64,000 nucleotides of DNA from Acidobacteriota bacterium (GTDB lineage: Bacteria > Acidobacteriota > UBA890 > WLXD01): assembly GCA_965248695.1 (NCBI GenBank), contig CBDFKD010000002.1:5664001-5728000 (forward strand). The letters are read 5' to 3'. How positions within the stretch are numbered: position 1 is the first letter of the stretch; each line of letters starts with the position of its first letter. Position numbers and translations under genes: made by a program. The notes beneath the pieces were generated by a model. The model was given only the letters and a program-made list of their open reading frames with translations, was not told where the DNA came from and did not search any database. Shown one piece after another: positions 1 to 64,000 of this stretch.

Positions 1-94
1 GGGCAACGTAGTAGCTGCCTAGCAGGGCTGCCGCCAGCAGACCGAGGACCGCCAGCAGGGTGTACTGCGTCAGCTGTTTGAATTCATCGCGCAC
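1..94 (-). CDS. 5' end of a membrane or secreted protein, partial (runs off the window start)
   Basis: GTG at 94 opens MRDEFKQLTQYTLLAVLGLLAAALLGSYYVA, a hydrophobic N-terminal segment; TGcTAGACT (-10-like) lies 6 nt upstream. Confidence 0.55.
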   Translation of the reverse strand, partial: MRDEFKQLTQYTLLAVLGLLAAALLGSYYVA

Positions 95-334
95 GGCGGC
101 AGTCTAGCATGGTGATCCAACGGTCTCGGAGCCGAATAAACCGTGCTGCAGAAGCACATCACCTATGAACGGCGGATTGGCCGCCGCCGCTCAACGGCAA
201 CCACCGACCGTCTATCAGGGCACCGTACCGGCGACCAAAAGTTGCTTGCCGGCCAACGGACTCATGACTACTCTCTTCCATGGAGACACCATCTCCGCTC
301 CCCCCCACAGTGTCTGCGTGACAGCGGCGAGATC

Positions 335-1633
335 ATGCTGAAGAAGATACTCATCGGGGTCGTCGGGGCGCTCGTCGTCACTGCCGGCGTCTACGCCAAT
401 CGCGGTCGAGCGCCGAAGGCGATCGAGGTGCAGACCGAGAACGTCAAGCGGCGCGACCTGACCGCGACAGTCTCCGGTTCCGGCAAGATCCGCCCGTTCA
501 AGGAAGTCGACATCTCTTCCAACGTAAGCGGTCGGGTGGTGCAGCTTTCGGTGCTCGAGGGACAGGATGTATCTGCCGGGCAGTTCCTGCTTCGAATCGA
601 CCCGGTGCGCTACCGGAGCGCTGTCGAGCAGGTGGAGGCGTCGATCCAGTCTGCCGAGACCAACACTGAGTTGGCACGCCAGAACCTCGCCTACGCCAAC
701 GACGTCCTCGACCGGCGCGAGGGGCTCTACAAACAGGACCTGCTCGCCGAGGAGGCCTACCTCGAAGCGCTTCAGTCGGTCCGCCGCGAGGAGCAGAACC
801 TGCAGATGCGCGAAACCGACGTCGAGCGTCTGCGTGCCCAGCTCAGGCAGTCCGAGCACGATCTGTCGCAGGTAGCGTTCCAATCACCGATCGACGGCGT
901 CATCACCAAGCTCAGCATCGAAGAGGGTGAGACCGCGATCACCGGAACGATGAACAATCCGGGGACGGTGTTGCTGACCATCGCCGACCTGTCGTTCGTC
1001 GAGGCCGAGATCGAGATCGACGAGACCGACATCGTCGACGTCGAGCTCGGGCAGAATGCTGAGGTGCGCATCGACGCCTTCCCGGATGACGTGTTCGCGG
1101 CGCAAGTGATCGAGGTCGGCCGCAGTCCGATCAACGGGACGCAGGCAACGTCGAGCACGCAGGCGATCAACTTCAAGGTCGTAGTGCGCGTGCTCGAAGC
1201 CGTCCCCGGGGCGCGCCCGGGGCTTTCGTGCACCGCGGACGTGGTTACCGCTACGCGCAGCGAGGCGCTGGCGGTGCCCATCCAGTCGCTGATACTGCGT
1301 GAGGTAGAGCTCGACGAGGACGGCAAGGTCGTCCAGCGAGATCCGATCGCCGAGCTGCTCGCCGAAGTCGACGGCGCCGCTGCAAGCGACGAAGCTGACG
1401 AAGAGGAGCTGCAGGAGCTCGAAGGGGCGTTCCTCGTGCGCGACGGCAAAGCGGAGTTCGTCCCGGTATCGATCGGTGTGGCCGGAGAGCGCTATTTCGA
1501 GGTTCTCGATGGCATCGACGTCGGCGACGAGGTGGTGATCGGTCCGTTCGACGTCATCCGCACGCTGCAAACCGGCGAAGACGTCGACACCGGCGCGGAG
1601 AAGCCAGATCGGTCTCCCGAAGAGACTGAGTGA
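335..1633 (+). CDS. MacA/HlyD-family efflux periplasmic adaptor subunit
   Basis: N-terminal anchor [15 protein letters not shown]; lipoyl-like halves [20 protein letters not shown] and [16 protein letters not shown] flank a coiled coil; [10 protein letters not shown] motif; start moved to ATG 335. Confidence 0.9.
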
Positions 1634-1637
1634 TCCC

Positions 1638-2390
1638 ATGAGCGACGCGAACAACAGTGACGAAGGCGTCCCGCCGATCATAGAGATTCGCGGCATGACC
1701 AAGATCTACGACATGGGGAAGATCCAGGTCGAGGCGCTTCGTGGCGTTGATTTGGACGTACGCCAGAATGAGTTCATCGCCGTCATGGGACCCTCGGGCT
1801 CGGGCAAATCGACCCTGATGAACCTGATCGGCTGCCTCGATTCACCGACCGCCGGCACCTATCGTCTCAACGAGCAAGAGGTCAGCAGCCTGGACGACAA
1901 CGAGCTCGCGGCAGTACGCAATCGGGAGATCGGCTTCGTCTTTCAGACCTTCAACCTGCTGCCCCGCGCGACGGCGTTGCACAACGTCGAGTTGCCGCTC
2001 ATCTACGGGGGAGTCTCGGGTCGCGAGCGCAAGAAGCGGGCCCTGCGGGCGCTCGAGATGACCGGGCTGGCGGACCGTTCGGACCATCGTCCGAACGAGC
2101 TTTCCGGCGGTCAGCGACAGCGCGTGGCCATCGCTCGGGCGCTGGTCAACGAACCGGCGATCCTGCTCGCCGACGAGCCCACCGGCAACCTCGACTCGAA
2201 GACCTCCCTGGAGGTCATGGATCTGTTTATCGAGCTGCACCATCAGGGGCAGACGGTCATCGTGGTGACGCACGAACCGGATATTGCCAAATACGCCCAG
2301 CGGGCAGTGCACTTCCTCGACGGCGAAATCGTTCGCGACGAGCGGCAGACGCCACGCCGAGCACACCCCGAGCCCGTATCCGTCGGATGA
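1638..2390 (+). CDS. MacB/LolD-type ABC transporter ATP-binding protein
   Basis: Walker [10 protein letters not shown], signature [15 protein letters not shown], Walker [14 protein letters not shown]-loop VTHE. Confidence 0.95.
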
Positions 2391-3634
2391 GCAGCGCACG
2401 TCGTGCCGTTGGGCTGTCGGAAGGCGTGCTCATCGCCCTCGACTCCATCTGGGCGAACAAGCTGCGGTCGTTCCTGACCGTGCTCGGCAACATCATCGCG
2501 GTGTCGTCGATCATCCTGGTGGTCACGATCATCCAGGGTGTGAACGCCGAAGTCACCGGCCTGCTAACCGGCGAGGGTGCCGACGTCTACTCGATCCAGC
2601 GAGCCGGAATCGCCTTCTCACACGAGGAGGCGATGGCGATGCGCAACCGGCCGCGGCTGACGCGCGCCGATGGCCGTTTCGTGCGCGAGGAGGCAACCAC
2701 CATCGCCGCGCTCTCGGTCGGACAAGAGCGCAACGCCCGCGTCGAGTACGGCGCCCGGTCAATCGATCGCGTGAGCATCGAAGGACGATCCTACGACTGG
2801 GCGCTCCTCGACCCGACAGGGCTTCGTGCCGGTCGCTACTTCTCGGCCCTCGAGGTGGATCGCAACCGTTCCGTCACGCTGCTCGGGCCGGACATCGTGG
2901 AGGAGCTGTTCCCCGGCCTATCGTCCGAAGCGGCAATCGGCCGCCGGGTGCGCATCCGCAACCTGCACTTCGTCGTCGTCGGGGTGCTCGAGACGCGCGG
3001 CTCAGCGTTCGGGTTCAGTCAAGACGAAGTCGCCGTCATCCCGATCGGGATGTGGCAACGCCTCTTCGGCTATCGAGCTTCGCTGGAGTTCCGCGTCAAG
3101 CCGCGCGACCCCAGCCTCGTCGAGGCCTCGATGGAAGAGACGCGAACGCTGATGCGGATTCGACATCGGTTACGACCGCGCGATGAAGACGACTTCGCCG
3201 TGACCAGCTCGGACACCTTCCTGAACCTCTATCATCAGTTCACCGCAGGCATCTACGGAGCCCTTGTCGGCATCGTCGCTATGGCCCTCGTGGTCGGCGG
3301 AATCGTGATCATGAACATCATGCTGATGGTGGTCACGGAACGCACTCGCGAGGTGGGAATCCGCAAGGCGGTGGGGGCCACCTACCAACAGATCCTGTGG
3401 CAATTCCTCGTCGAGGCGGTAACCGTTTCCCTCGTCGGTGGGATCGCCGGAATCACCCTGGGCTATCTGGCCGCCGCGGGGATCTCGAGCTTCACTCCGC
3501 TGCCGTTCGTGCTCGTGCCCTGGTCCGTTGCAGCGGCGTTGGCCACCGTGATGATCGTTGGCGTTGTCTTCGGGATCTACCCCGCCAGCCGGGCTGCGAA
3601 GCTCGATCCGATCGCCGCGTTGCGGCACGAGTAA
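2387..3634 (+). CDS. MacB/FtsX-family ABC permease
   Basis: [39 protein letters not shown]-terminal [17 protein letters not shown]; ATGA overlap with the ATPase gene. Confidence 0.93.
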
Positions 3635-4893
3635 TGCGCGCCATCGTCATCAGCGAAGTTCTCGTCATGGCTTGGGAGAGCCTACGGGCGCACAAGATGC
3701 GCTCGTTCCTCACCATCCTGGGTATCGTCATCGGCATCACCATGGTGGTCGGCATGACGAGCCTCATCCGTGGCTTCGATCAGTCGATGACCGGCCAGAT
3801 CGAGTCGCTCGGGTCGGACACCGTCTATCTCATCAAGTGGGGAGGCCGTCTGATCACCTCCGGCGAGCAGTTCCGCAAGCTCAACGCTCGACCGGACATC
3901 ACGGATCGCGATGCCGACGCCATCGCCCGACTCGCCGAAACGGTCGAGCGCGTTTCGATCATGTATGGGGCCGGGTTCCCGCCGACCCAGGCGACGGTAA
4001 GGTTTTCCGGTCGTCGCACGAACCAGACCCAGGTGATGGGCATCGCGCCGCGTTTCCTGGACGCTGGCGACATGGAGCTCGACCTGGGGCGTTTCATCAG
4101 CTCGATCGACGTGCGACAACGATCCGACGTGGTGGTGCTCGGACATGGACCTACCTCGGTCCTGTTTCCGGACCGCGACCCGATCGGCCGGCGCGTACGC
4201 GTCAACGGCCGCGAGTATCGGGTCATCGGCACCATCAAGTCGCGCGAGGCATCGAGCCTGGCGGGCGGGGACCAGGCCGACAATTTCGTCCTGGTGTCGT
4301 CGACCAACTACAGCAAGCTGTTCGGCCCGCGGCCAAAGGGGGCGATGGTGGTCATGCGAGCCAAGGCCGAGTACGGCGTGGAACGCATGCAGACCGAGGT
4401 CGAGGGCATCATGCGGGCACGGCATGGGTTGCGTGTCGACGAAGAGCGTGACTTCGACCTCACGACGCAGGAAAGCCTGCTCGAGCTGTGGAACAACCTC
4501 ACGCAGTACTTCTTCCTGACCCTGGTAGCGCTGTCTTCGGTGGCGCTGATGGTCGGTGGGATCGGCGTGATGGCGATCATGCTGGTGTCGGTCACCGAGC
4601 GCACGCGAGAGATCGGTGTACGCAAGGCTCTCGGCGCCAGACGCTCCGACGTCCTGCTGCAGTTCCTCACCGAGGCGATCGTGCTGGCCGCCGCCGGCGG
4701 CCTTCTGGGGGCGCTCGTAGGCGCCGGGGTCGGCTACGCGGCGCACAAGGCCACCGGCTTCCCGATATCGTTACCCTGGTGGTCATTCGCTATCGCCGTG
4801 GGGACGTCGTCCTTGATCGGCGTCGCCTCCGGTATTCATCCTGCTAACCGTGCGGCGCGGCTCGATCCGGTCGAAGCGCTGCGGTACGAGTAA
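3634..4893 (+). CDS. MacB/FtsX-family ABC permease (second paralog)
   Basis: HKMRSFLTILG, VSVTERTREIGVRKALGA, RLDPVEALRYE; TAATG coupling at 3632-3636. Confidence 0.93.
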   Translation: MRAIVISEVLVMAWESLRAHKMRSFLTILGIVIGITMVVGMTSLIRGFDQSMTGQIESLGSDTVYLIKWGGRLITSGEQFRKLNARPDITDRDADAIARLAETVERVSIMYGAGFPPTQATVRFSGRRTNQTQVMGIAPRFLDAGDMELDLGRFISSIDVRQRSDVVVLGHGPTSVLFPDRDPIGRRVRVNGREYRVIGTIKSREASSLAGGDQADNFVLVSSTNYSKLFGPRPKGAMVVMRAKAEYGVERMQTEVEGIMRARHGLRVDEERDFDLTTQESLLELWNNLTQYFFLTLVALSSVALMVGGIGVMAIMLVSVTERTREIGVRKALGARRSDVLLQFLTEAIVLAAAGGLLGALVGAGVGYAAHKATGFPISLPWWSFAIAVGTSSLIGVASGIHPANRAARLDPVEALRYE

Positions 4894-5043
4894 TGGGATC
4901 GTTTTCTGAAACAACGAGCGGTGGGCGACCGTCTCCTCAATGAACAGGCAGGCGTCGTGCGCCCTTCCCGAAGCCCCACAGGTCGGCATTCCCCTCGCCG
5001 ACTGAACTCCTCGAGCCCCATCGCCAACGTGTCGAGACCTTTC

Positions 5044-6672
5044 ATGTTCCGACTTCGAACGCTCCAGCTCCTGCACCTGGTGGCAGCGGCGGCAATCGTC
5101 GGCGGCGCACAGCCCGCATCGGCGCAAGACCAGGTGCCGGCCGGCGCCCTGCAGGAGGACACCGGTGCGACGCTCGAGCTGACGCTGCGCAACGCGGTCG
5201 AGATGGCCCTGCGGCACAACCTGCAGGTACGCATCAACAAATTCGCGCCGGAAGTACAGGCCGAGAACATCACCTCGGCCCGGGGGCGCTTCGACCCCAA
5301 CCTGACGTTCGACCTGCCGAGCGCGTACGGACAGAACACCAGTCAGGGCACCACCACGCTGGCAGGCGGCGATGTAGTTACCGACGAGACGTTCTCCGCC
5401 GGATTCGGATTCAGCCACCTGCTGGAGTACGGCACCAACTACTCGGTGAACTGGACAGCGCAACGACGTTTCAGCACCAACTCGTTCTCGACCTTCAACC
5501 CGAACTTCAGCTCGACGTTGCGGGTCCAGCTCACCCAGCCGCTGCTGCGGGACCGCGGACGGGAATCCAACCGCGCCCAAATCATCATCGCGCAGGACAA
5601 TCTCGAAGTCACAATGGAGACCTTCCGCGATCAGGTACAGCAGACGATGCTGAGCGTTTACCAGGCGTACTGGCAGCTCGTTTTCACCGAGGATGATCTG
5701 GCGGTCAAGGAGCTATCACTCGACCTGGCGCAGCAACAGTTCGAGCGCAACAAGGTGCAGGTCGAAATAGGCACTCTGGCACCCATCGAGACGATCCAGG
5801 CCGAGCAACAGGTGGCCACCAACGAGCTGCAGCTCACCCAGGCGCAGCAGGCGCTTGCCGACGCACGCGACGACCTCAAGCGGCTGATCAACGTCGAGGC
5901 CTCGGCGCAAGCCGGATGGGACGTCGGATTGGTTGCCGCCGACGATCCGCAAGTGACCGGCGAGGCCATCGACGTAGCGGACGCCGTCGGCCAGGCGCTC
6001 GAGCGCGATCCGCAGCTGCAGCGTTTGCGAATTCAGGCACGCACACGGGCACTGAACGTACGGACGGCGCGCAACTCGCTTCTTCCGCAGGTGAACTTCA
6101 CCGGCTCGATTGTGCTCTCGGGGCAGGGCGGTGACACCCTCATCCGGGGCGGCGGCTTCCTCTCCACCGATATCCTCGAGGTGCAGGAGGGCGGATTTTC
6201 TGACGCGCTCCGTAACCTGTTCTCGGGTGATTTTCGTAACTGGCAGGTCGGCCTGCAGGTTCAGTTCCCGATCAACAACTGGGCCGCCCGAGCACAGCAC
6301 GCGCAGGCGCTCATCAACGAGCGCCAGCTGAGCGCGCAGATCGCTGATCGCGAGCAGCAACTGCGGGTCGACATTACCAAGGCTGTCCGTCAGGTAACCA
6401 GCGGTGCCCAGCAAGTGGCGCAGGCCACCGTGGCCCGTGAGCTGGCCGAGCGACAGCTCGATGCGGAAGAGCGCAAATTCGCTGTCGGTACGACGACGAA
6501 CTTCGAAGTGCTACGGTTCCAGCGCGACCTGGCCAACGCCAGAACTTCGGAGCTACAAGCGATTACTACCTACATGAACTCGGTCGCCCGGCTCGAGCAG
6601 ACCAAGGGCACGTTGCTCGAGAGCCTCGGCATGAGCATCGCGATGGCCGGGATACCCGACTCGCCGCGATAG
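5044..6672 (+). CDS. TolC-family outer membrane efflux protein
   Basis: Signal peptide ending ASA-Q; LTLRNAVEMALRHNL; two helical repeats; ERKFAVGTTTNFEVL; last transporter gene of the MacAB operon; start uncertain (4921 or 5044). Confidence 0.88.
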   Translation: MFRLRTLQLLHLVAAAAIVGGAQPASAQDQVPAGALQEDTGATLELTLRNAVEMALRHNLQVRINKFAPEVQAENITSARGRFDPNLTFDLPSAYGQNTSQGTTTLAGGDVVTDETFSAGFGFSHLLEYGTNYSVNWTAQRRFSTNSFSTFNPNFSSTLRVQLTQPLLRDRGRESNRAQIIIAQDNLEVTMETFRDQVQQTMLSVYQAYWQLVFTEDDLAVKELSLDLAQQQFERNKVQVEIGTLAPIETIQAEQQVATNELQLTQAQQALADARDDLKRLINVEASAQAGWDVGLVAADDPQVTGEAIDVADAVGQALERDPQLQRLRIQARTRALNVRTARNSLLPQVNFTGSIVLSGQGGDTLIRGGGFLSTDILEVQEGGFSDALRNLFSGDFRNWQVGLQVQFPINNWAARAQHAQALINERQLSAQIADREQQLRVDITKAVRQVTSGAQQVAQATVARELAERQLDAEERKFAVGTTTNFEVLRFQRDLANARTSELQAITTYMNSVARLEQTKGTLLESLGMSIAMAGIPDSPR

Positions 6673-6676
6673 CCCA

Positions 6677-9600
6677 CTGAGCCGCCGCCGCCGGCTCGCC
6701 GCCGGGATCGCCGTCGCCGCCACCGCGATCCTTGGCTGTCGCAACGCCACCGGGCCGGGGTCCCCGCTCGACGGGGCAGCGCCGATCTCGATCACCTTTC
6801 TCAGCGACGCCGCCGAACCGACGCTGCCCGACGAGGAAGGTGCAGCACTGCGATGGTTGCGATCCCAGCCCGAGTTCACTACACGGTTCGTGCAGTTGTC
6901 CGATCTCGACATCGAGCGTCCCGACCCGGACTCGGTACTCTGGTGGCACCATGCCTCCTCCGTAGCGCTCCCCGCCAGCGCGATGCGACAGGACGCGCTC
7001 GATGCGGTACGCGCCCACCTCCGCGGCGGGGGTCCGCTGATGCTGTCGCTCCTGGCCGCTACGTGGGTGGCTCCTCTGGAGCTGGAGGCTCGACCTCCGA
7101 ACGATGTCGGGCTGCGCGTCGGTAGCGACTGGGCACGCTGGACAGCGGACGACAATCGCCTGCTGAGCGGCTTGCAGAGCTACCGTGGGCACCCGCTGCT
7201 GCGCCGCTTCTGGGGCGGTGTCTTCACCGCCACGCTGCAACACGAGAGGCACTACGCCTCCGCTCGGTGGACCGACGACGCCTGGCCTGTCGACGGCCAG
7301 GTGGTGGCGGTAGGGAAACGCTACATCGGTATCGACGTGGATCATCGCGTCGTTGTCGAGTACCCGCCCGGCGATGGGCGAGCGGGTGGCGTTCTGGTTG
7401 TCGGTGAGGGTCTCTACTTCGCAGATACCGACAACGGCAACCGCACACAGCTCGAGCTCTTCACCCGCGACGCGCTGGCGTACCTCGCCGGTGAACAGCC
7501 GCCGGCACCGCCGGGAGCATCGGTGTCTTCCACGGGCGCGGTCGCAGTACCGGTGGTTCGCACCATGACCGCCGGCGACGCGGACGCTCCTCCTCCTCCC
7601 CCTGGCGGGACCGACCCACCACCGGCTACAGCAGATCCCGCCGCCGAGGAGCTGCCTGGAGTGCTCGTGGACACAACGCATTGGTCGCCTCGCGAGCCAG
7701 GTCCGCGCTGGTTCGATCAGCCGGCCTCCGAACAGGTTGCCACCGAGCTCCGCGCCGATGTGGTTGAGGCGATCTCCGCAGCGCGATCAGGTCTGGCGCT
7801 CGAACTAGAGGTCACCGACAACGCCCCGTTCGATCTCTACAGCCCCCGGGCTCTGATCGTCGGTAGCCGGAACGGACGGATCGATGAGTTGTGGGGCTAC
7901 CCGATCCGGGTGCTGCGTGATCTGCGCTTCGGTTTCAGTCGCGACGACGGCGCACGGGATACGCCGCGGATCCGCTGGCTGGATACGGCAGCCGACTCCA
8001 TCACTTACACGGTTCGACCCGAGGGCGCATCGTTCCGGTATGCATTCGACGACGTCAGCATCGTCGCCCACCTGGCGGTGCCAAGGGATCGGCCGGGCCT
8101 GGTCGCACTTTTCGACATCGAGAGCAGCACGCGGATAACCATGCACGCGCGTTGGCGCGGTGATCACGCTTTCATGTGGCCGCGCGAGCCACGGCACCTG
8201 GGCCCTATCGAGATGGGATGGGATGCGGGCGCGGCTGCGGTTGTTTGGCGTGATCCGGCCGCAGAGTTCATCGCCTACGCCGGCTTCAGTGCCCCCGCAT
8301 CGAGTGCCGAGATCGGCGGGCGACAGATCGACCTCACAGCCGAGGTAGCCACCGAGCCGAGCGTGACGCCGCAATCCGAGGACGGGACGATCGACCTGCT
8401 CGAGAATGTCCGTGTGTCACTCGAGGTCTCCCACGATCCGAGTCTCGGGCCTGCCGTCGCGTTCGTGGTCGCCAGCGCGTTCGAGGACGGCGCCGGGGCA
8501 CGCGACGCCTACCTCGAGCTCCTCGCGGACCCGGCCGCCACGTGGACCGAGAGCGCCAACCACTATCAGCGATTCCTTGCCGAGTCGCTGTCGATCGCCT
8601 CTCCCGATCCGACGTTCAACGAGGCGTTCCGCTGGGCCAAGGTCGGCCTGGACGCGTTCCGCGTCACGACCCCGGGAATGGGTACCGGGCTGGTCGCCGG
8701 CTACGCCGCCAGCGCCGATCCGGCCGCTGCCGTATGGCACCGCGAGAACGACTTCCTACGGCGGCCCGGCTACGCCTGGTACTTCGGCCGCGATGCCGTG
8801 TGGACGGCCTTCGCGGCCGACGCCTACGGCGGCACCGATCTGACCAGCGAAGCGCTTCGCTTTCTGGCGCGTTACCAGGACGTGGACGGCAAGATCGCGC
8901 ACGAGATCTCTCCGGGCTGGTCGATCCACTACGACGCCGCCGATTCCACACCCTTGTTTCTTCTCGGGCTCGACCATCACATTCGAGCCACCGGCAACCG
9001 GGAGCTACTGCGGCAGCTGTGGCCGGTGGTCCGGCGCGCCATGCGCTTCCTCGATAGCACCGACACCGACGCTGACGGGTTGATCGAGAACACCGCTGTC
9101 GGACACGGGTGGATCGAGGGCGGAGAGCTCTACGGTGCGCATACGACCTTCTACCTCGCCGGGCTCTGGGTGGCCACACTCGAGGCCGTCGAGCGCATGG
9201 CTGTGTGGATGGTCGATGAGGAGCTCGCAACGCTGGCACGCGAGCGCCATGCGGTCGCCGCGACGACGCTCGAGGACGGATTCTGGGACCCACAGGAGCG
9301 GACGTACTCCTACGGTCGCCGTACCGACGGCAGCTACAAGTCGGCGCCGACAATCCTGCCTGCGGTGCCGATGTACTTCGGGTTGCTCGATGCGGCCAAG
9401 GTGCGGCCGCTACTGGATCGCTTCGCCAGCTCCGAGATCACCAGCGACTGGGGTGCGCGATTGATTGAGCGCTCGAGTCCGACGTACGACCCGGATGGCT
9501 ACCATCAAGGAATGGTCTGGCCACTGTACTCCGGCTGGACTTCGCTGGCGGCCTACGGGCACGGGCGCCCGCTGGCGGGGTACCTGAACCTGAACCAGAA

Positions 9601-10396
9601 CCTGCGCCTCGTCCGCCATGGAAATCTGGGACACATTCCCGAGGCGTTGCACGGCGAGACCTATGAGTGGGCCGGCGAGACGACGCACCAGGCGTGGTCA
9701 CACGCCATGGCAATCCTCCCGGCGGTCGAGGGAATGCTGGGGATTCGCCCCGATGCCCCGAACGGACGCCTGAAGATCTATCCGCACTTGCCGGGTGGGT
9801 GGACCGAGACCACCGTGCAGCCGGTGCGCGTGGGGGCCGAGTCCTTTCGGTTCGGGATCTTCCGCGGCTGGGAGTCGAGCGGCTTCACGATCGCCCGACT
9901 GGCCGGAAGTGATCCGGTGCAATTGGAGTTGGCACTGCCGTTCCCGCGCGACGTACTGGTCAACCTCGACCCGGACAACACCACCGGTGTAGCGATCGCC
10001 GGCGGCCTGTCGGTAATCGACCACCCACGGGAAAAGGAAGCTCGTGTGATGGTCACCATGACGGAGCCGCAGGCTGTGGTGACCTTCCGTCACAGTCCCT
10101 ATCCCGAAGTCGTGCAGCCCTTGCCGTCGCCGGAGCCTGGCGATACGAGCACGGCGCTACGAGTCATCGAGTCCGTGGTCATCGACGGCGCGTTGCAGCT
10201 GCGACTCGAGGGAATCCCGGGCCGTAGCTACCGCCTGGAGATTGCAACGCCGTGGGCGGTGCGCTCGGTGGACGGTGCCGCCACCACCGACGTGGTCGCC
10301 GCGGGACCTGGGCGAGCAGTACTGGAGCTCACCCTTCCCGGAACGATCGAGAGCTTTCAGCGCGCTGACATCACGGTGAGCTTTCAGCGATCCTGA
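6677..10396 (+). CDS. Large lipoprotein with amylo-alpha-1,6-glucosidase / (alpha/alpha)6 glycoside hydrolase domain
   Basis: YAWYFGRD, GKIAHE, YDAADSTPLF, DxDxDGLIEN, YHQGMVWP, GHIPEAL motifs of GDE-like hydrolases; the frame stays open upstream of 6857 through a signal peptide (SRRRRLAAGIAVAATAILG-C); start at CTG 6677 is inferred. Confidence 0.75.
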   Translation: MSRRRRLAAGIAVAATAILGCRNATGPGSPLDGAAPISITFLSDAAEPTLPDEEGAALRWLRSQPEFTTRFVQLSDLDIERPDPDSVLWWHHASSVALPASAMRQDALDAVRAHLRGGGPLMLSLLAATWVAPLELEARPPNDVGLRVGSDWARWTADDNRLLSGLQSYRGHPLLRRFWGGVFTATLQHERHYASARWTDDAWPVDGQVVAVGKRYIGIDVDHRVVVEYPPGDGRAGGVLVVGEGLYFADTDNGNRTQLELFTRDALAYLAGEQPPAPPGASVSSTGAVAVPVVRTMTAGDADAPPPPPGGTDPPPATADPAAEELPGVLVDTTHWSPREPGPRWFDQPASEQVATELRADVVEAISAARSGLALELEVTDNAPFDLYSPRALIVGSRNGRIDELWGYPIRVLRDLRFGFSRDDGARDTPRIRWLDTAADSITYTVRPEGASFRYAFDDVSIVAHLAVPRDRPGLVALFDIESSTRITMHARWRGDHAFMWPREPRHLGPIEMGWDAGAAAVVWRDPAAEFIAYAGFSAPASSAEIGGRQIDLTAEVATEPSVTPQSEDGTIDLLENVRVSLEVSHDPSLGPAVAFVVASAFEDGAGARDAYLELLADPAATWTESANHYQRFLAESLSIASPDPTFNEAFRWAKVGLDAFRVTTPGMGTGLVAGYAASADPAAAVWHRENDFLRRPGYAWYFGRDAVWTAFAADAYGGTDLTSEALRFLARYQDVDGKIAHEISPGWSIHYDAADSTPLFLLGLDHHIRATGNRELLRQLWPVVRRAMRFLDSTDTDADGLIENTAVGHGWIEGGELYGAHTTFYLAGLWVATLEAVERMAVWMVDEELATLARERHAVAATTLEDGFWDPQERTYSYGRRTDGSYKSAPTILPAVPMYFGLLDAAKVRPLLDRFASSEITSDWGARLIERSSPTYDPDGYHQGMVWPLYSGWTSLAAYGHGRPLAGYLNLNQNLRLVRHGNLGHIPEALHGETYEWAGETTHQAWSHAMAILPAVEGMLGIRPDAPNGRLKIYPHLPGGWTETTVQPVRVGAESFRFGIFRGWESSGFTIARLAGSDPVQLELALPFPRDVLVNLDPDNTTGVAIAGGLSVIDHPREKEARVMVTMTEPQAVVTFRHSPYPEVVQPLPSPEPGDTSTALRVIESVVIDGALQLRLEGIPGRSYRLEIATPWAVRSVDGAATTDVVAAGPGRAVLELTLPGTIESFQRADITVSFQRS

Positions 10397-11588
10397 TGCT
10401 ACCGCTGCCGGTATCGATCACCACCTTCGTCGTCGGCTCGTCGCCCACTCGGCCGATGACCAGGTCGCGCTCATCGCGCTCCACTACCAGCGCCGGCAGG
10501 TCTACGTCGATGCCGCCGCTACCCGTGCTCAGCCTGAGGCTCATCGCCGGATAGGCGCGCAGCTGCAGCTCGACACGACCGCTCGAGGTGTCGATCTCTA
10601 TGTTCCGGGCGCGCGACACGTCGCCTGCGAGCCGTACGCTGCCGCTGCCGGTGTCCACCAGGACGCGCTCACCGGAGACGATATCCGTGGCTCGAACGGA
10701 GCCCGATCCCGTATCGATCGAGATCGAGCCGCTCACGTGATCGAGGGTTACGCCGCCCGAGCCGGTATCCACATCGACGAATTCCGCTGTGACACCTGTC
10801 AGGCGGACGGCTCCAGAGCCAGTGTCGGCCACGACATCCCCCTGCACTTCGTTGATCTCGACGCGACCCGATCCGGTATCCGCCCCAACCTCGCCGCTAT
10901 GCCCGTCGACGGTAATGCTGCCGCTACCGGTATCCAGCATCACCTTCCCTTCGCCGTCGAGCCACGTGATGGCGCCCACATGCACCTCGAGGCGGACGTC
11001 GCCAACGACCGATACGGACTCCATCGCGCCGACGGCGTTGAGTACCTGCAGGCGAGTTCCGCGCGGCACCCGTATGTGAAAGTCAGCCCACACGGATGCC
11101 GACTGTCCACCGCGCCGGGTGGAGACGCGTACCCGGCGCCCCATGTACTCGAGTCGCGTGCTGCTGCTATCGAACATTCCGAGGAACGATCGCGACTCAC
11201 CGTCGCGGGGATAGTAGAACTCGGTGTACTCCTCTACCGGGTACGTGGCACGCAGGATCCGCGTATCACCGTCCTCTTCGAGGACAAGATCGACGCTCTC
11301 GGCGAGCGCGCTGGCCTCGTCCTGATCATGCCCACCCGCGTGCACCACCGCCTCGATCTCCACACTCGATGCGTCAGTGCCCTCTATCGAGAACCCTCCG
11401 GCCAGGTTCTCGATGCGCAACATGGTTCCGGGGGCGACCTCGACGCTGCGCTCGATCCGCCGCTCGGATTCGAAGGGAAGCGGCGGGGCCGACTCCGTGT
11501 TCACGACACAGGCGGACAGCGCCAGCACCGTAACCAAGGTCAGGACCAGTCGGCTCGAAGAGAGATCCTTGTGGAACGTGCCAGTCAT
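10371..11588 (-). CDS. DUF4097-like beta-strand repeat lipoprotein (putative adhesin)
   Basis: Lipobox LALSAC; many tandem (V/I)DTGSGx(V/I) repeats. Confidence 0.8.
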   Translation of the reverse strand: MTGTFHKDLSSSRLVLTLVTVLALSACVVNTESAPPLPFESERRIERSVEVAPGTMLRIENLAGGFSIEGTDASSVEIEAVVHAGGHDQDEASALAESVDLVLEEDGDTRILRATYPVEEYTEFYYPRDGESRSFLGMFDSSSTRLEYMGRRVRVSTRRGGQSASVWADFHIRVPRGTRLQVLNAVGAMESVSVVGDVRLEVHVGAITWLDGEGKVMLDTGSGSITVDGHSGEVGADTGSGRVEINEVQGDVVADTGSGAVRLTGVTAEFVDVDTGSGGVTLDHVSGSISIDTGSGSVRATDIVSGERVLVDTGSGSVRLAGDVSRARNIEIDTSSGRVELQLRAYPAMSLRLSTGSGGIDVDLPALVVERDERDLVIGRVGDEPTTKVVIDTGSGSIRIAESSP

Positions 11589-11733
11589 ACAACGCCTCCA
11601 GACGTACCGTTACGCGAATCAAACTCGCGGGTCCACTCCGCAGTCTCTGTGTAGAGATACGCAACCAACCAGCCGCGGTTTCGCGGCCGCCTGCCGGGAG
11701 CATGCGCAACGAAAGGCCGCGCGACAGGCATCG

Positions 11734-12675
11734 TCATCCATCGCCCAGCGCTGTGATCGCCTCCGGCAACGACACCATGGCCCCCGTACCCGACATCAGG
11801 CAAGCCGCGGACGCGGCTCTCACGGCCGCGCGGGCAGCCGAAACGGTGTCGGCGCCCGCCAGGCGCGCGATGACGAACGCCGCGCCGAAGGTATCCCCGG
11901 CCCCGGTCGGATCCACCGTTCGCACCTTCGGCGCCGCCACCGGCGTGGGCCGTTTGCCGCGGTCGAAAAGCACGGCCCCGGCGACCCCTCGAGTAACAAC
12001 AACCGTGCTCGGTCCCGACGACCGGGCCAAGGTCGCACGCGCAAATCGTTTCACGACCTTCCCAAGTGACTCGCTCGCCGGCGGTGACCCGGCAAGCACC
12101 GCCGCCTCCTGCTCGTTGCACTGCAGCGTGTCGGCCACGTCGATCCACCGGTGCCAGTCGGCAGGACGCTCGGGATAGCGCGTACCGTCGGCAGCACGAC
12201 CGAGCACCAGGCTGTGTACGTCGAGATGGACGGGGACTCCTGAGGCGGCGACCTTCGCCAGCGCGTCAGAGGTGAGAACAGCCCCGGTCACGCAGTTGAG
12301 CAGGATCGCATCCGTGCCCAGCGCTGCACCGATCTCCGATGCTCCCAGAGGAGGCGTCGGGCACAGCAGACGTTCCTCACGATCGCCACCGATGCGTCCG
12401 CCGTCTCGGTATTCGAGAATGACCTGGCTCGGCGGTCCACGCCACGGGACAAGCCCCGAAGTACGGATATTGCCGAACGACGACCATTCCTCGCGCAGGC
12501 GGGGCTGCAGCGCGGTCGCCACGCGGCACACAGGCACGACCTCCATGTCGGGCCCGGCAAGCGCAGCCGCCGTGTTGATGGCGTACGTTAGCCCACCGAG
12601 ACTACGTACCACCGTGCCCCCTGCCGGCACGATCCGATCGTCCACCACGACGCCGACAACGGCGATCCTCTTCAT
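11734..12675 (-). CDS. PfkB/ribokinase-family carbohydrate kinase
   Basis: N-terminal VVGVVVDD and SLGG; CNEQEA; VVVTRGVAGA; VDPTGAGDTFGAAF anion-hole motif. Confidence 0.88.
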   Translation of the reverse strand: MKRIAVVGVVVDDRIVPAGGTVVRSLGGLTYAINTAAALAGPDMEVVPVCRVATALQPRLREEWSSFGNIRTSGLVPWRGPPSQVILEYRDGGRIGGDREERLLCPTPPLGASEIGAALGTDAILLNCVTGAVLTSDALAKVAASGVPVHLDVHSLVLGRAADGTRYPERPADWHRWIDVADTLQCNEQEAAVLAGSPPASESLGKVVKRFARATLARSSGPSTVVVTRGVAGAVLFDRGKRPTPVAAPKVRTVDPTGAGDTFGAAFVIARLAGADTVSAARAAVRAASAACLMSGTGAMVSLPEAITALGDG

Positions 12676-12681
12676 TGAAGA

Positions 12682-14118
12682 TCAGGCGTCGGCGGGTGGC
12701 GATATCAGTGCCATCGAGGCGCCCGCGATCAATGTCACCGACGCCCCCAGCGGCGTCAGCCAGGTCCATGCCAAAGCGGTCTGCTGCTGGGCTAGAAAGG
12801 CAACACCGACCCCCGCCAGCAGAGCGATCGCCACGTGTGGGTCGCGCAGGCGCAACGTTGTTCCGGCGAGCAAGAATACGCCCAGAACCGCCCCGAACGT
12901 AATCGATGTGATCGTCAGACCAGCCTCCAGAACCGACCCCCAGGCGCGCGCCAACCCGGCGACAGCCGCCAGCGCCACCGCCGCCGCGGCTGTCGCCCAA
13001 CGCGAGGCGCGTAGCGCGCTGTACTCGGCGCGCTGGCGCGTGCCGAGCAATCCGAAATCGAGCGTCACGGCCGACGCCACCGAGCTCATCGAGGACGAGA
13101 GCGTCGACATCGCAGCGGCGAAGACCGCGGCGATCACCAGCCCGCCAATCCCCGGCGGCATCTGTTCCGCGATGAATCGCGGAAATACCTGGTCGCCGGA
13201 AACGAACGCTGGCGACGGCGGCTGCAGCTCGTAGAAGACGAACAGCAACGATCCGAGCACCAGGAAGAACGCCAGCTGCGCGAGCACCAGCACGCCGGAT
13301 GCCACCACTGCGCGCCGCGCCTGCCGCGCGTTGCCGCAAGCAAGCAGTCGCTGCACGAACATCTGGTCGGTGCCGTGGGTCGCCATCGTCAGGGCCGCAC
13401 CACCGATCAACCCGGCCCAGAACACGTAGGGAGTTGACCAGCTCCAGGCGAAGTCGAACACCTGTAGCTTGGCGAGCGGATCGAGCGCCGCGCGCGCGCC
13501 TCCCCAGCCACCGGGGATGCGCCAGAGCAGAAGAACGAATGCCAACGCTGCGCCGCTCAGGTACACGGTCAGCTGAACGGCATCGTTCCAGATCACTGCC
13601 CGCAACCCGCCGCGCAGCGTGTATACCAGCGTCACCACGGTGACGCCGGCAACGGCGAGCCACAGAGGCATCGGCAGCAGCGCCTGCAGCACCAGGGCAG
13701 TGGCGAACAGCCTGACACCATCCGCCAGACAGCGCGACACCAGAAACACGACGGAGGCGGCGCGCTGTGCGACGGTGCCGAAACGCTCTCCGAGGAGCTC
13801 GTAGGCGGTCTCGATGCGGCCAGCGAAGTAGCCCGGAACCAGTAGCCACGCGACCAGCACGCGCCCGACCACGTATCCCATCGCGACCTGCAGGAAGGTC
13901 AGGTCACCACCATAGGCGATCGCCGGAACGCCGACGAACGTCAGCGTCGAGGTTTCCGTGCCGACGATGGACAGGCAGGCGCTCCACCAGGGCATGGCGC
14001 GGCCGGCGAGAAAATAGTCCTCTACCGTCTCCTGACCGCGACCAACGCGCTCGCCGAGCCAGAGGGTGAGCGCGAAATAGGCGATGACAACAAGCCAGTT
14101 GATGGCCAGCGGCGTCAT
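12682..14118 (-). CDS. Sodium:solute symporter (SSS/SLC5), SiaT-like
   Basis: DYFLAGRAMPWW, TETSTLTFVGVP, GGLRAVIWND, GTDQMFVQRLL, AAAMSTLSS; about 13 hydrophobic segments. Confidence 0.92.
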   Translation of the reverse strand: MTPLAINWLVVIAYFALTLWLGERVGRGQETVEDYFLAGRAMPWWSACLSIVGTETSTLTFVGVPAIAYGGDLTFLQVAMGYVVGRVLVAWLLVPGYFAGRIETAYELLGERFGTVAQRAASVVFLVSRCLADGVRLFATALVLQALLPMPLWLAVAGVTVVTLVYTLRGGLRAVIWNDAVQLTVYLSGAALAFVLLLWRIPGGWGGARAALDPLAKLQVFDFAWSWSTPYVFWAGLIGGAALTMATHGTDQMFVQRLLACGNARQARRAVVASGVLVLAQLAFFLVLGSLLFVFYELQPPSPAFVSGDQVFPRFIAEQMPPGIGGLVIAAVFAAAMSTLSSSMSSVASAVTLDFGLLGTRQRAEYSALRASRWATAAAAVALAAVAGLARAWGSVLEAGLTITSITFGAVLGVFLLAGTTLRLRDPHVAIALLAGVGVAFLAQQQTALAWTWLTPLGASVTLIAGASMALISPPADA

Positions 14119-17100
14119 GGAAGGCGGTCAATCGCCCTTACGACCTCACGGTGAAACTCGACCCGGGCGTCGATATGCCGCTGGTTCTCACGCGTCGGGT
14201 GGACCCGGTTGGTCAGCAGGACCACGAACAACGCGCGCGTCGGGTCAATCCACACGGAAGTACCGGTGAAGCCAGTGTGGCCGTAGGCCGTCGCGTCGAA
14301 CATGGACCAGCGTTGGCTGCCCCGCGCGGTGTCCCATCCGAGGCCGCGACTGCTCCCGGCAACGATGTCCTGAGGACGCCGCCAACGATCGATCGTCGAA
14401 CGGCGGAGCACGCGTTGGTGGTCGTAGCTGCCGAGATTCAGCATCGCCTGGGCATATACGGCCAGGTCGCTAGCGGTGGAGAAGAGCCCGGCGTGAGCCG
14501 ATACGCCCCCCATCGCGTACGCGTTCTCATCATGAACAGTGCCGTGCACCATGGTTCCGCGCCAGGCGTCGTACTCTGTCGGAGGAATCCTCTCGAGCTC
14601 GGAGGCGGGCGGATTCCACATCGTGTCGTGCATCCCGAGCGGCTCGTAGATCTCACGCGTAGCAAACTCGTCGAAGGGCTCACCAAGCGCCCGACTGAGC
14701 GCTTCCCCGAGAAGAACGATCCCGAGATCGGAATACGCGTACCGACTGCCCGGCGGCGCCTCGAGCTCGGCCGTGAAGATCCTCTCGAGTACGGCAGCCC
14801 GAACCTCAGTGCCGGCGTCCTCGGGAGCGTGCTCGCGGAAAAACTCTACGTACGCTGGCAACCCGGACGTGTGGGTCAACAGATGCCGGATGGTGACGCT
14901 GGATTTACCCGTCCCCTGGAACTCGGGCACCAGGGCCTCCACGGGATAGTCGAGACGCAGGTTGCCGCGCTCGACGGCACGCATCGCCACCGGTGTCGTC
15001 GCCAGGACCTTGGTAAGCGAGGCGAGGTCGAACAGCGCGTCGACGGGCATCGGCAAGGCGTCTTCGTCATAGCTCATCTTGCCGACTGCGCCCAATCCGA
15101 CAAGGCGCCGCCGATGCCCGACCGCAAACACAGCACCCGGGAACGCGCCGGCTTCTACCGACCGCTGCAAGGCCGCGGCAGCGGCGGTCAAGTCCATGTC
15201 GCTGCCGTCCACAGATTCGGCGGCGGGCGCCCCGTAGGTCACATCGGCCGGAGGGGCGAGCCTGGCAACAAGGGCGACCCGCTGCTCCCCGTGTCCCACC
15301 GGGTAGAGCCCGGGCACTGAAACCGGCAACCGCCCAGTGATCGCGATCTCACCGGTGACGGCGCGGGCCACGGCCCGCTGCAGGGTGTCGCTCCAACCGT
15401 AAGAGGTCAGAATCGTCGACGCCTGCGGAAACGCCGCGGCGGCGTACGGGCTTCCGAGCGCCGCCACGATCGTCGGCACGTCGAGGTCGGCCAGCATGGC
15501 AGCATATTGGGCTTGGCGGCGCGGCAACGCGATACGCCCAGTGCTCGACCGAATGCGCACGCGAACCGCGAGGATCAGCACCTTCGCCTTAGAGGCAGCG
15601 GTAACGATCGCGGCAGCTTCATCGCCACGTGTCCGACCGTCGATCGACCGCGATGTAACGCTCGCCAGCGGTCCACGCAAGGCACTCACGAGCGCTGCTG
15701 TGGGCGCCGGTTGGTCGTTGTCCGATACTCCGACCACGACAACGCTGTTCCAATCTCGGGCATCCAGCGGCAGCAGGCCGTTGCGGTCGCGCAGCAAAGT
15801 AACGGCGTGGTCCGAGGCGTCCTGCGAGCGCGCCAGATCCGAGGCCGGAGCGAAGTTCTGCACCAGCGCCGCGAACGGTGACGCGACCTCGCCACGGCGA
15901 AGTCCCAGTCGCGCCTTCGCACGCAGTACGGCACGGACCGCGCCGTCGAGACGCTCGGCGCTGAGGTCGCCACGCTCGACTGCGCGAACGATCGCGGCGT
16001 GAACCGCCCGCGGGTTTGGCGACAGGATCACGACGTCGGCGCCGGCGACGAGCGACTCCACGGCCGCTTGACCGCTCCACCAGCGCCGCGAGATACCGCC
16101 CATCTCCATCGCGTCGGTAACCACCAGGCCGCGGAAGTCGAGCTGCATACGGAGCAGGTCCGTGAGCACCGCGTACGACAGCGTCGCCGGCAGCCGACTA
16201 TCGGCCGTCAACGCCGGCACCGCGATGTGGGCGGTCATGATGCTCGCTACCCCGGCGTCGATCGCAGCGCGGAACGGCGCCAGCTCTACCGCCTGCAACC
16301 GGCGGTTGTCATGGTCCAGCACCGGCAACGCGATGTGCGAGTCAACGGCAGTATCGCCATGCCCCGGGAAGTGCTTCGCTGTCGCCAGGACACCGCCCTG
16401 CTGGGCCCCGCGGACGAACGCCGCCACCATCTGGCCGACGTGATCCGGATCCTCGCCGAAGGCGCGTACGTTGATCACCGGATTCCGCGGGTTGACGTTG
16501 ACGTCGGCGACCGGCGCAAAGATCCAATGCACCCCGAGAGCGCGCGCGTCGCGGGCGCTGGCACGGCCCATCCACTCGGCCGCCGCCGGGTCGTACGTAG
16601 CCCCGACCGCCATCGCCGTCGGGAATGGCACCGCGCCGTCGATACGGAAATCCGCGCCCCACTCGAAGTCGGCCGCCATCACGAGCGGCAGATGGCCCGC
16701 GTCAGCGGCCGCGGTCTGTAGATCGTTGAGCAGCGCCGCTGCCTCGTAGACCTGCGACCGGAATAGGATCACGCCGCCCAGCCCGAGCTTCTGCACGAGC
16801 GACACCAACTCGCGTCTGGCGTCGGCGTCGGCCGGGTAGTACTCGCCGAAAGCCCGCACCATGAGCACCTGACCGGCGCGCTGCTCGACGCTCATACCCG
16901 CCAGGGTGGATTCGATCTCGGCCTCGACCTCGACCGGCAGGGGCTCTCGAGGATCGATTGGACGGGGCTCTGACGGCTGCTGGAGCGGCGCAGTCTCGGC
17001 CACTAGCGGGCCGGCGGGGGCCGTCCCGCCGGCGCTTCCGAGGAAGATCAGCAGAAAGGCAAGGCTGCCTGCTAGGCCGTGCACGAGTGAGCTAAGATGC

Positions 17101-17120
17101 GCATCCTGGAGCCGAATCAT
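14115..17120 (-). CDS. nagZ: GH3 beta-N-acetylglucosaminidase (NagZ) fused to a C-terminal beta-lactamase-like serine hydrolase (AmiE-like)
   Basis: NagZ signature KHFPGHGDTAVDSH and VTDAMEM; C-terminal domain with SLTK (SxxK), LLTHTSG, YSD and GHTGFTG; start approximate. Confidence 0.88.
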   Translation of the reverse strand: MIRLQDAHLSSLVHGLAGSLAFLLIFLGSAGGTAPAGPLVAETAPLQQPSEPRPIDPREPLPVEVEAEIESTLAGMSVEQRAGQVLMVRAFGEYYPADADARRELVSLVQKLGLGGVILFRSQVYEAAALLNDLQTAAADAGHLPLVMAADFEWGADFRIDGAVPFPTAMAVGATYDPAAAEWMGRASARDARALGVHWIFAPVADVNVNPRNPVINVRAFGEDPDHVGQMVAAFVRGAQQGGVLATAKHFPGHGDTAVDSHIALPVLDHDNRRLQAVELAPFRAAIDAGVASIMTAHIAVPALTADSRLPATLSYAVLTDLLRMQLDFRGLVVTDAMEMGGISRRWWSGQAAVESLVAGADVVILSPNPRAVHAAIVRAVERGDLSAERLDGAVRAVLRAKARLGLRRGEVASPFAALVQNFAPASDLARSQDASDHAVTLLRDRNGLLPLDARDWNSVVVVGVSDNDQPAPTAALVSALRGPLASVTSRSIDGRTRGDEAAAIVTAASKAKVLILAVRVRIRSSTGRIALPRRQAQYAAMLADLDVPTIVAALGSPYAAAAFPQASTILTSYGWSDTLQRAVARAVTGEIAITGRLPVSVPGLYPVGHGEQRVALVARLAPPADVTYGAPAAESVDGSDMDLTAAAAALQRSVEAGAFPGAVFAVGHRRRLVGLGAVGKMSYDEDALPMPVDALFDLASLTKVLATTPVAMRAVERGNLRLDYPVEALVPEFQGTGKSSVTIRHLLTHTSGLPAYVEFFREHAPEDAGTEVRAAVLERIFTAELEAPPGSRYAYSDLGIVLLGEALSRALGEPFDEFATREIYEPLGMHDTMWNPPASELERIPPTEYDAWRGTMVHGTVHDENAYAMGGVSAHAGLFSTASDLAVYAQAMLNLGSYDHQRVLRRSTIDRWRRPQDIVAGSSRGLGWDTARGSQRWSMFDATAYGHTGFTGTSVWIDPTRALFVVLLTNRVHPTRENQRHIDARVEFHREVVRAIDRLP

Positions 17121-17151
17121 GGATTCCTGCGATATGGCGGGCAACGGTGAC

Positions 17152-18420
17152 ATGAGTGTATGGCCCCCCAACGGCCGCGACAATGCCCGCCTTGACCCGA
17201 CGAGCCCGGTGTTGCTCTTCCTGGCGCTGGTGGCTCTGGTTTCGAGCGGCCCGACTTCCTGGGCTCGCGTCCCGGAGCCGCTACCCGCCGCGCCGGTACG
17301 GCCCGGAGTCGATGTCTGGCGGAACATGGGCTTCCGGCCGCTGGCCGGAAAGCGGGTCGGACTGGTTACCAACGATACCGGCCGCACCAGCGCGGGGATG
17401 CTCACCGCCGCAGTGCTGGCCGACTCCCCGGCGGTCGAGCTGGCCGCGATATTCAGTCCGGAGCACGGGTTTGCAGCCAGACTCGAAGGGGACGTCGGCG
17501 ACTCCGTGGAGCCGACCACCGGACTGCCCGTCCACAGTCTCTACGGCGATACACGCCGTCCGACGACCGCGATGCTGGACGGGCTGGAGGGATTGGTCTT
17601 CGATATCCAGGATATCGGCACGCGCTTCTACACCTATGCGACGACGCTCGCATTCTGCATGGAGGAAGCCGCGCGCCACGGCCTACCGATCGTCGTTCTG
17701 GATCGACCCAACCCCATCGGCGGCAAGGTCGTCAGCGGACCGGTGCTGGACGAGGCGCTGCTGGCGTTCGTCGGCTACGCTCCGGTACCCACCCGGCACG
17801 GGATGACGATCGGCGAGCTGGCACGCTATTTCAACAACGAACGAGGCATCGACGCTGACCTGACAGTGATCCCTGCAGAGGGCTGGCAGCGGGACATGTG
17901 GTACGACGAAACAGGATTGCTGTGGCGCAATCCATCACCGAACATTCGCAACCTCACCCAGGCATTGCTGTATCCGGCTCTGGGGCCGCTCGAATGGACG
18001 AACATCTCGGTCGGTCGTGGCACCGACACGCCGTTCCAGTGGTTCGGCGCCCCGTGGATTGACGCCCTCGGCCTCGCCGCGGCGCTCAACGCCGCTGCCC
18101 TTCCCGGGCTGCGATTCGTACCCCGCCATCTGACGCCGGCGACATCGATATACGCTGGCGAGGAGTGCGCTGGCGTCGATCTGATCGTTGTCGATCGCGA
18201 GCTCATCGACGCCGGTCTGATCGCAACCACGCTCGCCATTACCCTCGAGCAGCTCTACGCCGGCCGCTGGGAACGCCAGCGCCTACCCTCCTTGTGGGGC
18301 GATCCCGAGATAAGCGAACAACTGCGTTCCGGGATGGGTGCGGGCGCGATTGTCGACTCGTGGTCGTCTGCGATGCAGGAGTTCCGCCGAATCCGGGGCC
18401 GGTACCTGCTCTACGACTGA
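17152..18420 (+). CDS. namZ: Exo-beta-N-acetylmuramidase NamZ (DUF1343)
   Basis: GLVTNDTG, FSPEHG, SLYG..RRPT, FDIQDIGTRFYTY, VLDRPNP, RHGMTIGELA, PSPNI, SVGRGT; start uncertain. Confidence 0.9.
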   Translation: MSVWPPNGRDNARLDPTSPVLLFLALVALVSSGPTSWARVPEPLPAAPVRPGVDVWRNMGFRPLAGKRVGLVTNDTGRTSAGMLTAAVLADSPAVELAAIFSPEHGFAARLEGDVGDSVEPTTGLPVHSLYGDTRRPTTAMLDGLEGLVFDIQDIGTRFYTYATTLAFCMEEAARHGLPIVVLDRPNPIGGKVVSGPVLDEALLAFVGYAPVPTRHGMTIGELARYFNNERGIDADLTVIPAEGWQRDMWYDETGLLWRNPSPNIRNLTQALLYPALGPLEWTNISVGRGTDTPFQWFGAPWIDALGLAAALNAAALPGLRFVPRHLTPATSIYAGEECAGVDLIVVDRELIDAGLIATTLAITLEQLYAGRWERQRLPSLWGDPEISEQLRSGMGAGAIVDSWSSAMQEFRRIRGRYLLYD

Positions 18421-18854
18421 GCCTCGGGGCTCGATACCGCGGCGACGCCGTCGGGATGCGACGCCCAGATCGTCCAAACGCCGTGAGCCACGGCCACCAC
18501 CCGATCCCGAGCGTCGACCACCTGGCCCTCGGCGAACGCTACCCGGCGTCCACGTCTCGCCACTCGCCCGCGAGCGTTAAACGGCCCGTGGCGGGCGGGG
18601 TCGCGAAACTGCACCGATAGCTCGAGCGTGCCGCACCACTCAGACTCACTGAGCGTCGAGACCACCGCCGCACCCAACGCGGTGTCGAGCAAGCCGCACA
18701 TGACACCGCCGTGTGCCACGCCGCGCCGATTGCAGTGAGCTGGCACCAGCTCCAGCAGTACCTCCGACTCGCCTTCACTGGCACTTCTCACGTCGAGGCC
18801 GAGAAGAGAATCGAAGGGCGTCGGCTTGCGCACCATTGGTTCGTCCGTAGTCAT
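18411..18854 (-). CDS. PaaI-family hotdog-fold thioesterase
   Basis: HCNRRGVAHGGVMCGLLDTALG; GRVARRGRRVAFAEG. Confidence 0.88.
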   Translation of the reverse strand: MTTDEPMVRKPTPFDSLLGLDVRSASEGESEVLLELVPAHCNRRGVAHGGVMCGLLDTALGAAVVSTLSESEWCGTLELSVQFRDPARHGPFNARGRVARRGRRVAFAEGQVVDARDRVVAVAHGVWTIWASHPDGVAAVSSPEAQS

Positions 18855-18929
18855 CAGTTTTCCGGCTCCGTGGAAGCGTTGGGCGGCGAAAAAGCCCTCG
18901 GGAGACCCTACCCCGCCATGCTAGGATGA

Positions 18930-19871
18930 GTGTTCCTGCGCGCACCGTCCGTCGCGCCGACGGCCATCGCAAACGCCATCTGGAGCCGTTCCGTGCCCTG
19001 GCCTCCTCCACTGTCCGCGCGCTGGACCGCGATGGCGCTCTTCCTGTTCGCGCTCGCCCTCCACCTGTTCCTGGCGATGGGCGGCACTCTCGCCGGCATC
19101 GATTTCAAGCTCCTGATCGTAATCGACGAGATCGGCGCCATCCTGGCCGCGCCCGTGCTGTTTGCGCTGCTGCTCGGTATCAAGTTCCGGGACGCGTTTC
19201 TGCTCAAATCGACCCACTGGATTCACTACGTGGTGGCCGGAGCTACGGCGATTCCGTTGCAGATGTTCGGCGGTGCGATGCAAGAGATCGTGCTGGACGC
19301 GATCCCCGGTGGCGATGACTGGCGTGAGCTGCTCGAGCGCGCTCTGGAGCCACTGTTGCACACCGAGTCGATGGGCGACCTGGCGCTTCTGCTGTTCGGC
19401 GGCGTGGTGCTGGCCGGAGTGTGCGAGGAGTTTCTCTTCCGCGGCCTGATGTTGCAGCTGCTGGCCCGCGGCCGCGGGTGGGGTGTACCGATCTTCATCA
19501 CCGGGCTGCTGTTCGCGCTCTTCCACCTGGATTTCATCGGACTGCTGCCGCGCACCCTGTTGGGCGTGTACTTCGGCATCCTGGTATGGCGCTCGGGGTC
19601 GATATTCCCCGCCATCGTGGCGCACGCGGCCAATAACTTGCTGGCGTTCGCCGCCATTCCGCTACTGGAGAACGTCGACAGCCCGCCGCCGGATTTCGGC
19701 GAGGCGGGCCTGTTGGCGTTGCTGTCCGGGGCGGCGTTCCTGACGATATTGATCGCCTACGTGCGCCTGACGCCCGGCCAGACGCCCGCCACCTCGGCCG
19801 CGGCGGCGGTCGCGGCCCCCGAGGTGATCTCTGTGAGCCCGCCGTCCGACACTCCGCCGGAAGCATCTTGA
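18930..19871 (+). CDS. CPBP (Abi/CAAX) intramembrane metalloprotease
   Basis: EEFLFRG, LFALFH and AIVAHAANN motifs; multiple TM segments; start uncertain. Confidence 0.88.
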   Translation: MFLRAPSVAPTAIANAIWSRSVPWPPPLSARWTAMALFLFALALHLFLAMGGTLAGIDFKLLIVIDEIGAILAAPVLFALLLGIKFRDAFLLKSTHWIHYVVAGATAIPLQMFGGAMQEIVLDAIPGGDDWRELLERALEPLLHTESMGDLALLLFGGVVLAGVCEEFLFRGLMLQLLARGRGWGVPIFITGLLFALFHLDFIGLLPRTLLGVYFGILVWRSGSIFPAIVAHAANNLLAFAAIPLLENVDSPPPDFGEAGLLALLSGAAFLTILIAYVRLTPGQTPATSAAAAVAAPEVISVSPPSDTPPEAS

Positions 19872-19875
19872 GCCG

Positions 19876-20868
19876 CTAGCGCAGCAGCCGCGACCACGGA
19901 CAGCGATCCATGCCCGGGCAGTACTCACCGCACGGATCGGCGTGGATGGTCACGTCGGTACGTGGGATCGCCAGCTCGAGCTCTTGTTCCACGTGATCGA
20001 CGATGTGGTGCGAGGTCTCGAAGCTGATCGCCTTGCACAACACCAGGTGCAGGCTGACGATCTTCTGGCTGCCGGCGCGCCGCGTTCGCAGGCCGTGGAA
20101 CGCCAGCACCTCACCACGATGCTCGTCAAGGACGCGCACAATCTCCTGCTGCACGTCCTCGGGCAATTCGCGATCCAGCAGGTCCTGCGCCGTGTCGATG
20201 GTGAGCGCCCGCACTTGCCAGAGAACGAAGACGGCGATCAGGATCGATACAAAGGGGTCGAAGTACACGACGCCGGTCGAGGCCTGCAAGACGAGGGCGA
20301 GGATCACCCCCGCGTGGCTGGTGAAGTCCATCGAGTAGTGCAGTTGCTCCGTGGCGATGATCGGCGACTCGCTGTCGGCGCCCCGGATGCGGATCATGCG
20401 CGACAGCCCGAGAGCAACCGCTGCCGAAACCAGCATGACGCCCACGCCCCACGCCGTATCCACGACTGGCTCCGGGGAGCGCAGGCGTGCGACGGCCTGA
20501 ACGGCGACGAACACCGCTACAGCGGCCAGCACCAACGCCTGGATCCCGCCGACCAGGCTCTCGACCTTCCCGTGCCCGTACGGGTGCTCCGTATCCGGTG
20601 GCTTCTCTGCTTCCCGGGCGGAGAACCAGTTGAGCGCCGACAGCGCCGCGTCGAGCATCGAATCGAGCCCGGAAGCGAGAATCGCCAGGCTGTTGGTCCA
20701 CCACGCCGCACCGAGCTTGAGCAGCACGAGAAAGATCGCCGCCGTCACCGACAGCCGGAAGATCGAGGTCTTGACGGCAAGCTCGCGGGCGCGGTGTGTC
20801 TCCATCACCCGGAGCGCTCGATCGTGCTCTGGAGCCCGGAACCGATCGCGGCTGTCAGAATCCGGCAT
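19876..20868 (-). CDS. fieF: Cation diffusion facilitator (FieF-like)
   Basis: SLAILASGLDSMLD, KPPDTEHPYGHGKVES, HYSMD, HGLRTRRAG, DVTIHADP. Confidence 0.88.
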   Translation of the reverse strand: MPDSDSRDRFRAPEHDRALRVMETHRARELAVKTSIFRLSVTAAIFLVLLKLGAAWWTNSLAILASGLDSMLDAALSALNWFSAREAEKPPDTEHPYGHGKVESLVGGIQALVLAAVAVFVAVQAVARLRSPEPVVDTAWGVGVMLVSAAVALGLSRMIRIRGADSESPIIATEQLHYSMDFTSHAGVILALVLQASTGVVYFDPFVSILIAVFVLWQVRALTIDTAQDLLDRELPEDVQQEIVRVLDEHRGEVLAFHGLRTRRAGSQKIVSLHLVLCKAISFETSHHIVDHVEQELELAIPRTDVTIHADPCGEYCPGMDRCPWSRLLR

Positions 20869-20910
20869 AGGCTCCATCCCGGCCGCCGCGACGACCTTCC
20901 AGATCACACA

Positions 20911-20958
20911 CTAGCGGCCTCGTGGTCTTCGGAACGTTCATCTGTTACAGGCCACTAG
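20911..20958. mobile_element. Internally deleted remnant of the MITE at 62831-63107
   Basis: AACGTTCATCTGTTACAGGCCACTAG (20933-20958) is identical to 63082-63107; left end CTAGCGGCCT resembles CTAGTGGCCT. Confidence 0.8.
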
Positions 20959-21079
20959 TCAAGCATCTTGACCGGCAGCGCTCGGGACGCGCTCGTTCGC
21001 CCAGCATGCGAGACTATTGCGTGCGTCGGCAACAGGTTCCCCGGCGTCAGGACCGGGATGAGGAACCCGCGAGTCGACG

Positions 21080-21772
21080 ATGCTGCAACGCTGCTTGCCT
21101 CTGCTGGCCCTGCTGATTCTTGCTCCGGCGGCGGCGGCCCAGGAACGCGGACCGGGCTCTTCCATTCCCCCTCCCGCTGCGGTTGCCCAGGAGCATGACC
21201 AGGGCTCGTCTGCGAAGCAGCCCGCGGCCGCGGCCGCGCCCGAGGGCACTCAGGTCCGGCGGAGGGGGCGAGCGCGCTGGGCCGTGGCCGGCAGCTATGG
21301 ACTCGGCTCGGAGATCAACAGCTCGAAAGAGATCGACATCGGCTCGATGTGGGTGCGTTGGACCCAGGTGTTGGGAGGCCCGGAGTCTGTCGCCGGCACC
21401 AAGAGATTCCTGGGCGGCCAGCCGGCGGTCGGCATCGAGGTGTCGCCGTACAGCACATTCGATCAGGTGCCCCGCGCCTGGGGAGGCGGGTGGCACCTGG
21501 TGTACGAGCACCGGCTGCGGCCGCAGCACAAGGTTCGCCCTGTGCTCCGAGCCGGGTCCGGGATGCTGTTCACCTCACGCAACGTCCCACCCGGCGAAAC
21601 ACGTTTCAACTACACACTGTTTGTAGGCGCCGGGGTGGAGATCGCGGTCTCCGACAGGGGCGCGATCCAGATCGACTAGCGACTGTACCACATCTCGAAC
21701 GCCAACACCGGCCGGCGGAACCCGGGGATCAACGCCCATACGGTAGTCATGGGGCTCGCCTGGGGCTTCTAG
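21080..21772 (+). pseudogene. PagL-like lipid A deacylase / acyloxyacyl hydrolase beta-barrel with an in-frame TAG at 21677-21679
   Basis: Signal peptide; the frame continues past TAG as RLYHISNANTGRRNPGINAHTVVMGLAWGF*, containing the catalytic HxSNA motif and the C-terminal Phe typical of OMPs. Confidence 0.8.
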
Positions 21773-21943
21773 CAGGCCGTGGTGAAAGTGTGGTGGGTCT
21801 GGTTACGGCGAGTTGGGGTTGCGCGCGGATGCTGCGTCGTTTGTCGTCAACGATGGGGTAACCATCGCCTCCTCCTCTCTCCTGGCCTGCGCCTCGCAAA
21901 ACCCTGTCGCCAGACCCACCACACTTTCACCACGGCCTGCTAG
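21769..21943. mobile_element. MITE (175 bp including CTAG at both ends)
   Basis: Perfect 34-bp inverted repeats CTAGCAGGCCGTGGTGAAAGTGTGGTGGGTCTGG (21769-21802 and 21910-21943); no ORF; left CTAG contains the upstream gene's stop. Confidence 0.85.
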
Positions 21944-21981
21944 CCCGGCGGAGTCGCGCTGCTACCAGGTCCGCCCGGCGC

Positions 21982-22908
21982 CTACCCGCTGAGCACCTGC
22001 GCACGCGCCGCCGCCAGGGCCTCGCGGCCGGTATGCCGCGGCCGCGTCCCGAAATGGGTCTTGAGCCGTGTGTTGTCGAGTATCGGCATCCCGGATGACC
22101 AGCGTAGCTGTCGGCGTGGCGACGGCGCCCGTCGCAGCAGCCACGAAGCACACGCCAGTCCCCAGGCGACGCCGGCAGGGAGCGACACGCTGGGCCTCGA
22201 TAGTGCTCGGCAGACCTCCGACAGGCGCATGAGCCCGTCAGCGGCAACATTGTAGGTACCTCCCTCCCCTTCCTGAACCGCCCGCCAGAGAACCTCGGCG
22301 GCATCTTCCTCGTGAAGGAACTGCATCACTGGATCGCCTTGCAGCCTCGATACCAGCGGCATGCGGAGCATGTCTTCGATCGCACCCGAGTTTCGAGGTC
22401 CGATGGTCGGAGCGACGCGAAACACATAGACCTCGGTGTGACTGTGCACGCTTGCGAACTCGCGCGCAGCTCGGTCCGCGGCGGACTGGTCGGCAACGTC
22501 CGCCGGCCCGTCGAACGTGTCCGTCTCCGACCATGGCCGACCATCCGACGAGGACCGCGGGTAGGCCGCGGCACTGCCCCAGTGGATCATGAGCGGCACC
22601 CCGACGCTCGCCGCCGCCCGCATCGCCGCGTTGGCCAACGCCAGCCTCCCCGAGCGCGCAATCGGGTCAACGCAGAAGTGAATCAAGCACTCGGGTTGCA
22701 GATCACGGACCGCGGCCGCCACGCTGGCGCGATCGCGGCGCACCTGGAAACCGGCAGCGGCCGGCCACCCATCAGGTGCCTCGGCTGCGACTGCGATGGC
22801 ATCGCCGCCGGCGGCCAGGATCCGTTCCGCGACCAGACCGGCGACCGCGTCGAGCCATCCGAACATCACGACCCGCCCCGCTCCCCCGTCCGTTCGTCTC
22901 GAACCCAT
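21982..22908 (-). CDS. NAD-dependent epimerase/dehydratase-like protein with degenerate cofactor motifs
   Basis: [47 protein letters not shown]; GxxGxxG and YxxxK are not conserved. Confidence 0.65.
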
Positions 22909-23216
22909 TACCCGCCACTCAGCGAAGCGCCGCCGTCCACCGGCAGGATGGCGCCGGGTGCCGCTCCGTTCACCTGGACGTGCGGCGCCAGCACCTGCGC
23001 GGTGCAGCGCGTCAGCGTGTCCAGTCCACTCCTGGCAATGCAATACGCGGCGAAGTCGCGCCGCTCCAAGATCGCGGCATTGTTGACCATGGCGACTCTT
23101 TGCCGGCCGTTTGGGATCAAGGTCTCTCTCGCCGAAGAACTGCGTGGTCGGGCGACCTTCCTCAGGGGGCCGCCGTAGCCGCGGGTGAGTGTAGTGGCTT
23201 GCAGGACAGCCGGCAC
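22908..23216 (-). pseudogene. Remnant of a pteridine reductase/FolM-like SDR (C-terminal part only)
   Basis: [32 protein letters not shown] joined directly to PVDGG; no Rossmann N-terminus and an internal deletion. Confidence 0.6.
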
Positions 23217-23312
23217 ACGGCGCGGCGTTGCTTCGACACATCGATCGCGTCGGCAGGCGTTAGGATGATCTCACTCGATCGTCTCTGCCGGCCCTTCCAT
23301 TCGCGTGCTCCG

Positions 23313-24587
23313 ATGCCTCAGATCGTCGTTTACACCAAGTCGTTCTGCTCCTACTGCAGCTGGGCGAAGAACTTGCTGGCGGCGAAGGAAGTGGAGTGGG
23401 AGGAGATCAACGTCTCGACCGAGCGGAGCCGCTTCGCCGAGATGATCGAGCGCGCCAACGGCCGCATGACGGCGCCACAGATCTTCATCGACGACCTGCA
23501 CGTTGGCGGTTTCGAGGAGCTGGCGGCGCTTGATACGCGTGGCGAGCTCGACGCGCTGCTGAACCCTGACGACGGCAACAACGGCGACGAGATCACCGAC
23601 TCCGACCAACCGAACGGCATCAAGGAGGACGACGTGGCCGACAACCATCGTGAGCTGATCATCGTTGGCTCCGGCTGCGCTGGCCTGACAGCGGCCATCT
23701 ACAGCGGGCGCGCCAACCTGGCGCCGCTGGTCATCACGGGTCGTGAGCTGGGCGGACAGCTCTACACGACCACGGACGTGGAGAACTTTCCGGGGTTTCC
23801 CGAGGGCATCCAGGGACCCGATCTGATCGATCGCATGCGGGCACAAGCGGAGCGCTTCGGCGCCGAGCTCCTGTTCGGGCACGTCGCCCGGCTGGAGCTC
23901 GCCGCGCAACCGTTCCGGGTCGTGCTCGAGGATGGCGCCGAGCATACGTGCGACGCCTTGATCGTTGCGACCGGCGCCTCGCCCAAGGGTCTCGGTGTGC
24001 CGGGCGAGCTCGACCTGCGCGGCTATGGAGTCTCCACCTGCGCGACGTGCGACGCGGCCTTCTTTCGCGATCGTCCGGTGGCCATCGTCGGCGGTGGCGA
24101 CTCGGCCATGGAGGAAGCCCTGTTCCTCACCAAGTTCGCTTCCTCCGTAGCTCTTCTGCACCGGCGTGATGAGTTCCGGGCCAGCCCCATCATGGCGAGT
24201 CGGGTGCTGGAGCACGCGAAGATCGACGTGCGGTGGCACACCGAGGTCGAGGGGTTCGTTGGCACCTCCGAAACGGGGCTAACCGGCGTGAGGATGGTCA
24301 ACAATCAGACCGACGAGCGTACCGAGCTGAAGGTCGACGGCTGCTTCATCGCCATCGGTCACGATCCCAACACCGATGTGCTGGCCGACTGGCCCATCCG
24401 GCTCGACGACCTGGGCTACGTCACCGAGGACGAGCGGCCGCTACCCTACACCGGGATCGAAGGGGTATTCGTAGCGGGCGACGTTCACGACCATCACTAC
24501 AGACAGGCGGTCACGGCCGCAGGTTACGGCTGTCGAGCAGCTCTCGACGCCGAGAAATGGCTCACCAATCGGCTGATGGGAGCTTGA
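23313..24587 (+). CDS. trxB: Glutaredoxin 3 - thioredoxin reductase fusion
   Basis: Grx: [24 protein letters not shown]; acidic linker; TrxR: [55 protein letters not shown]. Confidence 0.92.
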
Positions 24588-24610
24588 CGCGGAGCCACAC
24601 CGCGACGCCT

Positions 24611-25252
24611 TCAGCCCCTGAACTGTCCGGTGAGAAACGGATTGGTACGACGCTCGCGAGCCAGCGTGGTTTCCGGACCGTGTCCCGGAAGCACCGTGAC
24701 ATCATCGCCCAACGGCAGCAGCACGTCGCGAATCGACCGCATCAAGGTCTCGTGATCGCCGCCCGGCAGATCGGTGCGCCCTATCGATCCGGCGAACAGG
24801 CAGTCGCCGGCGATCACGACGCTCAGGTCGGCGAACCAGAAGGCCACGTGGCCGGGGGCATGGCCCGGAACGTGTAGGACTCGGGCCTGAAGACGTCCCA
24901 GGGTCATGAGGTCGTCGGCGGCGAGCCAGCGATCCGGTAGGGGCAAAGCCGGAACGTGGAGCCCGAACATCGCCCCCTGCTGCTCGACCGCCTCGTACAG
25001 GGGTCGATCCAGTGGGTGAAGCGCCAGCGGCGCGCCAGTAGCTGCTGTCGCCTCGGCAACCCCTGCGACGTGATCGATGTGCGCGTGCGTCAGCCAGATC
25101 TGCTCGATGCTGAGCCCCTCCCGCCCGGCGATCTCCAGGAGCTTCTCGACATGACCGCCCGGGTCGACGAGCGCACCCACTCCGGTCTCCGGACAGCCTA
25201 TCAGCCATGAGTTCTCGCTGAACGGCGCCACCACCTCAACGTGTCGGAACAT
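24611..25252 (-). CDS. MBL-fold metallo-hydrolase (glyoxalase II/YcbL-like)
   Basis: THAHIDH, PGHAPGH, GDCLFAGSIGRTDL, PGHGPET. Confidence 0.92.
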   Translation of the reverse strand: MFRHVEVVAPFSENSWLIGCPETGVGALVDPGGHVEKLLEIAGREGLSIEQIWLTHAHIDHVAGVAEATAATGAPLALHPLDRPLYEAVEQQGAMFGLHVPALPLPDRWLAADDLMTLGRLQARVLHVPGHAPGHVAFWFADLSVVIAGDCLFAGSIGRTDLPGGDHETLMRSIRDVLLPLGDDVTVLPGHGPETTLARERRTNPFLTGQFRG

Positions 25253-25343
25253 CCGCACCCCTGCGCGCGACCGTTTGCGTTCCGCTAATTGCTCCCACTC
25301 CGTGGCGCGGCCGCAATGCGCTACGAACCTCGGAAACGAAACA

Positions 25344-27578
25344 CTACCGTACCGGTGTGATGGGCAATGTCGGCGCGCGGCCGTCAAACGCCTCGCGGAT
25401 GCGTTCGGCCAGCGTCGTGTTGCGGGCCGAGGGCGATGCGTTGCCGACGGCGCGGTCGAGCGTCTCACGACTGCTGATCAGAACCGCGACTTGCTGTGCC
25501 CGGGTGAGCGCTGTGTACAACAAGTTGCGTTGCAACATGATGTGGTGCTCGGGCATGAGGACGACTACGACAGCCGGGTACTCGCTGCCCTGGCTCTTGT
25601 GAACGGATATCGCGTACGCCAGCGTCAGGTCACCCGTGGCGCCGGCATCGTAGCCGACGAGGCGACCGCCGAAATCGACGCTCAACCCCGCCTCGGCATC
25701 GGCGATGGCGACGTGCCCGATGTCGCCGTTGAACACCTCGCGGTCGTAGTCGTTGCGCAGCTGCATGACGCGGTCGCCGACACGCAGCATCGGCGCCGCC
25801 GACGGATCGGCGGTCGGATCCGGGTTGAGGGCCGCCTGCAGCTCGGCGTTGAGCCGGCTTACGCCGCAACGGCCACGATGCATCGGCGCCAGCACCTGCA
25901 CGTCGCGCATGGGGTCCAAATCGAAGCGCTTCGGGATCCGGTTCGTGACCAGGCGCTGAACGAGCTCGCGGGCGCGATCCGGATGGCGCTCGTCGATCAT
26001 GTAGAAGTCGGCATCCGGCTGGTCGGCCGGATGCGGCGCTTCGGGGAGCTCGCCTGCGTTCACCCGATGCGCGTTGCGAACGATGAGGCTTGCACGAGCC
26101 TGACGGAAGATGCGCTGCAACCGCACGGTAGGTACCCGCTCCGACGCGATCAGGTCGCGGAGCACCGCTCCGGGGCCGACTGGCGGCAGCTGGTCAGCAT
26201 CACCGACCATCAACAGGCGGGCATCGGGTCGGAGCGCCGAAACGAACGCATCCATGAGCACCAGATCCACCATCGAGAACTCGTCGATCACCGCCAGGTC
26301 GGCTTCGACGGGATTATCGGGCCCACGGCTGAAGCCCTGCCCGTACCCGAACTCCAGCAGTCGATGAATGGTCTTGGCCTCACGCCCCGTCGCCTGCTCC
26401 ATGCGCTTGGCGGCACGGCCGGTCGGTGCCGCCAACGCGACCCGTAGATCGAGCATGGTGGCGCAGCGGGCAATCGCATCGACGAGCGTCGTCTTCCCGG
26501 TGCCGGGACCACCGGTCACAACCACGAGCCGGCGAAGGAGCGCGCTCTCCAACGCCGTCCGTTGCTCGTCCGCCAGGCCTACCTCGAGACTCGAGGTCAC
26601 CTGACGCACGGCACCGAGCACACGGTCCTCCTCGATAGGCTCAATCGCACCGGCGGAAGCACCGAGAGCGGCGAGACGGCGAGCCACACGAAGCTCGGCA
26701 GCATACAACCCGGCCGTATAAACGCGCGGATCTGTCTCGCCATCCGGTTCCACCACCACATCTCGACGCAGCGCCAAGGCGTCGATCGCCGCGCCCAGCT
26801 CGTGCGACTCATCGAGATCGAGCAGCCTGGCGGCAACTGCCTGGAGCTCCGAGCTCATCAGAAAGCAATTGCCGCGGCCCGCCGCGGCGAGCAACGCTTC
26901 CGCCAAGCCCGCGGCCAGTCGGTCCGGCGCGTCCGGGGCTACGCCCATTCGCATTGCCAGCCCGTCAGCGGTGCGAAACCCGATGCCACGCACCTCGCGT
27001 GCCAGCGAGTACGGATCCCTCTTGACGCGCCCGACAGTCTCCTCTCCCCAGGCGCGGACGACGGCCTCGGCGAGCGCCGGGCCGAGCCCGTGTCCCTGCA
27101 GGAAGATCCGTGCCTGGCGGTGCGCCGTTTTCTCGAGCCAGCCGGCCTTGATCTGCTCGAGTCTCTTGGGGCCGATACCGCGCACGGCGAGCAGACGCTC
27201 GGGATCTTCATCCAGTACCTGCAACGTGTCGGTGCCGAAGCGATCCACCAGCCTTCGTGCGAGCTCCGGGCCGATGCCGGGTACGACCCCGGAAGCGAGG
27301 TAGCGCCGCGCGCCGCTCTCACTCTGCGGTTCGGCGGGCATGCACAGCTTCGCCCTGAACTGCCGCCCGTAGCGTCGGTCGGTCTCCCACTCCCCCTGGA
27401 TCTCGATGCACTCGCCGGGGAACAACGGCGCCATGGCGCCGACGACCGTGATCAAACCGCCGTCGTCGGGTTCGAAGTGCACCACGGCCCAGCCCGATTC
27501 GCGATTCTCGAAGACCACCCGGGCCACCGTGCCTCGAAGCCGCCCGTCGAACAGCGACGGCTCCTGCGCTCGCGCCAT
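25344..27578 (-). CDS. recD2: ATP-dependent RecD2 helicase
   Basis: N-terminal OB region and HhH (GIGP) repeats; GGPGTGKTT; APTGRAAKR; DEFSM; GDADQLPPVG; HKSQGSEY. Confidence 0.95.
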   Translation of the reverse strand: MARAQEPSLFDGRLRGTVARVVFENRESGWAVVHFEPDDGGLITVVGAMAPLFPGECIEIQGEWETDRRYGRQFRAKLCMPAEPQSESGARRYLASGVVPGIGPELARRLVDRFGTDTLQVLDEDPERLLAVRGIGPKRLEQIKAGWLEKTAHRQARIFLQGHGLGPALAEAVVRAWGEETVGRVKRDPYSLAREVRGIGFRTADGLAMRMGVAPDAPDRLAAGLAEALLAAAGRGNCFLMSSELQAVAARLLDLDESHELGAAIDALALRRDVVVEPDGETDPRVYTAGLYAAELRVARRLAALGASAGAIEPIEEDRVLGAVRQVTSSLEVGLADEQRTALESALLRRLVVVTGGPGTGKTTLVDAIARCATMLDLRVALAAPTGRAAKRMEQATGREAKTIHRLLEFGYGQGFSRGPDNPVEADLAVIDEFSMVDLVLMDAFVSALRPDARLLMVGDADQLPPVGPGAVLRDLIASERVPTVRLQRIFRQARASLIVRNAHRVNAGELPEAPHPADQPDADFYMIDERHPDRARELVQRLVTNRIPKRFDLDPMRDVQVLAPMHRGRCGVSRLNAELQAALNPDPTADPSAAPMLRVGDRVMQLRNDYDREVFNGDIGHVAIADAEAGLSVDFGGRLVGYDAGATGDLTLAYAISVHKSQGSEYPAVVVVLMPEHHIMLQRNLLYTALTRAQQVAVLISSRETLDRAVGNASPSARNTTLAERIREAFDGRAPTLPITPVR

Positions 27579-27587
27579 CTCAGCTAC

Positions 27588-28988
27588 TCAGATGTGGAGC
27601 GGGCGACCGTCAACCGCCAGGGCGGCTTCCTTGAAGGCCTCCGACAACGTGGGGTGCGCGTGCACGGTAAGGGCGAGGTCCTCGGCATAACCGCCGTAGC
27701 CCATCGCCACAACCGCCTCATGGATCAGGTGCCCGGCCTCCGGTCCAACGCAGTGGACACCGAGAATCACGTCGGTGTCGGCATCGGCGATCACCTTCAC
27801 CCAGCCATCCATGTCATCGCGTGCGCGCGCCCGGCCGTTGCCGCGGAACGGGAAACGGCCAATCTCGAGGCGATGCCCGCGGAGCTCCGCTTCGTCCTCT
27901 CGGAGCCCCACCGAGGCGAGCTCCGGATGGGTGAACACGACCGCCGGGATGGCATCGTATTCCATCGCTGCAGCGCGACCGGCGATGCACTCTGCCGCCA
28001 CAACGCCCTCGTCCATGGCGACGTGAGCCAGCATCGGCGTGGCGATCACGTCTCCGACGGCGTAGACGCCGGGGATACCGGTGCGCATACCGTGGTCGAC
28101 GGTGATAAAGCCTCGATCGTCCGTCTCCAGGCCGATCGCGTCGAGGCCGAGGCCGTCGGTCGCCGGTCGCCGACCGATCGAAACGAGTACCCGGTCCGCC
28201 TCGACCGTCGTGTCTTCGCCTCCCATGCTGTAGCGCACAAGCGCCGATCCGCCTTCGACTTCGACAGCGCTCACCCTCGATCCCAGACGAATGTCGAGAC
28301 CCTGCTGTCCGAGGAGCGTGTGGGCCATCGCCGCCACCTCGGCATCCATCTCCGGCAGCACACGGTCCATCATCTCCAAGACGACGACTTCGGTGCCCAG
28401 ACGCGCGTAGACGCTGCCGAGCTCAAGCCCGATATAGCCGGCGCCCACCACCACCATTCGATCGGGCACCGTCTCCAGACCCAGGGCACCGCGCGACGAG
28501 ATCACCACATCCTCGTCGCAGCCAATGCCGGGTAGCTCCGCCTCCACCGATCCGGTGGCGACGATGACGTTGTCCGCCCGCACCCTCCTGACCGACCCGT
28601 CGTCGGCGGTTACCTCGAGCGTTCCGGGCGCATCAAAGCGTGCCGCTCCGGCAAGCTGCTCCACCCCATGGCGCTTGAGCAGACCGCGCACGCCGGTCGT
28701 CAGCGCCTTCACGACCTTGGCCTTGTGCCGCTGCATGGCCACAAAATCGACGCTGGCTCCCTCGACCCGTATTCCGAATGTCGAGGCGCGTTTGATCTGG
28801 CTGAACAGATGCGACGCGTCGAGCAGCGCCTTGGACGGTATACATCCGACGTTCAGACAAGTACCGCCGACGAACTCCTTCTCGATAACCGCGGTCCGGA
28901 GCCCGAGTTGCGCCGCACGAATCGCCGCCACGTAGCCTCCGGGCCCGGCGCCGATCACGGCCACTTCCACCTGCGTCTCTGAGCTCAT
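27588..28988 (-). CDS. lpdA: Dihydrolipoamide dehydrogenase (E3)
   Basis: GAGPGGYVAA, GGTCLNVGCIPSK, GAGYIGLE, HAHPTLSE. Confidence 0.96.
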   Translation of the reverse strand: MSSETQVEVAVIGAGPGGYVAAIRAAQLGLRTAVIEKEFVGGTCLNVGCIPSKALLDASHLFSQIKRASTFGIRVEGASVDFVAMQRHKAKVVKALTTGVRGLLKRHGVEQLAGAARFDAPGTLEVTADDGSVRRVRADNVIVATGSVEAELPGIGCDEDVVISSRGALGLETVPDRMVVVGAGYIGLELGSVYARLGTEVVVLEMMDRVLPEMDAEVAAMAHTLLGQQGLDIRLGSRVSAVEVEGGSALVRYSMGGEDTTVEADRVLVSIGRRPATDGLGLDAIGLETDDRGFITVDHGMRTGIPGVYAVGDVIATPMLAHVAMDEGVVAAECIAGRAAAMEYDAIPAVVFTHPELASVGLREDEAELRGHRLEIGRFPFRGNGRARARDDMDGWVKVIADADTDVILGVHCVGPEAGHLIHEAVVAMGYGGYAEDLALTVHAHPTLSEAFKEAALAVDGRPLHI

Positions 28989-28995
28989 CGTCGGC

Positions 28996-30417
28996 TCACG
29001 GCGCCAGGAGCTGGAGCTTCGGGTCCTCGAGCAGCGCCACCAGGTCACGCGTGAACAGCGCCGCCGGCGCGCCGTCGACGACGCGATGATCGAGCGAGAG
29101 CGACAGATTCACCATGTCGCGAATCACGATCTCGTCATCGCGCACCACCGGGCGCTTGCGAATCGCCGGAATCCCGAGGATGGCGACCTCGGGGTGGTTG
29201 ATGATCGGCGTGGCAACGAGGCCGCCGATGTTTCCAGTGCTCGTGATCGTGATGGTGCCACCCTGCAGATCATCCGCGGCACTTCGCCCGGCGCGCGCGT
29301 CGGCGGAGAGCCGTTCGATCTCCTGTGCGAGATCGAAGATACTCAGCCGGTCCGCGTTCTTCACCACCGGCACCATCAGGCCACGATCGGTATCGGTGGC
29401 AATGCCGACGTTGTAGTAGCGCTTCAAGACGATCTCGCCGCTCTCCTCGTCGAGCGACGAGTTCACGATCGGATGACGACGGCAAGCCTCGGTCAGCGCT
29501 TTGATGAAGAACGGCAGGTAGGTGACCCGCAGCCCCTCGGCTGCCGCCATCTCCTTCGCCTCACGACGCAGTGCGACAATCTCGGTCATGTCGCACTCCT
29601 CTACGTAGGTGAAGTGCGGGATAACGCGCTTCGCCTCCGCCAGCCGCTCGGCGATGCGCCGACGGAGTCCGCGCAGGGGAACACGCTCCTCCAGCGGGCC
29701 GTCAACAGCAGGCGTCAGCAAAAGAGGGCGAGCGCCCGGCGGCGATTCGTCGTGGCTCGCCCGTACCGCCGCCGGTTCGGTCCCATGGCCGGTGGCAGGC
29801 AGCGGTGGAGAATCCGGTGGCCCCGCGTCGACCCGGTCTCCGTGACCGGTGAGGTCGGCCTTGGTGATCCGGCCGCCCTTTCCGGTTCCATGCACGTCTT
29901 GCAGATCGATCCCGAGCTCGCGTGCCAGGCGGCGAGTCGCCGGGGTCGTCAGCGGACCACCGGCAGCCGGCGGCGGAGCCTCCCACGCCGGAAGCTCGTC
30001 TGCGTTGTCATCGAGCTCGGCACGCGCCATCGCCCGTGCTGCCGCCACCGCGTCTTCGTCCCCCGCCTCCACTTCAACAACGACCGGCTCATCGTCCTCG
30101 ACTGGCGCGCCCGGCTCGACCGGCTGGTCAGGAGCCTCGAGCTCCGACGTCGCGCCCACTTCGCTGCCGCCGGCATCGTCGCCAGCGCCGATCAGCAAGA
30201 TCACCGCGCCGACGTCAACGATATCGCCCTCCTTGGCGCGCAACTCGAGCACGGTCCCTGGAACCGGCGAGGGAATCTCCACCGTGGCCTTGTCGGTCAT
30301 CACCTCGACGAGCGGCGTGTCCTCTTCCACCACGGCGCCCTCGGCGACGAGCCACTTGATGATCTCGCCCTCGGCCGTTCCTTCACCGATCTCGGGTAAC
30401 TTGATCTCGGTCGTCAT
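28996..30417 (-). CDS. 2-oxoacid dehydrogenase E2 dihydrolipoamide acyltransferase
   Basis: Lipoyl domain EVMTDKATVEI; PSBD PATRRLARELGIDL..GTGKGGRITK; catalytic DHRVVDG. Confidence 0.95.
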   Translation of the reverse strand: MTTEIKLPEIGEGTAEGEIIKWLVAEGAVVEEDTPLVEVMTDKATVEIPSPVPGTVLELRAKEGDIVDVGAVILLIGAGDDAGGSEVGATSELEAPDQPVEPGAPVEDDEPVVVEVEAGDEDAVAAARAMARAELDDNADELPAWEAPPPAAGGPLTTPATRRLARELGIDLQDVHGTGKGGRITKADLTGHGDRVDAGPPDSPPLPATGHGTEPAAVRASHDESPPGARPLLLTPAVDGPLEERVPLRGLRRRIAERLAEAKRVIPHFTYVEECDMTEIVALRREAKEMAAAEGLRVTYLPFFIKALTEACRRHPIVNSSLDEESGEIVLKRYYNVGIATDTDRGLMVPVVKNADRLSIFDLAQEIERLSADARAGRSAADDLQGGTITITSTGNIGGLVATPIINHPEVAILGIPAIRKRPVVRDDEIVIRDMVNLSLSLDHRVVDGAPAALFTRDLVALLEDPKLQLLAP

Positions 30418-30422
30418 GGGCC

Positions 30423-31391
30423 TCAGAAGTTTGCGACTCGCTCGATCGCATCGACGACGCGTCGACAGCACGGCAAGTAGTCGTCCTCGTGTACGTGCGG
30501 AACCGGCAAGTCATAGCCGGCGACTCGCTCGATGGGGGCCTCAAGGTGCAGGAACGCGCGCTCCGAGAGCGTAGCGGAGAGCTCGGCACCGTAACCGCAG
30601 AACGTCGGCGATTCGGCGGCGATGACCGCCCGTCCGGTCTTGGCTATGGAGCGCAGTACGGCAGCAATATCGAGCGGCAACAGCGTACGTAGATCGACAA
30701 CGTCAACCTGAATGCCCGACTCGGCAGCAACCTCTGCTGCCTCCATCGCCAACGGCACGGTGGAGCCGTACGCAAACACCGAAACGTCGGTGCCCCGTCG
30801 CCGGGTGCATGCCTCGCCGAGGGGAACAATGTGCTCGTCGTCAACAGCGCAGGTTTCCCGGTAGAGGCCCTTGGGCTCCAGAAAGACGACCGGATCGGCC
30901 CCGCGCAGCGCGGCGCGCAACATGCCTGCTGCATCAACGGCATCGGACGGTGCAGCCACGACGATCCCGGGGGTGTGGCAAAAATAACCTTCAGGGCTCT
31001 GCGACTGGTACATGCCACCACCGACGCCGCCACCGTACGGCAGGCGCAGGACGAGCGGGCAGGAGTACTGACCGCCGGAGCGATAGCGGATCCGGGCGAT
31101 CTCCGACACGACGTGCTCGAAACCGGGCCAGACGAAGTCCGCGAACTGAATTTCGATTACCGGACGCAGGCCGTATAGGGCCATGCCGACGGCGGTGCCG
31201 ATCACGCCCCCCTCGCCCGTCGGCGTGTCGACCACGCGCCGATCGCCGAAGTCGTCTCGCAGCCCCTCGGTGGCACCGAAGAGGCCGCCCAACGCACCGA
31301 CGTCCTCGCCCAGGAGCACGATCGCCTCGTCGCGGCGCATCTCGGCGCCCAGCGTCCGGTTGATCGCTTGCGCCATGCTCAGATCGGACAT
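30423..31391 (-). CDS. 2-oxoacid dehydrogenase E1 beta subunit (catalytic His replaced)
   Basis: GEDVG..GG.FGATEGL, DTP..E, EIQFADF, DPVVFLEPK, DLRTLLPLD; GGMYQSQSPE where HSQSPE is expected. Confidence 0.9.
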   Translation of the reverse strand: MSDLSMAQAINRTLGAEMRRDEAIVLLGEDVGALGGLFGATEGLRDDFGDRRVVDTPTGEGGVIGTAVGMALYGLRPVIEIQFADFVWPGFEHVVSEIARIRYRSGGQYSCPLVLRLPYGGGVGGGMYQSQSPEGYFCHTPGIVVAAPSDAVDAAGMLRAALRGADPVVFLEPKGLYRETCAVDDEHIVPLGEACTRRRGTDVSVFAYGSTVPLAMEAAEVAAESGIQVDVVDLRTLLPLDIAAVLRSIAKTGRAVIAAESPTFCGYGAELSATLSERAFLHLEAPIERVAGYDLPVPHVHEDDYLPCCRRVVDAIERVANF

Positions 31392-31410
31392 CTTGGTCAA
31401 CCCTGTCCCG

Positions 31411-32388
31411 CTAGGGCTCGTCGCGCAGGCGACGCAGCTTGCGCGACTGCTCCTGCAACATCCAAGGCCGCTCGGCCCAGACATCGTCGAACATCGCGTC
31501 CGCCGGGGGCGGCCCGGCATTCTCCGCCGCCGCGACGGCAGCGGCGACGCGCTCATCGCAGTTCCGACCGAACTCCTCCTCGCGGCCAGCGTCCCAGACG
31601 CCGCGGTACTCGAGGTAGGGGCGGAGTCTGCCCGCCGGCTCTTCCGCCGTCGTCCCATCTGGTACGACCGCTTCGATCAACGTTGGCCCCTCGCCGCCAA
31701 CCGCGGCGCGCCGCGCGGTGCGTGCAGCGGTATACACCGCCAGCATATCGGTGCCGTCAACGCTGACCGCCATGATGCCGTAGGCCACCGCAATGGGCGC
31801 CAGCGACGCGCTTGCGCAACGACACACGAAGACCGCCGGGGCCGTATGTCGGGCGGCCGTCGAGAGGGCGACCTGGAAGGCAGCCTGATCGGTGGCTGCA
31901 ACCCCGAACAGGGCGAGAACCGCGTGCGGATCGTGCTGCAGCTTCATCGCCATCGCCGTGCCCGCAGCGTGCTGAATCTGTGTTGCCAGCGGCCCAGAAA
32001 CGGAAACGAAACGACCCGACGGTAGCGTCGCGTGGCCCGGCAATTGTCGGCCACGCCCGAGATCCTCGCGCGACGACAGTATCTGGGCGAAGAGCTGTTC
32101 GATACTTCCACCGCGCACCAGAAACGCTGCCACGTCGCGATAGGACGGATAGAGCCAGTCGCCGTCCTGGAAGGCCCGCGCTGCGCCGGCCGACACGGCG
32201 GCACTGTTTCCAGACGGCGCCCAGAACCCGATACGTCCGGCTTGCTGCAGGCGCGCGCACCGCTCATCGACGATGCGCGCCAGAACGAGCGACTCGTACA
32301 GGGCCGTCAAGTCAGCATCGGACAGATCCTCGACATTGCGCTCGATCGCCTCGACGTCGTCTGCCAGAACAGTCAGCAGCTCGCCCAT
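31411..32388 (-). CDS. 2-oxoacid dehydrogenase E1 alpha-like subunit with a degenerate ThDP motif
   Basis: QQAGRIGFW, DWLYPSYRD, GRQLPGH, PLATQIQHAAG, VDGTD, GEGPTLIEAV; the GDG..NN motif is absent. Confidence 0.85.
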   Translation of the reverse strand: MGELLTVLADDVEAIERNVEDLSDADLTALYESLVLARIVDERCARLQQAGRIGFWAPSGNSAAVSAGAARAFQDGDWLYPSYRDVAAFLVRGGSIEQLFAQILSSREDLGRGRQLPGHATLPSGRFVSVSGPLATQIQHAAGTAMAMKLQHDPHAVLALFGVAATDQAAFQVALSTAARHTAPAVFVCRCASASLAPIAVAYGIMAVSVDGTDMLAVYTAARTARRAAVGGEGPTLIEAVVPDGTTAEEPAGRLRPYLEYRGVWDAGREEEFGRNCDERVAAAVAAAENAGPPPADAMFDDVWAERPWMLQEQSRKLRRLRDEP

Positions 32389-33383
32389 GCCCCCTCCTTG
32401 GAGGAAGCGCGCATCGCAGCTGGGGAGCTGGCGACGGCCGGCACTGCGGCACGACGCGCGGCGACGAGATTGGCCACGAAAAACTCGCCCGCGCGATAGG
32501 AGCTGCGCACCAGAGGACCCGACGCCACGTAGGCGAAGCCGAGCTGCTCGCCGACCTTTTGAAGCTCACCGAAGCGCTCGGGTGTCACCCACTCGATAAC
32601 ATCGAGGTGTCTGGCGGTGGGCTGCAAGTATTGGCCGAGGGTCAGAAAGTCGACACCGACCGAACGCAGATCTCGCATGCAGCGAACTAGTTGCTCATCG
32701 CTCTCGCCGAGCCCGAGCATCAATGAAGACTTGGTGAAGGGCTGCCGACGATGGCGCTTGGCGGCCTCCAGCACGGCGAGCGACTTGTCGTAGCCGCAGC
32801 GCACATCACGTACCGTGCGCTGCAGTGCCTCGACCGTCTCGAGATTGTGCGCGAACACCTCCAGCCCGGTGTCACACAAGGTGTCGACAGCAACGGTCTT
32901 GCCGTCGAAATCACCCACCAGGGCCTCGACGATCAGATCCGGCTGGCGCTGCTTCAGGTACTCGACACAGGTAGCAACATGCGCCGCGCCACCATCATCG
33001 AGGTCGTCCCGATCGACCATCGTCAAGACAACGTAGCGTAGCCCCAGCAGCGCGACGGACTCGGCAAGCTTGCGCGGTTCCTCGCTATCCAGCCAACCGC
33101 GCGGGTTGCCGGTGGTCACGGCGCAGAATCGGCAGCCGCGCGTGCAAACCTCCCCCAAGAGCATGAACGTGGCGGTGCCGCCCTCCCAGCATTCCCCGAC
33201 GTTGGGGCAGCGCGCCTCTTCGCAAACGGTGAACAGCCCGCGATCGCGCAGCGTTTTCTTGATGAAGGTGTAGCGCTCGCCGCCCGGCGCGCGAACTCGG
33301 AGCCAATCCGGCTTGGTGCGGCGCGTCAGAGATCCCGGAGCGCAACCCTCAGGTCGGCTTTGAAGCCCGGGAAGGTCCGCCAT
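32373..33383 (-). CDS. lipA: Lipoyl synthase
   Basis: KPDWLR; CEEARCPNVGEC; CTRGCRFC; HNLETV; GQYLQP; RSSY; start set at ATG 33383. Confidence 0.96.
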   Translation of the reverse strand: MADLPGLQSRPEGCAPGSLTRRTKPDWLRVRAPGGERYTFIKKTLRDRGLFTVCEEARCPNVGECWEGGTATFMLLGEVCTRGCRFCAVTTGNPRGWLDSEEPRKLAESVALLGLRYVVLTMVDRDDLDDGGAAHVATCVEYLKQRQPDLIVEALVGDFDGKTVAVDTLCDTGLEVFAHNLETVEALQRTVRDVRCGYDKSLAVLEAAKRHRRQPFTKSSLMLGLGESDEQLVRCMRDLRSVGVDFLTLGQYLQPTARHLDVIEWVTPERFGELQKVGEQLGFAYVASGPLVRSSYRAGEFFVANLVAARRAAVPAVASSPAAMRASSKEGAWASC

Positions 33384-33402
33384 GAGGGCGATTATCCCAC
33401 AT

Positions 33403-33600
33403 CTAGCGATTCGCCCCGCCACTCCGGGCTCTCTCGGAAGGTGATACCGATTCTGTACCATCGCCCTGGGCATCGGTGTGCAGAGCTGCGCTCCATTGCG
33501 CCGTTGCGTCGCGGATCATCCGGTCGTCCTCGTGCACGTAGCGCATGGTCGTCTTGATGTCCGCATGGCCCATCGCGCGCTGGGTTCCGACCAGGTCACG
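33403..33600 (-). pseudogene. C-terminal remnant of a tyrosine integrase
   Basis: Translates RDLVGTQRAMGHADIKTTMRYVHEDD...GGANR*, the box II GH..(I)..T..Y motif; not in the ORF track. Confidence 0.8.
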
Positions 33601-33673
33601 ACCACGAATACGTCGTGATCATGGAGGCGGTGGCCTATAGGGTCGTCCCCGGCAAGTGGGGCACCACGCTCGA

Positions 33674-33697
33674 CTAGGCCCCTACGAGATCACCGAG
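33674..33697 (+). pseudogene. N-terminal remnant of a Ser/Thr kinase gene
   Basis: 22/24 nt identical to 39464-39487 (LGPYEITE). Confidence 0.55.
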
Positions 33698-34096
33698 GGT
33701 CCACGAGCACTTGCCCGAATGCAGACTACGGCACAAGGTGCCCTGGGGATCACTACTTCAGTGCGAGATGCGCGCGATGGCGAGCAAAGGGAAGCGCGAC
33801 GAACGTGTCTGTTTCTGGTGCGGTGCCGGCGGCGCTGGAACGATGGACCACGTCGTCCCGAAACGGTGGTTCAGGCCCCCACGGCCTGCGGATCTGCCAA
33901 CCGTACCAAGTTGTACCGCATGCAACCGTAGCTACCAGCCCGACGAGGATCTCACACGTGTGTATCTCGTCCAGCACCGACGGGCGAACGACGAGGCGGA
34001 GTGGATCTTCGAGCACAAAGTGATTCGGGGTGACCTGACCCCCGAAAACGGATCCGGATGTAATCTCACGATCTGGGTCAAGAACGGGAGGTCAGA

Positions 34097-34375
34097 ATGC
34101 CGAGTAAGAGGCACAGCGCCGAGCAGATCGTACGCAAGCTCCGGGAGGCTGAGGTGGAGCTGGCTCGAGGGGCGACGGTCAAGGATGCCTGCCGCAAGCT
34201 AGCAATCACCGAGCACACCTACTACCGGTGGCGGCGAGAGTACGGCGGACTGAAGCTCAACCAGGCCAGAAAGCTCAAGCAACTGGAGAAGGAGAATGCC
34301 CGGCTCAAGAGGCTGGTGGCGGAAAAGGAACTCGACCTGTCGATCCTGAAGGAAGTGGCGGAGGGAAACTTCTGA
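34097..34375 (+). CDS. IS3 transposase OrfA (HTH plus leucine zipper)
   Basis: RHSAEQIVRKLRE..TYYRWRREYGG..LEKENARLKRLVA. Confidence 0.92.
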   Translation: MPSKRHSAEQIVRKLREAEVELARGATVKDACRKLAITEHTYYRWRREYGGLKLNQARKLKQLEKENARLKRLVAEKELDLSILKEVAEGNF

Positions 34376-35256
34376 GCCCAGCTCGGCGGCGAGAGGCGGT
34401 GGCACATGTACGGGGGCGGCTGGGCGTCTCGGAGAGGCGGGCGTGTCGGGTACTGAAACAACCACGCACGACACACCGGTACGTGCCAAGAGAGCCGCAA
34501 CAGGAGCAGATTTTGACGGAGCGGATCGTGGATTTAGCCCGACAGTACGGGCGCTACGGATATCGGAGGGTGACAGCGTTGCTGCGCATGGAGGGCTGGT
34601 CCGTGAACCACAAACGAGTGCAGCGTATCTGGCGGCGCGAAGGGCTGAAAGTACCGAGAAAACAGCCCAAACGAGCACGGCTGTGGCTGAGCGATGGCTC
34701 CTGCATCCGGCTGCGCCCACAGCACCGGGATCATGTCTGGGCGTATGACTTCCTGCACCACCGGACGCACGACGGTCGGGCTATGAGGCTGCTGACGATC
34801 GTCGATGAGTACACACGAGAAAGCCTGGCGATCCATGTAGCACGGAAGCTCAACTCTGAGGACGTGCTGGAGCAGCTCGGGAGGTTGTTCGTACACCGGG
34901 GCATACCTGAGCACATCCGGTCGGATAACGGACCAGAGTTCACCGCCGAGGCGGTTCGCGACTGGCTGGGCCGGTTGGGCGTGGGGACGCTGTTCATCGA
35001 GCCGGGCTCGCCGTGGGAGAACGGTTACGTGGAGAGCTTCAACGGCAAGCTACGCGACGAGCTGCTGGATGGAGAGATCTTCTACACGCTCAAGGAGGCA
35101 AAGGTTCTGATCGAGAGATGGCGTCAGCACTACAACCGCATGCGACCGCACAGCTCGCTGAGCTATCGGCCGCCCGCACCCGAAGCGACGTTGTTGAAGC
35201 CGGCTGCGCTCCGCTTCGCCGGCCTCAACAACCTCTTGTCAGCACCGAGTTACTGA
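34363..35256 (+). CDS. IS3 transposase OrfB (rve DDE), probably fused to OrfA by -1 frameshift
   Basis: YGYRRV, WAYDF, IVDEYTRE, RSDNGPEF, PGSPWENGYVESFNG, YNRMRPHSSL. Confidence 0.92.
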   Translation, partial: GKLLSPARRREAVAHVRGRLGVSERRACRVLKQPRTTHRYVPREPQQEQILTERIVDLARQYGRYGYRRVTALLRMEGWSVNHKRVQRIWRREGLKVPRKQPKRARLWLSDGSCIRLRPQHRDHVWAYDFLHHRTHDGRAMRLLTIVDEYTRESLAIHVARKLNSEDVLEQLGRLFVHRGIPEHIRSDNGPEFTAEAVRDWLGRLGVGTLFIEPGSPWENGYVESFNGKLRDELLDGEIFYTLKEAKVLIERWRQHYNRMRPHSSLSYRPPAPEATLLKPAALRFAGLNNLLSAPSY

Positions 35257-35453
35257 GATAAGACATGGTACTAACCGCGGGGTCAGGTCAGGGGGATGGA
35301 GCGGCATAAACAACGCGGGCTACGAGACAAGATCGCTCGATCATTCACCAGAGTCGACTTGCGTACCCCAAGCGGTCTGTACATGGACACTGCCACTGCC
35401 ATGCGTGTCGACGCGAGCGATGCTAACCGAGTGGAGCGTGTCATGGAGTGGAG

Positions 35454-36449
35454 TTACCCCGTTTCGGTGGACAGTTGAACGCTTGGATTTGAGGCCGTAG
35501 TCGTAGTGCTGTGGGAACTCGTGGGAGCCGCAGAGCGGCTTCCAAGTGGCGGTGCGGATCGCGGCGCGATCTGCATGGGTACGGCAGTTTCCACAGCCGG
35601 TGACGGGGTCTCGGAGTAGCTCCTCTCGTAGGCGATTGGGGATTGGTTTCCGAGCGCCGAGTGGCGCCGTCGTGGGTTGTAGAACCCCTCGATGAACTCG
35701 AACACGGCCATGCGGGCTTCGACCTGGCTCTTGAAGCTCTGCCGCCATAGCAGCTCCGTCTCTAGCGTCGCGAAGAAGCTCTCGGCCATGGCGTTGTCGT
35801 AGCAGTCGCGAGCTGATCCGGTCGAGGGACGTACACCGAGCTGCTTGCAGCGGTGGCCGAAGGCGATCGAGGTGTATTGCGTGCCCTGATCAGAGTGGTG
35901 GATCACGCTCTCAGGTCGGCGTTGCCAGATCGCCATGTTGAGCGCCTCAAGCACCAGTTCGGTACGCAGGTGGTTGGCCATCGACCAGCCCACCACCCGC
36001 CGGCTGAAGGCATCCATCACCACCGCCAGGTACAAGAACCCCGACCACGTAGAGACGTACGTGATGTCGGCAACCCACAGGCGATCGGGTGCACCGACCG
36101 CGAAGTCACGTTTCACCAGATCGGGCACCGGCTGCGCGTCAGTACCGCGGCGCGTCGTGCGCAGCCGACGGCGGCGGCTGACACCCTCCAGCCCCGCCTG
36201 GCTCATCAGCCGTGCCACGCGTTTGCGCCCCACCCGAACGCCGTCGGCGGCCAGTTCCGCGTGTACCCGAGGCACGCCATAGGTCGCACGGCTAAGTCGA
36301 TGGATCGTCTCGATCTGCTCACGCAGCTGTGCATCCTGTCGTGCTCGCATACTGCTAGGGCGTTGTCGCCACGCGTAGTAGCCGCTGGTGGAGACCTCCA
36401 GCACTCGGCACATCGTGGCGATCGGATAGCAGGCCTGGTGAGCTCTCAC
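35454..36449 (-). CDS. IS3 transposase OrfB
   Basis: WVADITY, DAFSRRVVGW, HHSDQGTQY, DNAMAESFF, FYNPRRRHSAL. Confidence 0.93.
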   Translation of the reverse strand: MRAHQACYPIATMCRVLEVSTSGYYAWRQRPSSMRARQDAQLREQIETIHRLSRATYGVPRVHAELAADGVRVGRKRVARLMSQAGLEGVSRRRRLRTTRRGTDAQPVPDLVKRDFAVGAPDRLWVADITYVSTWSGFLYLAVVMDAFSRRVVGWSMANHLRTELVLEALNMAIWQRRPESVIHHSDQGTQYTSIAFGHRCKQLGVRPSTGSARDCYDNAMAESFFATLETELLWRQSFKSQVEARMAVFEFIEGFYNPRRRHSALGNQSPIAYERSYSETPSPAVETAVPMQIAPRSAPPLGSRSAAPTSSHSTTTTASNPSVQLSTETG

Positions 36450-36760
36450 GAACCCGAAGACTTCTTGGGTACTGCGCCGGTCTCCCGAGCGAACCAGGCC
36501 GCGGCTTTTGCCAGGATCTCCCGCTCCGTCTTCAACTGGCGGTTTTCCCGGCGTAGCCGCCGTAGTTCTTCCTTGTCCTGGCTACTCAGGCCAGCCGCGC
36601 TAAGCCCGTCATCTCGATCCGCCTGCTTGATCCATGTACGGATCGTCCAGTACGAGGGCTCGAACTCCTCGGCGAGCTCCTGCACGCTGCGTCCTGCCCG
36701 CGCTAGCTCGACGATCTGCCGACGAAACTCCGGCGGATAAGGCGGTCGTGTTCTTCGCAT
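36446..36760 (-). CDS. IS3 transposase OrfA
   Basis: YPPEFRRQIVEL..LRRENRQLKTEREILAKAAAWF. Confidence 0.92.
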   Translation of the reverse strand: MRRTRPPYPPEFRRQIVELARAGRSVQELAEEFEPSYWTIRTWIKQADRDDGLSAAGLSSQDKEELRRLRRENRQLKTEREILAKAAAWFARETGAVPKKSSGS

Positions 36761-36996
36761 CGCAGACTCCTTTGGCGTTAGCCATAAGGTGTCCACGGAA
36801 GCGGGTCAACTCCAGAGAAGGTCGTGCGGGGACTCTACTCGTACCACTACCGTGAGCGCCTAGCATCGGACCTACCCGTGCACATTCTGGACATAACAGA
36901 GCGTCAAAGCGGTCACGAGAAGGTGTGGCAACAGATGAATTCTGGCGGGTTTGGCGACGTGATTCTGACCTGACCCCGTCTTGGGGGTTTGGGTCA

Positions 36997-38985
36997 CTAG
37001 TCCGGCAGCGCCACGGCGGCGAGCGAACCGGAGTGCGCCGGCCCGCCTATCGGCAGTACGATGTACTGTTTGCCCTCGTGCATATAGGTCATCGGCACCT
37101 GGTTGCTCGGTGCCGGGATATCCACCGTACCGAGCCGCTTGCCGGTGCGCTTGTCGACCGCGTGCAGCAGTGGAGCGCCACGGCGGCCCTCGGCGTAGAT
37201 CAGCAGCGTCTTGGTCACCACCTTGGTGGCATGTGAGCGCTTGCCGGTGTTGGAGATGTCGAGGCCCTGCAGCGCCGGATGGTGGGTGATCTCGTCGGGG
37301 GTATCGCCGTTGGGGATCCACCACAGATGCTCACCGGTGTTCAGATCGATCGCGGTGATCCGACCGTACGGCGGCTTGAGGTAACGCAATCCTTGCACTC
37401 GACCGGGCCCGACGTACGGTCCGTTCGCCCACGCCATGACCGTCCTGCCGATCGGGTTGGGATCGTTGGCATCTGCCTCGATGCCGGGGATTAGAAATTG
37501 CGCAGAGCAGCTCTTCCACGAGGCGACGTAAAGGATCTGGGTCTCTGGGTCGACCGCTGCGCCGCCCATGATATTGGTGCCGCCGTCCTCACCGGGGCAG
37601 GTCAACGATGCCTTGAGGCCGAGGTCGTTGTCGCGGTGTAGCGGCGGGTTGAACAGCGGACCCATCTCGAACTCGCTGAGCATCTCGACAGCTGCCTGCC
37701 GCAGCTCCGGGGTGAAATCGATCAGGTCGTCCTCGGTAATGCCCTGCATCTCGTACGCCGCCGGCCTTGTCGGGAACGGCTGCGTCGGCGACGTCTTCTC
37801 ACCGGGGATCTTCGACGCCGGCACCGGTCGCTCTTCGATCGGCCACACCGGCACGCCGGTCTCGCGGTTGAGCACGTAGGCGAAGCCCTGCTTGGTCGTT
37901 TGTACCAGCGCCGGGATGTTCTTGCCGTCGACGGTGATGTCGATGAGGTTCGGCGCGGTGGGGATGTCGTAGTTCCAGATGTCGTGGTGCACGGTCTGGA
38001 AGTGCCAGCGACGCTCACCCGTCTTGATGTCGAGGGCGATGATGGAGGTGGCGAAAAGGTTGTCGCCGGGATGGAAGCCTCCCCAGTAGTCGTTGGTCGG
38101 CGGGTCGGTAACGACGTACACCAGGCCGAGCTCCGGGTCGGCGGCCATCGGTGCCCACGCCGAGACGTTGCCGGTGTACGACCAGGCATCGCTTTCCCAG
38201 GTCTCGTGGCCGAACTCGCCGGGCTGCGGAATGACGTTGAACTTCCACAGGTGCTCCCCAGAACGCGCGTCATACGCCAGCATGTGGCCGGGCACGTTCT
38301 CGCGGCGGGTCTGCAGGTACCCCTGCTCGTGCGAGTTACCCACCACCACCACGTCGTTGACCACCATCGGCGGCGACGAGTTGGTGATGTAGCCGGTCTC
38401 CTTGGGCAGGCCCTCGTAGGCGTCGTACTCATAACCGAAGTCGGCCAGCAGGTCGACCGTGCCCTCGTTGCCGAACTGCTCGATCGGCTGTCCGGTGACC
38501 GCGTCGAGCGCGTGCAAGAAGAAGCCGGGCGAGATCATGTAGATCACGCCGCGGCGATCGATGTTGGCGTACCCGACGCCTTTGCCGTAGTTCTTGCGCA
38601 TGGAGTCTTCCCAGCGCGGCGTGTGGGGCTCGCGGTAAGTCCACAACGTCTCGCCGGTGGCCGGGTCGATGGCGACGACCGTGCGCCGTTGGCCGGCGAC
38701 AGTGTAGAGCACGCCGTTCGCGTAGATCGGGGTGGAGCGCATGATGTTGTCCACCGAGGGGCCGTAGTTGTCGCCGCGCCAAACCCAGGCGACCTCGAGA
38801 TCCTCGAAATTGTCGGCGTTGATCTGATCGAGCGGCGAGTAGCGCGTGCTGGCCGCATCACCGCCCCAGTGACGCCATTCACCGTTCTCGGTACCGGTGC
38901 TCGACCCGCCTTGCTGACCGACCGCCGGCATCGACATCAGGCACAGGGTTGCCACCATCGCGGCGCAGCAATTCAGTCTCGTCAT
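36997..38985 (-). CDS. PQQ-dependent glucose/quinate dehydrogenase-like protein (secreted)
   Basis: Signal peptide; EWRHWGGD..RYSPLDQIN; AIDPATGETLW beta-propeller repeats; HHDIWNYD; PPYGRITAIDLNTGEHLW; PMTYMHEGKQYIV. Confidence 0.88.
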   Translation of the reverse strand: MTRLNCCAAMVATLCLMSMPAVGQQGGSSTGTENGEWRHWGGDAASTRYSPLDQINADNFEDLEVAWVWRGDNYGPSVDNIMRSTPIYANGVLYTVAGQRRTVVAIDPATGETLWTYREPHTPRWEDSMRKNYGKGVGYANIDRRGVIYMISPGFFLHALDAVTGQPIEQFGNEGTVDLLADFGYEYDAYEGLPKETGYITNSSPPMVVNDVVVVGNSHEQGYLQTRRENVPGHMLAYDARSGEHLWKFNVIPQPGEFGHETWESDAWSYTGNVSAWAPMAADPELGLVYVVTDPPTNDYWGGFHPGDNLFATSIIALDIKTGERRWHFQTVHHDIWNYDIPTAPNLIDITVDGKNIPALVQTTKQGFAYVLNRETGVPVWPIEERPVPASKIPGEKTSPTQPFPTRPAAYEMQGITEDDLIDFTPELRQAAVEMLSEFEMGPLFNPPLHRDNDLGLKASLTCPGEDGGTNIMGGAAVDPETQILYVASWKSCSAQFLIPGIEADANDPNPIGRTVMAWANGPYVGPGRVQGLRYLKPPYGRITAIDLNTGEHLWWIPNGDTPDEITHHPALQGLDISNTGKRSHATKVVTKTLLIYAEGRRGAPLLHAVDKRTGKRLGTVDIPAPSNQVPMTYMHEGKQYIVLPIGGPAHSGSLAAVALPD

Positions 38986-39445
38986 GGCATCCCTCGTCCT
39001 GAAACGGACACTGGTTCGTACCCAGTCGTCCAGGAACATCAACGCAGTTGGTACTCCCGACGGACGACAACTGTCAACCCAGGCTGATAAGGGCGGTCGG
39101 CGTCGCTAGCCCACTTTCGATACCCATGGCCACCACTCGGTGTCGAGTTCAAGACAGGGCTCGTTGGAGCCACTACCTCCTACTGCCGTGTGACCTCCGA
39201 AAACATGCCGCTATAGGTCGGATAGCGAGTCGCTTTCGCCTCGTGAGGCGCACGGACGACCACCGGAGTGCTCAGGCGTGGATCAAAGAATGGCGTCGCT
39301 TCAGGAGCCGCAGAGCCTTTCTTCGTGAAAACTCGGTGGCGGGCAAGGATCAGTCAGCGAAGGCGGCATTCCGGCTGCTCCCGTGGACCCGTGCAACCCC
39401 CGGCGATAGGCTTCAGGCGCTCACCCACCCTGCCTCGGGAGCGCC

Positions 39446-42145
39446 ATGGAACCCGGCACCAAGTTAGGCCCCTACGAAATCACCGAGCAGCTCGGCGCGG
39501 GCGGCATGGGCGAGGTGTACCTGGCGCAAGACACACGCCTGGGCCGCAAGGTGGCCATCAAGGTGCTGCCTGCCGAGTTCGCCTCTGACCCCGAGCGCCT
39601 CGCCCGCTTCGAGCAGGAAGCCCGAGCTGCTGCCGCCCTGAACCACCCGCATATCGCCTCAGTCTTTGATGTCGGCACCGAGGACGGCACCCACTTCATG
39701 GTGCAGGAGTACCTGGAGGGGGACACGCTCCGGGAGCCGCTACAGAAGGGCGCTCAGCCGCTCAAGAAGGCGCTCGGGTTGGCTACCGAGATCGCCGAGG
39801 CTCTGGCTGCCGCTCACGCCGCCGGGATCATCCACCGTGACCTGAAGCCGGAGAACATCTTCGTCACCAAGGAGGGGCACGCCAAGGTGCTGGACTTCGG
39901 CCTAGCGAAGCTCACCGAGGTGGCGGTGACGGGATCACCGGATGGTGCAACACAGTCACCCACGATGATGGGGACGGTGGCCGGTCAAGTGATGGGTACT
40001 GCTGGCTACATGGCCCCGGAGCAGGTTGAGGGCTCTGACAGGATCGACCATCGGGCCGACCTTTTTGCCTTTGGCTCAGTCCTCTACGAGATGGTGACCG
40101 GGAGGCAAGCATTTGCCGGTGAGAGCGTCCACGACACCCTCCACCGCATCGGACACGAGGAACCCTGTGAGCTAGTCGAGATCGACGCGTCATTGCCCTC
40201 AGAAATGCAACGCATTGTCAGGAAAAGTCTGACAAAGGAGCCAGAAGGCCGTTATCAAGACGCCGATGATCTGGTTGTCGACCTAGCGGCTCTCGCCGTG
40301 GAGGTTGGCATGGACCGGGCCATACCGATTTCGGCTGCCCTACTGGGCGGTGCAGTGGAATCGCCGGGTAGGCCGTCCTGGGCTGTTGTGCTCCCTTCCG
40401 CAGTTGCCCTCGTGTTCCTCGGAGCCGGGGCAACGTGGCTACTGACTCGTGCGGGTCCGCCGGCTCCGACGATCCCCATGAGCTTCGAGATTAGCCTGCC
40501 CCAAGGAACCAGCTTTCCCACCGGGGTGGGTTCGAACATCGCGGTTTCGCCGAACGGCAGCGCCACTGTGTTCGTCGCCGAAGACGAGTCTGGGCGCCAG
40601 CTCTATCTCCGGCGCACCGACGAACCGACCGAGGCCACGCCGATTCGCGGCACCGGAGGTGCCCAGAACCCGTTCTTCTCGCCGGATGGAGAGTGGGTGG
40701 GCTTCCAAGACAGATCGAGTATCAAGAGAGTGTCGCTGTCGGGAGGCGAGCTGTACTCGATATGCGACTTGTGCACCTCGGGCAGTTGGGTCGAGGACGG
40801 GAGCATCTATTTCTCGTGGAGTGGCTCCCTATATCGGGTTCCCGAATCCGGCGGAGAGCGACAACTCGTGGCGGAGCCGATGCCGGAGCAAGACCTACGT
40901 TTTCTTGAAAGCCCCGTTGCACTTCCGGGAGGCAAGATTTTGCTCTTCTCGATCGGCAACCTCTCGAATGGGGGAGTGGGCGCGCTGTCGCTCGAGACGG
41001 GTGACTTCATCCGCATCTCGGCAACTGGCTCGAATCCCAAGTACGCAGAGTCGGGTCACGTCCTCTATCCGCGCAATGACACGCTGCTCGCCGTCCCTTT
41101 CGATGCAGAGGCTTTTCGAGTATCGGAGCGGGCCGTGCCGGTTCTGCCGGGCGTACGCGTGGAGAACGGCGGAGCGGTGCAGGTGGCCGTTTCGCGCAAT
41201 GGCCTTCTTGTCTACGCGCCCAGCCGGGGCCGCACGGGCACCCAGCTGGCGTTTGTAGATATAGGTGGCGACAACGTTGAGCCCGTAACGGCGGAGTGGC
41301 GTCGATTCCGCGCACCGAGACTCTCGCCGGATGGTGATCAGATTGCCGTTGCGATCATCGACGCTGGCGCGACCGACATCTGGCTCGTTGATGCCGAGAC
41401 GGGCACCATGAGTCCTCTGACCACCTCGGGCGACGCGTCGGCGCCACTATGGACACCGACGGGCGACCGAGTGACCTTTGCTTCGGGCTCGGTGGGTTCC
41501 TACGCCATCAAATCGCTACCCGCTGGCGGGGGCGGGTCGGAGCAGACGCTCTACACCAGCGCGAACCAGGTCTGGCCCGAGTCGTGGCACCCCGACGGTG
41601 TTCGACTCGTTCTTCGTGAGGTGGCAACGAGCAGCGACCTCTTGCTTCTCGACCTGCGTGACGGCAGCACGGCGTCGCTCGTGAACACCGATTCCAACGA
41701 GGACGCCGCCGCCCTTTCGCCCGATGGGGAGCTGCTGGCGTACGAGTCGCACCGAGGCGGTTTGAACGAGGTGTACATCCGGCGCCTCGACGAGCAGGGA
41801 GTGGGAGTCCCGGTATCGAACGGTGGCGGCGGCGAACCTGTTTGGGGCCGCGACAACACAGCGCTCTATTACAGAAACGAGCAGGGGGGATCGGAAGATC
41901 TTGTGGTCGCTTCCATTCAGACGGACCCGCAGCTCCGCGTTACCGGGTCCGAAGCTGGCTGGGACGGAGCTGACTTCTGGAGCTCGCCCGAGGGGCTCTC
42001 GCGCGCCCACTTTGACGTGCATCCCGATGGACAGCGCTTCCTCGTCTTGAATCAGAGAGGCACGGATGAGGGGCAGCAGAAGATGAACGTCGTCCTCAAC
42101 TGGTTCGAGGAATTGAACCGGCTAGTGCCGACAGGCGGCTCCTGA
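39446..42145 (+). CDS. Hanks-type Ser/Thr kinase with TM segment and TolB/PD40 beta-propeller
   Basis: [34 protein letters not shown]; TM; repeated SPDG; C-terminal VVLNWFEEL. Confidence 0.93.
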
Positions 42146-44888
42146 TGATCGGCAAGACGCTCGGCCACTACGAGATCCTCGCCCCGCTCGGTGAAGGCGG
42201 GATGGGGCAGGTGTACCGAGCACGCGACACGACGCTGGATCGTGATGTCGCCATCAAGGTGCTGCCGGAAGACTTCGCCAGCGATGCCAGCCGACTGGCT
42301 CGCTTCGAGCGGGAAGCGAAGCTGCTCGCCTCCCTGAACCACCCCAACATCGCCACCATTCACGGGTTCGATGAATCGGACGGTGTGCGCTTCATCGCCA
42401 TGGAACTGGTCGAGGGTCAGAGTCTCGCCGAGCGGATCACAGCCTCCGGTCGCATCGAAGTTGATGAAGCGCTGGAGATCGCCCGCCGGATCGCCCTTGC
42501 GCTGGAAGCTGCCCACGAGGCTGGTGTCATCCATCGCGACCTCAAACCCGCCAACGTGCAGGTGGCACCCGATGGCACCGTCAAGGTGCTCGACTTCGGT
42601 CTGGCGAAAGCCAACGAAGCGGAAGTGCGCCGGATCTCAGCCAATCGCCGACTGCGATGATGCCCACGGCAGCCGGCGTGATCATGGGCACGCCTTGCTA
42701 TATGAGTCCGGAGCAGGCGCGGGGTTTGTCGGTCGACAAACGCGCCGACGTGTGGGCGTTCGGGTGCCTCGTCTACGAGATGTTGGCCGGTCATCGAGCG
42801 TTCCAGCGCGAGACGGTGGCTGACACCCTGAGCGCCATCCTGGAGCATCCGGTCGACTGGCATCAACTTCCGGCCAATACCACCAAGATCGTGCTGCATC
42901 TGTTGCGGCGATGCCTCACCAAGGACACGGACCGACGCATGCGAGACATTCGAGAAGCTCGCATCGAGATCGAGGAGGTGTTGACGAGGCTGGATGGGCG
43001 GCGGGGCGCATCGCAGCAGATCGACCCCGGTGAGCTCGTCGCCGATTCGGGGGTGCCGGCGGAGTACCGGACCCGACGTGAGCTGGTCTACCGACTCGGA
43101 GTCATAGCGGTGGCGATCTCGGCGGCGCTGGCAGTCGTCTACCTGCGCTATTGGAGTGAGTCGTCGGGGTCGGTTCCCGCGGTCGTCAACACGCTGCAAC
43201 TCACCGCCGACCCAGCGGCAGAGGACTATCCGAGTTTTTCGCCAGACGGCACGGTCGTCGTCTACGCCGGCAATCGCGAAGGTCGCTGGGACATCTACTC
43301 GCAGCGGATCGACGGCGGGGAGCCGTTCAATCTCACTGCACGGCGTGAGGCCCCGTCGGGACACCCGGCGCTCTCACCCGACGGTCAACAGATCGCATTC
43401 CGCTCCGGCGGGCAGCCCAGTGCCGTAGGCATCTATGTCATGGGCGCTACGGGCGAGAACCCGCGCCGTCTGACTGATTTCGGCGTTGAGCCGGCCTGGT
43501 CTCCGGACGGCACGCAGTTGGTGTTCTCGGGCGAACCGTGGGGATGGCCCATGTCCAGTGATCCACGCGAGCTCGGCAGTAGCCACCCACTCTGGGTAAT
43601 CGACGTCGCCACCGAACAAGTGCGACAGCTCGGCGACAACCCAGCTGGGACCCCGCGTTGGTCGCCCAACGGTCATCGGATCGCCTACTGGGGGACCGTC
43701 CAGTCTCAACGCGATATCCACACGATTGGAGCCGAGGGCGGAGATCCCGTGCCGGTGACCAACGACCCGGCTGTGGAATGCTGTCCGGTCTGGTCCCCGG
43801 ACGGTCGTTTCCTCTATTACTCCAGCAATCGCGGCGGCAGTTCTGCCGTATGGCGAGTCCCTATTGACGAGGAATCCGGCGCGGTGACGGGAGAGCCTGT
43901 GGCGATCACCGCGGGCGAGTTTCCGCTGAAGGTACGGCTGACAGTTTCCCAAGATGGTCAGCGTATTGCCTATGCGTCGCGAGATACGCGAAGCAACTTG
44001 GGCTACGTGCCGTTCGATCCCGAGACAGGACAAGTCGGAGCTTTCGAACCGATCACACACGGCGCCCGGCTGAGTGGCTGGCACGACTTAGATGTATCTC
44101 CTGACGGAGAATGGCTCGTGTATATCGAGGGCTGGCCGCGGGAAGACCTCTACCTGGTCCGAACTGACGGCACCGGGCAGTTCCGGCTCACCGATGACTG
44201 GGCCAAGGATCGTCGCCCGGCGTTTGCCCCTGATGGTACGCAAGTCGCGTGGGACTCCAACACGGACGACACCCGTCAGATTTGGGCGATCAACGTGGAC
44301 GGCGGCGGGCGGCGGCAGCTCACGTTTGGCGGAGACGGGTCCCGCGTCTATCCCAGCTTTTCTGCGGACGGTCGACAACTGGCGTATTGGGACACCGGGC
44401 GGATCGCGATCATCGACCCGAGTATGGGATGGGATGATCAAGAGGCACAATTCCTGCCGCTGGGGCCGAACGGCGAGCTTGTGACCGAACCCACCTGGCT
44501 ACCCGACGGTCGGCTGGCGGTCCGCTGGAACTATTCGGCGGTTGGGGAGGCAGCTCTCGCGGTGTTCGACTTCGACACCGAACGCTACGAGGTGTTCTCG
44601 GAAGCTCCTGGCGCCCAGTTCCTGGCGCCGTTCCTCAATCATCCGTTCATTCTGAGCCGCGCGACGACTCCCAGCGACACGGAAGATGGTTACTCATCCA
44701 GCATCCGACTCCTGAATCTGGAGACGGGACTAGGGCAGGATCTCTTGCCTGCTGACGGCGCCGACATTTCCAACGAGCCCGGAACGTACGGTATCTACCC
44801 GCACCCATCTCCCGACGGCAAACGAATCTACATCGAGAATTGGGAACACGACAGCAATATCTGGGTCATCGAGCTTGCCAATCGATGA
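42145..44888 (+). pseudogene. Ser/Thr kinase-TolB protein frameshifted in the activation segment
   Basis: Frame 1 runs to HRDLKPAN..DFGLAK; PDLSQSPTAMMPTAAGVIMGTPCYMSPEQ continues in another frame from about 42629. Confidence 0.82.
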
Positions 44889-44954
44889 ACCCACGCTGCG
44901 TTCGTCCTCACGCCTCGCCGAGGCACCTCCGCCTTTCGACCGGTTGGTCCTGGT

Positions 44955-45002
44955 CTCAACTGGTTCGACGAGCTGAAGCGGCTCGTGCCGACTGACCCGT
45001 AG
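44955..45002 (+). pseudogene. C-terminal remnant of a kinase-TolB gene
   Basis: LNWFDELKRLVPTDP* compared with [16 protein letters not shown] of 39446-42145. Confidence 0.7.
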
Positions 45003-45285
45003 CTTCGTCAGCCGAGTCTCGCGAGCCACCTAGCGACCTTTCATCCCGCTCGTGCGCAATGCCGGCACAGACGCCAGTCATATGTCTGCTTAGCGGCTCC
45101 AGGAGCGCCGCTAACGAAAGGCTGACCTCAGAAGAAGACAGGAAGCGGTTTCTGCACGTGAGGAACGGCTGGCAGCCCATGAAAGGCGCGTCGAGGCGAC
45201 GATCATCGACGGTCGTTCGCTATCAGGTGGGCGAGTAGCCACAAGCCGCATCGGTCCCGGTCCGGCCGTCGTCCAGGTGCCACTG

Positions 45286-46272
45286 TCAGGGCATCTGCTC
45301 CGCAGCGGCACGCGCTATGTCTTCATGGGTGGCAAACCAGACGCCGGAGAACGACCTCATGTAGCGCACCAGATCCTCGAGCACGCCGATACGCGAGCGC
45401 CTGCCGATGATGTGCGGGTGGTTGGTGAGCAGAAAGAGCGTCCCTTCCTGGTAGGCGCGATCGAACTCCAGTTTCCAGATTTCCAGCACCTCGTCCGGGG
45501 TGATGAACGTGCGTAGCGATCCTGCGCCGCTCTGCGAAAAGTACGGCCAGTCGTCGAGGATCCAGGTCACCGGGAGCTCGACGAACGGCACCGGATCGCC
45601 CTGGTGGAGCACCTGGTGCGGTCGGTCGTCCATCATCAGGCTGCTGTCGTAGAACATGCCGTACTCGGCGATCAGCTTCGGTGTGTACGAGCTGTAGTCC
45701 CACGACGGTGTACGAACGCCGACGATCTTCTTGGAGATCAGCTCCTCGAGCGTTCGTATCGCCCGCCCCATCAATTCCCGCTCCTCAGCCTCGGACAGCT
45801 CGGAGCTGGCTTCGTGGATCCAGCCGTGCAGTCCGATCTCGTGTCCAGCGTCGGCAATGCGGCGAACCGTCTCGGCGTTGAGGCGGGCGCTCACAGCCGG
45901 CACGAAGAAACTAGCGGGGATCTCGTAGCTGTCCAGCAGATCGAGAATCCGCGGTAAGCCAGCCCGACTGCCGTACGCACCCTCGGCCATCAGTGCCGGC
46001 GACGTTTGCCCGCCGCTCAGAAACATCGTCTCGTTGTCGATGTCGAAGCTCAGCGCCACGGCAACCCGGTTACCACCCGGCCAGGACTCCGGAGTGAGGT
46101 CTCTGCCCGCCGTCACTTGGTTGACGACCTGCTCGATCCTCTCCCACGACCACTGCCATGAGGGGGGCTCGGAATCCTGTTCCTGGGAGCTCTGCCCATG
46201 AGAGTTCGCCGTAAGAACCCCGATGCCCAACAAGGCTAGGACAACGATCAGGAAACGGTTTTTGAGACGCAT
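45286..46272 (-). CDS. Polysaccharide deacetylase (CE4, PgdA/PuuE-like), secreted
   Basis: Signal peptide; LSFDID; GHEIGLHGWIHE; GVRTPSW; YDSS; ELPVTWILDDW; HPHIIGR. Confidence 0.88.
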   Translation of the reverse strand: MRLKNRFLIVVLALLGIGVLTANSHGQSSQEQDSEPPSWQWSWERIEQVVNQVTAGRDLTPESWPGGNRVAVALSFDIDNETMFLSGGQTSPALMAEGAYGSRAGLPRILDLLDSYEIPASFFVPAVSARLNAETVRRIADAGHEIGLHGWIHEASSELSEAEERELMGRAIRTLEELISKKIVGVRTPSWDYSSYTPKLIAEYGMFYDSSLMMDDRPHQVLHQGDPVPFVELPVTWILDDWPYFSQSGAGSLRTFITPDEVLEIWKLEFDRAYQEGTLFLLTNHPHIIGRRSRIGVLEDLVRYMRSFSGVWFATHEDIARAAAEQMP

Positions 46273-46380
46273 CGGCGTTACCTCCCGTTTGTTGCGTGAT
46301 CGGCGTCATCCCGCCGGCTGTTCGACACGCGAAGCCGATTCAACGGCGGCGAACGAATTAGATCACATGCCTTCGAACTC

Positions 46381-46474
46381 ACTCCTGACGGACGCGAGTT
46401 CGTCATGGTCGAACGGAGAGCCGCCTCGGTAGAAGAGCTGAATGTAGTGCTCAACTGGTTCGACGGACCCGTAG
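46381..46474 (+). pseudogene. C-terminal remnant of a kinase-TolB gene
   Basis: TPDGREFVMVERRAASVEELNVVLNWFD compared with [19 protein letters not shown]; ends GACCCGTAG like the 44955 remnant. Confidence 0.65.
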
Positions 46475-46604
46475 CGCCTCAGCCGCGCCTGAAGGCCGAA
46501 TCGGCTGATACCGATTTGATACCGATTTGGGTGGTTTCAGGGGGTGTTTTCGAGGTTGGAGCCCACGAAAACAGGCCGGTTTTGCTGGGGCGTGTTATCC
46601 CACA

Positions 46605-47378
46605 TCACACTACGATCCGACGGCGTAGGTTCAGCACGCTCAGCACCACCCCGAAGACGGCTGCGATCACCAACCAGAGGATCTCGAGCGCCCATCCAGC
46701 CGGCACCTGGCCGGCGCTCAGGGGGCGGATCAGGTGGACCGCGTGGGTGAGCGGATTGAGCTGCGCCGCGGCACGCAGCAACGGCGCCATGCCGTCAAGC
46801 GGAAAGAACACGCCGGACAGGAAGAACGACGGCATGATGAACAGCGCGTAGTAGTGATTGAGCGCGTCGAGCGCCCGCACACGCGATGCGACGCTCAGCG
46901 AGACGCCGCCGAAGAACAGCCCCTGAAGCAGCACAATGCCCACCGTCGCGACCATCCACAGACCCGGTCGCAACAGGCCGAACGCCAAGCCCACGAGCAT
47001 GGTCGCAACCGCCGCGATAATCCCCTTGGTCGACGCCCAGAGAACCTCGCCCGCCGCCAGGTCGGCGACCGACAGCGGCGTCGCCAGGATCGCGTCGAAC
47101 GTCCCCTGCACCTTCATGCGAAGGAACGAGCCGTAGCTGGTCTCGAAACAGGCCGACGACATCGCCGCCCCGGCGACCACACCGACCACGACGAAGGTGA
47201 TGTATGGCACGCCACCGATCGGCGGCATGTAGGAGCCCAGACCGAAACCGACGACGGCCACGTAAAACAAGGGATCAGCCAGGTGGCCGAGGAGATTCCC
47301 CACCCACACCCGCCGGTAGGTGGTTGCGTTTCGCTGCCACACGCGCCAGGCGCGCCAGGTTGGACGGGCGTCGTTCAT
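46605..47378 (-). CDS. ABC-2 permease (NodJ-like)
   Basis: RVWQRN, DPLFY..GFGLG, FETSYGSF.RM, TFDAILATPL, FLSGVFFPL, NPLTHAV. Confidence 0.9.
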   Translation of the reverse strand: MNDARPTWRAWRVWQRNATTYRRVWVGNLLGHLADPLFYVAVVGFGLGSYMPPIGGVPYITFVVVGVVAGAAMSSACFETSYGSFLRMKVQGTFDAILATPLSVADLAAGEVLWASTKGIIAAVATMLVGLAFGLLRPGLWMVATVGIVLLQGLFFGGVSLSVASRVRALDALNHYYALFIMPSFFLSGVFFPLDGMAPLLRAAAQLNPLTHAVHLIRPLSAGQVPAGWALEILWLVIAAVFGVVLSVLNLRRRIVV

Positions 47379-48295
47379 TCCAGCATCTCGCGTCCCGTAA
47401 GTCGCAAGAACAGATCTTCCAACGTCGCGCTGCGCTGCAGCAGCCGGTCGTTGGGAATGGCATGCAGCGCCGCCCAATCGATCTCGCCTCGGGGGTACAT
47501 GTAGACCGTGTCACCGACCTGTTCTCGATGACCCTCGCCCACCGCTTCGAGGCGCGCATCGAGCTGGCCGCGCTCGGCCGGCAAGGCGCGAATCTCGATG
47601 CACTGCTCACCGATATGCTCGCGCACCAGCTGTCCTGGCTCGCCCACAGCCAGAAGGTTGCCGGCGTCCATTACCGCGATGCGATCGCACAGCTGCGCCG
47701 CCTCTTCCATGTAGTGCGTCGTAAGAAGCATCGTCACCCCGGCGGCTTTCAGGCTCCGCAGCCGGCTCCATACCCAATGGCGTGCTTGCGGATCGAGTCC
47801 CGTGGTCGGCTCATCGAGCACCAACAGCTCGGGCGAGTTGACCATTGCCCGAGCCAGCACGAGCCGCCGCCGCATGCCTCCAGAGAGCGTCGGGATCAGC
47901 GTCTTGGCGCGATCACGGAGCTGCACGAACTCGAGCAGCTCATCGATCCGACGCGACGCCTCACGCCGAGGTATGTCGAAATAGCGCGCGTACACCATGA
48001 GGTTGTCCCGCACGGTCACGTCGGGGTCCAGACTGTCGTCCTGAGGTACGACCCCGAGCCGGGCCTTGATCGCTCGCGCGTTGACACGCACGTCATGCCC
48101 GAGGACGGTCAATTCCCCCGATGACGGCGGCGACACACACTGCACCATCCGCACGGTGGTGGTCTTGCCGGCGCCGTTGACTCCGAGGAAACCGAAGCAC
48201 TCGGCACGACGAACCACAAAGTCGATGCCGGCCACGGCTTCGACGTCGGCGAAACGCTTCACCAGTTGTTGCGCGGCGATGGCGTCGGCGCTCAT
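47375..48295 (-). CDS. ABC ATP-binding protein (NodI-like)
   Basis: GVNGAGKTT, LSGGMRRR, LDEPTTGLDPQAR, TTHYMEEA. Confidence 0.92.
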   Translation of the reverse strand: MSADAIAAQQLVKRFADVEAVAGIDFVVRRAECFGFLGVNGAGKTTTVRMVQCVSPPSSGELTVLGHDVRVNARAIKARLGVVPQDDSLDPDVTVRDNLMVYARYFDIPRREASRRIDELLEFVQLRDRAKTLIPTLSGGMRRRLVLARAMVNSPELLVLDEPTTGLDPQARHWVWSRLRSLKAAGVTMLLTTHYMEEAAQLCDRIAVMDAGNLLAVGEPGQLVREHIGEQCIEIRALPAERGQLDARLEAVGEGHREQVGDTVYMYPRGEIDWAALHAIPNDRLLQRSATLEDLFLRLTGREMLE

Positions 48296-48374
48296 GTCTT
48301 CCCACCCGAAGCGCTTGATCTGATCGACTGCCGACGCGTGCGACAATACCGTGCCGATCGCGAGAGGAATTCGC

Positions 48375-49169
48375 ATGAAACCATACCTCGACCTGATGCG
48401 TACCGTCCTGGAATCGGGGGTGCCCACCGGCGACCGTACCGGCACCGGCACGCGCAGCATCTTCGGTCACCAGATGCGCTTCGACCTGCGCGCGGGCTTC
48501 CCGCTGATCACGACGAAGAAGGTGCATTTGAAGTCGATCGTCCACGAGCTGCTCTGGTTCCTGCAGGGCGAGTCCAACACCCGGTATCTGAGGGAGCACG
48601 GCGTCTCCATCTGGGATGAGTGGGCCGACGCGGAGGGCGAGTTGGGGCCTGTTTACGGCGTGCAATGGCGCTCCTGGCCGACGGCCAGCGGCACGAGCGT
48701 CGACCAGGTTGCCTGGGTGGTGAACGAGATTCGAACCAACCCCACCTCGCGCCGGCTGGTGGTGTCGGCATGGAACGCAGGCGAGATTGACCGCATGGCC
48801 CTGCCACCGTGCCACCTGCTGTGTCAGTTCTACGCGCGCGAGGGGACGCTGTCTTGCCAGCTGTATCAGCGCAGTGCCGACATCTTTCTGGGGCTGCCGT
48901 TCAACATCGCTTCGTACGCTTTGCTGACGCAGATGGTGGCGCAAGTCACCGGTCTCGGTGTCGGCGATCTGGTCATCACGCTGGGGGACGCGCACCTGTA
49001 TGCGAACCACCTGGAACAGGCGCGCGAGCAAATGGGCCGCGCTCCGCGACCCTTGCCGACCTTGCGACTGGCGACCCACGTCGACGACATCGACGACTTC
49101 CGGTTCGAGGACTTCGAGCTCGCCGGCTACGATCCGCATCCGCATATCAAGGCACCGGTAGCGGTGTGA
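48375..49169 (+). CDS. thyA: Thymidylate synthase
   Basis: [49 protein letters not shown]; GAGAGGA SD-like sequence upstream. Confidence 0.97.
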
Positions 49170-49693
49170 TCACGGAGGAAGATGCGGCGAGGCCCCTCGG
49201 CCGCTGCCGACTCAGCCTGATCGTCGCCGTGGCCGAGAACGGCACTATCGGGCGCGACGGCGCTCTCCCCTGGCACCTGCCAGACGATCTTAGGCGATTC
49301 AAGGCGGTCACCCTCGGACACCCGATCATCATGGGTCGGCGGACATACGATTCGATCGGCCGGCCGCTGCCGGGCCGGCGAAGCATCGTGCTCAGCCGCG
49401 ACCCCGACTATCGGGTCGACGGCGTTGAGGTCGCCGGATCGCTCGACGCGGCGTTGCGGGCCGCGGCGGATCAGGATGAGGTCTTCGTCATCGGCGGCGC
49501 CGCGCTCTTCGACGCAGCACTACCGATCGCCGATCGGATCTATCTGACTCGGGTGCACGCCACCGTCGAAGGAGACGTTGGGTTTCCACAGCTCGATGCA
49601 AAGCGCTGGCGGCTGATCTCCGATGAGCCTCACGCTGCGGATGCGGAGCACCGTTTCGCCTTCAGCTTCCGCATTTACGAGTTAGTGGCGTAA
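49166..49693 (+). CDS. folA: Dihydrofolate reductase (last codons supplied by the integrated element)
   Basis: [42 protein letters not shown]; GTGA overlap with thyA. Confidence 0.95.
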
Positions 49694-49706
49694 GTGATTG
49701 ACTCAA

Positions 49707-50954
49707 TTAGACTTGCTCATTCATCGTCTTGGACTGGGTGCGCGGGGGGTGCGCGTTCCGCCTCAGAGGGTGCATTACCAGGGTCGTCGCCTGACCCTCG
49801 ATCACGTGCGAATACGTCTCCAGTATCTCGGTGGTGGAGTGCCCCATTCGCCTTGCTACTTCTTGCGGGTGCGCCGTCTTGAGCGCGTGGGTTGCCCACG
49901 CGTGACGGAATCCGTGGAGCCCAAAGTCGGGCACGCCTGCCTTGCGCACGAGCCGCTTCCAGACCGTATTGCGATAGCTGCTAGCTCCGACCGGGCCGCC
50001 GTGGCGATGCCTAAACACCCACTTTGACGGCGCCCTCCCACAACTAACCGCGTCACGGTCCTGCTTGGTGCGATGGTGGCGCAGCCGGACCGCGAGATCC
50101 GGGGAGATCGGTAGCTTTTGGTAGTTACGGTTCTTGGTATGGCCGCGCACCTCGGAGCGCACGAACTGCCGCTCGATCAGAACGTGGTTGTCCTCGAAGT
50201 CCAGGTCGGCCCACTGTAGCCCGCACGTCTGGGAGATCCTGCACCCGGTCTCCATCAGGAACTCGAGCAGGCACCTGTCGCGGGTTCCCAGGTAATCGGC
50301 GGCCCTATCAATCCGCTCCAGTTGCCCGCGTGTCCACGCCTTGGGCGGCTTCTTGATCTTGCGGACCTTGGGGAGTTGCTTGCGGGTGACCGGACTCGAC
50401 TCAATCAGTTCATCCTCGGCCGCGGACGCCATGAGCGCCGACAGCACGCGGAAGACATTGCGGACCGTCTTTTGGCCCAGCGGCCTGCCGTAACCCTCGC
50501 CACGCTTGCCCTTGTCTCCACGCTTGCCGTACTTCGCCACGCCGGCGATCCACAACTTGACCGCTCGCTTGGAAATCTCGGTAATGGGCCTGTGTCCTAG
50601 CGCCGGCAAGATGTGACAGTCGAGCGTCGATCTGTAGATGGCTATTGTCGTCGGCGCCCAACCGTCGTCAGTGGAGTTGACCGCCTCCCACTCTTTGGCG
50701 TACTCGCCAACGGTCACGACCTTGGCAGGCAGGACGCTGTCGGCCGCCTGGCGCAGCGCCTCCCTGACGCTCCCGCCGTAGCCTGCAGCATCGGCCCTCG
50801 CCATCAACCGCGAAAACTCAACCGCCGCTGCCTCCGCCTCGGCCTTGCTGATGAAGCTGTACGAGGCTCGGTGCCCTTTGCGGTTGATGAACACCCACCA
50901 CTTGTCTGAGCCTTTCTTACGCCTGACCCGCACCCCCACGTTGGCCCCCTTCAC
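49707..50954 (-). CDS. Tyrosine integrase
   Basis: N-terminal arm-binding region (WWVFINRKG); SAM-like HILPALG; catalytic TGCR, TKN, HGFRH, MGHS, TYSH all present. Confidence 0.93.
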   Translation of the reverse strand: MKGANVGVRVRRKKGSDKWWVFINRKGHRASYSFISKAEAEAAAVEFSRLMARADAAGYGGSVREALRQAADSVLPAKVVTVGEYAKEWEAVNSTDDGWAPTTIAIYRSTLDCHILPALGHRPITEISKRAVKLWIAGVAKYGKRGDKGKRGEGYGRPLGQKTVRNVFRVLSALMASAAEDELIESSPVTRKQLPKVRKIKKPPKAWTRGQLERIDRAADYLGTRDRCLLEFLMETGCRISQTCGLQWADLDFEDNHVLIERQFVRSEVRGHTKNRNYQKLPISPDLAVRLRHHRTKQDRDAVSCGRAPSKWVFRHRHGGPVGASSYRNTVWKRLVRKAGVPDFGLHGFRHAWATHALKTAHPQEVARRMGHSTTEILETYSHVIEGQATTLVMHPLRRNAHPPRTQSKTMNEQV

Positions 50955-51211
50955 GACGCGTCTCTCATCAGGCGTTCAAGCACGAGAGCCCTACCGTCGA
51001 TTCGCTCGACGTTGTTGTAGGGCTCCAGCCACGCCTGAAAGTCGCCCCATCGTATACGGACTTCTCGGGTACCTGGGATGCGTTTTGCGGGCAGCGGATT
51101 GATCTCACGATTAATCCACCTCGTGACACTGTTGGGGCTGACGTTGGCGCGGTCGCACAGCTGCTTCTTCCGCAGCATCGTGTCCGGGTGCAGCGGCGCC
51201 GGCTCGGTCAC
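50951..51211 (-). CDS. Excisionase-like HTH protein
   Basis: LRKKQLCDRANVSPNSVTRWI..LPAKRIP..VRIRW..FQAWL; coupled to int by GTGA. Confidence 0.75.
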   Translation of the reverse strand: MTEPAPLHPDTMLRKKQLCDRANVSPNSVTRWINREINPLPAKRIPGTREVRIRWGDFQAWLEPYNNVERIDGRALVLERLMRDAS

Positions 51212-51381
51212 TTGGCCCGCCTCAATGCGTTGCGCGACGCTACGACCCTGAAGCCGTCCTCGAACTCAACGAGCGCGCTGTTCATCTTCCCGCGGGCCAG
51301 GACACGACAGCGCTGGCCATTCCGGTCTACCGGGCGCCACCAGCTCGGCAGCCAGTACCAGATGTACGGGTAGTCCCTCAC
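51208..51381 (-). CDS. Small phage-type hypothetical protein (57 aa)
   Basis: MRDYPYIWYW..GQRCRVLARGKMNSALVEFEDGFRVVASRNALRRAK; GTGA overlap with xis; below the ORF-track cutoff. Confidence 0.65.
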   Translation of the reverse strand: MRDYPYIWYWLPSWWRPVDRNGQRCRVLARGKMNSALVEFEDGFRVVASRNALRRAK

Positions 51382-51606
51382 TTGGCGGCACTCCGGACAT
51401 CTTCAATAGAGAGCGCCCCGTCGAAGAAGACGGAGAGAGCTCCAGCCACCGCATCCGTGTTGAGTGGATCAACGTCTCCTAGCCATCCGCGGCGATGTCT
51501 CCAGCCACACCCCGTCCAGGTGGGCTATCTGGGTGCTGGGCGTGGGACCAGCCGGCGACTCTCTTGCGTTCGCGGGGTGCCAGGGCCTTCTACTCGGACT
51601 GTTGCC

Positions 51607-52056
51607 CTACGGCTCGTGCTTCGAGTGCGGGGCCTGCATTCGAACCCATCGCCGATACTGACTGGGCAGCATCCCGGTTTCGGCTTGGAACGCGTTGAGA
51701 AATGAGCGGTACGAATGTCGGCGATAGCCCGCCTCCGACGCGATCTCCTTCATCAGCTGCTGGGGCCGTGACTCCATCAGTTCGCGCGCTTTGTCGATCC
51801 GCAAACGGCGGATGTCCTTGCCGATCGTTGTCCTGTAGGCGGCACGATAGTGGCGGCATAGTAGACTTCGGGAGATTCGGAGCTGCGCTGCGATGGTCCC
51901 GACCCCGCATCCATCTGCTGCTGCGAAGTGTCGTTTGATCTGCGCCTGTGCCAGCTCTGCGACGCCAATCTTGGCGGCGTCAGGCGCTTTCCTAGATGGC
52001 AGCGTCAGGTCGTGGCGCCTTTTCGTGCCGGGTATCGCCGCGTCTGATTCTACCAT
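51607..52056 (-). CDS. Stand-alone AraC-type HTH DNA-binding protein
   Basis: IAAQLRISRSLLCRHY..RLRIDKARELM..MKEIASEAGY..FLNAFQAETGMLPSQYR; no N-terminal sensor domain. Confidence 0.85.
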   Translation of the reverse strand: MVESDAAIPGTKRRHDLTLPSRKAPDAAKIGVAELAQAQIKRHFAAADGCGVGTIAAQLRISRSLLCRHYRAAYRTTIGKDIRRLRIDKARELMESRPQQLMKEIASEAGYRRHSYRSFLNAFQAETGMLPSQYRRWVRMQAPHSKHEP

Positions 52057-52060
52057 TGCC

Positions 52061-52384
52061 TCAGCCGCTGCCGGGCCAGCCCATCGTCTCGCAGAAGCCC
52101 GGCTTTGATTGCACGGTGAGCACCACCAGAACGCTGCACTCGCCGTTGTGCCAGTAATAGCCGCAGACGACGATCGGATCGCCATCGGCGGCCACTATTT
52201 CGAAAACTTCCCGCATCCCGATCGCGCCAGGCACCAGATGCTCATGATCCCCGCAGTGATTCGTGAGGCAGTGAGTGACACGAACGTTGGATTCGCTGGT
52301 GCCGGCTTGAACGAACCCCTCAACACAGGCGAGCGCGCTCTCGGCGGTTCGCCGTGGGATTGGTACGTCATCGGGGTGGAGCAT
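52061..52384 (-). CDS. Hypothetical protein (possibly PAS-like), paralog A
   Basis: 56/107 ungapped identities (hand count) with the N-terminal part of 53100-53615. Confidence 0.7.
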   Translation of the reverse strand: MLHPDDVPIPRRTAESALACVEGFVQAGTSESNVRVTHCLTNHCGDHEHLVPGAIGMREVFEIVAADGDPIVVCGYYWHNGECSVLVVLTVQSKPGFCETMGWPGSG

Positions 52385-52700
52385 GCTGGCCTCTCACACT
52401 CTTGAGCTTTCCAGGCCTTCGGCTTCGGTGCGGGCGGCCTAGCGCCTTCGCGATGAGACGGGCGAGCTCGCCGTCCCGATCCGCCTCGAGGGCCTGCCGG
52501 AACGCACGTCGTGCGCCATACCGATAGCCTGCCGCCGCCGCCGGTACAGCAACGACGATGGCAGTGAGCAAGCTGACGGTCACCATGACCAGGCCGATCG
52601 TCTGGGGCCGGTTACCCGGCGTGTGAACGACCAGGGCCAAGGCCCCGACCGTGAAGATGTACAACCCCGCCGCTGCGACGGCCCAACGCTGCTTTCGCAC
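52368..52700 (-). CDS. Small two-TM membrane protein
   Basis: Two hydrophobic segments followed by a basic tail; same-strand gene cluster. Confidence 0.6.
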   Translation of the reverse strand: MRKQRWAVAAAGLYIFTVGALALVVHTPGNRPQTIGLVMVTVSLLTAIVVAVPAAAAGYRYGARRAFRQALEADRDGELARLIAKALGRPHRSRRPGKLKSVRGQHAPPR

Positions 52701-52738
52701 TCCGGTTCCCTCTTGCCAGCTCAGGCGTATCCCATGGC

Positions 52739-53209
52739 TCAGAGATCGACTTCTTTAAGCGCCTCGCGAGTGTCGGTCAACATGTCTAACAAAGTTGCAG
52801 ATTCGGCTGCTCCAAGGACCTGCCGAATCTCCTGCTGAGCTCCTCTCCAATGCGCATGCGCTGCAGCGGCAACGGCGCTGCCTTTTTCGGTCAGTGACAC
52901 GATCCTCTGCCGGCGGTCAGCGCCGGGCTCGATGACCAGCCAACCGCGCTCTACGAGCGGCCGCAGGATGCGGCCAAGGCTTGTGCGTTCGAGATCCAAC
53001 TGCGCAGCCAACGCACCAATAGCCATTGGTCCTAGGTACTGCACCATCGTCAACACCGGAAGCTGGGTCGAGTTCAATCCGACGGAACGCAATCGACGGT
53101 CATAGTGCCGCGTGACGCGGCGTGTGAGCTTGCGCAGCTGAAGGCAGATGCATGTGAGGGCACGTTCTTCGGCACCCACAGCAGCTGGCACGCTTGTGTC
53201 GTTCTGCAT
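52739..53209 (-). CDS. MarR-family regulator
   Basis: CICLQLRKLTRRVTRHYD..GLNSTQ..LDLERTSL..DRRQRIVSLTEKG. Confidence 0.9.
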   Translation of the reverse strand: MQNDTSVPAAVGAEERALTCICLQLRKLTRRVTRHYDRRLRSVGLNSTQLPVLTMVQYLGPMAIGALAAQLDLERTSLGRILRPLVERGWLVIEPGADRRQRIVSLTEKGSAVAAAAHAHWRGAQQEIRQVLGAAESATLLDMLTDTREALKEVDL

Positions 53210-53615
53210 GAAAAAGAGTGTATATACCCCTATTGAGCTGTGCAACCTCGTGTCTCTGCTGCCGCAACACTGAGCCGCTCTTACCCTCCCGCGGCTCCAC
53301 GCCGGCCCAGCCCATCATTTCGATGAAACCCCGCTTGGATTGGACCGTGAGAACAACCAGCACCGTGCACGCGCCGTTGTCCCAGTAGTAGCCGCACACG
53401 ACTACAACGATGTTGTCGTCGACCGACTTGTCGAGGCCTTCTCGGACCCCAAGCGCGCCGGGCACCAAACCCCGCAGATTCCCCTCGAGCTCCGCTACGG
53501 CGTGGGTGACGCAATCGTTGTGGATGCTCTCATAGCGCTGACTGACGCCCTCGACACATGCCAACTGGCTTGCATCGGTACGCGGCGGAATCGGAGAGGG
53601 TTTGGAATCCGACAT
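53100..53615 (-). CDS. Hypothetical protein (possibly PAS-like), paralog B, with a tail running into marR
   Basis: MSDSKPSPIPPRT..LACVEG..LVPGALG..VVCGYYWDNG..VLVVLTVQSK..MGW, homologous to 52061-52384. Confidence 0.65.
   Translation of the reverse strand: MSDSKPSPIPPRTDASQLACVEGVSQRYESIHNDCVTHAVAELEGNLRGLVPGALGVREGLDKSVDDNIVVVVCGYYWDNGACTVLVVLTVQSKRGFIEMMGWAGVEPREGKSGSVLRQQRHEVAQLNRGIYTLFHAERHKRASCCGCRRTCPHMHLPSAAQAHTPRHAAL
53216..53230. promoter_or_regulatory. Candidate MarR autoregulatory operator
   Basis: AT-rich palindrome GTATATAC (53220-53227) about 10 bp upstream of the marR ATG. Confidence 0.45.
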
Positions 53616-53743
53616 CACCTGCTCAGAGAGCGCCGCGCCGAGGTCGCTCAAATCATCCTGGTGGCCCGAAAGCTGAGTCGATCCCCTAAGCGCTTCGGCC
53701 CAGGGAGACGAACAGCAGGTCCTAGCCGACCGCGGTACGGCCG

Positions 53744-54107
53744 TCATGCGACCCGTCCCAGGCCGAGCAACTCCTCGAGCCGCCACACCACTTCGTCCCG
53801 GCTGATCTCCGGATGGTTCAGGTAGGTCGCCGCGTAGTAGCCGGCCACGTAGGGCTTGAACCACTCGGCGTGCTCGAAGATGTACGGCCGCTCCATGACC
53901 ACGCGGCCCTGAACGTTGAGGTGGCAGCGCTGGCAGAGCGCGACAAGGTTCCACCAGGAGCAGTTGGCCTTGTCCATGTCTAGGTGGTGGACGGTCAGCG
54001 TGTAACCGGACTCCACGTCGTGCGGGTGATCGCAGCGGGCAGCACCATCCGGAAGCGTTCTTCACGGCTGCGGCGATCTGGTGCCAGTCGTGCGGGTAGT
54101 CGTTCAC
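53744..54107 (-). pseudogene. Phage HNH endonuclease-like gene, frameshifted near 54038
   Basis: MNDYPHDWHQIAAAVKNASGWCC in one frame, RCDHPHD..LTVHHLDMDKANC..NLVALCQRCH in another. Confidence 0.75.
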
Positions 54108-54445
54108 ATCACCCTCTCGCTACCACCGAGCCCTTCGATCGCCTCGAGGACATCCGACCGGCTCGGCGGTAGAACACGGTCAGCGGCGAGGCGGGCGGCG
54201 ACGGCCACGAACATAGGGTCGTGGCCTTGAACACACGCCGTTGTCGGGCGACAGCCGCAGACTGGGCACTCCCAAGACACGTCGTATCCCATCCGCTTCG
54301 CCAACTGCTGCACGGTCTCGTAGCTCGAAGCCCGTCCGCCCGGCGCTCCTTGCCAGATGCATTCGAACTCGTCCTCGCCCACGAGCCGCCAGGCGCTGGC
54401 GGTCGGGTACCGGCCGACGATGATGCAGCGCGGCTTGTCGCCCAT
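54104..54445 (-). CDS. Hypothetical phage protein with a CxxC motif
   Basis: Overlap-coupled to neighbours at both ends; WECPVCGC. Confidence 0.5.
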   Translation of the reverse strand: MGDKPRCIIVGRYPTASAWRLVGEDEFECIWQGAPGGRASSYETVQQLAKRMGYDVSWECPVCGCRPTTACVQGHDPMFVAVAARLAADRVLPPSRSDVLEAIEGLGGSERVM

Positions 54446-54528
54446 CAGGCTGCGGGCTCCACAACCCAGGGCGCGAGCTTCCACTTGCCGCCGTGGTACC
54501 GCATGATGGGGCGCGCCGGCGCGGTCAT
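54445..54528 (-). pseudogene. N-terminal remnant of a Dam-like DNA adenine methyltransferase
   Basis: MTAPARPIMRYHGGKWKLAPWVVE matches the Dam motif X (RY.GGK..L..WI), then stops. Confidence 0.7.
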
Positions 54529-54734
54529 CCCCAACCCCAGCCGGACGGATACCCACACCGATGGCACAGATTGCGAAAGACGATCGCCTCGATGCGTCCG
54601 GAGCCGCAGCGTGGGCAGCGGCCGAGCAGCGTCAGCGCGCCACGGCGCACCCGGATCCAGACCTCAGCCAGGCGCCTCATGCGGCCCGCACCCAGCGTGA
54701 ACGCCAGGGTGCGCATAGGGTGCGTTTTGAGCAC
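54525..54734 (-). CDS. Small zinc-ribbon hypothetical protein
   Basis: CPRCG..LCHRCG; ATGA overlap with the Dam remnant; start uncertain. Confidence 0.4.
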   Translation of the reverse strand: MLKTHPMRTLAFTLGAGRMRRLAEVWIRVRRGALTLLGRCPRCGSGRIEAIVFRNLCHRCGYPSGWGWG

Positions 54735-54860
54735 CCGGCGAGAGGCCTGCCCCCCGAAACCACTGTCGCTAAAGGGGTTGGAAATGCCCCGATAAATCTT
54801 CCGCGTCTACGAGCCCACGGCATCCGCTTCCTAGCCGCGCTCCTGCTGCGGCCCAGGCGG

Positions 54861-57800
54861 TCAGTCGCGATCTAGCGGCAAGTTGACGCGACGAGCTGGC
54901 CGCGTGTTGTACTCCCGCTGCCATTCCTGATGCAAAGGCGAGTCCGGGAAGCTCTCATCCAGACCATACGGATAGCTGCTCATGGCATGAAACGGGAGCG
55001 GCTCCACACGATCACCATGCACGGTGTTCGGATCGCCGTCTTTTACCCAGCCGTTGAGGTACACGAGCCAGTCGCGGCGCCAACCGTCTGGTATCGGCGG
55101 CAGCGTGTCGACGAAGCGGAGCACGACCTCATCGCCGGCAGCAATGATCACATAGCGGTCATCCGCCTCCTGGACGAGCTCGTCGACGGCACCGTAGCGA
55201 GTGTAGCCACCGCGGTGCTGATCCCAGTTCGAGCTCGAGCTGACGGTCGCGTAGTCGAATGTCTCGTAGCCGTCGGCGGTGCGCTGCAGCGTCGAGAACC
55301 CGCGCCAGCGGATCTCGGCCTCGGCGGGCTCCAGGACGTGCAACTGCACCTCGGGTATCGCTCCGGTCATCGGATCGTGCAGCATCACTTCGCCTCCGAG
55401 CGGCACCTCCCACTCTCCCTTCCAGAGCCCGGTGGGGCGTACCCCCTGCGGATGGCGGCCGCCGACGGTATAGAAGGCGGCGTCCCAGTACAGTCGCATC
55501 GTGGTGGCGACGCGGACGCGCGGATCAGCCGGGTCGATCACATCGGTCACGTCGACGCTGATCGTCGAGTTCTTGGCGTTTGGCAGCCCGATATCCTCGA
55601 TCGCCGTACGCCATCCGCCCCGGCCGTCGGGAACCTCGATGGCGACGGGCGCGAACGCGACTCGCGGGTCGTCATCGACCACCAGGTTGATACTGGCGGT
55701 CGCCCAGTACACCCAGCCGGTAAGAAACAGGCGCACGGTGCCGCCCGTTCCAGCGTCGGCGAGCGCCAGCTCCAGGGCGTGGGGAGTGGCGAGCCCCTCG
55801 TACAGTCCGGCGTCGAACGGCGCTGACCAGACGCCGTCGACCGCCGCTAGGGCGGCGCTCCAATCGCGCCCATCCTGATCGATTGCGCTCACCGCTCGGC
55901 GCTCCTCGACCACGAACAGCCGCAGCTCGGGATGGGGCGGCGGCACGAATTTCTCGTCCGGGATCACCGTCGAGCGCTCGGGATGATCCACCGCCACCAA
56001 GCGCGCCGCATCGAGGTATCCGGCCTCGCGGAGCTCCTCGCTCAGCCGCAGCTCCAGTACACCGTCCCGCGGCTTCAGCGCGTCGCCGTCGATGGGAACG
56101 TACTCGTCGAAATCAGCCGGGTGAATTACTCCGTTGGCGAGCGGCATTCCCAGCGGCGCCACCCCGAGCACCTCGTTGATGAAGCGCCAAGAGGTCCCGT
56201 CCCAGGCGTACAGCAACGGGCACGAGCCCTCGAGGCGTTCCACCTCGGTGACCGGTCCCAGCGTTGCCCGCGCCGGCACGTCGGTCTCGTTCTGCAAGAT
56301 GCCGTTGGGCCAGGTGATCCTCACCACCTCAGCCACCGCGAGATCGCCCAGGCCGACATGCACCGCGGCACGCCGCAATCGGCGGCGCTGGTAGAGCCCC
56401 CCGGCCTTGACTTCTACCGATGCCCCGATGCCGCGAGCGTTGTTCTTGATGCCCGCGAGGCGCACGCTCAGCCAGCTGCCCAGCGGCGCTGGCTGCTCGT
56501 ACCAGACGGCGCCGGTGGCCGAGGTCGTGAGAATGTCGACGGCGCCATCGTCGTTACCATCTATCGCGTCGACGAGCTCGGCGCCGTGGCTCTCGAGCAC
56601 CGGCCCGGCGGTGAACTTCCACTGCCCGAGGTTGAGCAGCGTGTGCAGCGCGCCGTCGGCATCGACGACGAGATCGAGCCAGCCGTCGTTGTTCAGATCT
56701 GCAGCCACCGCACGCCGAACCGGGGTGGCGAAATCGAACTTCCGATCACCGAAGGTACCGTCGCCGTCGTTGCGCAGCCCCTGGAGCCCGTTGCCACCAG
56801 CGAGCACCAGGTCGACGGCACCGTCGTTGTCGAAGTCCTCGGCGATCGCGTCGACCGTCGCCGCATCTCCTGCAGCGCCGACCGCGGCGCCGATCTCCGC
56901 AAAGCTGCCACCGCGCAGGTTGGTGTACAGCGTCGTCGGGGCGCCATCGGCGACGACATAGAAATCGATGTCGCTGTCGTCGTCGAAGTCGGCCCAGGTG
57001 ACGGCAATGGCCGGCGCCTGTGCCTCTAACCCGGCCGCGACGGTAGCGTCGGCGAACTCATCCCCTCCATGATTGAGGATCAGTCGCAAACCCGGGCCGT
57101 CTCCGCGTGTAGCGATCAGCAGATCAAGGTCGCCATCATGGTCGGCGTCTACCCAGGTGACCTCGGTGGCATCAGGCGTCGACGGTAGCCCGGTAGCCGC
57201 CACCGGCGCGAAGCGTGCTGTCGGTCCGTCCGCCAGGTTGCGGAACAGTCGCCCAGTCGCCGCCACCACGTAGAGGTCCGGGCGGCCATCGCGATCGGCG
57301 TCGCCGAGCGCCGCCGGGCCCGCCCCACGACCGCCGAGTGAAGGACTGCCGACCTGCACCAATTCCACGCGCTCGGCTCCGAGATCGCCAGCAAGCAACC
57401 GCGAATCGGGAGCCGGCGGCAGCAGCACCTCGCGGCGCGTGAACGTCAGCTCTCCCGCCGTATTCGCCGACGGCAATGTGAAGTTGGTCCGCGGCACCTC
57501 GATACGCTTGTAGCGGCCCGCCTCCAGTGCTGCCGGCGCCCGTTGTGCCTGCGAAAGTCGACGCTGGTACGTCTGGTAGCTCTCCAGAAGCGGCCGTGCC
57601 GCTTCGCGATCACCGCCACGCTGCAACAGGAAAGCGGCACGGTAGGTGGCCGACACGAAGTGCTGCAGGCCGATATCGAACCCCATGCCCATCACGACGC
57701 CATAGTGCTCGTGCGCCGACTCCACGTCTTGCAGCGCTTCGTAGGTCGCCCCGAGGTTGTAGCGGATCGCAGGATCGGCAGGATCGAGATCGACGGACCG

Positions 57801-58166
57801 ATCGAAAGCTGCCTGCGCTTCTTCCATGCGGCCCCGCTTGGCATGTAACAGACCCCGCAGATACGGTGCGCCGGCGTGATCCGGGTCGAGCCGCTCGGTC
57901 GTGTCGAGGGCGGCGAACACATTGGCGTCGTCGTCCGGGGTTTCTGCGACCTCGTACAGGGCCAGCGCCAGGTTCATCCAGTCCGGTGCGGTCGCTCCAG
58001 ACTCAGCCACCACGGCGCCGAACGCCGCCACCGCAGCAGTATTCTGCTTTTCCTCATACAGAGCCTGGCCGCGGTTTCGCAGCGATTGCTGCGCAACGTC
58101 CTGGGAAAGGCCGGGCCCCACCAGCGGGCCACAGACGAAAGCGGCAGCCGCCACGACGATCGGCAT
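54861..58166 (-). CDS. Secreted TPR + FG-GAP repeat + ASPIC/UnbV (CRTAC1-like) protein
   Basis: N-terminal TPRs; repeated DxDxDGxxDL; NNARGIGASVEV..VHVGLG..ITWPNG; GSCPLLYAWDG; GWVKDGDPNT; start uncertain. Confidence 0.85.
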   Translation of the reverse strand: MPIVVAAAAFVCGPLVGPGLSQDVAQQSLRNRGQALYEEKQNTAAVAAFGAVVAESGATAPDWMNLALALYEVAETPDDDANVFAALDTTERLDPDHAGAPYLRGLLHAKRGRMEEAQAAFDRSVDLDPADPAIRYNLGATYEALQDVESAHEHYGVVMGMGFDIGLQHFVSATYRAAFLLQRGGDREAARPLLESYQTYQRRLSQAQRAPAALEAGRYKRIEVPRTNFTLPSANTAGELTFTRREVLLPPAPDSRLLAGDLGAERVELVQVGSPSLGGRGAGPAALGDADRDGRPDLYVVAATGRLFRNLADGPTARFAPVAATGLPSTPDATEVTWVDADHDGDLDLLIATRGDGPGLRLILNHGGDEFADATVAAGLEAQAPAIAVTWADFDDDSDIDFYVVADGAPTTLYTNLRGGSFAEIGAAVGAAGDAATVDAIAEDFDNDGAVDLVLAGGNGLQGLRNDGDGTFGDRKFDFATPVRRAVAADLNNDGWLDLVVDADGALHTLLNLGQWKFTAGPVLESHGAELVDAIDGNDDGAVDILTTSATGAVWYEQPAPLGSWLSVRLAGIKNNARGIGASVEVKAGGLYQRRRLRRAAVHVGLGDLAVAEVVRITWPNGILQNETDVPARATLGPVTEVERLEGSCPLLYAWDGTSWRFINEVLGVAPLGMPLANGVIHPADFDEYVPIDGDALKPRDGVLELRLSEELREAGYLDAARLVAVDHPERSTVIPDEKFVPPPHPELRLFVVEERRAVSAIDQDGRDWSAALAAVDGVWSAPFDAGLYEGLATPHALELALADAGTGGTVRLFLTGWVYWATASINLVVDDDPRVAFAPVAIEVPDGRGGWRTAIEDIGLPNAKNSTISVDVTDVIDPADPRVRVATTMRLYWDAAFYTVGGRHPQGVRPTGLWKGEWEVPLGGEVMLHDPMTGAIPEVQLHVLEPAEAEIRWRGFSTLQRTADGYETFDYATVSSSSNWDQHRGGYTRYGAVDELVQEADDRYVIIAAGDEVVLRFVDTLPPIPDGWRRDWLVYLNGWVKDGDPNTVHGDRVEPLPFHAMSSYPYGLDESFPDSPLHQEWQREYNTRPARRVNLPLDRD

Positions 58167-58406
58167 CGGGGCACGCCGCCAGCTGCTACGAAGGCTTGGT
58201 TGCGGACGCTCACACGACACGGTTTCTCTCCATCCCCCTCTCGTCCGGCCTATGTCTGTGCAGAGTTTAGTGCGTCCCCGGACTAGCCGCTGGTGCGGAC
58301 ACCGCCGACCTCGCCCGGTAGTGGAAGAGATCCGATGCCGTCGGGGCACTCGTTTTGCTGGGGCTGCCGGCGTTATAAATAGGTACGCTCAAAAGTGGGG
58401 GAAGCC

Positions 58407-58781
58407 ATGCGGCGAAACATAGTCGTCTTTCTATTCGGGTTCTTGGCCGGTGTAACGGTGATCCATTTCCTCGAGGGCCCGCTGGATTTGGGGCTGCTGC
58501 GCGACGAGGCCTCGGAAGCATTGGACGAGGCCAGCCGCGGCGCCCGCGATCTGCGGCTGGCAACCAAGGTGCGCGCAGCGTTGGCACTCCACAAGGACTT
58601 CGGTCTGTTCGACATAGGGGTCGAGGCCGACGCCGACGAGGGCAGCATCACCCTGGCGGGACAGGTGGGCACCACCGACCAGCGCGCCCTTGCGGCGCTC
58701 ATCACGCGAGGCGTCGACGGCGTCGAGGACGTTGACAATCGTCTCGAGGTGCATCGCGCACCGGAGCCCACGCAGGAGTAG
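58407..58781 (+). CDS. BON-domain protein
   Basis: N-terminal TM; DLRLATKVRAAL..ITLAGQV..GVDGVEDVDNRLEV. Confidence 0.85.
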   Translation: MRRNIVVFLFGFLAGVTVIHFLEGPLDLGLLRDEASEALDEASRGARDLRLATKVRAALALHKDFGLFDIGVEADADEGSITLAGQVGTTDQRALAALITRGVDGVEDVDNRLEVHRAPEPTQE

Positions 58782-58803
58782 TCGGAGCAATCCGCGGGCC
58801 ACA

Positions 58804-58845
58804 AGAGAAATGGGCCGACGACGCGGTCATCGGCCCCTTGTGCTT
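58804..58845. terminator. Candidate bidirectional terminator between convergent genes
   Basis: GGGCCGA..TCGGCCC hairpin (58812-58836) with A-rich left and T-containing right flank. Confidence 0.4.
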
Positions 58846-58907
58846 CTGGTCGTCTTCGCGCCGCGGGATCGGCAACCTTCGCGCCGCGGCTCGACTACGG
58901 AATCAGG

Positions 58908-59204
58908 CTACTCGTCGTACGGCACGTCGGACAGCACGTAGTTCAGCGGCGTGTATTCGGTCCACTTGGCCGGTACTTCCTCGTCCATGAAGATCGCGTC
59001 CACCGGACAGACAGGCTCGCAGGCGCCACAGTCGATGCACTCCTCGGGGTGGATATAGAGGATCTGCTCCTTACCCTCGGGTGCTTTCACACCGTGCACG
59101 CTCATGCCGTCATCGTCGATCTCGTAGATACAGTCGACCGGACAGACTTCTACGCAGGCTCGATCGCGTACGTTCACGCACGGCTCAGCGATGATGTAGG
59201 TCAT
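58908..59204 (-). CDS. 7Fe-type ferredoxin (FdxA-like)
   Basis: [19 protein letters not shown] and [12 protein letters not shown]; AGGAGAG SD upstream. Confidence 0.92.
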
Positions 59205-59521
59205 CCTGACATCTCTCCTACTGTGACCCGCTTCCCAGTATGACCAGACTCGTCAAGAGGCCGGGGTTGCTTTCTGGACGTCATGACGAGCCCTGATGTG
59301 CTCGCACGGTCACAGTAACACAAGGCCTCGGAGCCAGCAAAACACCTTTCAGCGCCTCGATTCGGGCGCCATTTCGAAAAAAACCTCGTCGCGTTTTGCA
59401 CACCCCGACCGCCGCACTTTCGCCCACCTTGGCGTATTTCCGTCGCACCGGTGAACACTGTACAGACTGAACATACGGGCGCTCCGCAGCCCTGCGGGCC
59501 TTGTTGTTTTCCACACAATTT

Positions 59522-59569
59522 CCACAATACCTTGCGGACCTGTTGATGCTGACCCCCCACATGTTGTGG
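59522..59569 (+). promoter_or_regulatory. Tandem NrdR boxes upstream of nrdJ
   Basis: CCACAATACCTTGCGG (59522) and CCCCCACATGTTGTGG (59554), 32 bp apart, resembling acaCwAtATaTwGtgt; TTGACA at 59578. Confidence 0.7.
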
Positions 59570-59690
59570 TCGGTGTCTTGACAAGCTCGAAAGCAGCGAG
59601 GTAGAACATGGAGCCTCGGTAGGATCGCTAGCGGTCGCGCAGCGGGCCAATCAGCCTCCGAAACGCCCCAAACTGCGGAGCACCTGTACT

Positions 59691-62489
59691 ATGTCCCCTG
59701 ACAAGAACCCGCCTCCCGGCTCCAGCGCCTCGCAGACGGTGGATCCCTCTCCACGCGGGGCTCAGGCCAGCAGGAAGCAGTCAACGGCAAAGAAGCGCAA
59801 AGCCGCTAAGAAACGCGCCGGCCTGAGCTTCACGCGTTACTACAGCACCGAAGGCGTACACCCCTACGACGCCGTCGAGTGGGAGCGTCGCGACGCCGTC
59901 ATCGAAAGCCATTCGGGAGGCTTGGTTTTCGAGCAGGCGGACGTCGAGTTCCCGGTGTCCTGGAGCCAGCGCGCCACAAACATCGTGGCGTCGAAGTACT
60001 TCCATGGCCAGCTCGGTACACCGGATCGTGAATCGAGCCTCAAGCAGCTGATAGGCCGTGTCGTCGGTGCCATGACGCAGTGGGGAATCGATGGGGACTA
60101 TTTTGCCAGCGACGAGGATGCCGAGGTCTTCTCGGATGAGCTGACGCACCTGCTACTGCATCAGATGGTGGCGTTCAACTCGCCGGTTTGGTTCAACATC
60201 GGCGTCGCGGGCGAGCGCCAGCAGGCGTCCGCCTGCTACATCAACCACGTCGCGGACAAGATGGAATCGATCCTCGACCTGGCGAAGACGGAAGGGCTGA
60301 TCTTCAAGTTCGGATCAGGCGCGGGCGTCAACCTGTCGCGACTACGGGGGTCCACCGAGCATCTGTCGGGGGGCGGCATCGCGTCCGGGCCGGTTTCGTT
60401 CATGAAGGGGTTCGACGCGTTTGCCGGGGTGATCAAGAGCGGTGGGAAGACCCGCCGCGCCGCCAAGATGATCATCCTCGATATCGATCACCCGGACATC
60501 GTCGAGTTCATCGAGTGCAAGGGGGCAGAGGAGCGCAAAGCCTGGGCGTTGATCAGCGCCGGCTATGACCCGTCGCTCGACGGCGAAGCCTATGCCTCGG
60601 TGTTCTTCCAGAACGCCAACCACAGCGTGCGCGTATCGGACGCGTTCATGGAAGCAGTGGAGAACAACGCCGACTGGACCACTGTGGGGCGCGTCGAAGG
60701 CAAGCCGGTCGGGTCACACAAAGCCAGAGAGCTGCTGCACAAGATCGCCAACGAGACCTGGCAGTGCGGCGACCCCGGGATGCAATACGACGACACCATC
60801 AATCGCTGGCACACCTGCAAGGCCACCGATCGGATCTACGGGTCGAACCCGTGTTCCGAGTACATGTTCCTGGATGAAACGGCCTGCAACCTGGCGTCGC
60901 TCAACCTCCTGCAGTTTCAGCAGGAGGACGGCACATTCGACGTGCAGAGCTTCCGCAAGGCGGTCGACACGGTGTTCACGGCGATGGAGATCGTGGTCGG
61001 TTACGCCGACTACCCGACCGAGAAGATCACCAAGAACTCACACGACTACCGGCCGCTGGGGCTTGGCTACGCCAACCTCGGTGCCCTGCTGATGCACCAG
61101 GGGCTGCCCTACGATTCCGAGGAAGGGCGCACCTACTCTGCCGCCATCACCGCGATCATGACTGGTGAGGCATACGCGCAGTCGGCGCGCATCGCCGAGG
61201 TGAAGGGTCCGTTTGCGGGCTACCCGGCGAACACGGAAGCGATGATCGGCGTGACCCGCATGCACCGCGACGCGGCGTACGACATGGACGACGCTTCGCT
61301 TCCGAGCTCGATGTCGCGCGCTGCGCGACATGTCTGGGACCGCGCAGTGGATCTCGGAGAGGAGCACGGTTACCGCAACTCCCAGGCGTCCGTGCTCGCT
61401 CCGACAGGAACGATCAGCTTCATGATGGATTGCGACACCACCGGTGTTGAGCCCGATCTGGCGCTCGTGAAGCACAAGCGCCTGGTCGGCGGTGGCACGC
61501 TCAAGATCATCAACGAATCCGTACCGGCGGCGCTGCGCAAGCTGGGCTACAACCGCGACCAGGTCGAGCGGATCGTCGAGCACATAAACACGACGAGCAC
61601 AATCGAAGGATCGGCCGATCTCAGAGACGAACATCTGCCGGTTTTCGATTGCGCCTTCCGGCCACCGAACGGCGACCGCTCGATCCACCACTCCGGCCAC
61701 CTGACGATGCTGGCGGCAACGCAGCCGTTCATCTCCGGCGCCATCTCGAAGACCATCAACATGCCGGCAGACACCACCGTCGATGACGTCGGCGATGCCT
61801 ACATGGAGGCGTGGAAGCTGGGGCTGAAGGCAGTCGCGATCTACCGCGACGGGAGCAAGCGGTCGCAGCCGCTGGCGACGACCGCCTTGCAGTCCCAGGG
61901 CCAAGCAGCAGAACCGGGCGCCCCTGTCCGGCGCCGGCTTGCCGATGAGCGCAATTCGGTCACCCACAAGTTCTCGATCGCCGGCCACAAGGGGTACATC
62001 ACCGTGGGCCTGTACGAGGACGGGCAACCGGGCGAAGTGTTCATCACGATGGCGAAGCAGGGCTCAACTATTTCGGGCCTGATGGATTCCTTTGCCAGCA
62101 TGACCTCGTTCGCCCTGCAGTACGGAGTACCGCTCCGGTTCCTGGTGCAGAAATGTGTCAACGCCCGATTCGAGCCGTCCGGCTACACGGGCAATCCGGA
62201 AATCCGGTTCGCGAAGTCGATAACGGACTACATCTTCCGGTGGATGGCGGGCCGTTTCCTGACCGAAGCCGAGCGCCAGCAACTCGGACTCGGTAGCGAG
62301 GAAGCGGCCGCACCAGCGCCGATGGAAGCAACCGACGTGAACACGACCACCAGCACGGCGACGGCCGACGTTTACGGCTTCGTCCCGCCAACGGACGCAC
62401 CCCTGTGTGCCGAGTGCGGGTCGCTCATGGTCGCCAACGGAAGTTGTCACAAATGCATGAACTGCGGATCGACCTCGGGGTGCTCCTGA
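59691..62489 (+). CDS. nrdJ: Class II adenosylcobalamin-dependent ribonucleotide reductase
   Basis: FNSPVWFN, SACYI, GGKTRRAAKM, SNPCSE, RPLGLGYANLG, APTGTISF, YRDGSK; C-terminal TSCPD-like domain and Zn ribbon CAECG..CMNCG..GCS. Confidence 0.96.
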   Translation: MSPDKNPPPGSSASQTVDPSPRGAQASRKQSTAKKRKAAKKRAGLSFTRYYSTEGVHPYDAVEWERRDAVIESHSGGLVFEQADVEFPVSWSQRATNIVASKYFHGQLGTPDRESSLKQLIGRVVGAMTQWGIDGDYFASDEDAEVFSDELTHLLLHQMVAFNSPVWFNIGVAGERQQASACYINHVADKMESILDLAKTEGLIFKFGSGAGVNLSRLRGSTEHLSGGGIASGPVSFMKGFDAFAGVIKSGGKTRRAAKMIILDIDHPDIVEFIECKGAEERKAWALISAGYDPSLDGEAYASVFFQNANHSVRVSDAFMEAVENNADWTTVGRVEGKPVGSHKARELLHKIANETWQCGDPGMQYDDTINRWHTCKATDRIYGSNPCSEYMFLDETACNLASLNLLQFQQEDGTFDVQSFRKAVDTVFTAMEIVVGYADYPTEKITKNSHDYRPLGLGYANLGALLMHQGLPYDSEEGRTYSAAITAIMTGEAYAQSARIAEVKGPFAGYPANTEAMIGVTRMHRDAAYDMDDASLPSSMSRAARHVWDRAVDLGEEHGYRNSQASVLAPTGTISFMMDCDTTGVEPDLALVKHKRLVGGGTLKIINESVPAALRKLGYNRDQVERIVEHINTTSTIEGSADLRDEHLPVFDCAFRPPNGDRSIHHSGHLTMLAATQPFISGAISKTINMPADTTVDDVGDAYMEAWKLGLKAVAIYRDGSKRSQPLATTALQSQGQAAEPGAPVRRRLADERNSVTHKFSIAGHKGYITVGLYEDGQPGEVFITMAKQGSTISGLMDSFASMTSFALQYGVPLRFLVQKCVNARFEPSGYTGNPEIRFAKSITDYIFRWMAGRFLTEAERQQLGLGSEEAAAPAPMEATDVNTTTSTATADVYGFVPPTDAPLCAECGSLMVANGSCHKCMNCGSTSGCS

Positions 62490-62830
62490 GCTAACGATCC
62501 GCGGATCTTCTCGCGCAACGCGGTGGGCGGGCCGCACTGGGGTGGGCGGCGGCCTTGCTCACCGCGTTGCCGAGTTTTCGTTATGGACGGGTCGGCCGGG
62601 GCCGGGGGCTGCCTCCCGCCAACGGTCGAGGGCTGCGCTGGCCGACCCGTCTGATCGCCTCTACGAGCCGGCGGCGGTGACGTAACGCCGGCGCGCTTGC
62701 GCGGACCTGATTCCGACGATTGCGGGACGCCACGGCCGCTTGATCCCGTTGCTCCCGGTGGCGCCATCCTGGCCGGCTTGATCTCGCCCGTGAGCCCGTC
62801 CGGCGCTATCGACTTCACTGCTACAGGCCG

Positions 62831-63107
62831 CTAGTGGCCTGTAACAGATGAACGTTGCCTATCGCAGATGGGATTTGCGGGTGAGATCAAGGCGCGGCGA
62901 CAAAGTCGATGCTTGGACATCGTCCAGGAGCCGCAACGCCGAGATCGCCCGCAACTGCCCATCTGTCCGCAGGATGGTGGCGAACTGGGCCCGTCTGCTT
63001 CGTTGCTCCTCCTCGAAGATGGGCAAACATCGTCTCGTCGGAGCGCCTGGCATCCGGGCCCATTTCGCCACCACGATAGGCAACGTTCATCTGTTACAGG
63101 CCACTAG
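62831..63107. mobile_element. MITE (277 bp including CTAG at both ends)
   Basis: Perfect 34-bp inverted repeats CTAGTGGCCTGTAACAGATGAACGTTGCCTATCG (62831-62864 and 63074-63107); two internal hairpins; right CTAG contains the ggt stop. Confidence 0.88.
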
Positions 63108-64000
63108 TAGGCGGCTGCCGCTCCGGATCGGCGACCATCGGCGACCGCCAGCCGGGCGCCGTCCGGATAGATGTAGATGCAATGTGCATCGCCCTGTAGC
63201 CGCGACGAGCCGAGTGAGTGGCCCATCTCCTCGAGTGCCTCGATCGTTGCCGCCGGGAAGCTGCTCTCGAGACGAAGCGAGTCCGGCATCCATTGATGGT
63301 GCACGCGCGGGGCGTCTACCGCCTCCGCAAGGTCGAGGTCGAAATCAACCAGGTTCGTGATCACCCGCAAGACGGTGTTGATGATCGTCTTGCCGCCTGG
63401 TGAGCCGATCAGCGCCAACGGCACACCGTCGCGCGCGAGGATTGTCGGCGTCATGGACGACAGCGGCCGTTTGCCGGGCGCGATCAGGTTCGACTCCGTG
63501 CCGATGTAGCCGCGCGAGTCGGTAACACCGGGCCACTCGTTAAAGTCGCCCATCTCGTTGTTGAGCAGAAAGCCCGTGCCTGCGGCGACGACCTTGGCAC
63601 CGAAGCCCGCCTCGATCGTGTACGTCAGCGATACGGCGTTGCCGGCGGCATCGACGACGGAATAGTGCGTCGTCTCCGGCGATTCGGCCGGCGTCAGGAC
63701 GCCGGCGCCGAGCTCGGCGCTGGCCCGCGCCCGCATCCGAGGAATGTCGGCGGCCAGATCGCGCGCGTACGACTTGGAAGTGAGCCGGTCGATCGGAACC
63801 TCTACGTGATCTGCATCGCCAAGGTGCCTGGCACGATCGAGGTACGCTTGCCGCATCGACTCCGCCAGCAGGTGGATGAGCTGGGGAGAGGTCGGTTCCA
63901 TGGCGCTGAGATCGAACTGTTCGAGAATATTGAGCATCTCGACGAGGATCGTGCCGCCGGAAGACGGCGGGCCCATCGAAACGACCTCGAAGCCACGATA
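63104..64000 (-). CDS. ggt: Gamma-glutamyltransferase, 3' part (partial)
   Basis: PPSSGG, ETTHYSVVD (nucleophile Thr), LNNEMGDF, PGKRPLSSMTP, GSPGG, PRVHHQW. Confidence 0.95.
   Translation of the reverse strand, partial: YRGFEVVSMGPPSSGGTILVEMLNILEQFDLSAMEPTSPQLIHLLAESMRQAYLDRARHLGDADHVEVPIDRLTSKSYARDLAADIPRMRARASAELGAGVLTPAESPETTHYSVVDAAGNAVSLTYTIEAGFGAKVVAAGTGFLLNNEMGDFNEWPGVTDSRGYIGTESNLIAPGKRPLSSMTPTILARDGVPLALIGSPGGKTIINTVLRVITNLVDFDLDLAEAVDAPRVHHQWMPDSLRLESSFPAATIEALEEMGHSLGSSRLQGDAHCIYIYPDGARLAVADGRRSGAAAAY

Follow-up and report, generated by a model that had tools for sequence, protein, structure and literature searches.

In every 2-oxoacid dehydrogenase complex, the step that E1 catalyses is the committed one, sets the overall rate and is subject to regulation. 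The closest described relatives of the E1 studied here are the heterotetrameric ThDP-dependent enzymes of T. thermophilus (1UM9/1UMB), human BCKDH (1DTW) and G. stearothermophilus (1W85), with which it shares the fold, the subunit layout and the E2/E3 operon context. It differs from them in lacking GDG..NN, the AIS loop and the alpha-His loop, and in having Gln at the position of the beta catalytic His. E3BP (protein X) of the eukaryotic PDH complex is a catalytically dead paralogue of E2 that persists there as a structural subunit, and TKTL1, a ThDP-family protein, has a deletion in its cofactor region. The abstract of PMC466950 lists E3BP among the components of the core, and the catalytic status of TKTL1 is debated, with article titles both for and against activity. 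The present locus resembles E3BP in that a paralogue of a catalytic subunit appears to have lost catalysis; however, E3BP is a dead E2 with a demonstrated role, whereas here it is an E1, encoded by two genes as a heterotetramer, in a bacterium, and with a structural role that we infer. The likeness to TKTL1 lies in the cofactor-region deletion, but TKTL1 is a eukaryotic homodimeric transketolase paralogue, belongs to no multienzyme complex and shows no co-degeneration of two subunits. We know of no described complex with a conserved, catalytically dead E1, and our search of the full-text literature found no description of one.

The operon and its E2, E3 and LipA components

The window, a stretch of 64,000 nucleotides from an Acidobacteriota bacterium, carries a lipA-E1a-E1b-E2-E3 operon on the minus strand (27588-33473). 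An earlier sequence-only reading had singled out positions 28996-33383, a span without E3 and without the beginning of the lipA ORF. The genes and the relevant E2 segments are as follows:

27588..28988, minus strand: E3, dihydrolipoyl dehydrogenase, 466 aa (TIGR01350, 555.8 bits against a cut-off of 408.8)
28996..30417, minus strand: E2, dihydrolipoyl acyltransferase, 473 aa, with lipoyl domain, linker, PSBD and catalytic domain (PF00364, PF02817, PF00198)
29851..29946, minus strand: E2 peripheral subunit-binding domain (PSBD; PF02817, 1.8e-15)
29974..29985, minus strand: W-E-A-P motif of the E2 linker, immediately before the PSBD
30010..30060, minus strand: DEDAVAAARAMARAELD, a helix of the E2 linker that is conserved across the order
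30423..31391, minus strand: E1 beta, 322 aa, full length (9.9e-101 to 1um9_B over residues 4-321)
31411..32388, minus strand: E1 alpha, 325 aa, E1_dh fold, but with neither the ThDP-Mg site nor two active-site loops
32373..33473, minus strand: lipA, lipoyl synthase, ORF as listed (TIGR00510, 381.6 bits against a cut-off of 310.25)

The genes are closely packed or overlapping: the end of lipA overlaps the start of E1 alpha by 16 nt, and an AAGGAGG lies 5 nt upstream of the E1 alpha ATG. E2, E3 and LipA have normal motifs, in agreement with the sequence-only reading, and E3 and LipA score above their equivalog cut-offs. E2 has the lipoyl-Lys motif DKA at residue 42 (Lys43), an E3_binding domain and the catalytic DHRVVDG at residues 443-449. 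It scores below every NCBIfam cut-off (TIGR02927, 340.7 against 423.45; NF008814, 369.5 against 722) and was not assignable to a substrate-specific equivalog (PDH, OGDH or BCKDH). E3 shows the redox disulfide motif CLNVGC at residue 44 and the His-Glu dyad in HAHPTLSE at residue 443. LipA has both Cys clusters, CEEARCPNVGEC and CTRGCRFC, at residues 84 and 110; its family match begins at residue 52, so the true start of lipA may lie downstream. A profile search of the genome found one lipA above the family cut-off, the operon copy, which would therefore also serve AceF and other lipoyl proteins; an intact LipA is for this reason no argument about the operon.

E1 alpha without a cofactor site and two active-site loops

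E1 alpha matches PF00676 at 1e-43, yet over profile positions 3-223 of 300 only, and its equivalog scores are under the cut-offs (TIGR03181, 210.7 against 411.35; TIGR03182, 98.3 against 393.85). By sequence it aligns with the T. thermophilus E1 alpha, 1um9_A, at 3.2e-41. An AF2 model (pLDDT 91.4) matched the same chain with a Foldseek TM of 0.87, and the protein, as modelled, keeps the E1_dh/PP-domain fold. This best structural match is the apo form, in which the modelled chain has 331 residues, compared with 361-362 for the holo form.

The five motif changes that the sequence-only reading had described in the two E1 subunits are all present, on the minus strand, where it had placed them. Those in E1 alpha, together with a newly invariant Arg, are:

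31636..31680, minus strand: LIEAVVPDGTTAEEP, replacing LIEAxTYRxGxHSxSDD, with deletion of the YRxGxHSxSDD loop (the "phosphorylation loop", which bears the alpha catalytic His)
31810..31833, minus strand: VFVCRCAS, where canonical relatives have C-x-N-N-x-x-A-I-S
31849..31851, minus strand: Arg180, invariant in 19/19 dead alphas; Val (NFAGV) in 9/9 canonical relatives
31876..31908, minus strand: FGVAATDQAAF, at the place of the ThDP-Mg motif FG(D/E)GATSxGDF and aligned with fgdgatsegdw of 1um9_A
32200..32211, minus strand: GNSA, at the place of GQEA

The ThDP-Mg motif G-D/E-G-x(24-27)-N-N is absent from E1 alpha, with G-V-A at G-D-G and C-A (Cys191-Ala192) at N-N. The AIS loop is deleted next to these residues (a 13-residue gap against 1um9_A), and at LIEAVVPDGTTAEEP residues 242 to 249 cover residues 267 to 294 of 1um9_A. 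Both the AIS loop and the loop with the alpha catalytic His have been removed by in-frame deletions, and the conserved Ser of the S-S-P motif is missing as well. When alpha positions that are invariant or nearly so in nine canonical relatives were compared with 19 short relatives, the positions lost in the latter clustered in these motifs and loops, and the alignment indicates that this concentration in catalytic elements is more than chance. Y-R-D and G-R-Q-x-P-G-H are largely retained in the dead alphas.

Replacement of active-site residues in E1 beta

E1 beta has the Pyr and C-terminal domains (PF02779, 9.4e-42; PF02780, 2.5e-31) and scores under the curated cut-offs (NF006667, 274 against 321; NF008854, 281.2 against 454). 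Its altered motif is:

30990..31019, minus strand: GGMYQSQSPE, with Gln129 (31005-31007) at the catalytic His position

The three solved homologues shown have His at this site (gghhHsqspe, gglyHsnspe, ggqtHsqspe). The catalytic His of (H/Y)-H-S-Q-S-P-E, which we take to be equivalent to His146-beta' of human BCKDH, is absent from E1 beta and present in 10/10 aligned betas outside family f1. His146-beta' is named in the title of structure 1OLS. Compared with betas that have a canonical alpha partner, E1 beta carries R39G, R124G, H127M and H129Q. These four residues are invariant in the four betas with a canonical alpha or alpha' partner; among six family-f2 betas whose alpha partner is dead and that lack an alpha', 3, 1, 2 and 6, respectively, retain them, and in family f1 none is kept (9/9 betas). 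As judged from these counts, the beta active site is eroding in a graded fashion alongside the dead alpha, with the catalytic His still retained in family f2 and in a metagenome group. The Glu of T-x-x-x-E-G-G, presumably the residue that contacts and activates N1' of ThDP, is kept (E60, invariant in 19/19 sequences).

A clade of dead orthologues under purifying selection

The same E1 losses are found in all 19 syntenic orthologues, which group in a single clade spanning an order of Acidobacteriota, sister to the canonical orthologue of genome G014 (tree values 99*; 100*/98*). The clade covers two families, with identities of 42-87% for alpha and 56-88% for beta, the more conserved E1 subunit. 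In all 19 dead-alpha operons the E1 genes lie between lipA and E2, closely packed. None of the 19 alpha ORFs has a frameshift or stop, and neither do the betas, except that of G020, which has an in-frame TAG.

Between the window and three congeners, NG86 dN/dS was 0.078-0.111 for alpha and 0.078-0.107 for beta, next to 0.112-0.123 for LipA, 0.167-0.207 for E2 and 0.076-0.122 for E3; eight within-genus pairs from five genera gave 0.073-0.235 (alpha) and 0.047-0.199 (beta), several pairs having dS of about 1 or above, and the least saturated pairs (dS 0.19-0.38) gave 0.113 and 0.235 for alpha. On these ratios, both E1 genes are very probably retained by purifying selection as strong as that on LipA, E2 and E3, and such selection implies that the protein has a use. 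The sequence-only reading had proposed a retained pseudoenzyme and a comparison of syntenic orthologues as a check. The comparison bears the proposal out: the losses are common to 19/19 orthologues of a monophyletic clade, dN/dS is about 0.1, and the alpha fold is kept. Canonical close relatives and neutral evolution, which that reading had named as grounds for rejection, were not what we found in the window's genus. By its sequence, the operon E1 would qualify as a pseudoenzyme, with catalytic and cofactor residues missing, under purifying selection and conserved across species.

Several stages of loss coexist in the order: a canonical E1 (G014); a dead alpha accompanied by a second, active one (G018, G021); a dead alpha alone; a dead alpha with a dead beta (family f1); a nonsense beta (G020); and deletion of both E1 genes, leaving lipA-E2-E3 in genomes with fused E1s (G015, G016). 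The branch leading to the G005 alpha is 1.6 substitutions per site long. This branch, the G020 TAG and the G015/G016 deletion indicate that the operon E1 genes are dispensable in some lineages. Dead alphas, as identified by sequence, arose more than once, and make up 69 of the 148 nearest cluster representatives at 50% identity.

The E2 linker also varies with the state of E1. W-E upstream of the PSBD is present in 18/18 E2s from operons in which alpha is dead and alpha' missing, and absent from 6/6 other E2s (G014, G018, G021, G015, G016, G030), a correlation that amounts on the tree to one gain and one loss and not to 18 independent events. A second lineage has a different conserved E2 linker motif.

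E1 and E2 genes elsewhere in the genome

The sequence-only reading had suggested looking for a canonical E1 elsewhere in the genome, and we found both an aceE-aceF-lpd cluster and a fused E1 alpha-beta gene with all catalytic motifs. Fused E1s, single polypeptides of about 700-750 aa, belong to the same superfamily as the operon E1. The genome has three PF00676 matches, the operon alpha and two orphan fused genes (G000:C2:1095181-1097379 and 1351620-1353884, G000 being the window's own genome). One of the two, fusedA, is fully canonical, with GDG..DNN, AIS, GHSSADD and YHS, and so has every motif that the operon E1 lacks. Fused E1s are encoded apart from any E2, next to pntAB in this genome, where the only two E2 genes are that of the operon and that of aceE-aceF-lpd. 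AceF is, in principle, a conceivable alternative partner of the fused E1s here.

An orthologue of fusedA at 60% identity or above occurs in 23/25 other genomes of the order. No fused E1 match was found in G014, the one genome with canonical operon alphas (90% complete, 620 contigs), and no fusedA orthologue in G022 (83% complete), despite its dead alpha. The pairing of dead alpha and fusedA is repeated in family f4 (G027, G045; fusedA orthologue at 49-51% identity). In G012 (95% complete) aceE was not found, the only E1_dh matches are the dead alpha and two fused genes, and the sole E2 found is that of the operon; in G015, too, the operon E2 is the only one found beside fused E1s. We found no paper on the E2 partnership of fused E1 alpha-beta enzymes.

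A displaced E1 as a candidate non-catalytic subunit

Taken as a whole, the reading that we favour, and hold to be somewhat better than even, is that a displaced E1 has been kept as a non-catalytic subunit while the E2-E3 core is fed in trans by a fused E1. The operon would encode an ordinary lipoylated E2 core, its E3, and an E1 (alpha2beta2) unable to bind ThDP-Mg. Judging from its sequence, this E1 can in all likelihood no longer decarboxylate or reductively acylate, because alpha lacks the Asp and Asn ligands of the Mg-diphosphate, the S-S-P Ser and both loops, and beta lacks the catalytic His and three residues invariant in betas with an active partner. By elimination, the acyl groups for E2 probably come from the fused enzymes encoded elsewhere, which would have displaced the operon's own E1. 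That the displaced E1 is now a peripheral subunit of the E2 core is a more tentative suggestion: it would still dock on E2 via the PSBD, perhaps also via the W-E-A-P linker motif, and would serve there structurally or as a regulator of occupancy, by analogy with the dead E2 paralogue E3BP of eukaryotic PDH.

The two E1 proteins could instead be kept for a role unrelated to E2, as a ligand sensor or with another partner, their place in the operon being a leftover. Purifying selection shows a use but not which one, G015 and G016 show that the core does not need E1, and the dead clade has acquired new invariant residues such as Arg180. We consider this unlikely, however, since the genes have stayed closely packed between lipA and E2 in all 19 dead-alpha operons, the E2 W-E motif covaries with the presence of the fully dead E1, and beta is better conserved than alpha; beta is reportedly the subunit that touches the PSBD in solved E1-PSBD complexes such as 1W85. 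That both genes are simply non-functional relics on their way out would fit their loss in G015/G016, the TAG in G020, the long G005 branch and the progressive erosion of the beta active site. It is, in our estimate, very improbable, and for genus g1 already largely refuted: dN/dS of 0.07-0.24 in the within-genus pairs equals that of neighbouring genes, the reading frames are open save in the G020 beta, the clade extends across two families, and the AF2 model is confident.

Slighter still is the chance that the operon E1 remains a decarboxylase with an unorthodox mode of binding ThDP or a different cofactor. The invariance of beta E60, the Y-R-D and G-R-Q-x-P-G-H motifs of alpha, and the beta His in family f2 and the metagenome group would suit such an enzyme, but all three Mg-diphosphate elements are gone, both loops are deleted and not merely substituted, the alpha equivalog score is half of the cut-off, and continuing catalysis would be expected to preserve R39, R124, H127 and H129 in beta. 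We give as little credence to a lipoyl redox relay of E2 and E3 working without any decarboxylase, which the sequence-only reading had put forward on the assumption that no E1 was available. The operon indeed encodes no active E1, but the genome has two orphan fused E1s, one of them with every catalytic motif; DHRxxDG and the whole E2 catalytic domain, which a pure relay would not need, are invariant or nearly so in an alignment of 21 E2s; and in G012 and G015 the operon E2 is the only one found to serve the fused E1s.

Beyond this order, the retention of a displaced E1 as a subunit may, more speculatively and with the odds rather against it, represent a recurrent class of accessory subunits in the 2-oxoacid dehydrogenase complexes of bacteria, for which "E1-derived binding protein" would be a fitting name. 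A fused E1 or a second alpha would take over catalysis, and the old E1 heterotetramer would remain docked to the linker and PSBD of E2, by way of W-E-A-P in the present order, and from there would arrange or control how active E1s and E3 reach the core; such proteins would have at least two or three independent origins and span dozens of sequence clusters. The series of stages and at least two further independent origins make the purpose of a dead E1 directly testable. The dead genes carry the annotation pyruvate or 2-oxoisovalerate dehydrogenase E1 alpha, and metabolic reconstructions therefore assign to these Acidobacteriota, and to the 69 related clusters, an enzyme that is probably missing.

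Operon layout and gene identities

The five genes of the operon were each identified with both Pfam and NCBIfam profiles:

27588-28988, minus strand, E3
28996-30417, minus strand, E2
30423-31391, minus strand, E1 beta
31411-32388, minus strand, E1 alpha
32373-33473, minus strand, lipA

The lipA stop and the alpha start overlap by 16 nt, the remaining intergenic gaps are of 5-19 nt, and AAGGAGG is located 5 nt 5' of the alpha ATG. A scan of 27000-34200 found no promoter-like sites and five terminator-like sites, against 3.8 expected. LipA (381.6 against an equivalog cut-off of 310.25) and E3 (555.8 against 408.8) passed. E1 alpha scored below its cut-off (TIGR03181, 210.7 bits against 411.35) and its match to the 300-position E1_dh profile is limited to positions 3-223; E1 beta was also below (274 against 321). 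E2 has lipoyl, peripheral subunit-binding (PSBD) and catalytic domains and scored below every substrate-specific cut-off. The E2, E3 and LipA motifs described as intact in the sequence-only reading were all found. Only one lipA in the genome (G000) exceeds the family cut-off. Because lipA also precedes canonical alphas, in G014 and in G028 (locus L047), we dropped a lipoylation role for the lipA-linked E1.

Other genes were recorded on both sides of the operon:

22776-24587, plus strand, single ORF with a glutaredoxin domain (residues 183-243, CSYC) and a thioredoxin-reductase-like Pyr_redox_2 domain (residues 293-583)
34097-35256, plus strand, IS3-family insertion sequence
35454-36796, minus strand, IS3-family insertion sequence
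36997-39042, minus strand, PQQ-dependent dehydrogenase (PF01011, 2.2e-182)
39446-42145, plus strand, Ser/Thr kinase with PD40 repeats

The first of these looks like a Grx-TrxR fusion, to judge from its domains. The two insertion sequences, each with an HTH_Tnp_1 ORF and an rve integrase ORF, lie directly upstream of lipA, and the GC content dips to 0.61 across 34001-36000. The dehydrogenase and the kinase lie beyond them.

Loss of active-site features in E1 alpha and E1 beta

When alpha was aligned to T. thermophilus E1 alpha (1um9_A), FGVAATDQAAF fell opposite FGDGATSEGDW. After VFVC, a gap of 13 residues takes the place of the canonical NNxxAIS, and the alignment skips from chain residue 267 to 294, the place of the canonical YRxGPHSxxDD. 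The beta motif GGMYQSQSPE carries Gln at the position that is His in 1um9_B, 1ik6_A and 1qs0_B. These alignments bear out the motif losses first noticed from the sequence in both subunits. We also compared invariant positions between 19 short alpha relatives and nine canonical proteins. Canonical-invariant positions lost in the short alphas were GQEA, the second Ser of S-S-P, N-N, A-I-S, the H-S-x-S-D-D loop and VDGND; R180 is newly invariant in the short alphas, and canonical proteins have Val there. The AF2 model of alpha (pLDDT 91.4, pTM 0.89) found its best Foldseek match in apo T. thermophilus E1 alpha (TM 0.87), which has 331 modelled residues versus 361-362 in the holo form. On this model, the fold of alpha is predicted to be intact.

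Four beta residues, R39, R124, H127 and H129, do not vary among the four betas that accompany a canonical alpha or a canonical second alpha gene downstream of E2 (alpha'; G014, G018, G021, G030). In six family f2 betas whose sole alpha is dead, that is, without the ThDP-Mg motif and active-site loops, these residues are kept in three, one, two and six, respectively. All four are replaced in 9/9 betas of family f1 (R39 by G/S, R124 by G/N, H127 by M/P/L and H129 by Q), and in G019, of f2, the His position is likewise occupied by Q. The pattern of substitutions shows graded erosion of beta that tracks the state of its alpha partner, as expected if constraint was lifted at the active site and kept elsewhere in the protein. 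Catalysis by the operon E1 thus seems to be gone.

Conservation and selection across the order

The search covered all 26 genomes of the order in the collection; the syntenic locus was taken from 20 and then from G001 and G019. The arrangement lipA-alpha-beta-E2-E3, with an alpha without all three elements, was found in every f1 genome and most of f2. The 19 dead alphas formed one clade (SH-aLRT support of 99 in one tree and 98 in another), the sister of which is the G014 alpha, with GDGATS, QNNQWAIS and YRCGPHSSNDD.

dN/dS (Nei-Gojobori) of the operon genes, window against three congeners
E1 alpha: 0.078-0.111
E1 beta: 0.078-0.107
LipA: 0.112-0.123
E2: 0.167-0.207
E3: 0.076-0.122

Across eight within-genus pairs from five genera, dN/dS was 0.073-0.235 for alpha and 0.047-0.199 for beta, with alpha values of 0.113 and 0.235 in the two least saturated pairs (dS 0.19-0.38). 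These low ratios indicate that both E1 subunits are kept by selection and are not decaying. With the same losses shared by a 19-member clade in syntenic operons, and dN/dS well below 1, the proposal of a retained pseudoenzyme is supported.

Staged loss of E1

The E1 genes of the order fall into a series of states.

States of the operon E1 genes
G014: lipA-alpha-beta-E2-alpha'-E3, both alphas canonical
G018, G021: alpha dead, alpha' canonical, beta His kept
G012, G024, G022, G011, G013, G023: alpha dead, no alpha', beta His kept
Family f1 and G019: alpha dead, beta His lost as well
G020: in-frame TAG in beta
G015, G016: both E1 genes absent

In G015 and G016 the operon consists of lipA-E2-E3, without an E1 gene and with lipA and E2 about 60 nt apart; both genomes keep the two single-polypeptide E1 alpha-beta genes (fusedA and fusedB) that G000 also encodes outside the operon. 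Because the series ends in these two genomes, one genus, judged by gene content, can do without the pseudo-E1, which is firmly retained in the others. The single TAG of G020 is at about residue 150 of E1 beta (L065, contig C35, 5286-6494), and the congeners of this genome include E1-less members. The dead alpha of G005 (L069, contig C2, 3396-4550) lies on a branch of 1.6 substitutions per site, next to a beta with DQFESPE; decay may be running faster in this E1 copy than in other members of f1.

A phylum-wide alpha profile search found paired E1 alpha matches 3.3-3.8 kb apart on one contig in 12 genomes (G030:C17, G048:C160, G136:C2, G168:C137, G178:C4, G125:C774, G063:C4, G078:C3, G376:C154, G014:C28, G021:C767 and G045:C45). 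On inspection, G014, G018, G021, G030 and G045 have alpha-beta-E2-alpha', with two alphas and a single beta. No explanation for two alphas sharing one beta is known to us.

Dead alphas beyond the order

From 1.84 billion proteins, the 148 cluster representatives (50% identity) nearest the operon alpha were sorted by motif: 69 are without GDG, NN and the His loop, 20 are partial, 56 canonical and three too short to align. In the ESM Atlas, the nearest clusters are generic 'E1 component' and commonest in Myxococcota, which is a lead only. In a separate listing of cluster members, one name out of ten gave a taxon, Acidobacteriota. A divergent subgroup, four proteins of one alignment of dead alphas (A5), again occurs in lipA-alpha-beta-E2 operons, on metagenome contigs of 67-73% GC (L109-L114). 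The beta His is kept wherever the contig includes beta (L109-L112), and on L110 and L112 the 3.5 kb present 3' of E2 yielded neither E3 nor a further alpha. More distant relatives came from the same scan (L115-L117), among which L116 keeps GEG and NN and has lost the His loop.

In a 40-row tree, in which a pair from the unrelated family f4 sits on a long branch, the dead state requires at least three changes on the starred branches. A single dead clade was rejected by the AU test (delta lnL 229, p 3e-56). Both results call for caution, on account of the long f4 branch and because the groups were set by motif state once a first tree was in view. Dead and canonical proteins were not told apart by a profile of 48 dead alphas (alignment A4) run against 401 genomes of the phylum; the canonical G014 alpha had the top score, and the 11 further loci chosen with it, which come from other families, were canonical without exception.

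Probable source of the acyl chemistry

G000 has three E1_dh matches, the operon alpha, fusedA (C2:1095181-1097379) and fusedB (C2:1351620-1353884). The search for a canonical E1 elsewhere in the genome thus had a positive outcome: fusedA carries GDG..DNN, AIST, GHSSADD and YHSMS. FusedB has GDAS..EDN and GHFHNDNS, and neither gene adjoins an E2 gene. FusedA is immediately upstream of pntA and pntB, for NAD(P) transhydrogenase (L018, C2:1092055-1097379). There are only two E2 genes in G000, one of them in a complete aceE-aceF-lpd operon at 5.528 Mb (aceE, 1370 bits against a cut-off of 860). The aceE product scored 1259.6 on TIGR03186 (AKGDH_not_PDH), below the cut-off of 1408.3, and no SucA-type 2-oxoglutarate dehydrogenase E1 was found in G000 with PF00676 (three matches in all).

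Of the other 25 genomes of the order, 23 have an orthologue of fusedA with at least 60% identity, and none was found in G014 and G022; the counts from the fusedA search and the 401-genome profile search include the unpublished G047, G071 and G166, on which we build no claim. In G012 (95% complete), the operon E2 is the sole E2 found, the E1_dh matches are the dead alpha, fusedA and fusedB only, and aceE had no match. No fused E1 was matched in G014 (90% complete), the only genome with canonical operon alphas. In f4, both G027 and G045 have a dead alpha in the operon together with an orthologue of fusedA (49-51% identity).

A lipoyl relay working without decarboxylation, as had been suggested from the sequence, was not supported, given a canonical fused E1 in G000 and an operon E2 that is the sole E2 found in G012. 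By elimination, E2-E3 is best read as an ordinary acyltransferase core that would be fed in trans by the fused E1s, a reading drawn from the E1 and E2 inventory of G000 and the patterns in G012, G014, G015, G016 and f4.

A candidate docking motif in the E2 linker

One helix of the E2 linker, DEDAVAAARAMARAELD (residues 120-136), is conserved throughout the order, and W-E-A-P occupies residues 145-148, just upstream of the PSBD. W-E is present in 18/18 E2s from operons in which alpha is dead and alpha' is lacking. The motif is missing in G014, G018, G021 and G030 (the outgroup), and a deletion has removed it in G015 and G016, the two genomes without operon E1 genes. The W-E-A-P region is a possible docking site; the correlation is a lead, not a statistic, because the alpha tree shows one gain and one loss. 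A requirement of the fused E1 for W-E was ruled out, since G015, G016, G018 and G021 have fusedA without the motif. The second, independent dead-alpha lineage has a conserved motif of its own, (A)AVGD(I/L)KE(S/E)LPG, in the linker that joins the lipoyl domain to the PSBD, found in all six E2s visible on its metagenome contigs (L109-L112, L115, L116).

Comparison with known systems

By fold and context, the operon E1 matches the alpha2-beta2 E1 of BCKDH and PDH, but it is without the cofactor motif, the loops and the beta His, and it failed the curated scores. Because these four defining features fail, we do not file it as a functional BCKDH/PDH E1. As a concept, the closest parallel to the altered alpha-beta pair is E3BP, in which an E2 paralogue that has lost catalysis fills a structural place. 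In the full-text literature open without subscription, we found no described dead E1, nor any account of which E2s partner the fused E1s. We propose that the operon E1 has been displaced and would be non-catalytic, and that it may persist as a peripheral subunit of the E2-E3 core, which would itself be served by the fused E1s.

Follow-up and report, generated by a model that had tools for sequence, protein, structure and literature searches.

MarR-family proteins sense by themselves, and in the design of the E. coli marRAB operon it is the repressor that senses and the activator that works via its amount. Stand-alone AraC domains of the MarA/SoxS kind require no sensor, and in the one-Cys OhrR proteins the sensing Cys occupies a position like that of a Cys in the first helix of the MarR-family protein described below. 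The marRAB operon with MarA, a stand-alone AraC/XylS DNA-binding domain, has been described (PMC6900184). Small proteins acting on such activators are also on record: the ANRs (AraC Negative Regulators, e.g. Aar), which the cited sources describe from Gram-negative pathogens, bind AraC/XylS activators (PMC4983702, PMC4038620). The gene cluster examined here resembles marRAB in that a MarR-family gene is headed by a palindromic site and is followed downstream by an AraC-family protein consisting of a DNA-binding domain only. Between and upstream of these regulator genes, however, lie genes for which marRAB has no counterpart, among them the two copies of an orphan gene, A and B.

The cluster is located in the window (the whole 64-kb stretch of DNA that was analysed) of an Acidobacteriota genome of 5.89 Mb, and it is part of the cargo of a 5.1-kb island inserted at the 3′ end of folA. 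The island is bordered by two att-like direct repeats of 16 nt. The left one, CTTCCGCATTTACGAG (49666..49681), is inside the 3′ end of folA, and the right one, CTTCCGCGTCTACGAG (54798..54813), carries the displaced original end of folA; the new 3′ end of the gene is supplied by the island. The repeat pattern has 2 matches in the 64-kb window, where 0.01 are expected. In 4/4 same-genus genomes the island is absent and folA abuts the gene of a 1162-aa protein, as judged from synteny, and the empty site in one relative (G003) overlaps by 16 nt. With a tyrosine integrase at its border, flanking direct repeats and an empty site in close relatives, the element belongs with the integrase-borne islands. 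It is like other small islands of this kind and like prophage remnants in its repeats, in the replacement of the target gene's 3′ end, and in the placement of an integrase and an excisionase-like gene at one end, but it is inserted in folA instead of a tRNA gene, and the 64-kb window has no tRNA genes.

The tyrosine integrase (49707..50954, minus strand, 415 aa) was recognized by Pfam (Phage_integrase, 2.6e-27) and by PHROG 1 (integrase, 1.2e-59). Its nearest match within the family has 44% identity, and in viral contigs only 23% identity was reached. The adjoining excisionase-like HTH protein (50951..51211, minus strand, 86 aa) matches PHROG 66, "excisionase and transcriptional regulator", at E 6.7e-6, and Pfam HTH_17 at 1.3e-4, which is under the cut-off. 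These are followed by a 57-aa ORF (51208..51381, minus strand; codon score 0.19), which matches no known family in Pfam, PHROGs, NCBIfam or PADLOC, and by a remnant (51494..51544, minus strand), which corresponds to the 5′ end of a 116-aa gene present in multiple copies. The DNA of this remnant is 80–90% identical to many sites in related genomes; the product of the relatives begins MKLTP(S/T)TQIAHLDGIWLETS and belongs to no Pfam family. On the other side of the cluster, an HNH endonuclease gene (53744..54107, minus strand; PHROG 1571 HNH, 1.6e-7) is apparently frameshifted: its core lies at 53744-54016, and the 30 codons of the N terminus (54017-54107) are read in another frame. In the homologue of another genome (G007) one frame runs through the junction that is split here. 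Next to it is a Cys-rich ORF of 113 aa (54104..54445, minus strand) without a known family in Pfam, PHROGs, NCBIfam or PADLOC. A 40-aa ORF stub was also seen on the island. No Rfam family was matched at E ≤ 1 over 49600-54950, and the folding of two dispersed repeats gave nothing notable (z-scores of +0.3 to −1.4). The region 51390-54900 contained no indel in the contigs from four runs, which belong to one sample of one study.

The carrier is thus a decayed integrative island, on which genes for an integrase and an excisionase-like protein are found together with remnants and an HNH gene that is broken. The first-pass annotation had called the cluster phage cargo. This description fits insofar as the carrier is an integrase/excisionase island with decayed phage-type genes, but no virion genes are left on it, nor are replication or transfer genes. 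The accompanying statement that the island has no target or effector genes is borne out. Because the island is decayed, as seen from the frameshifted HNH gene, the other gene remnants and the stopless frame of B (see below), the regulatory cassette may be defunct and perhaps no longer works.

The positions of the ORFs give the order B, marR, 2-TM, A, araC on the minus strand, in agreement with what had been proposed from the letters alone. Paralog A (52061..52384, minus strand) encodes 107 aa with a pI of 4.95, and the core of paralog B (53295..53615, minus strand), which starts with the ATG at 53615, has 107 codons and a pI of 4.73; the gene would encode a small acidic protein of about 107 aa that probably resides in the cytoplasm. 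Three features of the pair can be pointed out. One is that the two align without gaps, with 56 invariant columns of 107 in the MAFFT alignment (BLASTP: 55/98 identities, 0 gaps, E 2e-33), which reproduces the identity reported before and greatly exceeds what chance would give. Another is that the three invariant Cys noted there (C20, C74 and C83) are accompanied by an invariant His, H38, and that the named motifs, LACVEG, VTH, LVPGA.G.RE and VVCGYYW.NG.C.VLVVLTVQSK.GF.E.MGW, are all common to the two. The last is that the copies differ at their ends. B has no stop at the position matching the end of A; its reading frame continues as far as 53100, for a total of 171 aa, and overlaps the start of marR. 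The open-frame tail (53100..53294, minus strand, 64 codons), which contains the palindrome GTATATAC, is not coding-like (GC3 0.54; codon-usage score −0.41). The earlier description of the pair needs correction on this one point, the frame of B running on into marR. B, which is located upstream of the presumed MarR-controlled unit and has no proper stop, may be decaying.

Relatives of A and B were sought widely. A profile of the two was compared with 1,835,955,588 representative proteins and gave four matches at E ≤ 0.001, two of which were A and B themselves; the other two are long repeat proteins matched in 4-5 short stretches. Word-index searches returned only the queries, and when longer proteins were searched nothing but B in its called form. 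Six-frame searches found the 2 copies in the own genome, none in 60 relatives (0/60), and a single marginal match (E 0.0026), inside an 852-aa frame, among 400 genomes of the phylum. The viral, genome and metagenome contig collections contained 0 confirmed loci. At E ≤ 1, Pfam had no family for A and only NttC for B (12.1 bits against a cut-off of 27), and PHROGs, NCBIfam and PADLOC, the defence and phage families included, had nothing for either; a phrog_17060 row for A (E 0.02) was discarded, no matched stretch passing alone. The PDB sequence profile search gave no match at E ≤ 10, and the ESM Atlas no usable match for A or B. As far as these searches reach, this genome is so far the only one in which the family occurs.

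The fold was examined by structure prediction. AF2 on the two-sequence alignment of A and B was unusable (pLDDT 37.6), and on the B core alone it reached a pLDDT of 58.4 and a pTM of 0.48. In this low-confidence model, helices at residues 14-23, 34-50 and 57-62 would be followed by strands at 69-79, 82-93 and 96-106. A PAS-like fold had been suggested for the pair. A PAS fold is defined by an antiparallel sheet of five strands in which helices follow strand 2 and precede strand 3; the order of elements in the low-confidence model (pLDDT 58) is not that of PAS, and no PAS-clan sequence profile was matched in Pfam (E ≤ 1) or NCBIfam, so the suggestion is unsupported. Foldseek, which had been proposed as a check, gave no meaningful match to these weak models: none at E ≤ 0.001 in the PDB (best TFIIA, E 0.023, TM 0.23). 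A search of BFVD gave none at E ≤ 0.001 either (best E 0.023). In the wide VIA search two chains reached Z 5 but no chain reached Z 8; the top match (Z 5.2, with 73 residues aligned at an rmsd of 2.6) is under the stated background of 7-8. The weak rows include cystatin-like, NTF2-like and phage tail-terminator folds, none of which stands out. PilZ was considered for A because the 2-TM paralogs mentioned below are followed by PilZ proteins, and it was rejected: Pfam finds PilZ in both neighbours of those paralogs (1e-6) and in neither A nor B, and hhalign of A against the two local PilZ proteins gave a probability of 0.14% with profiles of 2 sequences each.

The AraC/XylS-type regulator (51607..52056, minus strand, 149 aa) consists of a DNA-binding domain only. 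HTH_18 covers residues 55-136 with both helix-turn-helix motifs (E 1.1e-13, 51.7 bits against a cut-off of 33.6), the alignment with homologues is conserved from near residue 30, and no second Pfam domain and no N-terminal ligand-binding or dimerisation domain was detected. The stop of A (52061-52063) and the araC ATG (52054-52056) are separated by 4 nt. Pfam and the coordinates thus uphold the annotation of a sensor-less AraC protein starting 4 nt after A. Over 105 aa the protein shares 62% identity with the product of an HTH-only gene on the chromosome of a same-genus genome, and close homologues, likewise standing alone, were found in 4/4 same-genus genomes. At the two same-genus araC loci that were read, the neighbour is a sigma-54 activator and no A-like gene is present. 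Viral contigs contained no confirmed copy, and the word-index search gave none at E ≤ 1e-10 among 44 candidates, an outcome regarded as uninformative.

The MarR-family regulator (52739..53209, minus strand, 156 aa) exceeds the Pfam cut-offs of MarR_2 (30.6 bits against 27), MarR (30.2 against 24.6) and HTH_27 (34.2 against 22.2). Its nearest relative, with 47% identity, comes from another genus of the order, and homologues occur in 10/25 other genomes of the order; no relative of A or B is found in any of those genomes. Cys20 and Cys22 lie in the N-terminal helix. Among the aligned homologues of this order Cys20 is invariant (10/10) and the CxC is present in 8/10, and in this Cys of the first helix the protein is like the thiol-sensing OhrR-type MarR proteins. 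It differs from them in that the NCBIfam OhrR model gives only 21.5 bits against 200, and in that no peroxiredoxin or obvious target gene adjoins it.

The palindrome GTATATAC (53220..53227) lies before marR, 10 nt upstream of its ATG. It occurs as a single copy in the 64-kb window, where 0.05 are expected, and at 4 sites in the 5.89-Mb genome. It was also found beside marR homologues in 3/9 loci of relatives (G014, G006 and G008, in the last twice, once before a neighbouring gene), against 0/13 other foreign loci. The palindrome is probably the MarR operator, as far as its position and recurrence can indicate binding. Among the host promoters that might be affected, a second GGTATATACACTC site in the genome is a candidate for MarR cross-talk.

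Between marR and A lies the gene of a 110-aa protein with two hydrophobic spans (2-TM; 52368..52700, minus strand), which belongs to no Pfam family above the cut-off. It has two paralogs in the own genome (48% and 40% identity), which are followed by a different small protein with a PilZ domain. The distance from marR to 2-TM is 38 nt, 2-TM and the start of A have 17 nt in common, and A is followed by araC after the 4 nt given above. A marR gene and a sensor-less araC-type gene are thus found in one tightly packed same-strand cluster. Since a consensus scan of 51200-54900 found no sigma-70-type promoter, it is from the gene spacing that the operon structure is read.

Taken with the properties of the two regulators, marR, 2-TM, A and araC are best read as a marRA-type cassette, and not as orphan outputs each needing a sensor; we give this reading a probability of about 45%. 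In such a cassette, MarR, with its invariant Cys in the first helix, would bind GTATATAC just upstream of its own start and repress the operon of marR, 2-TM, A and araC. Inactivation of MarR by an oxidant, an electrophile or a ligand would allow the operon to be made, and the sensor-less AraC-type protein, being of the MarA/SoxS kind, would control promoters beyond the island according to how much of it is present. A would be made together with the AraC protein, and it may modulate either this protein or the membrane protein. We infer, and do not observe, that the palindrome serves as operator, that the genes are co-transcribed and that MarR senses via its Cys; the same applies to whatever part A and B may play. 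The cassette has the design of marRAB in common with it and not the descent: it is not orthologous, as the NCBIfam models give 31.9 bits against 240 for E. coli MarR and 22.7 against 174 for SoxS, so that the AraC protein is not assigned as an ortholog of MarA, SoxS or Rob. It also differs in that 2-TM and A lie between marR and araC, in that a second orphan copy is located upstream, and in that it resides on an integrative island of an Acidobacteriota, with its regulation deduced from sequence. The cassette reading leaves the retention of the orphan gene in two copies unexplained and is silent on the action of A and B.

Three other readings of A and B were weighed against this one. That they are not genes at all, but a duplicated non-coding or antisense stretch open by chance, finds some ground in the antisense frames that are open in both copies (52109-52405 and 53340-53825, plus strand), in an antisense codon score for A (0.19) as high as the sense score (0.16), and in protein language model "recognition" values of 1779 and 1473 against 2300 for most known families, although this value does not decide whether a gene is real. 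The pattern of change between the copies argues otherwise. They are gapless over 107 codons at 63% DNA identity, and the identity by codon position in the minus-strand frame is 0.65/0.67/0.55, the third position being the least conserved. By the Nei-Gojobori method, dN/dS comes to 0.44 over the whole length and falls to 0.24 for the 41 codons at the C terminus, with synonymous changes in excess over non-synonymous ones (Fisher p = 0.001). The GC contents by codon position (.66/.46/.73 in A and.64/.43/.76 in the B core) and the codon usage are gene-like for A and the B core, unlike those of the B tail and of the upstream extension, while the other two frames of the same strand have stops in both copies. 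The antisense ORFs were rejected as real genes, for they match no Pfam family and the codon-position pattern is wrong for them. A chance origin of the frames is accordingly very improbable, and A and B bear the marks of a genuine protein-coding gene that was duplicated long ago and whose copies have since diverged. A somewhat unlikely but more substantial reading takes them as island genes unrelated to the regulators, such as an accessory or conflict protein of a mobile element, placed there by an accident of a mosaic island. Mobile elements commonly carry small orphan genes. The island itself is pieced together, its HNH gene being broken and an ORF stub and what remains of a multi-copy gene lying on it as well; the nearest relatives of its genes are scattered (same genus for AraC, own genome for 2-TM, another genus for MarR), and the own-genome 2-TM paralogs have a PilZ-domain protein in the place of an A-like one. 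Against it, the 17-nt overlap with 2-TM and the 4-nt gap to araC suggest co-expression with the regulators, and neither PADLOC nor PHROGs assigned A or B to a defence or phage family.

The first-pass annotation had favoured a split one-component system, in which A and B would be trans-acting, Cys-based sensors of redox state, metal or ligand, each binding the adjacent HTH regulator (A with AraC, B with MarR). Several observations are consistent with this: A ends just before the sensor-less araC and B is directly upstream of marR; C20, H38, C74 and C83 are invariant between A and B; both products are acidic, whereas AraC and MarR are basic (pI 10.6 and 9.6); and the ANRs are, in the papers cited at the outset, small proteins that bind AraC-family regulators. 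The ANRs are indeed the nearest precedent, for A is likewise small, is encoded with an AraC-family regulator and could bind it. A and B differ from them, however, in matching no Pfam or NCBIfam family and in their predicted three strands after three helices (low confidence). As the searches found no relatives of A and B, there is no conserved linkage or fusion to cite, and homologues of both regulators occur without an A/B-like partner. MarR-family proteins sense alone, this MarR having an invariant Cys of its own, and a sensor is not required by AraC domains of the MarA/SoxS kind; Pfam gave no match to PAS or to any other sensor family; and B is outside the palindrome-headed unit, with its frame running into marR. 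On balance, the evidence obtained leans away from a diffusible sensor, and we regard the split system as improbable. A broader form of the idea has hardly better prospects: A and B would be the first members of a family of small acidic proteins, bearing Cys and His, which attach to unrelated basic HTH regulators (AraC-type and MarR-type) and set their activity, as a portable trans-acting modulator or sensor module of mobile islands in two specialised copies.

As the evidence stands, the locus is a cleanly delimited small folA island with a marRA-style cassette and a duplicated, selected orphan gene that has no relative among some 15 billion predicted proteins. So far nothing distinguishes A and B from the numerous orphan genes that mobile elements carry, and the pair is a reasonable candidate for structure or interaction work. 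If it is true that A and B modulate two unrelated families of regulators, they would represent a new kind of detachable control module, and the island would be an example of a mobile element rewiring the transcription of its host.

Five genes are located on the minus strand in window positions 51607-53615, and their order in the direction of transcription is as follows: paralog B (start ATG at 53615), a MarR-family gene (53209-52739), a 110-aa ORF with two hydrophobic spans (52700-52368; referred to as 2-TM hereafter), paralog A (107 aa; 52384-52061), and an AraC-family gene (149 aa; 52056-51607). The end of the 2-TM ORF overlaps A by 17 nt, and the araC start follows the A stop codon by 4 nt. 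This order and the tight A-araC junction, described in the first-pass annotation, were borne out by the ORF reading of the window. The same holds for the gapless paralogy reported there: the alignment of A and B over 107 codons contains 56 invariant columns, which include C20, H38, C74, C83 and the motifs previously listed, and BLASTP gave 55/98 identities (E 2e-33). One sample was covered by four runs, and their contigs match the window over 51390-54900 without insertion or deletion and with one base difference at 53053. This difference, A to G inside marR in the contigs of one of the four runs (depth 13.9), is possibly strain variation.

The reading of A and B as non-genes is unlikely in view of their substitution pattern. 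Their DNA identity is 63%, and the values for the respective codon positions (0.65/0.67/0.55) indicate that the third position of the A/B frame is the least conserved. The Nei-Gojobori analysis gave a pS of 0.54 and a pN of 0.32, with a dN/dS of 0.44 overall and 0.24 over the last 41 codons; the synonymous excess was significant overall (Fisher p = 0.001) and in the C-terminal part (p = 0.0006). The GC content by codon position is also typical for genes of this genome, and the sequence evidence as a whole says that A and B are genes. Their antisense frames are open too, which is common at 65% GC; these frames were rejected as real genes, since they matched no Pfam family and the codon-position pattern was the reverse of that expected. 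B has no stop at the position of A's end, and its frame stays open for 64 codons further, to 53100, across the marR start. This tail (GC3 0.54; codon-usage score -0.41 vs +0.24 for the B core) is non-coding in composition.

The searches that were run found no relatives of A and B. A profile of the two proteins gave four matches at E <= 0.001 among 1,835,955,588 representative proteins: A itself and a gene finder's version of B (215 aa) account for two of them, and the other two are long repeat proteins matched in four or five short stretches, which we regarded as spurious. Word-index searches returned self only and, among longer proteins, B only; no fusion, which the first-pass annotation proposed to look for, is recorded. 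In six-frame searches, the own genome yielded two copies and the 60 relatives yielded none; among 400 genomes of the phylum, there was one marginal match (E 0.0026, 19.9 bits), located within an 852-aa frame. A pattern search gave 31, 29, and 215 matches in viral, genome, and metagenome contigs, respectively, with 0 confirmed loci. Nothing was found in Pfam, PHROGs, NCBIfam, PADLOC, or with a PDB sequence profile, and the ESM Atlas gave no usable match. The AF2 model from the two-sequence alignment was unusable (pLDDT 37.6). On the B core alone, it gave a weak model (pLDDT 58.4, pTM 0.48) of three helices followed by a three-stranded meander, whose element order is unlike that of a PAS domain and which is too weak to exclude any fold. 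Foldseek against PDB and BFVD returned nothing at E <= 0.001 for this model, and the best Z of an exhaustive structural aligner (5.2) was under the aligner's own stated background.

The five genes are carried on a 5.1-kb insert in the 3′ end of folA. In all four same-genus genomes, folA directly abuts the gene of a 1162-aa FG-GAP/ASPIC protein; in the window, the former extends to about 49681 and the latter starts from about 54800. The matches of the two sides overlap by 16 nt in one of these genomes, and this 16-mer is found at both insert ends (49666-49681 and 54798-54813; 14/16 positions agree), its pattern giving 2 matches vs 0.01 expected. The island supplies a new folA 3′ end (…FRIYELVA stop; 49666-49693), and the sequence that originally ended the gene (…FRVYEPT…) now lies at the right border, 54798 onward. 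Besides the cluster, the insert contains a tyrosine integrase gene, an excisionase-like HTH gene, a 57-aa ORF, a 20-codon gene remnant (51494-51544, minus strand), an HNH endonuclease gene (53744-54107), a 113-aa Cys-rich ORF, and a 40-aa stub (54445-54567, minus strand). The designation "phage cargo" is therefore correct in part: no virion genes or tRNA were found in the insert, which is an integrative island of small size and in a decayed state.

Several of these parts have counterparts elsewhere. The 51-nt stretch at 51494-51544 has 80-90% identity to numerous sites in the family's genomes. It represents the 5′ end of a 116-aa gene that occurs in multiple copies (MKLTPTTQIAHVDGIWLETS…; compared in the genome stretches L056 and L063 2703-3053), and about 20 codons of this gene are left in the window; the product matched no Pfam family. 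A second dispersed repeat (54684-54779), just inside the right border, matches the own genome (C2:5010803) and the related genomes G001, G002, and G004 at 77-89% over 50-100 nt, and its folding is unremarkable. In the HNH gene, an apparent frameshift separates the N-terminal 30 codons from the core, and the contigs of the four runs show no indel there; three further copies of the core (79% DNA identity) occur in the genome (G000:C2:709267, 2319472, 3846123). The 40-aa ORF (…RYHGGKWKLAPW…), which matched no Pfam family, may resemble the N-terminus of DNA adenine methylases and is possibly a further remnant of a gene. In G007, a full DNA methylase adjoins the HNH-like gene of a related element.

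The MarR protein passes the Pfam cut-offs. Of 25 other genomes of the order, 10 contain homologues (best identity 47%); the neighbourhoods read in G014 and G008 contain unrelated genes. Cys20 is invariant among the 10 homologues aligned, 8 of which have a CxC pair. A palindrome, GTATATAC, is located 10 nt upstream of the marR ATG. It has no second copy in the 64-kb window, where 0.05 copies would be expected, and the 5.89-Mb genome contains four. It is also found, with similar flanks, beside the marR homologues of G014, G008, and G006, and G008 has two sites, one in front of a neighbouring NmrA-like gene. Its presence at 3/9 relatives' marR loci vs 0/13 other foreign loci suggests that it is probably the operator of this MarR subfamily. 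The extended motif GGTATATACACTC at the island marR has one other site in the genome, G000:C2:4699137-4699149 (L061 about 1838-1850), just downstream of a 575-aa ORF for a putative FAD-dependent amine oxidase; this site is a possible host target of the island MarR.

The AraC protein consists of the DNA-binding domain only (HTH_18, 51.7 bits vs the cut-off of 33.6), as had been noted; a same-genus genome has a chromosomal gene whose product is 62% identical to it over 105 residues. Homologues occur in 4/4 same-genus genomes and 7/25 other genomes of the order. At the two loci read, the homologue adjoins genes for a sigma-54 activator, an ECF sigma factor, and an ACT-domain protein, without an A-like ORF in the vicinity. 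The chromosomal HTH-only araC, which the genus conserves in its other four genomes, is mostly deleted in G000, the genome of the window (L018 2080-3216 = G000:C2:539579-540715; compared with L013 2918-3382 and 3496-4503), where the sigma-54 activator ORF runs directly into its last ~45 codons (…SYRTFLNAFRAETGMSPS…). The island araC is the only match in its own genome at E <= 1e-5 and may substitute for the lost gene.

The most likely reading of the cluster is a putative marRAB-like design, with an operator-headed marR and a sensor-less araC. MarR would be the sensor, perhaps via Cys20 (Cys-based sensing is known for OhrR-type proteins), and the AraC-type protein would be the output and act on promoters that are not part of the island, so that neither HTH protein would lack a sensor. 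The marRAB operon follows this logic, with a repressor that senses and an activator whose effect depends on its amount. A and the AraC protein would be expressed together; B, upstream of the operator, would be outside the operator-headed unit and may be decaying. The feature shared with marRAB (for the operon and MarA, see PMC6900184) is a marR followed by a sensor-less AraC-type gene in one tight cluster. The likeness is in design only; against the NCBIfam models for E. coli MarR and SoxS, the scores are far under the cut-offs. The reading is weakened by a consensus scan that found no sigma-70-type promoter in the cluster region.

The model of the first-pass annotation, in which A and B are sensors split from the adjacent HTH regulators, is compatible with the short distance from A to araC, the invariance of four Cys/His residues, and the acidic nature of A and B vs the two basic regulators; small proteins binding AraC proteins, the ANR family, are also known (PMC4983702, PMC4038620). 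However, relatives of both regulators do without such partners, and none of the tests run gave support. That A and B are instead island genes unrelated to the regulators is favoured by the mosaic state of the island and by the 2-TM paralogs of the own genome, which precede a different small protein. These paralogs (40% and 48% identity; L040 1477-2133 = G000:C2:4424306-4424962 and L039 1426-3113 = G000:C2:710670-712357) are each followed by a small PilZ-domain protein, which at one locus starts 4 nt after the 2-TM stop, and the two PilZ proteins share 50% identity. A itself was rejected as a PilZ-like protein (hhalign probability 0.14% against these two).

For A and B, which have no known kin, there is as yet no evidence of an unusual mechanism, and the regulator cassette around them is of an ordinary marRA style. 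The pair represents a real orphan gene that has been duplicated and is under selection, and it lies on a small island with clean borders. Its dS near 0.95 indicates that the duplication is old, and the family has thus persisted for a long time somewhere unsampled.
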